64,000 nt of DNA from Malacoraja senta (lineage: Eukaryota). Below are positions 1-64,000 of the stretch, one piece after another. Within the stretch, counting starts at the first letter, position 1. Each line of letters opens with the position of its first letter. The translations under genes and the position numbers were made by a program. The DNA lies in contig CM075987.1 of the NCBI GenBank assembly GCA_038087875.1, forward strand, positions 27,654,001 through 27,718,000. The letters are read 5' to 3'. Under the pieces are notes generated by a model. That model was not told the origin of the DNA. It did not search any database and was given only the letters and a program-made list of their open reading frames with translations.

Positions 1-540
1 AGAAAATCTGGTTTTCTGAAGGAATAATAAACCAAGCCAACTTGATTTTGACAAATCTCAAAAACTAGAACAAAGTGCACAACTGTCAAAGTTTTCTCCA
101 CAGAGAACAAGAGGTAAAATACTCTGCACTCATCCAGGTGAAAGCAGTTCTAACAAACAACCTCAGAAGCTTCAACCCAACAAGGACAAAATAACCCACT
201 TAATTGTCACTGTATTCACCATCTTTATATTCATGCATTGTACCAACTTGCCATGGCAACAATATATACTACCAACAAACTTCACTGTCTTCCCAACAGT
301 ACCACCTAAACCCATAAGAACTACCATGTAAGAGGACATGGGTGGAAGGTACATGGAACCATGCAGGTTTCTCTACATCATTCTAACTTGCACGTACGTC
401 GCCATGCCTTAATCACTGCTGCCTCTAAAATCTGAAACGCTTATCCCACAATGTAGCCCTTGAACAAAGAAGCTGCAGCACTCAAGGTAGCTTTACACAT
501 CCTTCTCATGAGCATTCATGGATTAGAAATAAATCCTCAA

Positions 541-752
541 GATAGACACAAAATGCGGAGTAACTCAGCGGGACAGGCAGCATCTCCGGAGAGAAGGAAT
601 GGGTGACGTTTCCGGTCGAGATCCTTCTTCAGACTAGACCCGAAACAGCAAACCCATTCCTTCTCTCCAGAGATGCTGCCTGTCCCGCTGAGTTACTCCA
701 GCGTTTTGTGTCTATCTTCGGTTTAAACCAGCATCTGCAGTTCCTTCCTACA
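541..752. repeat. Fold-back (inverted) copy of the Penelope-associated short repeat
   Basis: gatagacacaaaatgc..gagtaactcagcggg ... cccgctgagttactcc..ttttgtgtctatc. Similar fold-backs at ~3963-4188, 5990-6130, 22370-22590, 35680-35875, 57140-57335, 61651-61834 and 62930-63120, plus many single arms. Confidence 0.85.
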
Positions 753-1048
753 GAAATAAATCCTCGACTTGCCAGCAACGTCAACTCCTCTAAGCGAGTA
801 GAGAATATAAAACAGGCCAAAGTGCCACATTCAGCCATTGTTACATGAACTTTGCAGAATGTATTAGAGATGAGCCAAGCTTCTGAACACATTATTATGG
901 ATGAACATTAACTGGAAGTTGATGTCTAATCAATTTATCACTTAAAGGACATCAGAAATAATAGAATATTATTAGGACAGAAGGCATAGTATATTAATAG
1001 CCAAAATAAATTATACTTCAATAACTATGAACCAACCCCCATACTTAC

Positions 1049-1097
1049 AGAAAGCATGTCGTTTAATGAATTAGACTTTGCCCGTACATTATGCTCC
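1049..1097 (-). CDS. FKBP15: FKBP15 exon 11 (EHNVRAKSNSLNDMLS); gene continues left of the window
   Basis: tttcag| acceptor, |gtaagt donor, 49 nt, phases 2/0. Contains the R.KSNSL motif. Confidence 0.88.
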
Positions 1098-1752
1098 CTG
1101 AAAAGAATGAATAATTGAAATATAATTATGCTTACTGGTGGCAACATACACAGCCATTTAAATGAGCCCCTACTTCCACTGCCTGCACGTTAGTGATAAT
1201 ACCTCCCTTCTATCACAAGCTTAGAAGCAGCGTGTTCATTCATGTTTGCACTAAATGTTCAATTCCATTCACAGCTCCTCGTAAGATGAAGTAGCCATTG
1301 CACGTAGCGAGAGTCCAGACAACATGCAACATTGACCACCCAGCGGACATTAACACTCCCATCACGTTCCACGGTATGACCATCTCCAACAGGAAAGTAT
1401 CTAGTCGCCTAGCTGTGACTATCAATGCATTCCCATCAGGATCACCATTTACCAGAAATTCAGCTGGACAAAGGACATAAATATTGTGGCTTTAAGCGTA
1501 AGTCTAAAGCTTGGCATCCGACAGCACAACTAATTTTCCGATACTCCAAAAGGCATTGAAGTTTGCGGATGACACAAAGCTGGGTGGCCGTGTGAGCTGC
1601 GAGGAGGATGGGCAATGGACCACACCAACCATGTTATGACCAAGCCCCAGACTCAATATAGAAAGTATGAATCTCAACTAGATACACAGTCTCAGTCATA
1701 TTATAAATAGGATACTTAGGAGTGGCACAGGTCGCATTCTGCTCTTTCCTAC

Positions 1753-1895
1753 CCAGGTTTTGGAGGTACGGATACAGGTGCTGGGATTGAAGTTTCCATT
1801 GCCAAGCTTTCAACACTTGGAGCTGGTGACGATGCAACTGAATCACGAGACCCCGTACTCTGCCGGTCGAATCCAGGTTCCTTGATAAACTTTAC
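1753..1895 (-). CDS. FKBP15: FKBP15 exon 10 (VKFIKEPGFDRQSTGSRDSVASSPAPSVESLAMETSIPAPVSVPPKPG)
   Basis: ttcag| acceptor, |gtagga donor, 143 nt, phases 0/2. Contains the SRDS..SP motif. Confidence 0.9.
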
Positions 1896-2865
1896 CTGAA
1901 AGATAAAAATAATGAAGTGAAACTCCTGCAATGCGAACATTAAACATAATTCCATCAACTCTGTCCATTTATATATCGATGCAATAAAAAATGGCATCCT
2001 ACTTAACCCCAAAATGTTAACATATATAACATTCTTAAACAGAAGGAGAGATTTGACAAACTTGGACTTTTTTTTGCAGTATCAAAGGCTGAGAGGAGAC
2101 CTGAGCAGTTTTTTAAATTATGAGAGAGATACATAGTGTAGACAGTCAGAATCATGTTTCCCCCAGGGTAGAAATGTCCAAGGCCAGAGAGCAGGGCTGT
2201 AAAGGGAGTGGGGCACGGTTTAAAGGAGATGAGTGGGGCAAGTTTTGTATTTATACAATAGGTGGTGAGTGCCTGGATTGCACTGCCAGGGTGGTGGAGG
2301 CAGATGCAACAGTGACATTGAAGGGGCTTTTAGATAGACACATGGATATGCAGGGAATGGAGGGATACAGATCACATGCAGGCATAGGAGATTGGATGAA
2401 CTTCGTACCTTGTTTGGCGTGGTCTTGGGCCTAGACACAAAATGTTGGAGTAATTCAGCATGACAGGCAGCATCTCTGAAGAGAAGGAATGGGTGACGCT
2501 TCGGGTCCAGAAGTGCTGCCTGTCCCGCTGAATAACTCCAGCATTTTTCGTCCATCTTCGATTTGAAACCTACATCTGCAGTTCTTTCCTACACACGTAG
2601 TCTTGGACCTGTTCTTTTCCTGGACTGTCGATATTCTATGTTCTATGTCAACAAGTCGCACTACATCTAAAATACTAATCTTCAAAAAGAAATACAATCT
2701 TCTATATCCAACATCCCAACATTTACATACATGTTTAATTCCCAAATCCCAGTATTTTGCATTAATTAAAACAGAAGCATTCTCATCTGGTTACTTCAAA
2801 GGTACCAACAGCCTTGCTAATGATGATCCAACAAGGTTAGGGGGAGGAACATAGGAAGTTTCAAC

Positions 2866-3165
2866 TAGTTTAGTTTAGAGATACAGTGCAGAAACAGGCC
2901 CTTCGGCCTACCAAGTCCGCACCAACCAGAGATCCCCGCACATTAACACTATCCTACACACACTGGGGATAATTTACAATGATACCAAGTCAATTCACCT
3001 ACAAAACTTTACGTCTTTGGAGTATGGGAAGAAACCGAAGATCTCGGAGAAAACCCAGGCAGGTCACAGGGAGAACGTACAAACTCTGTACAGACAGCTG
3101 CCGTTGTCAGGATTGAACCAGTGTCCCTGGCGCTGTACGGCAGAAACGCTACCGCTGTGCCACCA
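2866..3165 (-). mobile_element. V-SINE (HE1-like)
   Basis: Reverse complement of the same SINE. Confidence 0.8.
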
Positions 3166-3254
3166 TATTCGAGTCATGACATTTTAATCTCAGAGATTAA
3201 AGAGCCATTTATATGTCAGTCCATCCAATTGCCTCACTTTTAGGTAATGCTCAC

Positions 3255-3398
3255 CCTTTTAACCTCCACTTCGAAGAGAAGTGTGGCGTCAGGCGGAATT
3301 CTGTTTGGCATTCCTTGCGGTCCATATGCCTGACTTGGGGGTATAATCAGTAGCCTCTTGGAATTTTTCTTCATTCCCAGCATCCCAACTTCCCAGCC
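3255..3398 (-). CDS. FKBP15: FKBP15 exon 9 (GWEVGMLGMKKNSKRLLIIPPSQAYGPQGMPNRIPPDATLLFEVEVKR)
   Basis: tgcag| acceptor, |gtgagc donor, 144 nt. C-terminal half of the FKBP domain (GW..G..GM...R...IPP..AYG...IPP.ATL.FEVE). Confidence 0.95.
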
Positions 3399-3866
3399 CT
3401 GCAAAATAGGATAGTTGTAAAATTAAACAAAATCGCCACAATAAACCAATATGCAAATAAAACGAAAAACAAAAAACCTAACAGTAAAAAAGGTCACAAC
3501 GCTATTTGGGAGCCATAAAGAGCCAATTTATTAATCCATTTTTCAGTCTGGCCACAATTAGTGTGTGATTAGTGTCAGTGTGAAACAACAGTAGTAGCTG
3601 AGGACTTGCTGAAGCAAGTCACAGGAAAAGGCAGGAGAAAAAAAAAGTGGCAGGGTTTTTTTGTGAAAAAGACAGTAATTGCAAGATGGTTGGCCAATCA
3701 CTAATTTTCCAAAAAGACTCCATGGTAGGTGGGGTAGTAATGCTGCAAACCAAACCTAGAAATTAATGAGCGCCTGAAATAATATCTCTAAGAGAGTTTC
3801 ATCACATCACAAATGACACAGAAACCGATTAAGCCTCAAACAGTTTGGATTCACCATGTGAGCTAC

Positions 3867-3935
3867 CTTGATCACTTTTCCCGATCCAAGTTTCAGTCGC
3901 AGCAATTTGTCTTTGTTGATATTCGTGTCAAACAC
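3867..3935 (-). CDS. FKBP15: FKBP15 exon 8 (VFDTNINKDKLLRLKLGSGKVIK)
   Basis: tgcag| acceptor, |gtagct donor, 69 nt. FKBP domain VFD...LG.GKVIK. Confidence 0.95.
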
Positions 3936-4543
3936 CTGCAAAACAAAATGAAGAGATTTCGAAGATAAGACACAAAATGCTGGAGTAACTCAGCGGGACA
4001 GGCAGCTTCTCTGGAGAGAAGGAATGGGTGACGTTTCGGATGGGGGATCCTTCTTCAGTCTGAAGGGTCTCGACCAGAAACATCACCCATTCCTTCTCTC
4101 CAGAGATGCTGCCTGTCCCGCTGAGTTACTCCAGCATTTTTGTGTCTATCTTCAGTTTAAACCAGCATCTGCAGCTCCTTCCTACACATGAAGAGATTTT
4201 GGTTTCATTCCATTTCTTAGCCACTAAAGGACAAGCTTTATTTAGTTATTTTCATCATCAGCCATCCTATGATCTTTGGCAATGAATTGTTAAACTGAAT
4301 AACAAGTGAATCAAGGTTGCCTTGCATGGGCATGCTTACAGTCCACAATCAAAGGCTGCCATTATGTCATGCAGGCTTTATTTTAAATAATTGATTGATT
4401 TATCACTTAATTTCACCAAAAATAGGGAGCCAGCAAAATGTAATAATTAGCCATTGCAGCACATTCAAAATGTAGGCAGGGGTGTTGAGACGGATGTTAG
4501 TCAGCGCATAGCAATCTAGTTTCACCAACTCATTTAACCTTAC

Positions 4544-4693
4544 CTGTCCAAAGGTGTTGTTCTGGTAAAGCCACCCTGTGTACGACACTTCCAGAGAGTC
4601 ACCTGTTTCAACGGCCGGTCCGTCACCTGGGCTGAGATCCTGGACTAGCACAGACTCCAACGATGAGGTACAGTTGCATTTTGCCAAACACAC
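4544..4693 (-). CDS. FKBP15: FKBP15 exon 7 (VCLAKCN...GDSLEVSYTGWLYQNNTFGQ), start of the FKBP domain
   Basis: tgcag| acceptor, |gtaagg donor, 150 nt. Contains the FKBP-type GD.LEV.YTGW motif. Confidence 0.95.
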
Positions 4694-5056
4694 CTGCACA
4701 GGAACAAACGTACACAAAAAGAGGAAAATCTCAGAGGTATGCGAGAGAGCAGTCCTGACATCCCATCTATCTACCGGTAATTAATTTGGAGATCTTTGAA
4801 CTATCTTTAATCAGACTTTAACTTGCACTAAATATTGGACCCTTTATCTGTACACTGTGGACGGTTTGATTGTAATCATGTATAGTTTTTGCTTTGACTG
4901 GATCGTACGCAAACATAAACTTTTCCCCGTCCCTCGGTACACATGGCAATAAACTAAACTAGTGAGCTTAGTTTTTACATTTTACAATTATCCATGCATT
5001 GAAATTTAAAACATAAATTAAAACCTTTAACCCCTCAATGAGCACGTGAACTTTAC

Positions 5057-5155
5057 CTGTTTGCTGAAGTCTACCACAGCCTTGTCAGAATCAAACATGA
5101 TTGACCAGTTCTGCTTCTGATCATCGTAAAACATACAATAGTTATTGGCTTGAAC
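5057..5155 (-). CDS. FKBP15: FKBP15 exon 6 (VQANNYCMFYDDQKQNWSIMFDSDKAVVDFSKQ)
   Basis: ttcag| acceptor, |gtaaag donor, 99 nt. Contains the FYDDQ.QNWSIMF motif. Confidence 0.95.
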
Positions 5156-6306
5156 CTGAAAGGAAAAAATATTATGAGTTGAGATAAACAGAACGGCCTC
5201 CAATGGCATATTTGATCAACTACCTCATGTGGAATGGGCACGGCTAACATCACATTGCCCTTTTGTTATTAACTTCAATGAATGCACCAACTCAGGTTCT
5301 GGAATTGGTCTCATCTTCACAAAACTCAAGGTTGAATGGGAAAACCAATTAAATTGCTGGCCAGCTGCTTCCAAGTAGATATTCCACAGATTGACGCTTG
5401 CCTCTTGGAGATGGACATTAAACTAGATAAATGTCCTTGCAGCAATAACAGTTATGTGGTTGAAAGTTCCGATGTTTGGAGAAAGAAGATCCGTCTACGA
5501 TGGGAAAAGGAGTCTAGATACTGCTGAACCCATTCCAGTCAGTAGCACTGGGCCTACCATGAAGGTTGGGGAAGATGGCGGCTGCAGTGGACGGAGATTG
5601 GTGCCCATGTGGAGGCTGTGGGGTCGCCTCCCACACCCTCCACATTTTTTCCAAAGATAGATAAAATGCTGGAGTAACTCAGCGGGTCAGCACCGTCTCT
5701 GGAGGAAAGGTGAAGTTTCGGGTCGAAATCCTTCTTCAGACTGGGCTTCAGACTAACTTAAAGTCCAGTGTTGTGCTCTCTCTTGTAGGGTCCTTTTGTG
5801 TATTGATTAAGGAAGCTTTCTCAGACACATTTAACAAATCCCACACCGTCCTAACTATTTACACTATAGAGGACGCAGTCAATAACTATACAGCTATCTA
5901 TACAAGCTCCCTACACATCTGCTCCTCTAATTCATGCTGACAATTGGGAATGTGTAGGTAGGAACTGCAGATGCTGGTTTAAACTGAAATTTGGCACAAA
6001 AAGCTGGAGTAACTCAGCGGGTCAGGCAGCATCTGTGGAGAAAAGGAACAGGTGACCCGAAACGTTACCTACTCCTTTTCTCCAGAGATGCTGTCTGACC
6101 CACTGAGTTACTCCAGCTTTTTGTGTCTATCCTTGACTATTGGGAATAGCTGATGCTTGTGGACTCCAATAATTGTCTGACACATGCCTCAGCTCAAATT
6201 TGATTAATGGCCAGTAGAGCAAGATAATGAACAACCAGAGCCGGCATATCGTTCACGAGCAGATTCACATCATAACACCATAACCTTCAAAGATAAAGTT
6301 ACTCAC

Positions 6307-6381
6307 AGTAAAAGTGAAGCTTGAGGTGATGCGAGCAGCTGCGATCCGCTTCTGTTGACTAGCGTACAGCAGAACCTTGAA
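6307..6381 (-). CDS. FKBP15: FKBP15 exon 5 (FKVLLYASQQKRIAAARITSSFTFT)
   Basis: 75 nt, phase 0/0, gaag| acceptor, |gtgagt donor. Resembles YRILLYISQQQPVTVARI in the WH1-like region. Confidence 0.9.
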
Positions 6382-6834
6382 CTTCAGGGTCAGAGAACAG
6401 GAAAGTGAATCAACCTCCATGCAAAATGCACAAACCTACATTCATCTTCTTTACCAGTTGAAGAAACGCCCATATCATCCTGTCTTATGGATAGAGTGGA
6501 TGTGGAGAGGATGTTTCCACTTGTGGGACCATAGCCTCAGAATAAAAGAATGTATCTTTAGAAAGGAGATGAGGAGTAATTTCTTCAGTCAGAGGGTGGT
6601 GAATCTGTGGAATTTATTGCCACAGACGGCTGTAGATGCCAAGTCAATGGGTATTTTTAAAGTGCAGATTGACAGATTCTTGATGAGTACAGGTATCAGA
6701 GGTTATGGAGAGAAGGCAGGAGAATGGAATTGAGAGCGAAAGATAGATCAGCCATGATTGAATGGTGGAGTCGACTTGATAAGCTGAATGGTCTAATTCT
6801 GCTCCTATAACTTATGAACTTTTGCAAAACCTAC

Positions 6835-6904
6835 CTCTCCTGAAGCATGGTTTCCAAGAATAGCCGCTCCAAGCTTGCCTTGTTTCACGTACTGACCATT
6901 CAGG
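6835..6904 (-). CDS. FKBP15: FKBP15 exon 4 (LNGQYVKQGKLGAAILGNHASGE)
   Basis: tgcag| acceptor, |gtaggt donor, 70 nt, phases 2/0. Resembles NGQYVKQGKFGAAVLGNH. Confidence 0.94.
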
Positions 6905-8882
6905 CTGCAATACAATAAACGCAATTAACAGCAGACCTGGAACAGTGACCAGCACACCGTCCTTCCATCTGCTCGCCCATGCCATGTCTGAACTAGCCCT
7001 CTCTGAACCTAGTAGCAAGAAATCCAAGTATTGCTCCATTTCAAAAGGCACCAACTATCTCATCTAATGCACCTCAGAGAAACAGCTCAACGTGTAAATG
7101 TATGACTCCCACATCCCAAACGTGAGAAAGATCCATCCAATCTACGGCATGGACATCATTTTATTTAAATGTTAGGCACATCTGGGCAGGAAATAAATGC
7201 TTTTGATCCAATGGCGCCTGTATTCACATCAAGGCTCGTGGAACAGTGAGTCTGAACGCGTTTGAAGGAATGACAACCAGAAAATGTTGCCTGGGTGGAA
7301 TCTGTGCTTGAATCCTGCAAGCCATCATTAATAGTACGATGCAAGACTGGCAATGACCCTGGAGCAAGCCAGGGTTCATGTGGACGTACATAATCAAGGC
7401 AGATTCAAATATCCTGGAAAGACACAAAAAACTGGAGTAACTCAGCGGATCAGGCAGCATCTCTGGAGAGAAGGAATAGGTGATGTTTCGGGTCTAGACC
7501 CTTCTTCAGAATGAGAGTTAGGGGAGAGGGCAACGAGAGGTATGAAAAGGAATAACTAGTCTTGGTGTGACCTGCATTCAACATGGTGAGGAGCAGAGAA
7601 CAGGGACCAGGCAGCACATCATGGGATTGTCAAGACTCTCCCAGAGGCAAGCAACGTTAGATATTCAGCCTTGTGCAAATTCATTGAATTAAGCATCCAT
7701 TAGGAGATAACGTCAATATACATGTCACATTGCTATCATTTATTCATTACCATCGCACAATTATGTCTTTAATATATTGTATATTCACTATGGTTTTTTA
7801 TCAAGTCTTTGATACGATTTGGGGAATGAAAAATAATCAGAATTTTTTTTCAGAAAAGTATAAGAACAAATGGTGGACATAGAAACTCATCAATAGCAAG
7901 ATCAGCCTGTGATTCAATTAATGTGCATAAGGATGTAGATACCAGCAGAGTGACGAGAAATAAAATGTTGTTTTATAGCAAGGTTTGTGGAGAAAGACTG
8001 CTTAAACATGATCCATAACAGCCTTAAAATAGATTCCCTGGGTTAGAGTCAGTCATACAGCATGGAAATAGGCCATTTGGCCCAACTTGCCCACACCGTC
8101 TGAAGAGGGGACTCAACACGAAACGTCACCCATTCCTTCTCTCCAGAGAAGCTGCCTGTCCCGCTGAGTTACTCCAGCTTTTTGTGTCTATCTCTAACCA
8201 ACATGCTCTATCTACACTCGTCCCACCCGCCTGCATTTGGCCCATATCCTTCCAAACCTGTCATATTCGTGTACTTGAACGTTGCAATAATACCTGCCTC
8301 AACTACCTCCTCCGGCAACTTGTTCCATACACCACCCACCCTTTGTGTAAAAAAGTCACCCCTCAGGTTCCTATTAAATCTTTCCCCTTCACCTTAAACC
8401 TCTGTCCTCTGGTTCTCAATTCCCCTACTCTGGGCAAGAAACTCTGTGGGTTAGCTTAGATAAAATGCCAATCACAGCATTGTCTTTAAAATTCTTTCCC
8501 TGCCTATGCAAAATTGTTAAAAACTATGATTCCAGTGCCAGTACACTGAAAGTGATTCAGTCCCAGTGTCATAGTCAGAGTCTTACAGCGTGGAAATGGG
8601 CCCTTCGGCCCAACTTGCCCACATGGACCAACATGTCCCAAACACACTAGTCCCACCTGCCTGCGTTTGGCCCATATCCCTCTAAACCTGTCATGTCCAT
8701 GTACCTGAGTAACTGTTTCTTATTCGTTGCCATAGTCCCTGCCTCAACTACTTCCTCTGGCTGCTCATTCCAGTGCTGCAGTGTATTCACACTGTGCTTC
8801 AATGCCTTTGCCAGCTTTAACCAGTCAGTCCTCCCTTTCCCTTCCCTAGTCTCTGTCACCCTGGCCTCCGAGAAGCACTTAC

Positions 8883-8961
8883 TATTGGTATGCGTGCACC
8901 GCAGTTGCAAACAATACAGCTGGAGAGCCACCAGTAGTTGCTGGTTTCTGTGAACCCGCGC
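8883..8961 (-). CDS. FKBP15: FKBP15 exon 3 (GAGSQKPATTGGSPAVLFATAVHAYQY)
   Basis: tgcag| acceptor, |gtaagt donor, 79 nt, phases 1/2. Contains the ATAVHAY motif. Confidence 0.93.
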
Positions 8962-10481
8962 CTGCAGAGGAAAAACATTGCATTTAAAATAAACAATCCC
9001 TTTGCAACTAGACAGCTCACACTTTCAGTAGAACTATAATCTTACAGTGAATAATTATAGTAACTAATATCAGAGCTTAGGGAAAAAGATCAAGCTTAAC
9101 ACCAATTCATGTTCATAAGTGATAGGAGAAGAATTAGGCCATTCGCCCCATCAAGTTTACCCCGCCATTCAATCATGGCTGATCTATCTCTCCCTCTCAA
9201 CCTCATTCTCCTGCCATCGCCCCATAACCCCTGATACCCATACTAATCAAGAATCTCTATCCCTGCCTTAAAAACACCCATTGTCTTGGCCTCCACAGCC
9301 GTCTGTGGCAATGAATTCTACAGGTTCACCACCCTCTGACTAAAGAAATTCCTCATCTCCTTTCTAAAGGTACATCCTTTACTTCAGAGGTTATGGCCTC
9401 TGGTCCTAGACTTTCCCACTGGTGGAAACATCCTCTCCACATCCACTCTATCCAGGCCGCTCAAGAACTTCCTACGTGTTGGTGGTATTAGGCTTGTCCT
9501 GTTGCACTCAGCTCTGATGTTGGAGTGTTCCAAACTCAGCAACTGCATTATCATCCTAGTCCTTACATCATTCCCTGGAAGCAAGTGCAACCCACTGGGA
9601 CACACAGAACTCATTCACAACACAGTCAGAGGCAAATCAGTCTGATGGATTGGCACTGCAGGGAAGAATGTAGAATGATGCAATGAACCAAAGCCCCAGC
9701 ACAAAGTAAACTATTGATAAAAACAAAGAGGATAAATGGATTTTACTATATTTTACTGTAAAAACAACTGTGTGGAGCACTTGGGTAGAAACAATTCTGA
9801 GAAAGCCTGCCCCATGCAGAATGTCTGAGCAGATTTTATAAGACTGACCTAGTAAAGATACACAATCACCTTTGCTGTGAACTAGGTATAAAAACAAAAT
9901 CAAAACATATCGCCAAGGTAATTAAACTTAAAGTGATAATTAATGGTGTGTCCAAACGCTGAAACAGAAATAGCATATGCAATTTTGGCAAGGGGTAATA
10001 GTGGCCCTAGAAATGGATCAGGAAAGATTGAACTCATTTTAAGGTCCAGAGATAGAATGAAATAAAGCAGGCTTTCATTACAAAACCATATCGCTTTAAT
10101 TTAATTACAGTTTAAAATAACAAATGGGATCAGATTGATTCTGAATGCTGATGTTTACAAGGACTATGAAACAGAATCACAAAGAGAGAACTGGTACTAC
10201 TTTCTTGCAGGAATACAATCATGGAAATAAACTGCTATACGTGGAGTGAGCAAGGAATCATCTGTAGTAATGAAAATAAGTTCCAGAGAAAGGGTGAGCA
10301 ACCATCCCTTAGATCCACAAAGAAGCAGAGTTTTATCTCTGGATCTCAGCAACAAAACATAAACATTGTGGGTATATTAAACAAATGTAGTCTTCTCCCC
10401 CTTGTTTGTCTTTTAAAATATTTTGCTTAATAGGTAGAGATATAGGGGATAAAGGGCATCTTGACTGGTATATTCTGCCTA

Positions 10482-10526
10482 GAGAGAGAGAGAGAGAGAG
10501 ACACACACACACACACACACACACAC
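10482..10526. repeat. Compound (AG)n(AC)n microsatellite
   Basis: Read directly. Confidence 0.95.
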
Positions 10527-11118
10527 GTATGTTAAGCGACGCATGATGGAACACCAGCACTTCCTGAACACAGAATACAAACAAATTCCTCAGAGAATTT
10601 CCCCCAAAAATGTGCTGGGGAAATATCACAATAAATTGCTCTCAAATAATGGAAAGCAAATTAAAATCTTAAAACAGAGTTAAAATGGAAAATAACTTTC
10701 TTGAAAAGTCGCAAGTTTTTAAGTTTCTCAGAGAAATCTTAGCCTGGAGGCTGGGTGACGTTGTTCGCTATTCAAAGCAAATAGCTGAGACAGAAACAAC
10801 TGCTGATGGCTGAACTGAGGCTTATTGGGAATGTAATCTCTCTCCATAAGGCCATATTTTGCTAAATAGCTGACATTTCCCAAATGCAGATTTTGATGGA
10901 AGAACTGAGACAAACAAGTCACAGAAGATGCATAGATACAACTGCCAGCTGGCAATGTAGTAGCTGGACAAATGGAGACTGTACATCTGAATTGTTCATC
11001 GCACCTCTTATACAACCAGCATAATGATTGAAACAAAATTCTTAAGATTTTTCTTACCATGTTCGTTTGCATTACAAATCATTTTAAAATCTTACACTTC
11101 TCTAATCCAATTTACTAC

Positions 11119-11228
11119 CTGGAGCTTGTGCCCCTTTCTTTGGCTGTTTGGGGGCCGTGTACTGGAACGACTCGTTTCCCTGACCCACGGCAGCCTGGTC
11201 CATGCCGAAGAGAGAGGCCAGTTTGGCC
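11119..11228 (-). CDS. FKBP15: FKBP15 exon 2 (AKLASLFGMDQAAVGQGNESFQYTAPKQPKKGAQAP)
   Basis: cgcag| acceptor, |gtagta donor, 110 nt, phases 2/1. Matches the FKBP15 LASLFG...FQYTAPKQPKKG motif. Confidence 0.95.
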
Positions 11229-14200
11229 CTGCGGAAAGAGAGAGCAAGAATTAGCAAACCATCTGAAAGCAAGCCACAACCACCATCTGCTCCTGGTGAT
11301 CATTTACCTGTGTTACTATGAACAGCCTATGCTTTTGGAAGTACAGATCTAGACAAGCTGTTCCCACCTGTTGTTAGGCAAGTGGACCATCTAACAACTA
11401 GTGAGCGGTCCTGAGCTTCTATCTGCCTCAATGGAGACCCTTTAACCAGCCATTACTGGACTTTATCTGGCACTAAACGTTATTCTCTTTATCATGTATC
11501 TGTACCCTGTGGATAGCTCGATTGTGATCATGTATATTCTTTCTCCTAACTGTTTAGCAGGCTTTTCACTGTGCCTCGGTACACGTGACAATAAACCTAA
11601 ACTAACTGAAAAATAAATCAAGACAAACCTCAAAATAGGCATGAAATTTAAATTGAAGGTAGACACAAAATGCTGGAGTAACTCAGCGGGTGAGGCAGCA
11701 TCTCTGGAGAGAAGGAATGGGCGACGTTTCGGGTCGAGACCCTTCTTCAGACACATTTCGGGTCTTCTTCAGACACATTTCGGGTCGAGGCCTTCAGACT
11801 TGGTAACAGCAGTACTGGACAATTGAAGCTGAAATATTCACTTGCAAAATAATCCATTTACAGGTTGTCTAAAATTGGTTGTGTATCACTTTCGCCTAGT
11901 AATTAACTTGTACATTTGGCACACATTATTATCTGTCTGAGGTTTCAACTCTACCAGTACCACTGCACTGATAAGGAATTATAGGCTAATGCAGGAAGCA
12001 GGATTTGTGAAACAAAAGAGAAATAAATCTGATAATCCTCTCCTACACACAATAGGGACGACTAACACCAATGCAAGTCTTATTACTTAAAATTTACAGA
12101 ATAATTACATGGCATTGAGCCAAAATAGTCTAATCCAATGTTATATCCAGCACGCCAGTTAGCAATCCTCACTCGGCCAGCTGTATTTATCTGTTGAATG
12201 CGATTTATCCACTTTTGAACCATTGCTTACATATTCACAGTCAGTCAAAGAATACTGTTAAAGACGGGTGTAGCTAGGAAAGATGGTTCAGGAACAAGTC
12301 TCGCGCACAAAGACCTAAGACCAAGCAGAAAGAGCTCTCCCACTGGCCAACCGTTCATCGCACCAGTAGCAGTAAAGTCTACATTGCACTTTCCATGGAC
12401 ATGCAGCGGTCGGTTCAATACTGACCCATGGGTTTCGTTCCACATGTACTCACTGCCCCAACGCCCCAGCATCTCAGCCTGACGATCGCACAGAATATCA
12501 GCACAGAGCCACAGCTCAACAATACAAAATATCACACGGTCGTTCAGAATGCAACAGCCTCATTGTAAAACAAACAAGACAGAAATGCAAGAGTCCATCG
12601 AGCTAGGAGTCCCTCATGGCTGCCTGCGCGCAAACTAATTGAAAGCACAAGATGTGGCTTAATAGAGTTAGAGAACGCTCCACACAAGGTCAGGCATGTT
12701 TAAACACAGTGGGACTAAACTGCTTTCATTCACTCCAGTATTACAAAATACTTTTGATTTGAAAACCGCCACAACTCCATTCGAAATCTCACACTACTGG
12801 AGGAAAGTTAAGTTACAAAGCTTCAGCTTCCTACATTTCTTTAAACCCAAGCCAATTTGGAATATTGTGAACAGTAATTTGGATATTGTGAGCAGTTTTG
12901 GGCCCCCTATCTGAGGATGGTGGTGCTGGCTTTGGAGAGGGTCCAGAGGAGGTTTACGAGAATGATCCCAGGCATGAGTGGGTTAACATATGGTGAGAGT
13001 TTGAAGGCTCTGAACCTTCGTAGTTTAGAAGGATAAGGGGGGGACCTCATTGAAACTTACCAAATAATGAAAGGTCTGGTACAGTGAATGTGGAGAGGAT
13101 GTTTCCACAAGTGGGAGAGTCTAGGACCAGAGACCATAGCCTCAGAATAAAAGGACATACTTTTAGAAAGGAGATGAGGAGGAATTTCTTTGCTCAGTAC
13201 CAACCCATAACTAAGGAATCAGTAAAATCTGAGACAAATGGCTTGATGCATCACCCTGGTTAACTAATACAAAAAACAATGAAACATTTACTGGACATAG
13301 ACATTTCAAAAACAGGGTGTCAAATTGTGATAAAGCCAGTTTAATGCAATCCTGATGGACATTTACTGGAGTTTTTCAACTGAAGGTCTTTTTACTCTCT
13401 CGCATTTCTTTCTGAAGTTTAGATGCCAAACACAACTGCAGACGTGACAAACTCCAGCACAAAACAGTTACATAAACTGACACACCTTACACTCTACTAC
13501 CCTACTTTTAGTTTTCCACCCCATTCTATCTTCTGCTTCCTACATTGTTCCAACAAAACTGAACATAAGCTTGCCCATCTCATCTAACAGCTCAGAATAT
13601 TATAGCCTTCAGGATTCAATATTGAATTGCACAGGTTATAGACAATAGACAATAGGTGCAGGAGTAGGCCATTCGGCCCTTCGAGCCATCACCACCATTC
13701 AATGTGATCATGGCTGATCATCCCCAATCAGTACCCTGTTCCTGCCTTCTCCCCATATCGCCTGAATCCGCTATCAGATAATTACCAATGTCAGTCATGC
13801 ACCATGTTGCACAGTTATAGAGCAACAGGCCATTCAGCCCACCATGCCCATGCTGACCATCAAATTCCTATTTATACTAATCCTTTTCATTCTGTCACAA
13901 CTCTAATCCTGGATCATATCATGAGTTCTTTATAACATGAAGATAATTTACTTCAATCAGTCTTCCTGAATCGCTAATGGTATTCAAATGACTTACGTCA
14001 AAACATTTTGGTGGAAACATTTTTCTCTTCTGGTATTTCACGTTTAATTTAATGCCCGTATATACCGCACCAGACAAATCTTTGGCACCATTTCAGCTGG
14101 CACCATCAGTGTCTTTCAATCTCCTGGTCTCCACCCTATCACAGACTATCCCTTCTGTTCTCTCCACCCATCATCCTTTTCGCTTGTAACTTTAAATTTG

Positions 14201-14387
14201 TTCAGTTCAAAATGACACAGTTCTGAATAAAAGTCAATCAGAGAGTGATACAGTGTGGAAACAGGCTCTTCGGCCCAACTTGCCCTCACCGGCCAACATG
14301 ACCCAGCCACACTAGTCCCACCTGCCCGCATTTGGTCCATATCCCTCCAAACCTGTCCTATCCATGTACCTGTCTGTTTATTAAAGT

Positions 14388-14624
14388 GATCACCCCGTAT
14401 ACTAGCACTAGCCTACAGTACACACTGGGGACAATTTACAGAAGCCAATTAACCTACAAACCTGTACATCTTTGGACTGTGGGAGGAAACTGGAGCACCA
14501 AAAGAAAACCCACACAGTCACAGGGAGAACGCATAAACTCCATACAGACAGTACCCATAGTCAGGATTGAACCCGGTCTCTGGCGCTGCAAGGCAGCAAC
14601 TCTATCACTGCACCACTGTGCCGC
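14388..14624 (-). mobile_element. V-SINE (HE1-like)
   Basis: Reverse complement of the same SINE head and V-domain. Confidence 0.78.
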
Positions 14625-14649
14625 CCAGATAGGAAATTGACAATAGGAA

Positions 14650-15260
14650 AGGTATGTCAGGCTGTTCATCGACTACAGCTCAGCATTCAACACCATCAAC
14701 TCTTCCAAACGTCATTACATTTAGGGAACTGATTCTCTGCTCCTCCCTGTACAACTAGATCTTTGACTTCATCGGCAGACCTCAATCAGTATGGATTGGC
14801 AACACCTCCTCCTCCTACTTGCTGACCATCGGGGTTATGTGCTCAATCCCCTGCTCTACACCCATGACTGCGCAGTCACACACAGTTCAAACGCCAATTA
14901 TACCACCATCATTGGCTGAATAACTGGCAAGGAAGTCAGCGTGCAGGAGGGAAGTTGATAAGCTGGCTGAGTGGCACCAGCACAACAATCTTGCTCTCAT
15001 CACTGGAAAGAACAAAGAGCTGATTGTTGACCTCAGGATGGGAAAGCCTATGGACCGTGCAGTGTTCACTGGCAGGATGGCGGTGGAGAGAGTCAACAGC
15101 TGCACGTTCCTGGACAACCACAAAACCGATGATCTGTCTGATTTCAGCACATTGATGCAACTACAATGAAAGCTCACCAATGCCTCTACTTCCTCAGTGG
15201 GCTGCAAATATTCAAGAACAGCTTTTTCCCATCAAACATCAATTTCTTGAACCACATCGT
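14650..15260 (+). mobile_element. Degenerate Rex1-like LINE RT fragment
   Basis: gtcaggctgttcatcgactacagctcagcattcaacaccatc (VRLFIDYSSAFNTI) and ctctacacccatgactg (LYTHDC). Many disruptions. Confidence 0.7.
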
Positions 15261-15778
15261 ACAACCCTAACCAAAACGCTACTCTTGGAGCAACCATCTT
15301 AATGCAGAGTCTGAACCACTAAAGTCTCTACATTACAAAGGTTGTTTACTGTCATAATCTATCATAATCATAATCTAGTTTACATGAAATACCTGCAAAT
15401 TGAAAGAAGTAAAAAAAATACATGGAACAAAATTTAATTATTTAACTCTTCTTACATTTAAATTATTTTTAGTTTCATTTCTCCATTTTCAGTTTCATTT
15501 CCCCTTCAATATGACTACAGAGTAATATGTTTTGGACAATTGTAATTTTAATTGCTCTTAATTATGTTAAAACACATGTTTTCAGCCCAGCTTTCTTTGG
15601 GAAGCTGAACCACTGCTAAACAGATCATTTCAAGACAATAGTGGTGGAGCAATGATGCGGTGTGTAGGGGTTTGTTGACGGGGATATTAACTCTACCTTC
15701 ACTGGCCTGTAAGAAAGATTGTTATATGTAATTAGGGCGGGACTGGACATTTCCTTGCCCAACTGGAATATTTCAGAG

Positions 15779-16047
15779 TCACAGTGGCGCAACGGTAGAG
15801 TTGTTGCCTTACAGCGCCAGAGACCTGGATTCGATCTTGACTACCGGTGCTGTCTGTATGGAGTTTGTACGTTCTCTCTGTGACCGCGTGGGGTGCTCCG
15901 GTTTCCTCCCACATTCCAAAGACGTAAGGTTCGTAGGTTAATTGGCTTTGGTAAAAATTGTAAATCGTCCCTAGTGTGTGTGGAATAGTGTACGGGAATC
16001 GCTGGTCAGCACGGACTCGGTGGGCTGAAGGGCCTTTTTTCAGCTGC
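15779..16047 (+). mobile_element. V-SINE (HE1-like)
   Basis: gtggcgcaacggtagagttg head plus V-domain. Confidence 0.8.
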
Positions 16048-16242
16048 ATTGCTCCCCAACGTCATGTCATCTGCTCTGCATTCTGTAACTGTTTTACATG
16101 TTGTCTTTTCAAATAGATAAGAAATGTCTGTTACAAACAATGTCTCAATACTGTTGTCATTTATGGTATAATATCATGCACTTCAATATTATCCCAGAAA
16201 ATGTCCAAAATGTACATGTACATATAATGTCTCTATAACGCT

Positions 16243-17240
16243 AAAGTGGGTGGTATCATAGACAGTGAAGATGGTTATCAAACATTGCAGCATATTCATG
16301 ATCAGTGGGGCATGTGGGCTGAGGAGTGGTTAATGGAGTTTAATGCAGATAAGTGTGACATGTTGCATGTTTGGAAGTTAAACCAAGGCAGGCTCTTTAG
16401 TAAATGGCAGGGCCCTGGGGAGTGTTGAAGAATGGAGGGATCTGGGAGAGGAGGTACATTGTTTCCTGAAACTGCCATCACAGGTAGATCAGGTGGTCAA
16501 GAAGGCTTTCGGTATATTAGCTTTCATCAGTCAAGGTACTGAGTATAAAAGTTGGGATGTTATGTTACAGCTGTACAAGACGTTGGTGAGGCTACATTTG
16601 GAATATTGTGTTCACTTTTGGGTCACTCTGCTATAGGAAGGATGTCATTCAGCTGAAAAGAGTGCAGAGAAGATTTACAAAGATGTTGCCAGGACATGAG
16701 AGCCTGAGGTAAAAGGACAGGTTGGGCAGTCTAGGACTCAGTCTGAAGAAGGGTTTCGGCCCGAAACGTTGCCTATTTCCTTCGCTCCATAGATGCTGCT
16801 GCACCCGCTGAGTTTCTCCAGCATTTTTGTGTACCTAGGACTCTATTCGTTGGAACGCAGGAGGATAAGGGGCGGGATCTTAGAGAGGTGTATAAATTAT
16901 GAGGGGAATAGTTAGGGTGAATGCACAGAGTCTTTTACCAAGAGTAGGAGAATCAAGAACCAGGGGACAAAGGTTTAAGGTGAGAGAGGAAAGATTTAAT
17001 AGGAACATGAGGGGCATCTTTTTCACACAGTGGGTGGTAGGTGTATGGAACGAGCTACCAGGGGAGATAATTGAGGCAGGTACTATAACAAAATTTAAAA
17101 AACATTTGGATAGGTACATGGATAGAAAAGGTTTAGAGGGATATGGGCCAAACACAGGCAGGTGGGGAAAAGCGAAGATGGGGATCTTAGCCAGCATGGA
17201 TATGTTGGGCCAAACGGCCTGTTTCCATGCTGTATGACTC
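16243..17240 (+). mobile_element. CR1-clade LINE 3' fragment interrupted by a 95-bp insert
   Basis: W.MEFNADKC, LVR.HLEYCV and SRTRGQRFKV...FFTQ.VV.VWNELP motifs. Confidence 0.85.
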
Positions 17241-17799
17241 CACAAATAATATCACAATATAGCTGTCATGTATGAGAAAATGTCCTAACCTTTAATTAAA
17301 CTGCAGAAAATGTCTAAACTCATGCAATGCAATCAGGTAGGTGAAGTATGAAACATTGTGATACGCTGAAAGCCCAGTTAACGTAAATAGGCATAGATAG
17401 ATCATGACCCTAAAACTATCTTCAAGAGCACAACCCCTCAAAGTTGCAGGTATGTATTTGTTTCATATCTGTATTTTATTCTGCTGATTATGGATTCCAT
17501 CCTTCCTGTGGTCATCTGTTGCCAACCCTGTTTTGTTCTGGCCTTCTCTATCTTTCAGTCTGAAGAGTTTCAACCTAAATTTTCACCTATTCCTTTTCTC
17601 CAGAGATAGATAGATAGATTCCTTTATTGTCATTCTGATGCTGCCGCTGCCTGTCGAGCTGCTGCCTGTCGAGCGTGAAGCCAGGGACACATATTCAAGG
17701 GACAAGAGTTTACATATTCTGTTGTGCTGCTGCAAATAAGAATTTCATTCTTTTATCTGGGACACATGACAACAAAACACTCTGGACTGACTCTTGAAG

Positions 17800-18370
17800 A
17801 TAGACACAAAATGCTGGAGTAACTCAGCGGGACAGGCAACATCTCTGGAGAGAAGGAATGGATGACATTTTGGGTCGAGACCCTTCTTCAGACCCGGGCA
17901 TCAGGCCACACGGGCGGGGAGGGGCATGGAAAGAGAGAGAGGGAAAGCAAGGGTTACTTGAAGTTAGAGAAATCAATCCGCTGTTCCAGATCTGGACTCC
18001 TATGTATCGGTAATACCACACGCAGGCTCAGCGATCGTTTTGCTGAACAACGCTGCTCAGTCCCAATAAACCTACCTGATCTCCCGGTTGCTAAACACTT
18101 TAACTCCCCCTGCCATACTGACCTTTCTGTCCTGGGCCTCCTCCACCATTAGAGTGAGGCCCAGTGCAAATTGGAGGAACAGCACCTCATATTTCACTTG
18201 GGCAGCTCACACCCCAGCTGCATGAATATTGACTTTTCTTTGAGCTGCATCTCCTTTGATCTGTCGTTTTAACACCTGACTCTCAGTCTGAAGAAGGGTC
18301 TCGACCAGAAACGTCACCTATTCCTTCTCTCCACAGATGCTGCGTGTCCCGCTGAGTTACTCCAGCTTTT
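17800..18370 (+). mobile_element. Penelope-like fragment (degenerate GIY-YIG at ~17978-18235) flanked by inverted terminal repeats
   Basis: IRCSRSGLLCIGNTTRRLSDRFAEQ...PVAKHFNSP. Oppositely oriented copies of the Penelope-associated repeat at ~17800-17892 and ~18285-18370. Confidence 0.7.
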
Positions 18371-18759
18371 CGATATTCACAGCACTGGGTTGTAAACTGC
18401 CCAAGTGTCAAGAGTGTTTTATTGTCATATGTCCCAGATACAATGAAATTCTTACTTGCAGCAGTAAAACACAATATGTAAACATAGTACACTGTAAACA
18501 ATATAATAAATGAGAAAAAAAAGTTCAGAGTGTGTGTGACTATACACATACTCACAAATACACATAGATCAAATATATATAGATCATATATATATATACA
18601 TATATACGCACATAAAAAACATACGATAATAGTGCAATAATAATCAATGTAGTTCAGAGGTTATTAGAGGAAGAGCAGGAGGTTATTAGAAGAGACACAG
18701 AGATATGAAGGGAAATATCAAAATGAGGACAGGATAAGGGACAGGAAGGCAGCCGCGGG

Positions 18760-19095
18760 CCGAGCGGCTCCCGGTGTTGGGGGCGCCATGTTACTGCGGG
18801 GCGGGGCGGGGGGGAGAGAGGGAAGGGGACTCACTGACCCGCCACTGGCTGAGAAGAAATCGACGTCGTCCTCCTCGGCGCCGAACATCGCCATGACAGG
18901 CGGCGCCGTGTCCGCGTCTCCGCGCCCGCCGGCCGGCAGCGTCAGCGTCAGCGTCAGCGTCAGCGTCAGCTCACCCGTCACGTGCTGCCGCAAAGCTGGA
19001 GCCGAGCTGCCGCAAAGCGCGGTGACTGCGCCCGCCCGGTCGCCGGGGGACACGGGTTGGATCCGATCCCTACCTCCGGCACTGGGTGTCGGACA
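18760..19095 (-). promoter_or_regulatory. FKBP15 CpG island / promoter / 5'UTR
   Basis: Very GC/CpG-rich around the start codon. GC boxes, a (CAGCGT)5 array at 18937-18970 and an E-box GTCACGTG at 18977-18984. Confidence 0.75.
18839..18888 (-). CDS. FKBP15: FKBP15 coding exon 1 ([17 protein letters not shown]; in-frame upstream ATG at 18894 would add MA)
   Basis: Resembles the vertebrate FKBP15 N-terminus (MFGAGDEDDTDFLSPSGG). Lies in a CpG island. The phase-2 donor GG|gtcagt is the one that joins exon 2 in frame. Confidence 0.9.
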
Positions 19096-20397
19096 CTGTG
19101 TATCTGTCTGTGTATCTGTGTGTCTGTCTGTGTATCTGTGTCTGTCTGTGTATCTGTGTGTCTGTCTGTGTATCTGTGTCTGTCTGTGTATCTGTGTCTG
19201 TCTGTGTATCTGTGTCTGTCTGTGTATCTGTGTCTGTCTGTGTATCTGTGTGTCTGTGTATCTGTGTCGGTCTGTCTGTGGTGTGTCTGTCTGTGTATCT
19301 GTGAGTGTATCTGTCTGTGTATCTGTGTGTCTGTCTGTGAGTGAGTGTGTGTGTGTGTGTGTGTGTCTGTGTGTCTGTCTGTGTATCTGTGTGTCTGTAT
19401 CTGTGTCGGTCTGTCTGTGGTGTGTCTATCTGTGTATCTGTGTGTCTGTCTGTGTATCTGTGTCTGTCTGTGTATCTGTGTGTCTGTCTGTGTATCTGTG
19501 TCTGTCTGTGTATCTGTGTGTCTGTCTGTGTATCTGTGTCTGTCTGTGTATCTGTGTCTGTCTGTGTATCTGTGTGTCTGTGTATCTGTGTCTGTCTGTG
19601 TATCTGTGTCTGTCTGTGTATCTGTGTCGGTCTGTCTGTGGTGTGTCTGTCTGTGTATCTGTGTGTGTCTGTGTATCTGTGTGTGTCTGTGTATCTGTGT
19701 GTCTGTGTATCTGTGTGTGTCTGTGTATCTGTGTGTCTGTGTATCTGTGTCGGTCTGTCTGTGGTGTGTCTGTCTGTGTATCTGTGAGTGTATCTGTCTG
19801 TGTATCTGTGTGTCTGTCTGTGAGTGAGTGTGTGTGTGTGTCTGTGTGTCTGTCTGTGTATCTGTGTGTCTGTATCTGTGTCGGTCTGTCTGTGGTGTGT
19901 CTATCTGTGTATCTGTGTGTCTGTCTGTGTATCTGTGTCTGTCTGTGTATCTGTGTGTCTGCCTGTGTATCTGTGTGTGTCTGTATCTGTGTCGGTCTGT
20001 CTGTGGTGTGTCTATCTGTGTATCTGTGTGTCTGTCTGTGTATCTGTGTCTGTCTGTGTATCTGTGTGTCTGTCTGTGTATCTGTGTGTCTGCCTGTGTA
20101 TCTGTGTGTGTCTGTATCTGTCGGTCTGTCTGGTGTGTCTGTCTGTGTATCTGTGTGTCTGTCTGTGTATCTGTGTCTGTGTGAGTGTGAGTGTCTGTCT
20201 GTGTATTTGTGTGTCTGTCTGTGAGTGTGTTTGTGTGTCTCTGTCTCTGTCTGTGTGTCTGTCTGTCTCTGTCTGTGCACCTGTCTGTCTGTATCTGTGT
20301 GTCTGTCTGTCTGAGAGTGTGAGTGTGTGTGTGTATCTGTGCGTCTGTCTGTGTGTGCATCTGTCTGTGTGTGTGTCTGTCTGCGTGTGTGTGTCTG
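19096..20397. repeat. 1.3-kb cryptic TG/TGTC/TGTATC satellite with higher-order duplication
   Basis: Continuous 18-20-bp variants of tctgtctgtgtatctgtg. A block starting cggtctgtctgtggtgtg...gagtgagtgtgtg recurs at ~19268 and ~19751. Confidence 0.95.
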
Positions 20398-21431
20398 TAA
20401 GTTAGCATGTTCTCACTGTGACCCTCCGTGGGTTTCCTCCGGGTGCTCCGGTTTCCCCCGTACACTCCAAAGACATTACAGGTTTGAAGGTTAATTGGAT
20501 AACTGTAAATTGCCCCTGGAGTGGATGAGGGAGTGGGGGGGATCCGGCTCACATAAAACTAGTGTCAACGGGTGATCGATGTGGAGTTTGTATCTGTCAT
20601 CCCTCCCTCTTATTTCCCTCTTATTTTGCAAGGGCAGCTTGCAACCCAGCGGTATGAATATTGATTTCTCTAATTTCAAGTAACCCTTGCTTTCCCTCTC
20701 TCCATTCCTCCCCAACCTAGTTCTCCGACTAGTTTCACTGTCCTCATTAATTTTACTGTTAGTGTGCCTCGTTGTCATTCTCCCTTCTGCCAACAACGAG
20801 CCATTGTACATTTCCTTGATCATTGTCTGTAAGATGTATTCAGTTTACCAACTCATCTGAAATATTACAGACAGTACAGCACTCCCTCAATGATTAGTAT
20901 GTCTGTTTTGTTCATGAGTCTGGGATGGGACTTGAACCAAAAGATTCCTACAGGAGTCCTTGGCTGAACCCCAGGTATCTTCAGAAGATAATGAACCAAG
21001 TATAATAACACCATTGATTGACATAAAAAGCTGGAGTAACTCAGCGGGATAGGCAGCATCTCTGGAGGGAAGGAATGGGTGACATTTCGGGTCAAGACCC
21101 CTCTTCAGAATGAGAGTCAGGTGAGAGGGAAACTAGATATGGAAGGGTAAGGTTTGAAAGTGACATATCAAAGCACACGACGATCAAGGAAATGTAGAAT
21201 GGTTCAATGTTCACTGAGGGGAAGGTGACAACGAGGCATGTAAACAGTAAAATTAATCAGGACAATGAAACTCGGAGAACTAGGGAGGGGGTGGGATGGA
21301 GAGAGACGGGATGCAAGGGTTAGTTGAAGTTAGAGAAATCGTCAGAGGAAGGGTTTCGGCCCGAAACGTTGCCTATTTCCTTCGCTCCATAGATGCTGCC
21401 GCACCCGCTGAGTTTCTCCAGCACTTTTGTC

Positions 21432-21464
21432 CAAAGATCATAGTCTATATCTCTATCATCTTTG
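21432..21464. mobile_element. 33-bp TIR-only transposon remnant/footprint with 8-bp TSD cttttgtc
   Basis: cttttgtc-caaagatcatagtctatatctctatcatctttg-cttttgtc. The host repeat is uninterrupted in other copies (~22575, ~25300). Confidence 0.85.
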
Positions 21465-21653
21465 CTTTTGTCTACCGAAGAATTATGCTGGTCAGGGGGG
21501 AGGATGGATTGATTGCATTGCAGGTCGGGTCCTCCCATCTTCCTCCAATCTCCCTTCTCACCTCCCTCCTCTTTCCTCCCCTCTCCTCCCTCCCTCCCTC
21601 CTTCCCTCCCATCTCTCGCTCCCTCTCTTCCCTCCTCTCACCACCCTCCCATC

Positions 21654-21684
21654 CAAAGATACTAGAGCTCCTCTAGTATCTTTG
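21654..21684. mobile_element. 31-bp TIR-only transposon remnant/footprint with 8-bp TSD ctcccatc
   Basis: ctcccatc-caaagatactagagctcctctagtatctttg-ctcccatc, with perfect 14-bp inverted ends. Confidence 0.85.
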
Positions 21685-21702
21685 CTCCCATCTTCCTCTG
21701 AT

Positions 21703-21739
21703 CGAAGATCCCATAGCGGAGCTTGCTGTAGGATCTTTG
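21703..21739. mobile_element. 37-bp TIR-only transposon remnant/footprint with 8-bp TSD cctc(t/c)gat
   Basis: cctctgat-cgaagatcccatagcggagcttgctgtaggatctttg-cctccgat. The left 20 nt match 49453-49472 at 19/20. Confidence 0.8.
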
Positions 21740-21868
21740 CCTCCGATGACCTTCGGGCGGGCAAGGAGTAGCCGCCCACGTGATGCCCGAGTGACCCACG
21801 TGGCAGCGTGCTGCCCGCGTAGTGACGTCAACGCGTAGCTCCCGCCCCCTGGGTGACAGCGTGCTGCC

Positions 21869-21877
21869 CAAAGATTG
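21869..21877. mobile_element. 9-bp transposon footprint (caaagattg) with 8-bp TSD gtgctgcc
   Basis: gtgctgcc-caaagattg-gtgctgcc. Neighbouring tandem promoter units lack the insert. Confidence 0.7.
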
Positions 21878-21999
21878 GTGCTGCCCCCCGCATTGACGTC
21901 AACGCGTAGCTCCCGCCCCCCTTGGTGTGGCAGCGTGCTGCCCGCGCAGTGGCAATCACGTCGTCGCCCCCCCCCCCCCCCCCCCCACCCCCCGACGTG

Positions 22000-22090
22000 G
22001 CGCGCGGACGCTGCAGTGAGGAGGACGTGGTCACTGTGGGTCCGAGCTCCGGCTGAGGGAGGGAGAGAGCGGAGAGCGGCCCGGGGCGAG
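22000..22090 (+). other. SLC31A1: Probable non-coding exon 1 of SLC31A1 (start approximate)
   Basis: Ends in a consensus donor GAG|GTAAG inside the CpG island and has no ATG. Vertebrate SLC31A1 has a non-coding first exon and a long first intron. Confidence 0.65.
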
Positions 22091-23828
22091 GTAAGGTAAG
22101 GTAAGGTGACCCTCCCTGAGGGGCAGGCTAGGTCAGGCCTGTCAGCGGTTACAGGAGGCAGGAGAATGGGGTTGAGAGGGAAAGGCAGGTCCGAGCCACG
22201 ATTGAATGTGTAGGAAGGAACTGCAGGTGCCGGTGTACACCGAAGATAGACACAAAGTGCTGGAGTAACTCAGCGGGACAGGCAGCGTCTGTGGAGAGAA
22301 GCAATAGGTGACGTTTTGGGCCGAGACCCTTCTTCAGATTGTTTAAGAAGGTACTGCAGATGCTGGAAAATCGAAGGTGGACAAAAGTGCTGGAGAAACA
22401 CAGCGGGTGCAGCAGCATGTATGGAGCGAAGGAGATAGGCAACGTTTCGGGCCGAAACCCTTCTTCAGATTGATCGACGGATTGATTGACCTCAATCTGA
22501 AGAAGGGTTTCGGCCCGAAATGTTGCCTATTTCCTTAACTCCATAGATGCTGCTGCACCCGCTGAGTTTCTCCAGCACTTTTGTCTCCCTTCTTCAGATT
22601 CACCGAAGATAGACACAAAATGAGTCTGAAGAAGGGTCCCGACCCGAAACGTCACCCATTGCTTCTCTCCACAGATGCTGCCTGTCCCGCTGAGGTATTC
22701 CAGCTTTTTGTGTCTGTCCATGATTAAATGGCGGGGCAGCCTCGATGGGCCGAATGGTCCAATTCTGTTCCTGGAACTCATAACCTTGGCTGAGTACGTG
22801 GAGGGCGAAGCGCCCACCTGGTGTCATGTCCTTTGATGTTTCTCCACATAACGGGCATTGCCCTCTCCAGCGGCTTTCAGTCTGGAAATGTGGTGTAAAG
22901 TTGCTTTAGAGGTGGCCTGAGGTCGCTGGTGGAAGCTGCACACTTTCTCCTGATTTGGGTTGTGCGAAAGACAGACACAAAAAACTACATCTACAGTTTA
23001 AACAGCATTCTGCAGTTCCTCCTTACACATTTGGATTATGCAATGTCTTCGGAGGACAAACTGCAGATAAATTACTTTCTAAAATGTAAAAGTAGAAAAT
23101 GCTGAATAAACTAAGCAAGGCCGGCAGCAGTGTGAGGGCAAAACCGTTAACAGCACAAATTGAACACCTATTCATCAGATCGGAAAAAAGACAGAAATCA
23201 GACTTTTTGTGTGTTATATTTTTGCATGGGAATAGTGTCTGTACGGGAGCCTTCTTAATCACAAACGAAAAAATGTGCTTTTTAATGATAAAGTGATGGT
23301 AGTCACTTATAGTGTGGAAAAAAATATGCACCAGTAAACTCGCAGCAAGTCCAATAATCAGCAAAGTATTAGTTTTACTGTTTTCATAATTTTTGTTGTT
23401 TTAGGGATATTGAGCAGTGAAAATGAGAATTCTGCCTCTTTGGATGATCATGTAGGACCTTTGTGTCAATGTGTGTGTCAACATTTCCAACGCTTCCTCC
23501 TTTCAGACATAGACATTCCAAATATCAGCATTCCTCTCCCCTCACTCCATCCCCCATATGCCTAGTGAATGCCGGTGAGAAGTGACGATTTAGGATCCTG
23601 TTCCTATCTCTTGGCTTCACGCTTAATTATGGATCTGCTCAACCCCTGATCGTTAGATATACGAGCAGAATTAGACCATTCAGCCCATCGCGTCTACTCC
23701 GTCATTCAATCGTAGCTGATCTATTTTTCCATCTCAACCCCATTCTCCTGTGACTACAGGCCCAGGGCCATCAAATACTCATACGTTAACCCAATCATCC
23801 CCAGGATCACTCTCTGAAACATTTTTTT

Positions 23829-24118
23829 GTTAGTTTAGAGATGCAGCATGGAAACAGGACCTTCGGCCCACCGAGTCTGCGCCAACCAGCAATCCCCGCA
23901 CAATAACACTATCCTGCACACGCTAAGGACAATTTTACATTTATATCAAGCCAATTAACCTTCAAACCTGAATGTCTTTGGCGTGTGAGAGGAAACCAAA
24001 GCTCTTGGCGAAAACCCATGGGGAGAACGACCAAACTCCGTACAGACAGCACCCGTAGTCAGGATGGAACCCGGGTCTCTGGCGCTGTGAGGCAGCAACT
24101 CTACCGCTGCGCCACCAT
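23829..24118 (-). mobile_element. V-SINE (HE1-like)
   Basis: Full-length reverse copy. Confidence 0.82.
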
Positions 24119-25260
24119 GCCGCTCTATTGTTCCCAATTCAATCATATTCGGAGAAAATATTTATTTCCAGACCAAGTTCAGGCCTGTGATTTTTTTTTT
24201 TTTAAGGCTATATTTAATTACTGACTCCATTTCTATACACGTTATGTTTTCTCATGTAGGCCTGTTGTGTTTCAGAAATATCACCAAAATATTCAAGAGG
24301 TATGATAATGAATGGTCTTGTCGATTGTAGATGCAATTGGATTGAGCAAGTCTATGTTTTTACCTGCACATTCCAAACTTATTGTTGTGCTTACGATATA
24401 AACGTCTGTGGCTGGTGCATGATAAATTGTGTACTAGCTAATCTTGTGATTGTAGTATTCAATGAGTGTAATTAATATGGATCATGCTCACACAATTAGA
24501 ATCCTGGTAACCTGTTCAATGTTATATTATGGTCTCCCAAGATACAGTGTAAATAAAACACCTTGACTTTCCTGCTGTATTTATTTATTCTTTGTTTACT
24601 GAATACTTTCTTACTGAGTCAAATCTGGAGACTAGCTTAAGTCTGTCATCTTTAAACAAAAGCATCTCAACATACCAGAAATATAACAATTTCTTTAGCA
24701 CCTCTATCCATCTGTGTTGTGTGTTTTTACGAGTGATTGAGTCAGGACCATTGTGAAAATTGCAGAGGAAGAATTGACATGAGTAAATTAACTTATCCCT
24801 TTAGTATTTAAATGGACTGGAAAATATTGTTACTTACAGCGGTGTTGAACTCTACTACTTACTAATGTTGGGTCGGGAACTTAAATCTCATGACTTCTGA
24901 AGTCCACGATTCCCTTGGTTGTCATATGCCTATATCTTGGAACAAGTACTGTTTTAGATTTATTAGACTGTCATCTGAATTTTTGAAAGCTAAACTATTG
25001 AGAGAGATGATGCAAACTAGGTGTTATACGACCTGAAATTATTGGTCTTGCAGAGAAGCTGATTAGTGCCCTGAGACGGTAGGGATAATCAGTGGGTTCT
25101 TTAATTGCTGGGTGTATTACAAGAAGCTGGTGGTATTAACTATTCATCATATTTATTAATAACCAAGGTTATGGGGATTGTCATGTTTTCAGGTACAAAA
25201 ACTTCATTTGTGTCTTAAGCAATGCAGTTGGAAGTATAAAAATACTAGATAAAGTGAATT

Positions 25261-26302
25261 GTTTAAGAAGGAACTGCAGATGCTGGAAAATCGAAGGTAG
25301 ACAAAAATGCTGGAGAAACTCAGCGGGTGAGGCAGCATCTATGGAGCGAAGGAAATAGGCGACGTTTCGGGTCGATGGGAGGAGGAGTTGATGTGCTGAG
25401 CCACTGGGAGATCAGGTTGGTTATTGCGAACCGAGCGGAGGTGTTGGGCGAAGCGATTGCCAAGCCTACATTTGGTCTCACCAATGTAGAGCAGCTGACA
25501 CCTAGAGCAGCGGATGCAATAGATGAGGTTGGAGGAGGTGCAGGTGAACCTCTGCTGCACCTGGAAAGACTGCTTGGGTCCTTGAATGGAGTCAAGGGGG
25601 GAGGTAAATCGACAAGTGTAGCATTTCCTGCGGTTACAAGGGAAAGTGCCAGGAGAGGGGGTGGTTTGGGTGGGAAGGGACGAATTGATCAGGGAGTTAC
25701 AGAGGGAGCGGTCTCGGCGGAAAGCAGACAATAGACGAGATAGGAAGATGTGGCCAGTGGTGGGATCCCGTTGGAGGTGGCGAGAATGTCAGAGGATTAT
25801 TTGTAGTATGTGACGGCTGGAGATAAGACTTTGCCTTCCATCACAGCGAGGAGGAGATTCGCTGTGATGGATGTTTGTGTAAATTGTGTTGTGTCTTGGT
25901 TCTTTTTACTTGTTTGTATGACTGCAGAAACCAAATTTCGTTTGAACTTCATTTGAGGTTCAAATGACAATAAATGGTATTGTATTGTATTGTATTGGTA
26001 GGGTGGAAGGTGAGGACAAGGGGGACTCTGACCTTGTTACGAGTGAAGGGATGGGGAGTGAGAGCAGAGTTACGGGGTATGGAAGAGACCCTGGTGTGAG
26101 CCTCATCTATAGTAGAAGAGGGGAACCCCTGTTCCCTGAAGAAAGAGGGCATCGGGAGATGCCCTGGTTTGGAACACCTCATCCTGGGTGCAGATGCGGC
26201 GTAGACGGAGGAATTGGGAGTAGGGGATGGAGTCCTTACAGGAAGCAGGGTGGGAAGAAGTGTAGTCCAGATAGCCATGGGAGTCAGTGGGTTTATAGTG
26301 GA
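25261..26302 (-). mobile_element. Penelope-like retroelement 3' fragment (GIY-YIG endonuclease and upstream region), interrupted by a LINE tail at ~25820-25996
   Basis: ORF 25339-25731 contains CNRRKCYTC...NLIYCIRCSRCQLLYIGET..RL..RF..H (GIY-YIG with CCHH). It abuts the abundant ctggagaaactcagcggg repeat. Confidence 0.85.
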
Positions 26303-26652
26303 TAGTGAATTTGTTACATTTGGAGAAATATGTAATATTCCATTCTAGACATCAAAGAAAAAGAACAGGGTTATCTTGGGTGGTTTAAAGCTAGCTACAT
26401 GGGAGTACAAATGGATCTAGGTAAGAAATTTGTTCAAATACTATGGACAGGCACAGAAGATAAACAAAAATGCTACTACATCCTGCCCTTCATATTTAAT
26501 CCTCATAATTAAAGTAGTAGATGGGTTGCATCTGTACCAATAATGAGAAATGTGGGTGCCATGTCACTGTACCCCAACTTTGGAAAGAATAGTGGAGAGA
26601 CCAATCAGAATAGTGTCTCAACAGAAAGGGTCGCGTTTTAAGGAAGGAAACT

Positions 26653-28950
26653 ATTAATAATAATAATACATTTATTTTGTATAGCGCTTTTCAAGGACTC
26701 AAAGTCGCTTTACATGGAGAGTCAAGAACAAAACAAAATAGAGCAGTAAGACAGAGATGCAAAGGGGAGGGGGACATGGGACTAAGGGTATGCAGAGGTG
26801 AAGAGATGGGTCTTGAGGCGGGACTGGAGGATGGTGAGGGACTCAGAATTTCGGACCAGATGTGGGAGGGAGTTCCAGAGCCTCGGAGCTGCCCTGGAGA
26901 AGGCTCTGTCTCCAAAAGTGCAGAGGTTGGATTTCGGAATGGAGAGGAGACCGGCTGATGTGGATCTGAGGGACCGTGAGGGTTGGTAGGGGGAGAGGAG
27001 GTCAGTGAGATAAGGGGGGGCCAAGTGGTTGAGGGCTTTGTAGGTGAGGACCAGGATTTTGTAGATGATCCGGTGGGAAATGGGAAGCCAGTGAAGTTCT
27101 TTGAGAACTGGGGTGATGTGGTGCCAGGATTTGGTGTGGGTGACGAGTCGGGCGGCTGCATTCTGGACCAGTTGGAGTCGGTTGATGTTGCTGGAATTAA
27201 TGCCAAAGAGAAGAGAGTTACAGTAGTCCAGTCGGGAGGAGATGAAGGCATGGATGAGTCTTTCAACAGCGGGGGGTGTGAGAGAGGGTCTGATTTTGGT
27301 AATGTTGCGGAGGTGAAAAAATGATGTTTTGAAAACATGACGGATGTGAGGCTCAAGGGAGAGGGTTGAGTCAAAGATCACGCCAAGGTTGCGGGCCTGA
27401 GGAGATGGGGAGACAGTGGTGCCGCCAATAGTGAGAGTGGGGTTGTTAATTTTGGTAAGTGTTGATTTGGAGCCAATGAGGAGAAATTCTGTTTTGTTAC
27501 TGTTTAATTTAAGGAAGTTGAGTTGCATCCAAGATTTGATGGCTGACAGGCAGGAGTTGATATGGGAGAGAGGGGGGTGGTGGGGGGACTTGGTGCTGAG
27601 ATAGATCTGGGGTGTCATCAGCATAGCAATGGAAGTCCAGGTTGAAGTGACGGAGTATATGACCAAGGGGGAGGATGTAGATGATGAAGAGGAGGGGACC
27701 GAGAACGGAGCCTTGGGGAACGCCTTGAGTGACAGTGGCTGTGGCAGAGGTGTGGTTATGGAGAGAGATGAAGTGGGATCGGTTGGAAAGGTAGGAACGG
27801 AACCAGCTGAGTGCAGAACCTTCCATGCCAAGGTCTTTAAGTCTGGTAAGCAGGATGTTATGGTTCACGGTATCGAAGGCTGCACTCAGGTCGAGGAGGA
27901 TGAGGATGTTGAGGGAACCAGTGTCAGCAGAGGTGAGGAGGTCATTGAGAACTTTGAGGAGAGCAGTTTCTGTGCTATGGAGGGGGCGAAAGCCAGATTG
28001 GAGGGGTTCGAATAGGTTATACGCGAGGAGGTGGGAATGAAGTTGTGACGCAACGATACGCTCCAGGGTTTTTGAAAGAAAGGGGAGGTTTGAGATAGGG
28101 CAGTAGTTAATGAGAGAGGAGGGATCAAGACCAGGTTTCTTTAAGATTGGTGTGACAGCAGCAGTTTTGAAAGCAGAGGGGACAATTCCGTGGGACAATG
28201 AGGAGTTGAAGAGATTAATGAGGTTGGGGCAGAGAGTGGGGAGGCAGGACTTCAGCAGGGGAGTGGGGAGAGGGTCGAGGGAGCAGATAGTGGGTTTGGA
28301 AGAGCTGATAAGTTTGGAGATTACAGTAGGGGTGACCGGGTCAAACTGGGAGAGGAAGCAGTGTGGAGGAGGGGTAAGGAGGTCAGTGGAGATGTTGAAA
28401 GGAGGGGCCTTGGTAGGTGGTGGAGTAGATGCTGGGGAGTCGGGTACAGGGGATAAAGATTGATAGATGGTGCTGATTTTGTCAGCGAAAAAGTGGAGGA
28501 ATGAGTTGCAGAGATCCAGAGCGGAGGTAGGGAGAGTGTTGGCTCGAGGCTTGAGGAGGTTGCACACTGTGGAGAAGAGGGTTCTGTGGTTTAGGCAGGG
28601 GTCGGTGAGTATGGAGGAGAGGTAGGCAGATTTAGCAGCAATGAGGGCATCTTTGTAGGCAGTGAGGTGGAGTTTGTAAGCTTCATGGTGGACTGTGAGA
28701 GATGATTTCTTTATGAGTCGTTCAAGTCGGCGACCAGTCTGTTTCAGCTTACGAAGTGCAGGTGTGTACCAGGGTGAAGATTTATTAAAAGTTACGGTTC
28801 TTGTTTTGAGGGGGGCCAGAGTGTTAAGGCAGGTAGACAGGGTGGAATTGAGATGGTTTGTGAGATCATCAGGTGAGATGTGGGTTGAGTCCAGGGGGAG
28901 AGTGGTGGAGAGCAGGTCAGAGAGATGGTGGGGGTCGATGGATTTTAGAT
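26653..28950 (-). mobile_element. 5'-truncated L2-clade LINE (RT), one frameshift near 27600
   Basis: ORFs 27509-28567 and 26782-27831 contain QSGFR..HSTETAL, LDLSAAFDTV, GVPQGSVLGP, YADD, SRLDYCNS and LHWLP. (TTA)n-like 3' tail at ~26653-26668. Confidence 0.92.
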
Positions 28951-31900
28951 TACGGGGATGGTATGTATTCCCTGGAATTTAGATTAAGGGGATGGTATGA
29001 TCACAGATTTGAAGTGAACTGACTACAGAAATGATTTGCAGCAGTTGTAGTGTCTAGAACTAGACTGAGAAAGATTAGTGCCAGTTTTTTGAAAAGTAAA
29101 ATTTGGAAATATTGAAGTCTGGAGGTGACACTTCACACAAGATCAATTAATTGTCATTCTGCGATTGCTAAATGTTGTATTCTAGAAGTATTAAGGGATA
29201 TAGGCAGTGGTACGTGGAGTTAGATTCAATCTCATTAAAAGGTATGACAGGATCTGAATAGCCTACTGCTTATGGTTGTGATGGTAAAATATCTACCTCT
29301 CTGCTAAGGTAAACTGCACTGTTCTTTGTGGGGTGCTATGCCATTATAAGCAAAGCAATTAAAAATAGAAACTGCTGATGTTGGAAATGGGAAATGAAAA
29401 GTAGAGAGGTAGAAATAGACATGTTCAAGTCAGACAGCCTCCATGAAAATGAAAGATGATCAAAGTCGTTCCATGGATACAGTCAGGACTGAATTGAATA
29501 CTTTATTTCAACTCTATAGCCACTTTATTGTCACATGTGATAAGTTACAATGAAATCCTTTGCTTGCAACTGCAGAGTATTTCCAGCACTATATGATGCT
29601 CCTAGCTGCAGGGCTGGTGAAAAATAAATAATTTCATTTATTTCTTTGGAGTCATTTGGTAAGCAATGGTGAAATATAATTTCAGATAGAAGGAACTGCT
29701 CAAATATGGAAGCTTGTGTATAACTCGGAGAATGATACCAGATGTTTCTGCTCATGATTTCCGGTTTATTCTGACTTCAAAGTTAGGATAGATAGAGCTG
29801 ATAGTGCTATGTGAAATGGATTCCTTATACCACACTACTTCTCTCCACCCCTGCAGTCGTGTGAACTCCAGGGACGTTGTTCACTTTGGCATGATCAAAT
29901 ATCCATACACGAGAGGGTCGAAGGAACTGCAAACTTTTTTCAGCATAAACAAGGCATTGGGCCATTTGTAATTGCAATGTGTGACCCATTACTATTGTGA
30001 GAGTGGATTAGCATGTTGTCAGCTGATCGAGGATGTGGGCATGGAAAAAAATGGAAAAGTTAAAAACAGGAATTTAATGTTTCTTAATAATAGTTGCTTA
30101 GTAATAGCATTAATTCATCTTCGTACCAGATAAAAAGCAGATAAGGTGTTTTGTGTATTTTCATAAGTGCTTCATTGTATGAAGGGTCAGATTCCTTTTC
30201 ATTTGTAGTGTGTGAGCTTTTCTGTGCTCATTAGTGAGGATGGGGGACACCAAGCGGATGGATGGAATGCAAAACACAGCCAAAAAGTGCTGGAAATCCA
30301 ATGTGAAACTGTCAATGCTGCAAGGAGCAGGTCTAGAAAAACGCTAAACATTTCAGGCCTTCTATTAAATCTGTAAAAAAAAGTTAAGGTTAAAGTTAAG
30401 CAGATGCAGAGATAGGGGGGTGGAGGAGAGGAATGCCGTGTGTAGTAGCATAAATACTAACCATCTTGTAAGAAATCTACAACTAATGCCATTGCACCAC
30501 CCGAGTCAAACTCAACAAGAAAAAAGTTTGAGGCAAGGTAAACCAAATATTGTGCTTTGCAGTCAGCGGAACTATGGGGCAACAATTTTATTGAGAATTG
30601 TGATCGTTTTAAATGAGCCATTTAAGAGGGTAGCTAGAATAGGGATTCGCAGAGGGACATGGCAGACACAAATAATGTTGCTTTCCAGAATCCACTCGGA
30701 CTAGCAGGCTAACTACTCACACATTTATTGAACTTTTATTTATTATGTATTATCTATGTGTATTGTGTTTACAAGCCTGGTATGCTGCTGCAATTAAGAA
30801 TTTGATTATTCATTGTCAGGATGTATGGATGTTTCTATGAGTGGGAGAGTCGAGGACCAAAGGCCATAGCCTCAGAATAGGACGTACGTTTAGAAAGATG
30901 AGGAGACATTTATTTAGTCAGAAGGTGGTGAATCTGTGGAATTCATTGCCAGAGACGGCTGTGGAGGCCGTCAATGGATATTTTTAATGTGGAGATAGAT
31001 GATTCTTGATTGGTAGGGGTATCAGGGGTGGTGGGGAGAAGGCAGGAGAAAGGGGTTGAGAGGGAAAGATAGATCAGCCATGATTGAAAGGCGGAGTAGA
31101 CTTGATGGGCCAAATGGCCTAATTCGGCTCCTACAACTTATGAACTTATATGACAATTACACACGTAACTTTCTTGCCGCTTGATGTTAAATTCTGAGGT
31201 CCTCGTCCCATTCTGAACCAGGTTCTGTTTGGTTGCCCTCCCTGAACTCCCTAGCTTGCATCGGTTCTGTCCATCAGTGCTATTTAAAAAAATATATATT
31301 TTTTGTTTAAGACAGACACAAGGTGCTGGAATAACTCAGCGGGTCAGGCAGCATCTCTGGAGAACATGGATGGGTGACGTTTTGTGTTGGGACCCTTCTT
31401 GTCTATTTCTTCTGCAAGCCTGAAGCCATTCCAGCATTTTCATTCTCCTCCAGCCCAATCGCCTCCATCCAATCTCACTTGACCAATTATAATTATTCAA
31501 CCAGGGGCTTGTTGGAGGGGATGTAGACGTCAGACTCTGGGACGGGTCTACCTTCCTCGATTGAGACCCCTGATGGAACCGTCACCCACTGTCCATCCCA
31601 TGTCTGCTTATGTCCAAGTACTCATTTAGTAAGTACATAAACATGACATAACAACACCATGAAATAAAAGCTAACAATTCCTTTCCCACATTAAGCCTCA
31701 ATGTTGTACTTTTGTTGATCTGAGAGTTTTCATAATTTTCCTAATGAGTTATTGCTGACTTTTATTTAAAATGCAGCTGTAGTTTGAAGTGAAATCCCGA
31801 GGTTCTCTTTAATTGATTTATCTGGAATATAATTATTAAAATAAAGCGTGTCTTTGTTGGGTTAGTGGGTATGTTGCAAGCGGTGGAAACTGGGCAGCAA

Positions 31901-31989
31901 TATTAAGTAAGTACATTAAAATAATGTAACTTCAATGCTGTTACTTTTAACTCTAGTTTAAAATTTAGCATGCAATAGAAATATATAAA

Positions 31990-32630
31990 GGTTCAGAGGT
32001 CAGTTTATTGTCGCGTGTACCAATTAAGGTACAGTGAAACTTGAATTACCATACAACCAAACTAAAAAAAAAAGCAACAAGACACACAACTACATAAAAG
32101 TTAACATAAACATCCACCACAGCGGATTCCCCACATTCCTCACTGTGATGGAAGGCCATAAAGTCCAATCTTCTTCCTCTTTATTCTCCCACAGTCAGGG
32201 CAGTCGAACCATCCACAGTCGGGGCGGTGGAAGCTCCTGCGGACTGGAGCTCCCGAAGTCTGTCTCTAATCAGAGACTGCAAGCTCCATGATGTTAAAGT
32301 CCGCAGGCTCCCGCGTTTGGAGCTCTGAGGTCGATCCTGGCAAAGGGATCGTGAGCTCCACGATGGTAAGTCCCGCAAGCTCCCGCGGTTGGAGCTCCCA
32401 AAGTCGGTCTCCAGCAGAGGCCGCCAACTCCTCGATGTTAGGCCGCAGTGTGGACGGAGATACGATAGGGAAAAAATCGCATCTCCGTCGAGGTAAGAGA
32501 TTTTAAAAAGTTTCCCCCAACCCCCCCCCCCCCCCCCACATAAAACAGGCTAAAGAACACTAAAAGCATATATTTAACATATACTTTAAAAAAAAAAACA
32601 GAGAAGGAAGGGACAGACAGACTGTTGGAG
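31990..32630 (-). mobile_element. Non-coding retroelement 3' fragment with internal GC-rich tandem duplications
   Basis: Reverse-strand AATAAA with a short-repeat tail at ~31990-32010. Repeated gctcccgcg..tggagctc units. Related sequence at ~35340-35425. Confidence 0.55.
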
Positions 32631-33195
32631 AGGCATAATAATATTGGTGATGCAATATGATTTCTATTAATAAGAGTACTTATAGGTTCAGGAAGAATCA
32701 AGGTTTTTCCCACTAGCTCTGTGACACATTAAATGCCATATTTTCTGCTCTTAATATTTTGTACACCTCCTTATCAAAAACTTCACAAATTCACCATTGG
32801 GCATTTGTGATAGAGCATTCTTATAATCTATCTAGTTTTAACATCTAGTATTGGATTGTTAAACCTTTAGATTAAGATCGCTTGAAAATCCCTTAATTTT
32901 TATCACAACCTTGCTACTTCATTGTCCTGTGTCATTCAATTTCTGTTTGCCTTGCCGCTCTTTGTATCTAATATAATTAGCTTGGACCTGCTCGCATTAC
33001 TCCAGCACTGGGGAAATCCAAGTTCAAGTCAAGTCAAGTTTATTCGTCACATACACATACAAGATGTGCAGTGAAATGAAAAGTGTCAATGCTCGTGGAC
33101 TTTGTGCAAAAAAACAAACAAACTACAAACAGAATGGAACAGAATCACATATTTTACATATTAAATATTGTGGGCGGAAGGAAAAAGGGGGGGAA

Positions 33196-33326
33196 AATGA
33201 AGCATGTATAAATGAAGCATGTATAAATGAAGCATGTATAAATGAAGCATGTATAAATGAAGCATGTATAAATGAAGCATGTATAAATGAAGCATGTATA
33301 AATGAAGCATGTATAAATGAAGCATG
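33196..33326. repeat. Perfect 15-bp tandem repeat (aatgaagcatgtata), 8 full copies plus a partial
   Basis: Units are identical, read directly from the sequence. Confidence 0.97.
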
Positions 33327-33619
33327 CTTTCACTGTTCACTATTGCACAATCCCACTTCCTTAATTAAACTTTCTCTCCCAAGTTCAATGATCTGCTTAC
33401 TGGCACAATCTTTTCTGTTGACCCAATTTTCTTTCAAACAAACTTTTCACACTATTTTCCCATTTGGAAATGTACAACTTTGCACTTAAATATAATCTGT
33501 CTGTTCACCTGATTAACTGTACATGCCCCAATGTTGGAAAGAATGTATGTTGCATTTTAAATGTATGTTTTACTCCCTGATTTGATTGTACAATAAATCC
33601 TTGTTTTAATGGACCTCTT

Positions 33620-34068
33620 TATAATGGATTTTGGTTATAGCGGACGGACCGGAGCGGGATCCCTCGCCGGGGATCCCTGGAGAGGAGCTCCGACCGCCAG
33701 CCCTGCGGTCTGCGGTGCTTCTGGCTGCGGCGCGGCGGGGACTTTAGATCTTCGACCGCCGGCCTGCGGCCTACACCATCTTGAAGCCGCGGTCTCTGGT
33801 AGGGAAGCACGGATTCAGGATTTACCCTCTCTGCTCATCTGGCCGCCAACAGCGGCGACTGCGGAGGGTTGTGGTCCCGACCACGGGGGAAAATGGAGGA
33901 GGACTGACCAAACTTTGTGCCTTCCACCACAGTGATGAATGCTGTGGTGGATGTTTGTTAAAATTTTACTGTGTATTGTGTGTTCTTTTTTTTATTGTAC
34001 CGCTGCTGGCAAATTCATTTCACTGCACTTTATGTGCACGTGAAGAATAAATCTGACTTGACTTGACC
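33620..34068 (+). mobile_element. Non-coding retroelement 3' fragment
   Basis: CpG-rich body ending aataaatctgacttgacttgac. Shares ctttg(t)gccttcca.cacag with the tail at ~25830. Confidence 0.6.
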
Positions 34069-37000
34069 TGCCCTATGCTGCCGTCCCTGGCTGCCCGCAT
34101 GCCGCCCCCGGTTTGCACCACCTCCCAGCCGCGCCTGCCATCATCAACCCTTTCTTGCACACCCACCGCCAGGGGATCGCGAGCATTGACTCCGCCGACC
34201 CTCGCCTCTCCCCTGGCCACCAGCATGCCGGGGCTGTCAACTCACCTGCATTCCAGGGTCTGAAGAAGGGTCTTGACCCGAAACATCACCTATCCGTATG
34301 CTCCAGAGACACTGCCTGAACGGCTGAGTTGCTCCAGAACTTTATCTCCTTTTCAGTATTAACCAGGATCTGCAGTTATTTGTTTCTACTATTATACAAT
34401 GATAATACCTTACTCAGTTATAACAGACACCAGTCTACCCCCCCCCCCTCTCCCATGGTCCATTATAACTAGGGTTTACTGCAAAATGGCAGGTATCATT
34501 CCTATGGGTGCTTGTGTACCAAACCATAAAGGCACTCACTGCCTGATCTGCTTACTGTCCTCACATCACACTGCCCCGTTGGTATTGTTTTCCAGTTCTG
34601 TTCACAGACAGCCTTTTTGCTGAGGCTGACGGGATTGTACTACACTTGTGATGTGAACGGGAACTGGAATTTTTCATTGCAACCGCATTTATGATGGGTG
34701 TACTCTCTAGGCTGAGATATTAAAAGCTTCAAATGAGTAAACATCTTCAGTTTGCTTGTGACGTATTCAGCAGGGCTGTAGCCATGGGAAAGTGCCTTGA
34801 GATTTTTACAGAATTAAAATAAAGGCACTCTGGGTGATTTGTTCTATTTTCAAAAATGACATTTAATAACTATTTGGTTGTTAATTTTGCAAGAGTTTAG
34901 GGAGCCTCTGTCTTATTTCATATCTTTAATTTCAACTTTTTCTTTATCATTTTAAATGTAGTGATTCAAATTGGGATCTGAGTTAATTGACGGCGGTGGT
35001 GTGGTCATGCTGCTGCTCAGCTGGTGATTATGTCAGGAGGGATAAAGCAGTGGCGTGTGATTGGAGTACTGAGATTGGGAGCGGTGTTGGTGACAGGCTG
35101 GTGCTTAGATTTTTTCGTTTAGAGATGCAGCGCGGAAACAGACCCTTCAGCCCACTGAGTCTGCATCGTGTTAGAACCATCAACGTCAAACCCAGGCACC
35201 TGCCCTGTACAGATGTCTAGTGTAAAAGGAGGATGCACTAGGAGGAGAACATTGTTTCCTACACCATCTACGCAGTTGCTCCCTCGATCACCTACTGTCT
35301 CACTTGTGACTGGGTCTGTGGTTCCTCCATTAACTTCGAAACCCACGACAACGGAGACCCGACAGAGAAAGGTCGGGTCCTCCATACAGGGAAGAGATTT
35401 TTTTAAGTTTCCCCCGCCCCCCACATATAAATGGTATTGTATTGTAACACCGCAGTGAAAGCAAGTCATCAAATCCGAGAGACTACGTCAAAAAGAAGAA
35501 CTACAGAACATTTGAGCAAACCTATTTGTTTTTTCTACTCATTTGAAGGATGAGCCAGCATGCCATCACCCATCCCTAATTGCCCTCAGGAAGATGATGG
35601 TGAGCTGCAGTGTGAATGTGTACACAACGGGGTTAGCTAGGCAGCTCCAGGGTGGTGGCCAAGTGACTGTGAAGGAATGGTGTAGGAAGGAACTGCAGAT
35701 GCTGGTACAAAATGCTGGAGTAGCTCAACGGGGCAGGCAGTGTCTGGAGAGAAAGAATGGGTGAAGAAAGATCACCCATTCCTTCTCTCCAAAGATGCTT
35801 TCTGTCCTGCTGAGTTACTCCAGCTTTTTGTGTCTATCTTCCATGTGTAAACCAGCATCTGCAGTTCCTTCCTGCACATTTCCACAACATGAATTGGACA
35901 TAACATGGGTGGTGAATCAGGGAACACAAGTCAAGAGAGTTTATTGAACACTATTTTATTAAGAGGGCCAAATTGGTGACAGTGAAAATTTGATCAGGAA
36001 CCAAAGAACCACTTGCAAGTTCCTTTAGAGATTGACAATCTCAAGAAAGGCTGTCCTGTTCCATGAAACCTTGTTACTTTAATGGCTGTGCCCATTGCAA
36101 GTGACAAGCTATCACTTTGATTGACACTTGTGCAATCTATTAAATCCTGTAATCTGCAGCCTTTAGTACTTCAGCTTGCAGTAACAAAAATAAACTTATT
36201 GCAATAACCTTGTTAATGTGAGTCTCAAACTCTATAGCCCCTATCCTCCTTTCCTCCATTGACACGTCTTTGCAACACGATTTTCTATAACGTGCGGTGT
36301 CATTATGGTTTATTTTTATTACTTTATGTATGAGACCTTTGCAATCTTCTGTTAATGATTGGCTGTTAGGTCTTTCTGTATAATTATATTTGGTGTGTGG
36401 AGCAAAGATGTACTGTCGGGAGTGAGCCTGGACCGAAATCCAGTAGCAATTATGCAGCAATGATTTGTTATTTAATCTTTGCTATCAGTTGTAGATCTGA
36501 CCTGACCTACCTGTCAATCCATCGTCAGCAGAAAGGAGACCTTCATACTTTCACGTTGGCTTAGAACTAGGTTCATAAATGAGAACAACGTGGGAACATG
36601 ATGTGCCAACCAGATTCTAATTTAACCAGAAAAAAAAACAGATGAAAGATATATTTGGCAACCAAAGTCACATAAAAAAACTTAAATCATGAACATTCCT
36701 GATCTTCTGAGAACTTGTTGGCATTGTTTATAAATAATCTGTTGTTTTAAGACTCGTGTTGTTGGAAGCGTCAGTGCCATATTGAGTTACGGTCCCATGC
36801 AAGGATGAAGACCCTTGGGCTTTTGAGGCAAAGATTTGTTGTTCCTGTGTTATAAGGTGATTTGGGTTTATGTAGGATTTTCACAGCCATGGAACTTCTC
36901 AAAGCAGTTTACAGACAAAGAAAGGCTTTTATAATGTAGGCAAAATTATAGGACAGAGAACAGCCGATCTGTGGACAAGTAGTAATGTGATCATGATTAG

Positions 37001-39749
37001 ATAACGTTATCCAAACTAGAAAAGGTCGTTAAATTGATCAACATTAGTCCTTGTGTCCTCCAAGACCTCACCCATCATCTCTCCACACATGCACTCGTTA
37101 CAGCAGGGAGGCTCTAGGTAACAATTGATAGACAGAAAGCTGGAGTAAACTCAGCGGGTCAGGCTGCATCTATGGAGAGAAGGAATATGTGACTTTTCAG
37201 GTCGAGACCCTTCTTCAGACTTCAGTTGATTGCGAACCCCACCTGACTTTGACCCTTCCAAACCTATGCTCATATGTTGCATTTCATGAAAAAATAAACA
37301 TGTTCTTCAAAGTGCTTTGGATCTTTGAACCTTTATTTATTTAATAATATTAGAAATACTGAATTCACAAAGAAAAATCTGCTTGGCCAGAGAATTGTCA
37401 AATTGCTGTTGTTTCCTTGGCATTGACTTGGTCTTGACCAGCCCTGAGAACTGTCTATCAGTCTGAGGGACAGGGTGGGTGGAGGGAAAGCTCATCTGAA
37501 GAAACTGTTCATACTATGTCCACTTTCAGATAGAAACCCAATCATTGCAAAGGAAAGGCTGTGGATTATCTATAGGGTTTTCCTGGCTTGTAGCAACGTT
37601 GTGCTCAAAGTAATCTTCATACTTAACTGAAAATCAAAATGCTGCAAATATAAAAGCATTTAAGTTTGCTAACCTCATTGGCTCACGGTTGCATCGTCAG
37701 TTGCGTTTTAATAAAAAATAGTGAGTTATTGATTACGACGGATCCTGACGTGTGCTTTCAGTAAACATTAACTAGCACCTTTATTAGCCAGTCAGCAGAT
37801 GACAGAGTTAATGTGGGCACTCTCCAACATTGCTGACATTTCTGTGGTGCATAGCGAGAGGCAAGCATGAATAACAGCACCGAGGTAAGTGCGATTCCAA
37901 AGAAGCACTGGTCTGGGGCCGCAGTGACCCAGAGGTGCAGGATGAAGTCTGCGATAAGAATAAAGAGAACAGTATAATCAAACTGGAGATTGTATGCGAT
38001 TACTCTAGATAGATTTTACGTATTAGTCTGGGAGAGCGCAGGGCAAGTTGTTGAGTTTCTGGGAATGATTAATCAGTCTGTTTTATATATATATATATAT
38101 TATATATACCTGACTTTCTCTGTTTATAATGGTGTGTACAGAGCACCATGTTTACGTAGCTCTTGTGCTGCTACAAGTAAGCATTTCATTGGTCCATTTT
38201 GGGACATATGACAATAAAACACTCTTGACTCTTGGCATGTATCATTGTGGGGTAAATATGCATTGAACATGTATAAGAAAAATAATTCTTCAACATCTGA
38301 AATCTCTAATTTGTGCTATTATGTGATTGTGTCCACACACTTATTTCCCATGTCTGCTGATTTTTCAACCCTGATGTAAACTGCATATGTTCAGGAGGGA
38401 TGTTGGGGTGGGGAGAAGACAAGAGTTGGTGGCAAGAGCTCCAGGGTGGATTAGTCATAGTCTCAAGACGGGTCTCGACCTGAAACATCACCCATTCCTT
38501 CTCTCCAGAGCATTGAACAAACATCTTGCTCCCCTGGTTTGTACCTTCGCCTATTTCCACATTATAAGGAACATGGATAATACATGTGTGCATGTATGAA
38601 GCATCACCCATTCCTTCCCTCCAGAGATGCTGCCTGTCCCGCTGAGTTACTTCAGCATTTTGTGTCTATCTTTGGACTATTCATGTTGTCCTTCCTGAAT
38701 GTATCTTCAGTTGTTCAGACAACATCAAGGAAGGATAAAATGCTGTAACAACTACACTAACCTTTCATCAGAATTAGGTTTCAGGTCGTTAACCTGCAAT
38801 GTTAACTCGGGTTTGTCCTCCACAAATCCAGCTTGACTTGAGTATTTCCAGCAGTTTTATTTTTAGTTTAATTTCTGTTATTCATAGTTTTTCATAGGAT
38901 TTTAAAAAATCCAACATGTTTTACAAGTGCTTGTTATTACCCCTGGGGGGAGAGGTTGGTCCACATCTCTATACTGTTACTCTATTGACTTCTAAATCTT
39001 TTGTGCTCAGTGTTATGTGAATGCTACACAGTCTTCACCACTGCTTTAATGCTCTTCCTTGGCATCTAGTTGTTCACCCATACCCCCTTCCAATTGGTGA
39101 GCCATAGAGTGATACAGCGTGGAAACAGGCCCTTCAACCAAACTTGCCCACACTGGCCAACATGTTTCACTACACCAAGCCTCTGTGTTTGGCCCATATC
39201 CCATTAAACCTGTCCTATCCATGTATCTGTCTAATTGTTCCTTAAACGTTGCAATAGTCCTTGCCTTAACTACCTCCTCTGGCAGTTTGTTCCATACACC
39301 GACCGCCCTTTATGTAAAAAAAAAGTTATCCCTCAGATTCCCATTACATCTTTCCCCATCTTGTTCTATTATTAAATTAAATTCTTGACATTACTATCAA
39401 GGTTTAGTTGAGCATTTTTTTCTGGGCAGTCCCTGGGGATCAAGGAAGATTTGCTTTCCTTCCCATTCTGAGTTCAGAGATGGCTGACGAGCCCAATGTG
39501 GGAACTACAGACTCATCCATGTGTGGGGCAGGAGGTGGCTGATGAGGTGAGCAATTGGGAGAGTGTGTTGAGTGATTGTCTCCCTTTCCGCCTCTGCATG
39601 GGCTCAGTGCTGGCTGAGGTTGTCACTGACTTCCTGAATGCCCCGTCCCCTCTGAGCAGTTAATCCAGACAATCCCAGGAGTTTGCCGGAATCTTGGACT
39701 GTTTCAAATAAACTTAGGCAGATTTTTAACGGGGATCTGATTTTGAAGA

Positions 39750-40172
39750 TCTTAACTGGGTTTATATTCACTGGAATTTAGAAGGATGAGAGGGAATCTT
39801 ACAGAAGCATATAAAGTTCTTAAGGCACAGGCTAGATACAGGAATTATTTCCCCCGATGTTGGGGTAGTCCAGAACCAGCGGTCACAGTTTAAGAATAAG
39901 GGGTAGGCCATTTAGGACTGAGATGAGGAAAAACTTTTTCACTCAGAGTTGTGAATCTGTGGAATTCTCTGCCACAGAAGGCAGTGGAGGCCAATTCACT
40001 GGATATATTCAAGAGAGATTTAGATATAGCTCTTAGGGCTAACGGAATCAAGGGGTATGGGAAGAAAGCAGGAACAGGGTACTGATTTTGGATGATCAGC
40101 CATGATCATATTGAATGGCGGTGCTGGCTCGAAGGGTCGAATGGCCCAATCCTGCACCTATTGTCTATGTTT
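39750..40172 (+). mobile_element. CR1 LINE 3' end
   Basis: Same 3' sequence as the other CR1 copies (gaatttagaaggatgagagg...gtgaatctgtggaattctctgccacag). Similar fragments at ~2040-2420, 6480-6820, 9110-9460(-), 12880-13195, 30830-31140, 42050-42350, 43100-43510(-) and 54295-54490. Confidence 0.8.
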
Positions 40173-43100
40173 CTCTGTCTGAATATGCCTTTCCAACGCA
40201 TTAAAATTGGTGTGAGAGAGGGGTAAGTGGGGAAGTACGATATGCGAAAGCTGTGGTAGGCAGTGTGTACAATGGGCAGAAAGGTGTTTATCTACATTGT
40301 AAAATACATGGAAGTGTAATATAAAATATGACAACCCGAGCAGCAAGACATAAAGTAAACGACATTGAATTATCAGTAAGATTTAAAGAAATTTTGCATC
40401 TGCAAAATAATAATGAGGATGCTGATCATGGCATTTAATGTATAGAAGGATATGGGCAAGATGAATCTGGGGCTTAGCTCTGAAATGTCCATGTTGGTGG
40501 CAAAGGTAGTGTGTTTATGCTGACAAGGCTGCTCAAAGGTTAAGCAGGAGTGAGCTGTGTGGAGTGGGCTTTCTGATTCGGTGTGTAAGTTGCATTGGAG
40601 CACCGAGTCTCTCCAGCATCCAGCAACTCAAATGTCAATGCGATGGTTAAATAGCCAAAGAATTCTCACTGCAAACCAGCAGATACAAAGATAATTATTA
40701 TTATAGTATTACTAAGCAGTTTACTGAAATCTTAAATTAAAATTGGGACAAGCTAATGGGTTTATGGTAGGAAGTGAGACATGCACACAATGTTGTTTGC
40801 ATCAGTGAAGACAGCAACAGTTGAACAGAAACACCCACTGGATTTCAGTGCCTAACTGCGCCTGTAAATGTAGGAACTGCTTCTGGTGTTATTGAAGCAT
40901 TGACAGTTCTACCATTTCCAATCATGTTCCAGATCATTAACAAAATAAATGTTATATAAAATTAGTGCCTTTCACGTTATTGGTTAGCTTTTGATCTTCA
41001 CTTTCTCCATTCCCTCTCTCCCTGTTTTGGTATATTTTCTCTTTTATCAGCCCCTCCTTCTCCATTCCGACATAGAAACAAAGAAACAAATTTCATTTTT
41101 CACATCTTCGGGACATCTCAGCAAGGCCAATTTAATTTAATTCTGAATTGTAATCATTGATTATGTAGAGTAAACAGTCAGATAATTTGCAGATAGCAAG
41201 ATCTTCCTGCAAATTAGCAGACAAGATAAGGAACAAGGGTCCCGCCCCTTTCTCCAGAGATGCTGCCTGACCCGCTGAGTTACTCCAGCACTTTGTGTCT
41301 ATCTTCGGTGTAAACCAGCATCTGCAGTTCCTTTCTACTCATTGTGGTTTGGGTTGAGTGTTAATTGACGGCTGGAACTCTGCGAGGTTTCTTGGTGCCA
41401 TTTTCTCTTGTGTTGTGGTGGTGGGGGCCTGGGCCACATGGCCAGGGGCAGTGCTGAAGGCAAATACAATAGTGGTGTTTAAAGAGGTATTTGGATAGAC
41501 ACATGGAAGTGCAGGGAATAGAGGGAGAATTACGGATCATTTACAGGCATATAAGATCAGTATCATGTTCGGCTCAAACATTGTGGGCCAACAAGCCCGT
41601 TCCTGTGCTGTACTGTTCTATGTGTGTACAATGGGACAATGGGATGTTGTTGAATTTTGCTCAAAAATATTAACACTGACAATACTGCATCCACTCCCCA
41701 TTGCAATAAACTGTCAAGTGAAATTAAAGTTTAAATAAAAATTGAAATAAACGTCTCAAGCAAAGATTTTCAAGGTGAAATGACAACTACCATGTCAAGC
41801 TGACATGGGTTCAAAGTCCAGGGTGAGCTATTATTGTCAGGGATAGATAAAATAAAGGAGGAAATTGTAGATGAAAGTGGGGCACATATCATGAAGAAGG
41901 TGCAGCAGGAAGAAAGTACTTGGAGTGAGTTCAGTGGAGCAGCAAAGGAGGGGGAGCAGTACACACGCCCAGTTACAAAGCTGAAATAGTTTGACAGGGA
42001 AGAATTGTGGGGGGATGAAAAGCAAAAACATTTGAGGAATAGATTGGCTAGACACACAGTCACTTGCCCAGCATAGGGGAATCGTGAACCAGAGGTCATA
42101 GGTTTATGGTGAGGGGGGAAAGATTTAATAAGAATCTGAGGGGTAACTTTTCCACACAAAGGGTGGTTGGTGTATGGAACAAGCTGCCAGGGGAGGTACG
42201 TTTAAGAAACATTTAGAGAGGTACATGGATAGGACAGCTTTAGAGGGATATGAGCCAAACGCAGGCAGGGGGGACTTGTGTAGACGGGGACATGTTGGCC
42301 ACTGTGGGCAAGTTGGGGTGAAGGGCCTGTTTCCACACTACATTTCTGTAACTATGACTCTATTTCCTGAAGAGCTGCTGGTGCATTTCATGTAATCTCA
42401 TGGTCACGATTTTAGAGTAAATCATTCTATTTTGTCATTGGAAGATTTTTGAAATAATTTTCAGGCCAAAATTGAAGGACTGGTATTGATCTCCGACATT
42501 ATTTGAACTGTAACATCACATTACCTTTTGATCAAAACATGTACTTTCAGGCGATGCATTTTGATGCATTGAAGTCAAAATTGATGAATTGTATAAAACG
42601 CATCGTTCAGCCTATCTTAATATTGTTATGAGTGGAAGGAGAGGGGGCTAAGGCCTTGGGTCGATGGGTCGCAGATATTGAGGAGGAGAGGAGCTGTGTG
42701 GGTGGTGAGGGGAATGAATCATTACTGATCGGACTTGGTCACGAGCTTGATTTTGAAAAGTCCATTCAAATATTGCAACACCCAATACACCGCAGTTACA
42801 ATCGAGTAGCCACTCAGACATTAACAGTGTAGGGTCTGGATGTTAATGTTTAGGATTAAATTAATGCTGCAAACAGGTTTGTGCACGTTGTCCTATCCTT
42901 TCATTCTGTCCTATTTCCAGTAATAGTTGACATATTCTGTCACTAGAAGGAACTGTTGTTGCACTTCACGTAATACAAAGAACCCAGGGAGCAAATATGT
43001 GGGATTGACTGCTGATAATGAATGGACTGTCAACAATAGCTGTGTAGAAGAAGAGAGAGGGTTGCTGATTACTGTTTGAAAATAATTGGCAGCTGGTTTA

Positions 43101-43654
43101 CGGTCATAAGTGATAGGAACAGAATTTGTCCATTCGGCCCAGCAAGTCTACTCTGCCATTCAATCATGGTTGATTTATTGCTCCCTCCTAACCTCATTCT
43201 CCTGTCTTCTCCCCATAACCCCTGACACCCGTACTAATCAAGAATCTTATCTATGCCTTTAAAATATCCACTGACTTGGCCTCCACAGCCTTCTGTGGCA
43301 ATGAATTCTACAGATTCACCACCCTCTGACTAAATAAATTCCGTATCATCTCCTTCTTAAAGGAACATTCTTTAATTCTGAGGCTATGACCTCTAGTCCT
43401 AGACTCTGCCATTAGTGGAAACATCCTCTGCACATCTACTCTATCCAAGCCTTTCACTATTCTGTATGTTTCAATTAGGTCCCCCCCCCCCCTCTCATCC
43501 TTCTAAACTCCAGCAAGTTTATGGGTTTTGGATGATAATTTCGCATTAAGTGGGGCACTGTGATCTCACCAAGAGAGCAGACAGAATTTTATTATTTGCA
43601 TGGAATCAGCCTTTATATAATTGGTTTTCTAAAAAAGATTGGGAATGGTGGGTT

Positions 43655-45610
43655 GAATTCAAATTCAAATTCAAAAACTTTATTTGCGATTTGTGCTTAC
43701 ACATAGGAACTCTTGTGCGGTTGTTCAGAGAGTCAAGTCAAGTCAAGTTAAAAAGACACACAGAAAGACACATAATCTATAAAAACATATACTTCTCTAG
43801 AAATAAAAAAGAAAGTGCCTAAAACCCTATATGTTATGAGGTGGATCAGGACATCAGTTCATTTTGTTTTGGCCAAGAGTCTCACTGTGGCAGGGAAGAA
43901 GCTCTTGAAAAAGCGTGTTCTGTTTGTGGCGATGCTGTCCGCTCGTCTGTGCCTGAGGTTGTATGTGCAGTTTTTGTGTTTGAGCAGGGAGTGAGCTGGA
44001 TGTAGTGTGTCTCTGATGATTCTCTCTGCTCTTTTTTGACAGCGCTGTGTGTAGATTGTTTCCATGGAGGGAAGTTCCGTTCTGATAATCCTCTCTGCAG
44101 TCTTTATGACTCTTTGCAGAGCCTTCCTCTCTGTCTGTGTGGTGTTTCCATACCACACCGTGATGCCTGTGGTGAGGATGCTCTCTATCAGTCCTTTGTA
44201 GACCTGGGTGAGAGGGCGACAGTGCAGACCAGCTTTTCTGAGCAGCCTGATGAAGTACAGTCTCTGCTGGGCTTTTTTCACTGTTGCAACAGTGTTCAAA
44301 GTCCAGTTCAGATCTGATTTAACTTGTAATCCCAGGTATCTGTAACTGTCAGCCCTCTGCACCACAGTCCCCTTGATGATGAGGGGCTGCAGGGGGGGTG
44401 GATTTTTTCTGAAGTCCATTATTATTTCTCTTGTCTTGTCTGTGTTGAGGGTTAGGTCGTTCACCTCACCATAGGCAAGAATGTCGTTCACCAGATTCCT
44501 GTAGCCCGACTCGTCCCCCCCCCTTGATGAGGCCCAGGATGGTGGTATCATCCGCATACTTAATAATGATGGTATTTTCCTGGGTGGAGACACAGTCGTG
44601 TGTGTACAGGGTGAAAAGTTTGGGACTGAGACAGCAGCCTTGTGATGATCCTGTGCTGACGGTGAGCTCTGCAGACACCCTCCTTCCCATCCTCACCACC
44701 TGTGGTCTTTCAGTCAGGAAATCCAAGATCCAGTTGCAGGTGGGAGTCGGGACGCCGAGGTCTGTCAGCTTCTCAGTCAGCCTGCCCGGGCGAATGGTAT
44801 TAAAAGCCGAACTGTAATCCAGGAACAGCGTTCTGACGTATGTTCCTCTGCTGTCCAGGTGTTGCAGGATGTGGTGTAGAGCAATGGCCACTGCGTCGTC
44901 CACTGAGCGGTTGGGGCGGTAGGCGAACTGGAGGGGGTCAATCGTGCCCGGGACCATGTGATTGATATGTGTGAGAACCAGTTTTTCTAGACACTTCATG
45001 GCAACTGGCGTGAGTGCCACTGGCCTGAAGTCATTCAGGGTGGATGGATTTGGTTTTTTTGGAATTGGTACGATGGTGGAAAATTTAAAAATACGGGGGA
45101 CCACTGCTTGGTTTAAAGACAGATTGAAGATGTCTACATACACTCCAGTGAGTTGTTCTGCACAGGCCTTCAGAACTTTAGGAGGGACGCCATCTGGTCC
45201 CACAGCCTTGTGGGGGTTCACCTGCCTCAGAGCTTTCAGGACCTGTGTGGGTGTCACCTGAAAGACAGTGTCCGTGGGGTTGCAGGGGGCTTTTGAGGGG
45301 GTGTCTGTGTTCAGTCTGTCAAACCTGGTGTAGAAGGTATTAAGGCTGTCTGGGAGGGTGACATCCTGGGGGTCTGTGGTTGGTACTGTTTTCTTGTAGT
45401 TTGTGACTGCTTGGATTCCCTGCCACATACTGCGTGTGTTGTTACTTAGGTAAAAGCTTTCAAGTTTTTGGGAATAAGCCCTCTTTGCAGCTCTGATGGA
45501 CTTCTGTAGATCGTACCGGGCTTTCTTGTACTCCCCTTGATCTCCTGACTTAAAAGCTTCCTGCCTTTTCCTGATCTTCTGTTTTATGTTTCCATTGAAC
45601 CAAGGTTTCT
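43655..45610 (-). mobile_element. 5'-truncated Rex1/Babar-like LINE (RT), frameshift at the homopolymer ~44515-44523
   Basis: ORFs 44466-45428 and 43859-44593 contain DPLQFAYRPNRSVDDA, FLDYSSAFNTI, YADD and KAQQRLYFIRLL. (TTTGAA)n tail. Confidence 0.9.
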
Positions 45611-45909
45611 GAATAAAAAGATGCTTGGTTTAGTGTGCTTGCATTGTGCACTAAAGTTCTCCAGTTCACAGTTAGGTTGCAGAGGTGCAGCTTGCAGAGA
45701 TGCTGCCTTATAGCGCTAGAGATCTTGATTCATTCCTCACCCTGTATGCTGACCATGTGGAGTTTACACATTCTCCCTGTGACTGCTTGGGTTTCATCCT
45801 GTTGCTCCAGTTTCCTCCCACATCCCAAAGATGAGAGGGTTGTTCGATCAATTAACCTTTGCTGTTTTGGTGAATGATAGAATATGGAGAGGAATTGAGA
45901 TAAAATATG

Positions 45910-46190
45910 CACGGCGGCATAGCGGTAGAGCTACTGCCTTACAGCACCAGCGACCCACGTTTGATCCTGACTACGGGTGCTGTCTGTGCGGAGTTTGTAC
46001 GCTCTCCCCGTGACCTGCGTGGGTTCCCCCCCCCACACTCCAAAGACATACAGATTTGTAGGTTTATTGGCTTGGTGTAAATGTTAAAAAAATTGTCCCT
46101 AGTGTGTGTAGTTAATGTGCTGGGATCGCTAGTCGGTGCGGACTCGTTGGGCTGAAGGGCCTGTTTCCGCGCTGTATCTAAACTGAACCA
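45910..46190 (+). mobile_element. V-SINE (HE1-like), preceded by an older copy at ~45690-45860
   Basis: Head, V-domain and tail match the other copies. Confidence 0.8.
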
Positions 46191-46734
46191 AAATGGGGTT
46201 GATGTAGGTTTAGTGTAAATGGTTAGCACATTGTCACTGGGCTGAAGAGCTTTATCTCCCTATTGTTTTGGAGTGATCCATGCAGGCCTTCTGTGAGCAA
46301 ATATATCCCTGGCAAGATTGCAGTTGTTAGCTTTCCAGTTGAATGGGATCTGTTTCTGTTTTTGTCACTCCAGGCTACCAAATTGAATGAGACTTTCCAC
46401 TGTAAACGTGGAAGGACAAACAAGCCATGTCTGCACATTTGCTTTACCTCCGGTTTCTAAAAGCTGGCACTGCAATCTAATTTCCTGCTGCTTTCTCTGG
46501 AACAGTGCCCTGAGGTGTATAGACATTAGTTTTTAAGTAGTATCTGAAGGACTGGAGAGTTTCAGAGAACATAAGTTGAGACAAATATTGCGAGATGAAA
46601 GCTGCACGAAGCACTATTTTGAAATAAAAACCAGGTGCTGAAGTAGAGAAAATGTTATTTAAAAGTTATCCAATGGCCCTGAGACTTTTGAAGTCTTTTC
46701 ACAAAATGCAGATTGATTTGCATTTTCATGCTTC

Positions 46735-48245
46735 TGGAATGCAACTGTTACTCCACTGTTCAAGAAGGAAGCAAAGCAAAAGTGGGGAAACTATCGGCTG
46801 GTTAACGTGACGTCAATGGTTGGAAAAATGTTAGAGTTCATTATAAAGGATGAGATTTCTGGGTATTTAGAAGCACGTGATAAAATAGGCCAAAGTCGAC
46901 ATGGTTTTGTGAAGGGAAGATCTTGCCTGACGAATCTCTTAGAATTTTTTGAGGAAGTAAATGTCTTCCTGTTTCTCCATAGAAAAAAAGAAAGGGGTGG
47001 CACGGTGGCGCAGCGGTAGAGTTGCTGCCCTACAGCACCTGAGACACAGGTTCCATCCTGACTATGGGTGCTGTCTGTACGGGGTTTGTACGTTCTCCCC
47101 ATTGCCACGTGGGTTTTCTCCGGGTGCTCCAGTTTCCTCCCACATTCCAAAGACGTGCAGGTTTGTAGGTCAATTGCCTTTGATAATGATTGTACATTGT
47201 CCCTAGTGTGTAGGATAGTGGAGATCGATGGTCAGCGCGGACGCAGTGGACCGAAGGGCCTGTTTCCATGCTGTATCTCTAAACTAAAAACTAAACTAAA
47301 TAGCAGGATAGTCAAATGGACTTTCAGAAGGCCTTTGATAAGCTGCCACACATGAGGCTGCTAGAGTAGATGAGAGCCTGTGATATTAGAGGGAAGATGC
47401 TTACTTGGATAGAAGGTTGGCTGAATGGCAGAAGGCAAATGGCAATAAAGGGGGCTCTTTCTGGTTGGCTGCCAGTCACTAGGAGTACTGGTGCAGGATT
47501 CACAAAAGGTTAATCTGCAAGATGAATTGGTGGTAAGGAAGACAAATGCAATGTTAGCTTTTATTTCGAGAGGACTAGAGTATAAAAACAGGGATGCAAT
47601 TCTGAGGCTTTATAAGGCACTGTTCAGACCACATTTTGAGTATTGTGAGTAGCTATGAGCCCCGTATCTGAGGAAGGATGTGCTGGCCTTTAGGAGGGTC
47701 CAGAGGAGGTTTACGAGAATGATCCCAGGAATGAGTGGGTTAATGTATGATGAGCGTTTGACGGCACTGGGCCTGTACTCTCTGGAGTTTAGAAGGATGA
47801 GGGGACACCTCATTGAAATTTACCGAATAGTGAAAGGCTCGGATAGAGTCAATGTGGAGAGGATGTTTCCACTAGTGGGAGAGCCTAGGACCAGAGGTCA
47901 TAGCCTCAGAATAAAAGAATGTACCTTTAGAAAGGAGATGATACAGAATTTCTCTAGTCAGAGGGTGGTGAATCTGTGGAATTCATTGCCACAGAAGGCT
48001 GTGGAGGTGAAGTAATGTATTAACTAACTAATTAACTAATTAATTAATATGTTTGAATGAATTTGAATGAATACGTTTGAATGAATGAAATTGATATTTT
48101 TAAGGTGGAGATTGACAGATTCTTGATTGGGTGTCTGAGGTTATGGGGAGAGGGCAGGAGAATGGGGTTGAGAAGGAGAGATAGATCAGCCATGATTGAA
48201 TGGCGGAGTAGTAATGGCCTACTTCAGCTCCTATGACTTATGAAC
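46735..48245 (+). mobile_element. CR1-clade LINE fragments with a nested SINE (46999-47299)
   Basis: HGFVKGRSCLTNLLEFFEEV, RVQRRFTRMIPGM and SQRVVNLWNSLP, followed by a typical CR1 3' tail. Confidence 0.85.
46999..47299 (+). mobile_element. tRNA-derived V-SINE (HE1-like)
   Basis: A-box-like ggtggcgcagcggtag, V-domain gtttgtacgttctcccc..gtgggttttctccggg, and (TAAAC)n tail. Confidence 0.85.
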
Positions 48246-49336
48246 ATGAACTATAAAATATGAATGGAGCAAAGCACGCAGACCAAAACTCCTTGACGTT
48301 TGTGCTTTGAGTTCTCCTTTGCTTGTGTTCTAGTCCCTATATCCCTTGAGATGAGCAATGAAATTATATTGTTTAATATTTTCCAACAATGCTTTGTTTC
48401 TGACACTCAGAGGCATGAAACTGTTTGATGGAAAGCTGCCAGTTTGTGCCGTACCGTGTGTGTGTGTGTGTGTGTGTTCTGCTGCTGCATCACACATCAC
48501 TTCATGATGTAATAATTAGATTGAGTGAAGGTCTAACAATGCTCGGGACAGCAATAGTATGAGGTGCAAGGCTAAGTCATTAGACCTCACTTCTTGCTAG
48601 AACCACGCTTGTAATTGTAAAGCAACATCCAGCCAATTTACTTTTGAAAGGCCTTCTATGTTGTAAATGCATAGTCACCTCTGTGGATTAATGTCGGCCA
48701 AGATAGTATGAATATTGATTTCTCTAACTTCAAGTAACCCTTGCATCCACTCTCTCTCCATCCCTCCCCCACCCAAGTCATACTAGCTTCAAAGTCATCT
48801 TGTTGAGTCTCATTGTCTGTAACTCGTTTTAACCGAGCCCAATGGCCTGTTTCTTTTATCATCGTTACTTTTTTGCATATCTTTAATTCGTTTTATTTCT
48901 CTCTATATCACTGTCTATTTCTCGTTCCCTTTTCCCCGATTCTCAGTCTGAAGAAGGGTCTCGACCCGAAATGTCACCTATTCCTTTTCCCCAGAGATGC
49001 TGCCTGTCCCGCTGAGTTACTCCAGCATTTTGTGTCTATCTACAGGAAGAACACCTCAAATAAGCTTCTTTTATATCCGTCTGATGGGGTACGTTCATTT
49101 AATATCTCATCTTAAAGAGAGCACACCAACACTGTGGCATGAAGTGCTGCACTGAAGTATTAAACTGTCATGCGCTCAAGTCCCTGCATTGGGCTTCTGA
49201 CTTTTCAAACCAGTGTGGGGGTGGGAGATTGCAACATTCACGTTTCGACGAATGCAATCATCCTGGCGTGCACAATCAAATAAGATCAAATAGAACAAGT
49301 TGTCGTAAAACTTTAGGCTGGGCACGCCGTACGCAT

Positions 49337-49720
49337 CAAAGATCCTATAGCAAGCAAGATAGATCACTCGACGAAAAAGACGTAGTACGGTCATGGGCAG
49401 ATTCATGGGTAATTTTTGGCCCCATTTCCGTAACCGGCTTCCGTCTCCCCACCAAAGATCCCATAGCGGAGCAAAGATACTAGTGCGGAGACGGAAGCCG
49501 GTTACGAAAACATCCTCGTAAAAATAAAAGTTCTTTGGTAAAAATCTTCTCCTCATTTTCAGAACACAAACTGTTCCCCCGCAACGTTGATTACACTGCG
49601 GGTCGGGTCGGGTTACTGAAATGGATGAAAAAAAGGCCCACATTCTGTTCCGTTGCATACTTCACGTCAGCCCATAGCATTTAACAGGAGTGGTCTAACT
49701 TGCTCCCTATAGGATCTTTG
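49337..49720. mobile_element. 384-bp non-autonomous DNA transposon (MITE) with ~33-bp TIRs and 8-bp TSD; P-element-like (hAT not excluded)
   Basis: Left end caaagatcctatagcaagcaagatagatcactc; right end reverse-complements to caaagatcctatagggagcaagttagaccactc. TSD gtacgcat at 49329-49336 and 49721-49728. Confidence 0.9.
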
Positions 49721-51254
49721 GTACGCATGAAGAAGACCAGTGTGGAATGATTTTGTACAACCTCAGACAAAAGGGTCTGAGGTGAGAGAATCGCAGTGCT
49801 TTCAGAGAGGGAATCGCAGTGCTTTCATTGTGCTTGCAGACAAGCATCAATTTATATATATTATAATACCCTAAATGTTTCCAACTTTCAGAGATCCAAA
49901 GGTCAAACAATGAAGCTGCTTCACCTACATTTGAATGACGTGAGGACGGAACTCTGCTGCATTTTTATTATTAGCCCCATCAATATCATAAAGATGGGAT
50001 TGTGTGGAGTGGAACAGAGGCAGAATGGTTGCTCTTCCAAATCCAATTGTTTAAAATTCATTTGAGTAAACAAGCGCTTATTGCCTGACTGTGCATTGAA
50101 TGGCCAGTGCCATAATCAAATCAGTTGCCGTTGTAAACCAGTTGCTCTCATCATCATGTTGCACTAAACCTAATTCGTGCTCCGCTATCTCCTGAAACCT
50201 GATTTAATTTCAAATGTCAGGTAGAGCTCCAAGGCTTAAAAGCCAATCTGATTTGGTCAAACAGGTGAATCAATGTCTGTTTATAACATTAGGAAGACAG
50301 AACTTTCAGTTGGAACCTGATTAAGAGATTATCTTATGCTCGAGATTCTTGTCTCAAAAATGGATTAGGGAGTGGCGTTTGTCAGATATTGTTAAAATAG
50401 ATTGCTTGCCATTGTGTGTTTTTGCAAAAACTAATAAAGGTCTGAGGAATGGTCTCGACAGAAACGTCACCCATTCCTTCTCTCCAGAGATGCTGCCTGC
50501 CCCGCTGAGTTACTCCAGCATTTTGTGTCTTGTCTTCGGTGTACACCAGAATCTGCAGTTCCTTCCTACAGATAAATACTTTCCGTATTGTGAGCATTTT
50601 CAAGCATATTTTGCACATTCTGGGGTGAAAATTTAAAATGTAGGTCTGCTCCTTAGTTGGTTTGATCGGATTTGCCCAGGTGGGCGAAATATATTACAAG
50701 ATCTAAAGTCCCCCAGTTTCCAAGCTGGAGGGAGGGGGAAGAGGTGTGTGGAGAGGAAGAGAGGGGCAAGAGTAATAACTTGGTCATCCTAGTCTTAGCA
50801 TTAATGCTTGGGAAACATAAAAAATAGGTGTAGGAGTAGGCCATTCGGCCCTTTGATCATGGCTGAGCATCCAGAATCAGTACCCCGTTCCTGTTTTCTC
50901 CTCATGTCCCTTGATTCCATTAGCCCTAAGAGCTATGTCTGAATCTCTTGAATACATTATTTTTCCTAAAATCAATAAAACAACTAGAATTGTTTGTAAC
51001 GCTAACCATTGTTTGGGAGAAGGAGGTCCTTGCGTCCAATGAAAGGAATTAATATGTGGGTTAATAGGATCGGTAAATGGACTTGCCTTCAGACAGGGTA
51101 AAAGATTCACAGTTTTGAATAGTCCTAGGAATGAGTTTGAAGGGCCAGTTTCCATGCTGTATCAGTTAACTGCTTTTAATATCGTGGGGAATAAACTGGC
51201 GTCAATTAGAGCATGAATGCAGTCACTTTTTATCCTCCCACCCCATCTCATTTG

Positions 51255-51535
51255 CTTAGTTTAGAGCTATAACAAGGAAACAAGCCCTTCGGCCCATTGA
51301 GTCCCGCACACTAACACTATCCTACACACTAGGGACGATTTACAATTTTACCAAAGTCAATTAACCTACAAACCTGAACGTCTTTGGCGTGCGGGAGGAA
51401 ACCGGTGCACCCGGAGAAAACCCACGCAGGTCATGGGGAGAACGTACAAACTCCGTACAGGCAGCACCCATAGTCGGGATGGAACCCGGGTCTCTGGCGC
51501 TGTGAGGCAGCTACTCTATCACTGTGCTACCATGC
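51255..51535 (-). mobile_element. V-SINE (HE1-like) ~95 bp upstream of the SLC31A1 exon-2 acceptor
   Basis: Reverse copy of the same SINE. Confidence 0.8.
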
Positions 51536-51671
51536 TGGCCATACAATTTCCTGAGGTATTTTCAATTTCTTGTATTTGTAGTGTGCTTTTTGCTTTCTGG
51601 AGATATGTGATGTGTGTTTCCTTTCTCAGGTATTCACGGGGAGTTTGGGGCTGCTTTTCTCCACGCTGGAA

Positions 51672-51764
51672 ATGAACGGTTCGATGGGTCACGATCATGA
51701 TCACAGCAGCATGTCCATGGACCACTCTACGGCTGCACCAAGCCACGGCACTCATGGCATGATG
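51672..51764 (+). CDS. SLC31A1: SLC31A1/CTR1 first coding exon (exon begins 51630): MNGSMGHDHDHSSMSMDHSTAAPSHGTHGMM
   Basis: His/Met-rich copper-binding ectodomain. ttctcag| acceptor at 51629, phase-0 |gtgagg donor. Confidence 0.92.
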
Positions 51765-51884
51765 GTGAGGACTCCCTCCAACCTTGTTACCTCGGGCTCT
51801 GCAGTCAATCTGTCCTGTTCAGTTACTTTGTTATTGCCACCTTTACTGAGCTACAGTGAAATGCTTAGCTGATACAACAAGATA

Positions 51885-52412
51885 GAAACATAGAAACATA
51901 GATAATAGGTGCAGGAGTAGGCCATTGGTCCCTTCGAGCCTGCACTGCCATTCAATATGATCATGGCTGATCATCCAACTCAGTATCCTGTACCTGCCTT
52001 CTCTCCATACCCCCTGATCCTTTTAGCCACAAGGGCCACATCTAACTCCCTCTTAAATATAGCCAAATGAACTGGCCTCAACTACCTTCTGTGGCAGAGA
52101 ATTCCACAGATTCATCACTCTGTGTGAATTTTTCTTTCTCATCTCGGTCCTAAAAGACTTCCCCCTTATCCTTAAACTGTGACCCCTTGTTCTGGACTTC
52201 CCCAACATCGGGAACAATCTTCTTGCATCTAGCCTGTCCAACCCCTTAAGAACTTTGTAAATTTCTATAAGATCCCCCCTCAATCTTCTAAATTCCAGCG
52301 AGTACAAGCCGAGTCTATGCAGTCTTTCTTCATATGAGAGTCCTGCCATCCCAGGAATCGGTCTGGTGAACCTTCTCTGTACTCCCTCTATGGCAAGAAT
52401 GTCTTTCCTCAG
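51885..52412 (-). mobile_element. CR1-clade LINE 3' fragment
   Basis: EGVQRRFTR.IPGMAGLSYEERL..LGLYSLEFRRLRGDLIE. Tail (tttctatg)n. Confidence 0.88.
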
Positions 52413-53039
52413 AAAGTAGTATCTGTAATTCCACAAGCAGTATCTGCAATTCCACAAAAGATTGGGCACACGAGGAAGCTTAATTTGGATTGAAGTTAGT
52501 GTGAAGCATTGCGACACCCTCTCCGTTGACAGAGAAACTGGTGCAGGAGTAGGCCATTCGGCCCTTCGAGCCAACACCGCCATTCAATATGATCATGGCT
52601 GATCATCTAAAATCAGTACCCCCGTTCCTGCTTTCTCCCCATATCCCTTGATTCCTTTAGCCCCAAGAGCTAAATCTAACTCTCTTGAAAACTGCCATTA
52701 ATATGCCATTATATATGGAATTATCCTTACGGTGAGGGATACTTGGGGGTTTTTCCCCCTGAAATAGCTCATTTTGGGGAAGGGATTAGTTTGTATTGAA
52801 GGAGGTTGCTGTGGTTACTGAGCTCCCAGCCACCTTCTCCTCATAACCATTTTTAATAATTCATGTGAGGTATCTATGTGAAAGAAAGATGTTTTAATCT
52901 GCTATCTAGTTGTGTGGCTCTGAGTCTGTATGTGGAGTCAAGGGAACATGTATCCATTCTACGAATAGTTATCACATCAGGAATCTGAAAACTGAGACTG
53001 AATGAAACAATGTTTGGTGATTGAATGGAAAGCCTTAGT

Positions 53040-53520
53040 GATAGGGTACTAGAAATACAGCAAGCAGGGTGCCCAAACCTGAACACAATGCTCGACATGC
53101 AGCCTCATCAACAGCTAGTACAAGTGTATCAGAACATCCCAACCTCTACACTCAGTAACCTGACTGATGTGCCAAATGCCTTTTTGACCACACAATCTAC
53201 TGCGATACCACTTTCAAGGAACAATATAGCTGCACTCCAAGATCCCTCTGCCCTACAACACTCTCCAGCGCCCTGACATCCACTGTGAAGGTTCTGTTTT
53301 GACTTCCCCAAATGCAACGCCTCGCACTTCCCTGCAGTAAACTCCATTATCAATTCCTCAGCTCACTTGCCCAACTGATCAGGATCTTGGTGTAACTTTT
53401 CATAAACTTCGAGATCTTCGCTGTCTTAATACCACTCATTTTAATGTCATCTGCAAACGTACTGATGATGACGTGCACATTCTCATCTAACTCGTTGATT
53501 TAAACTACAAACAACAATTT
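53040..53520 (-). mobile_element. Degenerate CR1 LINE RT fragment
   Basis: Reverse strand reads FADDIK, MEFTAGKCEALHLG and VVKKAFG. Confidence 0.7.
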
Positions 53521-53914
53521 ACTGCTTTCTTCTACTCTGACCCAAACGTGGAAAATACGACATGACCGTTAAGGCTAAAAATGTAATCAATCAAGCTTAG
53601 AACATAGACATAGAAGAGTACAGCACAGGAATGTGTCCTTCGGCCCACAATGTTTGTGCCAAACGTGATTCTAATTTAAACTGATCTCATCTGTCTGCAC
53701 ATGATCCATATCCCTCTATTCCCCATACTTCCATGTGCCTGTCTAAAAGTCTCTTAAACACCCCTGTCGTATCTGCTTCCACCACCACCCCCAGCAGTGT
53801 CTGCTTCCACCACCACCCCTGTCGTATCTGCTTCCACCACCACCCCTAGCAGTGCATTCCAAGCCCCCACTACTGTGCACATTAAAAAAACTTGCCCCGC
53901 ACATCTCCATTAAA

Positions 53915-53916
<2 letters not shown>

Positions 53917-54005
<89 letters not shown>
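53917..54005. repeat. (CT)n microsatellite (~44 units)
   Basis: Read directly; ~115 nt upstream of the SLC31A1 acceptor at 54121. Confidence 0.97.
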
Positions 54006-54008
<3 letters not shown>

Positions 54009-54121
54009 TTATAGCTATACCCTGGGGGACTGTGTTTGTGAGCTAAAGCAATGAGATTTTTTGGCTAGTATTTGTGTTTGTGGTGTAATCTGTGTCTCAC
54101 TCTGCAATTGTTTACCCCTAG

Positions 54122-54194
54122 CAAATGACATTCTACTTTGGGTACAAAGATGTGTCACTGCTCTTCCCGGGGCTGCTGATCAATTCTGGTGGAG
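54122..54194 (+). CDS. SLC31A1: SLC31A1 coding exon 2 (QMTFYFGYKDVSLLFPGLLINSGG)
   Basis: cctag| acceptor, |gtgagt donor, 73 nt. Completes the CTR1 M.MTFYFG motif. Confidence 0.95.
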
Positions 54195-55515
54195 GTGAGT
54201 GCTGGATTCAGAGATGACCTGGAGTTTGCAGAACAACCAACATCCATTGATGTAGTGCCTGCAAGGTAGAACGATGTCCAGGATGTATATTTGCCAGGCG
54301 GCTGTGGAGGCAAAGTCAGTGGATATATTTAAGGCAGAAATAGATAGATTCTTGATTAGTGCGGGTGTCAGAGGTTATGGGGAGAAGGCAGGAGAATGGG
54401 GTTGGGAGGGAGAGATAGATCAGCCATGATTGAATGGCGGAGTAGACTTGATGGGCCGAATGGCCTAATTCTACTCCTATCACATGATCTAAGATGTCTG
54501 GTGGATGATTGGCAGACAGCATATGAAATGGAGTGACATAGATGTCAGAAAAAGTTCTTTAAGGTCCGACTTAAATGGGAGTAGGCGTCAATGTTTAGTC
54601 ACTCTAGAACCCAAGATCCAAGCATGCTGTACGACTCGGTATCTAACGCGCAAAGTGTTTACAGAGGTGGAAGAGGTTGTGGTCATTCATGACATTTAGA
54701 CACCAATATATCAGATTTCATTTTGAGAATTAGATTGACTGGGAAACCTAAATTTTGGAACTTTTCTATGTCTAAATAGAAATCTAGAACAAAAGGATGA
54801 TTTAAGAGTGATCCGCGGGGTAAATTAGTGGTGTCTGTCTGCATTGAGCTGACATGGATGTGGCAGAGGCCGATACAACAACGTTTTAAAGACATTTGGA
54901 TAGGTACTTGGATGGTACCTATCAGTGGATATTTTTAAGGCAGAGATAGATAGATTTTTGATTAGTACGGATGTTATTGGTTAGCGGGAGAATGGGGTTA
55001 GGAGCATAGATCATCCATGATTGAATGGTGGAGTAGACTTGATGGGCTGAATGGCCTAATTCTACTCCTATCACATATGACTAAGTAGTGAGAGGAGGCT
55101 GAACTCTCGTCGGAGAGAGGAGTCAGTCTGAAGAACGGTCTCCACCCGAAACGTCACCCATTCCTTCTGTCCAGAGATGCTGCCTGCCTGTCCTGCTGAG
55201 TTACTCCAGCATTCTGTATCTCTCTTTGACTAAGTAGTGAGCTGCCTTGAGCAACACATCCTTGGGTGGGAGAGGTAACGGAGTGGTTCAGCTACTGCGT
55301 CACAGCCCCATCGACCTGGGTCCAAACCTGACGTCTAGTGCCGTCTGTGTGGAACTTGGATGTTCTCCCGTGACTGCATGGGCCACCCACATGGTTCCTC
55401 GTATCTCAAGGTTTTTGTTGTAACTTACCCCTCCTATCTAGGTGAATGGTGTCATCTGGTATGTAGAGTGAATAAAATAGTATTGCTGAAGGATTCATTT
55501 AAATGGTGCATAACA

Positions 55516-55811
55516 GTTTAGTTTAGAGATACAGCACAGAAATCGGGCCCTTCGGCCCACCAAGTCCGTGCCGACCAGCGATCCCCGTACACTAGCACTA
55601 TCCTACACACTAGGGACAATTTATAATTTTTACTGAAGCCGAATTAACCTACAAACCTGTACGCCTTTGGAATGTGGGAGAGCACCCGGAGAAAACCCAC
55701 ATAGGTCACAGGGAGAATGTACAAACTCCATACAGACGGTACCCGGAATCAGGATCGAACCCGGGTCCCTGGCGCTGTGAGGCAGCAGCTCTACCACTGC
55801 GCAACCGTGGC
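55516..55811 (-). mobile_element. V-SINE (HE1-like)
   Basis: Reverse copy with gtttagtttag tail. Confidence 0.8.
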
Positions 55812-56009
55812 GCTCTCAGCTGTCGGCTCGATGGGCTGAAAGGCTGTTTCCGTGCCGTATGATTCTGCTTTATCATCTGACAAGGACAGAATGGTCAGAT
55901 CTTGTTTATATCATGAGCGATGGACCCTGATTCAAAGGCTTATGGTTTGCATGTGCTTACTGCTTGTGAGTGTGGTGCTAAAGCACCTTGGAAGCTGTAA
56001 GCAGTGTGT

Positions 56010-57084
56010 GTTCGGTTCCACAAGGTTCCATCCTTGGCCCCATTCTCTTCTCCCTGTATATGCTCCCCTTGGGCCAAGTCATTGAAAGGCACGGCATTTC
56101 CTTCCATTGCTACGCAGACGATACACAACTCTATCTCCCCCTGAAGCCCAAAAACCAATCAAATCTGCTTAACCTTACCCACTGCCTCGAGGATATAAAG
56201 TGTTGGATGGCCCAGAACTTCCTCCAACTAAACGAGAGTAAGTCTGAGGTCATCCTTCTCGGCCCCTCGGACTCAATCAAAATGATAGCAGGCAGCCTTG
56301 GAAGCCTTACCCCACTACTCAAACCTCACGTCAAAAACCTTGGCGTGATATTTGACTCAGCACTGAAATTTGACAAACAAGTCAATGCCGTGGTGAAAGC
56401 TAGCTTCTTTCAGCTTTGGACGATAGCTAAAATAAAACAATTCCTCCAGTTTGATGACCTCGAAAAGATCATCCACACATTCATCTCCTCCCGCCTAGAT
56501 TACTGCAACTCCCTTTACACTGGCATCAGCCAATCTTCCCTGTCCCGCCTGCATCTGGTCCAAAACGCCGCAGCGAGACTCCTGACGGGCACCCGAAAAA
56601 GGGACCACATCACCCCGATCCTGGCCTCTCTCCACTGGCTCCCTGTGCGGTTCCGTATAAACTTCAAGATCCTCCTCCACGTCTACAAAGCCCTCAATGG
56701 GCTTGCCCCCACCTACATAAACAGTCTTCTCACCCACCACTCCACCTCCAGGCCCCTCAGATCGGCCGACTTGGGGTTGCTGAATATCCCACGGTCTAGG
56801 CATAAGCTCAGGGGCGACCGGGCCTTTGCGGTTGCAGCCCCTAGACTGTGGAACAGCATCCCCTTTCCCATCAGAACTGCCCCCTCAATCGACTCTTTTA
56901 AGTCAAGACTAAAAATGTATCTATACTCCCAAGCCTTTCCTGACGTCCTCTGAGTGAGGGCTACATGTATATATGTATGTAGTTTGTTTTGTTTATGCTA
57001 TTCTTATAACAAATGTAAAGCACTTTGGCCAACCAGAGTTGTTTTTTAAATGTGCTATATAAATATATGTGACTTGACTTGACT
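56010..57084 (+). mobile_element. 3' fragment of an L2-clade LINE in an SLC31A1 intron
   Basis: Open ORF to 56953 with VPQGSILGP, YADDTQ, SRLDYCNS and LHWLPV. Tail (GACTT)n. Confidence 0.92.
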
Positions 57085-57686
57085 AGAAGGAATTGGAGAC
57101 AGAAAGAACTGCACATCTTTACAAAAAAAGATACTATGTGCTGGAGTAATTCAGCAGGTCAGGCAGCTGCTCTGGAGAACATGGATAGGTGACGTTTCAG
57201 GTTGGGACACTTCTTCAGACCTGCTGCTTTTCTTCTGTCACCATTGGTCTAAAGAAGGGACCCTATCCGAAACGTCACCTAGCCATGTTCTCCAGAGATG
57301 CTGCCTGGCCTATAGAGTTACTCCAGCAATTTTGTCTTTTTATCTTAGAAAGAATTGTCCATCTTAAGCTGGCTGAAGGTGGAATCAGTCAGGGTTCTAC
57401 ACTGCTGCTGAACCATCGTGGAATTGGGATACCTAATAACTGAGGCACATTGCAAAGTGAAGTGCTAGATTATACACAGTGGGATCAGTATATTCTTTTT
57501 GGCAAATATATAATGGATCTCCAGGATCTCGAGGCAATTCCTTGGATAAAAAACTGCTATGTGCTTGCTTCTCTTTCCTATTTCTCTCCCATCCTAATCC
57601 ACGATCTACCTATGCCTGGCTGCTAAATAATTTTAAACTGTAGAATTTGTACGATCTTGTTTTCTTTTGTTATCTGTCCTCCACAG

Positions 57687-57855
57687 GGATGGTTGGAGCC
57701 TGCGTGGTTGTCTTCCTGGTTGCAGTCATTTATGAAGGCCTAAAAATCAGTCGGGAATGTTTGCTCCGCAAATCGCAGGTTAATGTCCGTTATAACTCCA
57801 TGCCTGTCCCGGGACCAAACGGGACAATATTGATGGAAACACACAAAACGGTCGG
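57687..57855 (+). CDS. SLC31A1: SLC31A1 coding exon 3 (TM1 and cytosolic loop: [23 protein letters not shown]...METHKTVG)
   Basis: cacag| acceptor, |gtgagt donor, 169 nt. YEGLK and [23 protein letters not shown] match CTR1. Confidence 0.97.
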
Positions 57856-58730
57856 GTGAGTGAGAAAAACCGCTGAACACGATGAGACGCGCGATTTGTA
57901 AATCGCAAACTATATTGATGATGAATTGTGGTTGATGCCTTCTGCAGCGGCAGAGAGATTCGGGGCTAGACACAAAATGCTGGAGTAACTCAGCGGGACA
58001 GGCAGCATCTCTGGAGAGAAGAAATGGAATGACGTTTCGGGTCGAGACCCTTCTTCAGACTGAGAGTCGGGAGAGGGCAGGACAAAGATAAAATGTAGTT
58101 GGAGACAGTCAGTGGGCATGGGATGTTGAGGAGACGACTCTGTGACACGGAATGGTGACAGTATAATCCGTGTGACGTTCCTGTCTATCCTGTCATTCTC
58201 AATTTACGGCAACTGGAAAACTGATCAGGGATGAAGTAGGAAAATGAACAACTTTCAGTGTAAATGTAGAAGCAGCCACTGTGTAGCAAGGAACTGCAGA
58301 TGCTGGTTTACACCGAAAAAAGACACAAAATGCAGGAGTAACTCAGCCGGTCAGGCAGCATCTCGAGAGAAGGAATGGGTGACATTTCAGGTCGAGACCC
58401 TTCTTCAGACTGCGAGTGGCTATCCATGGCTTTCTCTTTAACTGGAGAGGGGAACTAGATATGGGAAGGGTACAAAGTGAATGTAAGGTGTGAAAAGTAC
58501 AGATCAAAGCAGACTATGATCAAAGAAATGTACAAAGGTTCTTTAATGGTTGAGGGGAAGGTGACAACTCTTCAGCAATGCCTGTCCCGCTGAGTTGCTC
58601 CAACATTTTGTGTCTATAACTTAGAAGCAGTGACTGTTGCCTTCCAAATAGCCCCAGCAGACTGCTGCTGACCCAGCGTGGGCCGCACAGAGCCGTGACG
58701 TTTTACTGACTCTGTTTCTCATGCTTGCAG

Positions 58731-58932
58731 GCAGCAGATGTTCAGCATTCCCCACCTCATCCAGACCGGACTGCACGTCATCCAGGTGGTCATCAGTTAC
58801 TTCCTCATGCTGGTCTTCATGACCTACAACGGTTACCTCTGCATCGCTGTGGCATTGGGCGCTGGTGTTGGATACTTTCTCTTTAGCTGGAATAAGGCTG
58901 TGGTGGTGGACATTACAGAACACTGCCATTAA
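58731..58932 (+). CDS. SLC31A1: SLC31A1 last coding exon (TM2 MLVFM, TM3 GxxxG, C-terminal HCH, stop)
   Basis: tgcag| acceptor. Contains the MxxxM-x12-GxxxG signature and ends VVDITEHCH*. Spliced CDS is 537 nt (178 aa). Confidence 0.97.
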
Positions 58933-59482
58933 TGCCAGCTCAGTGGGGAATCTGAATGAATCAGTCCTCACATCTACGATCTAAGTAATGGATATACACG
59001 CTCACACAGGCACGCACGCGCCCGCGTGTATGTGTCTGCGTTTGTGTAACTATATATAATATATCATTTCTTCCATGGCTCTCTTTCTGTGTGCGTTCAG
59101 ACTCCAGTTTAAAGATTGCTGCTTTAATTTTGGTCTGCTTCATGTCTTAATAGTCAGGAATGCTCTGCCCTTCCTGCAGCCTCACGTATGACGAATTGGT
59201 GGTGAGGCAGCACTTTTGACCCAAAGAGCTAAGCATGAGAGCAAATTAAAACCACGAGACGTAACTTTATCTGGAGTCACATGTAAAATAGTTACTATAT
59301 TATCTTCTCTCAGATGGAATTTTGTAAAATTCTCAGCAAATCATTTGTTAGATTCTGGTATTGAATGTCAATGCCTTAATCCCATTGATTATAGATCAGA
59401 AGTAGTTACCTCACATGTGCATCTTTCATTACTATGAGGTTCAGCATTAGGACAAAAAAAAAGAGGTCTTGGTCAACAATCT

Positions 59483-59842
59483 TGTGCTGGCGCTCTCACA
59501 CGTGCTGGCGCTCTCACACGCATCCTGGCGCTCTCACACGCGTGCTGGCGCTCTCACACATGTGCTGGCGGTCTCACACATGTGCTGGCGGTCTCACACA
59601 TGTGCTGGAGGTCTCACATGCGTGCTGGAGGTCTCACACGCGTTCTGGCGGTCTCACACGCGTGCTGGCGGTCTCACACGCGTGCTGGAGGTCTCACACA
59701 CATGCTGGCAGTCTCACATGCGTGCTGGAGGTCTCACACGTGTGCTGGCGGTCTCACACATGTGCTGGCGGTCTCACACGTGGGCTGGCGGTCTAACACG
59801 CATGCTGGCGGTCTCACACGTGTGCTGGCGGTCTCACATGTG
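59483..59842. repeat. 20-bp minisatellite (~18 copies; tgtgctggcggtctcacacg) downstream of the SLC31A1 stop
   Basis: Head-to-tail units with minor variants and no unique spacers. Confidence 0.95.
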
Positions 59843-62364
59843 TTCTCTCCCCATATGTTAATACAACCAAGACTTGACAATTATTGAAGGTCACTCAGTA
59901 ATTAGCATTTTTGTAGCACCTTGGATCATTTCATCCTTAAAATATGTATTGAAAGAACTTTTATTTGTTTGGGTAAAGTCATGGGTATCTGATTGCCATT
60001 TTAAAATCTAAACCAAGGAACACACCTTGCTCCAGCCTTCATGTCAGTCTGTGTTCCTGGGTGATCTTCGACTCTGAAGATATCCTTGATTCACAAAACG
60101 TTTTGTACTTGTGCTGATGAAATTGTATTATTTTTTAAACTTCTGTATTGATTCCAGATCGATGTATGGAATCACCTGGAATTTATGGTCAGATTTTTCT
60201 TCCATATTATCATGGGGAGAATTTATATTTGCTTTCATTTGGAGAACTGGAAGACTTGTTTGAATTTTCGTGGATGTGGCTGTGTTTAGGTGCAGTACAT
60301 ATAAAGAATGCCTGGGACCAATAGGAATAAATGAACGGTCCTTTTAAATTAAGTTTTTAAATGTATCTGTTTTTAATCAATTAGTGACAACCATAAGCTT
60401 GACAATATTATATTACGTTAAATAATTGGTCTGTGTTGTGGGAAGGATCAGTCAAGTCCATTAAACTGAAGGAAAAAAAGAAAAAGTTTGAAATATTCCA
60501 GCAACCTTTATGGAGAGAGAAGTCCAACTACCATTTCAAGTCTACCATTGTAATATCAGAAACATTTGCTAAGGAAATTGTCAGATTCAATGAAGACAGT
60601 TCACCCTAAATGTTCTCTCTCGTCAGATGATGCCTGAGTATTTCTGATATTTTTTTTCAGTTTCAATTTCCAACATTTTTTTTGTTAAAATTAAAGTTAC
60701 TTGTTCTGTTTCAGTTGTGCAAGGTTGGATAAGCATTTTTTTTTAAACGCTTCTTCACAAATCCATTAGGATTAGAAACTTATAAAGCTGCTATGCCTTC
60801 CGCTCAAATCTATGGTTTCACTAAATTAAAATGAGTATGTCAAATAATTGGAGTGACGTTGTTGGTGCTGGATAATCCGTAGTATCATGAGCAGTTGAGT
60901 TTGCAGGCTGTTGCGTCCGACACGGGAGACATCACAGCCAAGTTAGAATGTCGTTGTCCATCCCATGCCTGTGTCTGTGTACCTTCGCCAGGGTAGAGTG
61001 TAGCTTGGCTTCTCCCCAACCCCATCCCTGATCTCTTCAGTCTTGCAACAGTCAATGCTGTACACCCACTGAAATCATTTTTCTCCGTGCTTCAACGATA
61101 CAGCAGGCAATGTGGTTGCTTACTGAGTGTTTATTTTGGTTGCAAAGTCACGTACTTCCACCCAGATAGAACTTAAGGGTCGGCATCATTCAAGAAGTGG
61201 TAAAGTCCCAGTTGATCAGGCTGGCTTTCCCCAACTGAGCTGCTGACCATTCCAAAACCTGCTGCAAATACTCAGTGTACAACCAAGTTGTTGAGGCGTG
61301 GTCTTTGCTGGAGGAGGAGCAAATAATTGTCCCAGTGAGAGGAGTCCTCTTCAGTTTTGAATGGCTTTGACTGTCCCTTGTCTCTCTTGTTACACATACT
61401 GTACTTGTGCATTTCCTAGTAACACGTTATAGGAATCACAGCTGCTGGAATGAGGAGAGCTTAGCGTGAAAATAGTCTACAACCCACACCCACTCATGCT
61501 GATGGAGGTGATGGCAGCAGGATAGGATTTAACGATGCTGTTATTTGTAAAATACATCCAGCTCTACTACTAACTCATGTTTTCACTCAAGGCTTACTTC
61601 CAAGGAAGAATAAGGTTATTGAGTGAGAAAGAAAACACTTTATTAATCAGAAGACAGACACAAAAAGCTGGAGTAACTCAGCGGGTCAGGCAGCATCTCT
61701 GGAGAAAAGGAATAGGTGATGTTTCTGGTCGAGACACTTCTTCAGACTGGTCTCGACTCAAAAATTCCCCTATTCCTTTTCTCCAGAGATGCTGCCTGTC
61801 CCGCTGAGTTACTCGGGCTTTTTGTGTCTGTCTTTGGTTTAAACCGGCATCTGCAGTTCCTCCCTGCACACTTTATCCGTTATTGATGGTACTTTTCTTG
61901 AAAGTGTGGAAATGCAGTGGAGTCTGTTCTCGTTCTGCAGAAATCGTGATGGTTTTCACTATGTATAGTTGAATCACTACAAATCCCAGCTAGTTTGGTG
62001 ATGACCAAATTATACCCAGTCGATTAGGGATGGAAATATTGATTTTATATAGCAAATGCCATTCTGTACAAACTTTGACAAGTGTAGCTGTGCTATTTCT
62101 GCAACAACTTACTGGAGAAATCCATTTGTATTCTATAATTATCCTCTATATCAATTCGCTCGAAGTATTTCCACCTTTATCATGAATGTTTCCTGAATCT
62201 GTGTTTTATAAATCTTGACATAAAGTACCTCTGATTGGTCCATAGTGGTGTGAATAGATATAGTGGTTCACATTAGTCTGTACTCTAGATAATTACCAAG
62301 ATTTGCAGGCTGCAGCTTTGCATCACTGTTCACTAATGATCTTCTGGCTGGTCCATGAAAGGGT

Positions 62365-62638
62365 CGAGTTGCTGCCTCACAGCGCCAGAGACCCGGGTTC
62401 AATCCTGACTGCGGGTGCTGTCTGTACGCAGTTTGTATGTTTTCCCTGTGACCATGTGGGTTTTCTCCGGGTACTCTGGTTTCCTCCCACATCTCAAAGA
62501 TGAGCAGGTATGTCAGTGAATTGGCTTCTGTAAATTGCCCCTAGTGTGTAGGGTAGAACTAGTATACGGGTGATCACTGGTCAGCTTGGACTTGGTGGGC
62601 CGAAGGGCCAGTTTCCATGCTGCATCTTTGAAACTAAA
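62365..62638 (+). mobile_element. V-SINE (HE1-like)
   Basis: gagttgctgcctcacagcgccagagacccgggttc head plus V-domain. Confidence 0.8.
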
Positions 62639-64000
62639 AGTAACAGAACAGAGTTCATGTTGATCCAGCATTTTCATAAGCGATTTGAAGTAAGAACCTG
62701 CTTTCTTAAAACAATTGTTAAAAATGTAATCATTTCCAAAAGCACAAATGTATGGATCCCGTTGGGAACTTTTGAAATAACTCTGCAAGTTGGTCCTGCT
62801 TTTGTGCAACTGTTTACAAAATTAGACATTGATGTACATTATATTGCGGCATCTCACATCTGGGTACTTAAAGAAAACCGACATTGATAGAAACTTGGGC
62901 TGTCGAATAGTTGGAAAGTAGCTCCGCGCGACAGGCAGCATTTCTGGAGAGAAGGAATAGCTGATGGGTTCGGGTCGAGACCCTTCTTCAAACCTGACTG
63001 GGTCTCAACCTGAATCGTTGCCTATTCCTTCTCTCCAGAGATGCTGCCTGACCCGCTGAGTTACTCCAGCACTTTGTATCTATCTTTGGTGCAAACCAGC
63101 AGCTGCAGTTCCTTCCTACACATTGATTCCATGTTGGACGGCCAACTGAAAATAAACTGTGAAAGATCTGCCTGAAAAGTACATTTGTTCATAAATGTTT
63201 CACTTTGTCAATCTTCTTCAAGGTGCTGTACCTCGCCTCTTGCCATTTTCCCCTGCAAATATCCCCCCATGTTCATTTGAAGTTGTCCTTTTGGTATCTT
63301 CTCAACTTGTGAGCGATGATCTTCACTGTTTACACCTGCATTGTGTTCCTCTTCTGTCTGTGCTAGTTCTCAAACGTTGATGACTCCCCTTCCATTCCAA
63401 CGTCCTTGTGTTGCAATGTTACCTCGGCACCGATTTGTCGTACAAGTGCTTTTGAGACGATAAATTTTGCTGGAAAAATGTATCATGCTTATTTTCAATA
63501 AATGTTTCCTTTTTTATTATCTTTAACTATATCTTCTGTTTTCTTATTGGCAAAGCATTTTATTCAGTAGTAACTGTGGAACATTCTTCAACATTGACCG
63601 GTGAAACACCTGTGGGAATTGGTGTCCTCATTGCAACTGTATAAAAGTGTGAACCGATACCTAATGTGTAGACTTAGCCTGTCAGGTTAACCTGCATATT
63701 AGATTATAAATGTACAGTGTAAGAAAAAAGTGTTTCTAACTACCATATAAATGAGGCCGACAGTGTGCAGCAGCGTTTGGAACCAAAAAGACCAAAACCC
63801 TCCCATTTCACCCCCCACCGAAACATGTGGTAATTGGAGAGTCAGAGTTCTGGAGTAACTCAGCGAGTCAGGCAGCATCTCTGGAGCAAGGCCAGTAGGA
63901 GAGGAGAGGGAATCGGGGTACCGTGTCTTCAAGGTCAACTGTGGGAGGCGCACCCGGACACAAAAGATGGGCGGGCGGGCGAGCAGAGGGACGTAGGTTC

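Follow-up and report, generated by a model that had tools for sequence, protein, structure and literature searches.

Short inserts at a CpG island upstream of the SLC31A1 coding exons in Malacoraja senta as probable excision scars of a vertebrate P-element family

Four short inserts between divergent genes

The window, by which we mean the whole stretch of DNA that was analysed, comprises 64,000 nucleotides of the Malacoraja senta genome (GenBank assembly GCA_038087875.1, contig CM075987.1, positions 27,654,001 to 27,718,000 of the forward strand). It holds two divergent genes, a cluster of four short inserts flanked by 8-bp repeats (TSDs), and a longer element of the MITE type, arranged as follows.

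3243..18894, minus strand: divergent gene; FKBP-domain exon 3243-3422, first coding exon near 18894
21424..21472: insert 1 with both TSDs; the 33-bp insert is 21432-21464, TSD CTTTTGTC, exact
21501..22500: CpG island, CpG o/e 0.72-0.78, GC 0.57-0.67
21646..21692: insert 2 with TSDs; the 31-bp insert is 21654-21684, TSD CTCCCATC, exact
21695..21747: insert 3 with TSDs; the 37-bp insert is 21703-21739, TSDs CCTCTGAT/CCTCCGAT, one mismatch
21861..21885: insert 4 with TSDs; the 9-bp insert is 21869-21877, TSD GTGCTGCC, exact
49329..49728: non-autonomous P-family MITE with TSDs; 384 bp at 49337-49720, TSD GTACGCAT, exact
51672..58929, plus strand: SLC31A1 (CTR1) coding exons, with Ctr Pfam matches and a His/Met-rich N-terminal exon

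The SLC31A1 coding exons give Ctr Pfam matches at 57683-57853 and 58738-58929, and the His/Met-rich N-terminal exon lies at 51672. On the minus strand, an FKBP_C match at 3243-3422 (E 4e-16; one match among 100 frames) and a first exon seen by eye in a second CpG island near 18.9 kb mark a gene that we take to be FKBP15, head-to-head with SLC31A1. A GT/CT-type microsatellite of 1.3 kb (19090-20400) lies between the two divergent CpG islands. Inspection by eye also places a splice donor at 22090/22091, a candidate end for a non-coding SLC31A1 exon 1, which makes such an exon likely. The CpG island at 21501..22500 is likely to represent the SLC31A1 promoter together with this exon, an assignment built on CpG content, the splice donor and gene order, and the 384-bp MITE would then fall within SLC31A1 intron 1. 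The insert cluster lies at the edge of the island and inside it. The first-pass annotation had located the cluster in the SLC31A1 promoter; the gene is borne out by its coding exons with their Ctr Pfam matches, and the promoter role of the cluster is a putative one.

The region around insert 4 (21740-21962) is single-copy genome-wide. Four public runs searched with 21645-21960 gave no spanning contig and yielded neither a full nor an empty orthologous allele from another species, and the RNA run had no coverage there; insert 1 and the putative exon 1 had zero read coverage from public runs, and the largest share of the locus in any run was 0.10.

A scan of the window recovered the four inserts as annotated (33, 31, 37 and 9 bp, each within its own 8-bp repeat), and a pattern scan for TSD-flanked C(A/G)AAGA..TG inserts found none in the 64 kb beyond these four and the MITE. 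In insert 1, a 12-nt CATAG-type arm and a 14-nt GATAG-type arm flank seven apparently templated bases; these unequal arms fit an element (L212:425-2450) that has a GATAG end and a CATAG end. The host of insert 1 is a SINE-like repeat, of which three other copies (22395, 22570 and 25315) are empty, as had been claimed. The same nucleotide of this host repeat is occupied at ten sites genome-wide, seven being full-MITE starts (six of them closed, at 392-412 bp) and three being short inserts of 12, 31 and 33 bp, a pattern that reflects independent insertions. Insert 2 joins a 14-nt and an 18-nt ACTAG-type arm with a 1-nt overlap, both arms being identical to the ends of P elements of 5-7.7 kb. Insert 3 is a full-length join of two unequal MITE ends (20 + 19 - 2 nt), and its end type also bounds a second family of P transposases. 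Insert 4 sits in one of three tandem units, the two neighbours of which (21804 and 21931) are empty, again as claimed; it matches the ends over 7 + 2 bases, plus its TSD, and is probably a heavily trimmed scar, the least certain of the four.

The ends of the inserts are drawn from at least three end subfamilies. The statement that they match the MITE at 49337-49720 holds in full for insert 3, but past the first 7 bases the other inserts depart from the MITE's own subfamily. The clustering of the inserts in 462 bp is not due to chance, as two exact matches in that interval have P ~7e-7 at the genome density of 2.6 exact matches per Mb. Very short TSD-flanked inserts starting with CAAAG numbered 15 in the 1.44 Mb examined, against none for each of four control motifs and eight for a fifth, the reverse complement.

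P transposases within elements that share the ends

The inserts had been read as scars of P-type excision, with the expectation that an autonomous element would carry the same ends. Elements with these ends do encode a THAP plus P-type DDE transposase. Five copies (L077, L078, L079, L081 and L083), each 5046-7679 bp long and bounded by 8-bp TSDs, have ACTAG ends, terminating in CAAAGATACTAGAGGA(A/G), which is the arm of insert 2. Besides the THAP domain, the coding elements carry the P HTH, RNase H and GTP-binding domains. The THAP domain (C2CH) matched PF05485 with E 1.4e-10 on exon 2 of L077, its first two Cys lying in exon 1 by eye; the split RNase H matched PF21787 and PF21789, and the GTP-binding insertion domain matched PF21788. 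The sole match in the PDB was the fly P transposase (6P5A, E 2e-44), with the catalytic triad D230, D303 and E531 of the fly enzyme aligned. Seven of the eight GTP-binding residues listed for the fly protein in a part of PMC7776569 are identical by eye (K385, V401, S409, F443, D444, N447 and D528), and K400 is replaced by R. Every sequence feature examined places the family in the P superfamily.

A PF21788 profile search of the genome gave 150 scored matches of 312 candidates, and the best 30 fall mostly into one family with 88-99% protein identity. A second transposase family, with about 75% identity, is bounded by ends of the type seen in the MITE and in insert 3 (L160 is closed; L162 and L167 have one end). 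Two of 15 coding copies (L076 and L083) look intact, with three exons in phase and a frame open through E531, a call that assumes a GC donor at intron 2 and leaves two of the 15 copies unparsable. The frame of L077 is preserved only if intron 2 is of the GC-AG type. On small contigs, many transposase copies (L086, L087, L090-L094 and L168) have one common left flank and an adjoining tandem array, and so were amplified inside a larger repeated unit. Among the best 120 of 284 protein matches none was named THAP9, and the few named proteins were from molluscs, at 36-42% identity.

All 44 full elements and 131 short-insert loci have 8-bp TSDs (with at most one mismatch, by selection), and the target motif (G/C)TnnnnA(C/G) is common to scars and full elements. 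The P transposase inserts these elements with an 8-bp duplication.

Length ceiling and placement of the cut

The 131 distinct short-insert loci reduce to 68 flank clusters, which were chosen by end patterns, with the ACTAG subfamily over-represented and carriers deliberately over-sampled. The intact ends all consist of CAAAGAT, 9-12 variable bases and CAAGAT (reading CAAAGAT...AG-C-AAGAT), and their inner C occupies position 18, 19 or 20. Among the 136 arms of the 68 independent inserts, 43 stop at this inner C, 10 stop one base before it and none passes it; the inner motif is present at 0 of the 131 loci. Scar sizes predicted from the 44 full elements, as the sum of the two inner-C positions minus 2, are 34, 36, 37 and 38 bp and never 35. 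The largest clean sizes observed in the 68 clusters are 34 (n=11), 36 (n=3), 37 (n=4) and 38 bp (n=2), with none at 35 bp. Ends of the 19/20 type, found in 26 of the 44 full elements, predict a scar of 37 bp, the size of insert 3. Two clusters are longer (47 and 56 bp) and contain internal duplications.

Pattern searches gave a similar limit. ACTAG fusions were at most 34 bp in 50 of 50 among the matches listed, the pattern permitting 54 bp, and CCTATAG fusions were at most 38 bp in 48 of 51, the other three having inserted bases that are apparently templated. At 39-61 bp, the first 50 matches (75.7 Mb) were by eye nearly all host repeat or chance, with about three single fusions. The excess of matches in this range (1488 against 543 in the control) was rejected as a set of scars, being by eye mostly a host SINE-like repeat. 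A palindrome of 57 bp with CAAAGAT ends and no TSD, lying in a GC-rich repeat (L178:2001-2057 and L179:2001-2057), accounts for two of the 50 matches listed. The first-pass annotation had set a flat length distribution against its own reading; the distribution found is non-flat, with a ceiling at 34-38 bp.

We propose that the four inserts, which agree letter for letter with the ends of a multi-subfamily P-element family, are with high probability scars left by that family at its donor sites, and that the sharp length ceiling would record the position of the transposase cut. Excision would involve a cut at the tip of the element on one strand and, on the other strand, a cut 18-20 nt further in, immediately behind the C of AG-C-AAGAT or one base before it; because this C can be read from either arm, the cut may lie at 17-19 nt, and its placement is resolved to within 1 nt. 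A 3-prime single-stranded stub would stay on each flank. Pairing of the stub tips through their terminal GC during end joining would give 34, 36, 37 or 38 bp, and inner microhomology or short templated fill would give shorter or patched scars. The proposal that the inserts are two end stubs is upheld, with a revised length of 18-20 nt (or 17-19) in place of 15-18. Because the inner motif, present in every intact end, is missing from the scars, these would be immobile. Later slippage has shortened some of them in one carrier repeat, where a 38-mer decays to 33, 29 and 21 bp and empty paralogues are also present, so that sizes below the ceiling are partly post hoc and not all are records of repair. 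A junction test of an 18- versus a 17-nt overhang, based on joins at the C positions, was dropped because later slippage yields the same products.

Given that the inserts are scars, we lean towards an inner cut that is set by a landmark, AG-C^AAGAT, rather than by a fixed ruler. Under such a rule, a single element could have an 18-nt cut at one end and a 20-nt cut at the other, and the extra bases at 20-type ends would be absorbed by a single-strand loop. The length-variable end bases fall near position -14 to -18, a DNA stretch that is described as disordered in the fly P transposase structure (PMC7776569, in part), so such play would be allowed.

The competing cut rule bears on cut placement only and is compatible with the donor-site scar reading: the transposase would cut at a fixed distance of about 20 nt from the tip, and one or two unpaired bases would then be trimmed to the GC microhomology. 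We give it a smaller but appreciable chance. For the fly enzyme, one stagger of 17 nt is described (PMC7776569), trimming to microhomology is common in end joining, and the ten arms that end one base short of the C would fit; yet 18- or 19-type ends keep zero bases past the C in all 136 arms, and a 36-bp hybrid scar is matched by a 595-bp MITE (five copies) whose two ends are of the 18 and the 20 type. More distant is the idea that the inserts are extreme internal deletions made without a long stagger, through aborted sister-chromatid gap repair or through slippage of a stem onto the AGCT palindrome. Full-length joins do sit on a 2-nt GC microhomology, slippage inside scar palindromes is visible among paralogous copies, and aborted gap repair predominates in fly germline assays (PMC2895639). 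However, aborted repair ought to give a continuum of sizes, whereas the 39-61 bp range is nearly empty and 25 paired intact elements have a minimum length of 375 bp, and the similarity between ends extends well beyond the inner C, a point that no arm passes. We consider this explanation improbable.

It is also very improbable that the palindromes of 31-38 bp are minimal elements that transpose as such. Identical 34-mers occur at six unrelated sites with different TSDs, and the copies of some units run into the hundreds (105 and 903 flank-plus-end matches), but among the copies fetched the high-copy units share one TSD and flank, as passengers would. The junctions are moreover heterogeneous, the inner CAAGAT..CCACTC block retained by 44 full elements is missing, and two 18-nt inner cuts would overlap inside a 34-mer. 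Many identical copies had been named as an outcome that would speak for transposing units. The identical copies found either share one TSD and flank, as passengers in other repeats, or recur as products at unrelated sites, and hence do not point to such a unit. Scarcely credible, finally, is a hAT family, which likewise makes 8-bp TSDs. The 8-bp TSD and the CAAAG start fit the hAT end motif, but hAT excision is not known to leave end sequence at the donor site, and the coding elements found with exactly these ends carry a P transposase.

Genomic distribution and relation to known P systems

An exact-pattern count across the genome gives 5055 fused ends of 22-44 bp, compared with 1001 in the reversed control, and about 42 of the first 50 matches (18.4 Mb) look real by eye. 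ACTAG-type fusions number 476 and CCTATAG-type fusions 261, each against 0 in the control, and intact ends number 4437 against 65, with about 2200 intact elements by exact pattern. Passenger copies inflate such raw pattern counts, and their use as event counts was therefore rejected. The MITE, about 399 bp long with 8-bp TSDs, has 2439 candidates genome-wide, of which 40 were scored, at about 90-93% identity. Scar types like those of the window were also found in unrelated flanks in three of the four public runs, from three other organisms.

One 32-bp scar has 105 carrier copies, with one TSD and flank in the copies fetched (30 of 105), and one 28-bp scar has 903 exact flank-plus-end matches, with 30 of 30 fetched copies at 28 bp and sharing one TSD and flank. 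The carrier of the 28-bp scar is a GC-rich element starting with CAGGG (L276:~310-2200, L273-L302), a hAT-like end. A full element in a sister copy of a scar lineage was found in 0 of 30 copies in each of three carrier repeats, sampled at 30 of 105, 30 of 903 and 30 of 116 copies. In one carrier repeat (L260, L266, L271, L304-L333), scars have accumulated at three or more separate sites, and its paralogues include empty, scarred and shortened versions. The interior of the MITE (window 49453-49545; L110, L173 and L211) holds further end remnants, including, in its relatives, TSD-flanked ones of 5 bp and 12 bp, from which it follows that the family inserts into itself.

The enrichment at CpG islands that the first-pass annotation foresaw is seen, island-like contexts being far above background. 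With island-like defined as CpG o/e >= 0.65 and GC >= 0.55, such flanks surround 16 of 66 scars, 10 of 348 background tiles (P 5e-8) and 2 of 40 full elements (P 0.015), the last sample being biased to one MITE family. They also surround 9 of the 33 scars whose flanks are unique among the DNA examined, some of which share one island. Repeat flanks occur at 33 of 66 scars. A neighbouring scar lies within 500 bp of 9 of the 66 (six loci, two of which are tandem duplications), where 0.003 would be expected for each. A partial listing of ORFs near island-like scars identified no genes, so that promoter status genome-wide is based on CpG content, with CpG richness serving as a proxy for promoters. 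Scars likely accumulate at open CpG islands because P elements favour such sites and because a 30-bp scar would be tolerated there, unlike a 400-bp element; P elements prefer promoters according to the review PMC7776569. The surplus of scars over full elements in islands may stem from easier excision or from selection. By their concentration in CpG islands the scars suggest that transposon traffic rewrites likely promoters, including that of the copper importer. At one further locus (L043:1501-1723), two scars lie in tandem CRE-like TGACGT units upstream of an ATG and a splice donor, a pair that resembles the cluster of the window.

The type of scar is known from fly experiments, and what differs here is the length of the stubs and its variation. 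In Drosophila melanogaster, excision junctions consist of TSD, stub, microhomology or templated insertion, stub and TSD, with 17-nt tails, and the scars have the same architecture and 8-bp TSD as the inserts here (PMC2895639, in part). The fly transposase also has a THAP domain, a split RNase H and a GTP-binding domain, with the aligned DDE, as here (part of PMC7776569). In contrast, the stubs here are 18-20 nt (or 17-19) against 17 in the fly, their length varies from subfamily to subfamily and from end to end within one element, and the end sequence is unrelated to the fly P element ends. The scars here are, moreover, natural, number in the thousands and are about as common as intact elements or commoner, whereas those of the fly come from the laboratory. 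Zebrafish Pdre2/zfTHAP9 is likewise a vertebrate P-like system with an 8-bp TSD and internally deleted copies; in the portion of PMC10983969 that describes it, however, Pdre has 13-bp TIRs of different sequence and about 50 copies, compared with about 2200 intact elements (exact pattern) and at least 150 transposase matches here. Domesticated THAP9 genes have the protein superfamily in common with the transposase here, the copies of which, unlike those genes, are bounded by TIRs and TSDs and are multi-copy. A search of literature listings, covering sources other than Repbase, Dfam and most subscription journals, turned up no report that describes this family or naturally occurring P scars on a genome-wide scale.

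The long staggered cut is the hallmark of P transposases, and a part of PMC7776569 states that its order and mechanism are unknown. The natural 18-, 19- and 20-nt ends and the intact-looking enzymes offer substrates for testing what positions the inner cut; the variable ends suggest that the P cut mechanism holds in a vertebrate, and an intact P transposase from a vertebrate might serve as a laboratory tool. The scars record past excisions, and their size of 20-38 bp is likely to be missed by repeat annotation. Were the landmark reading true, thousands of scars would together map natural cleavage and preserve, as fossils, the places where germline chromatin was open. The broader proposal, of a young and possibly active vertebrate P transposon with a landmark cut instead of a 17-nt ruler, and with scars that serve as both cleavage map and germline open-chromatin record, we regard as evenly balanced between right and wrong.

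The coding P elements (L076:2776-2888 and 9910-9945; also L077-L095) have scars of their own in intron 1. Near their 3-prime end lies a chimeric scar composed of the arms of two subfamilies between flanks that do not match, the product expected of hybrid excision involving neighbouring elements.
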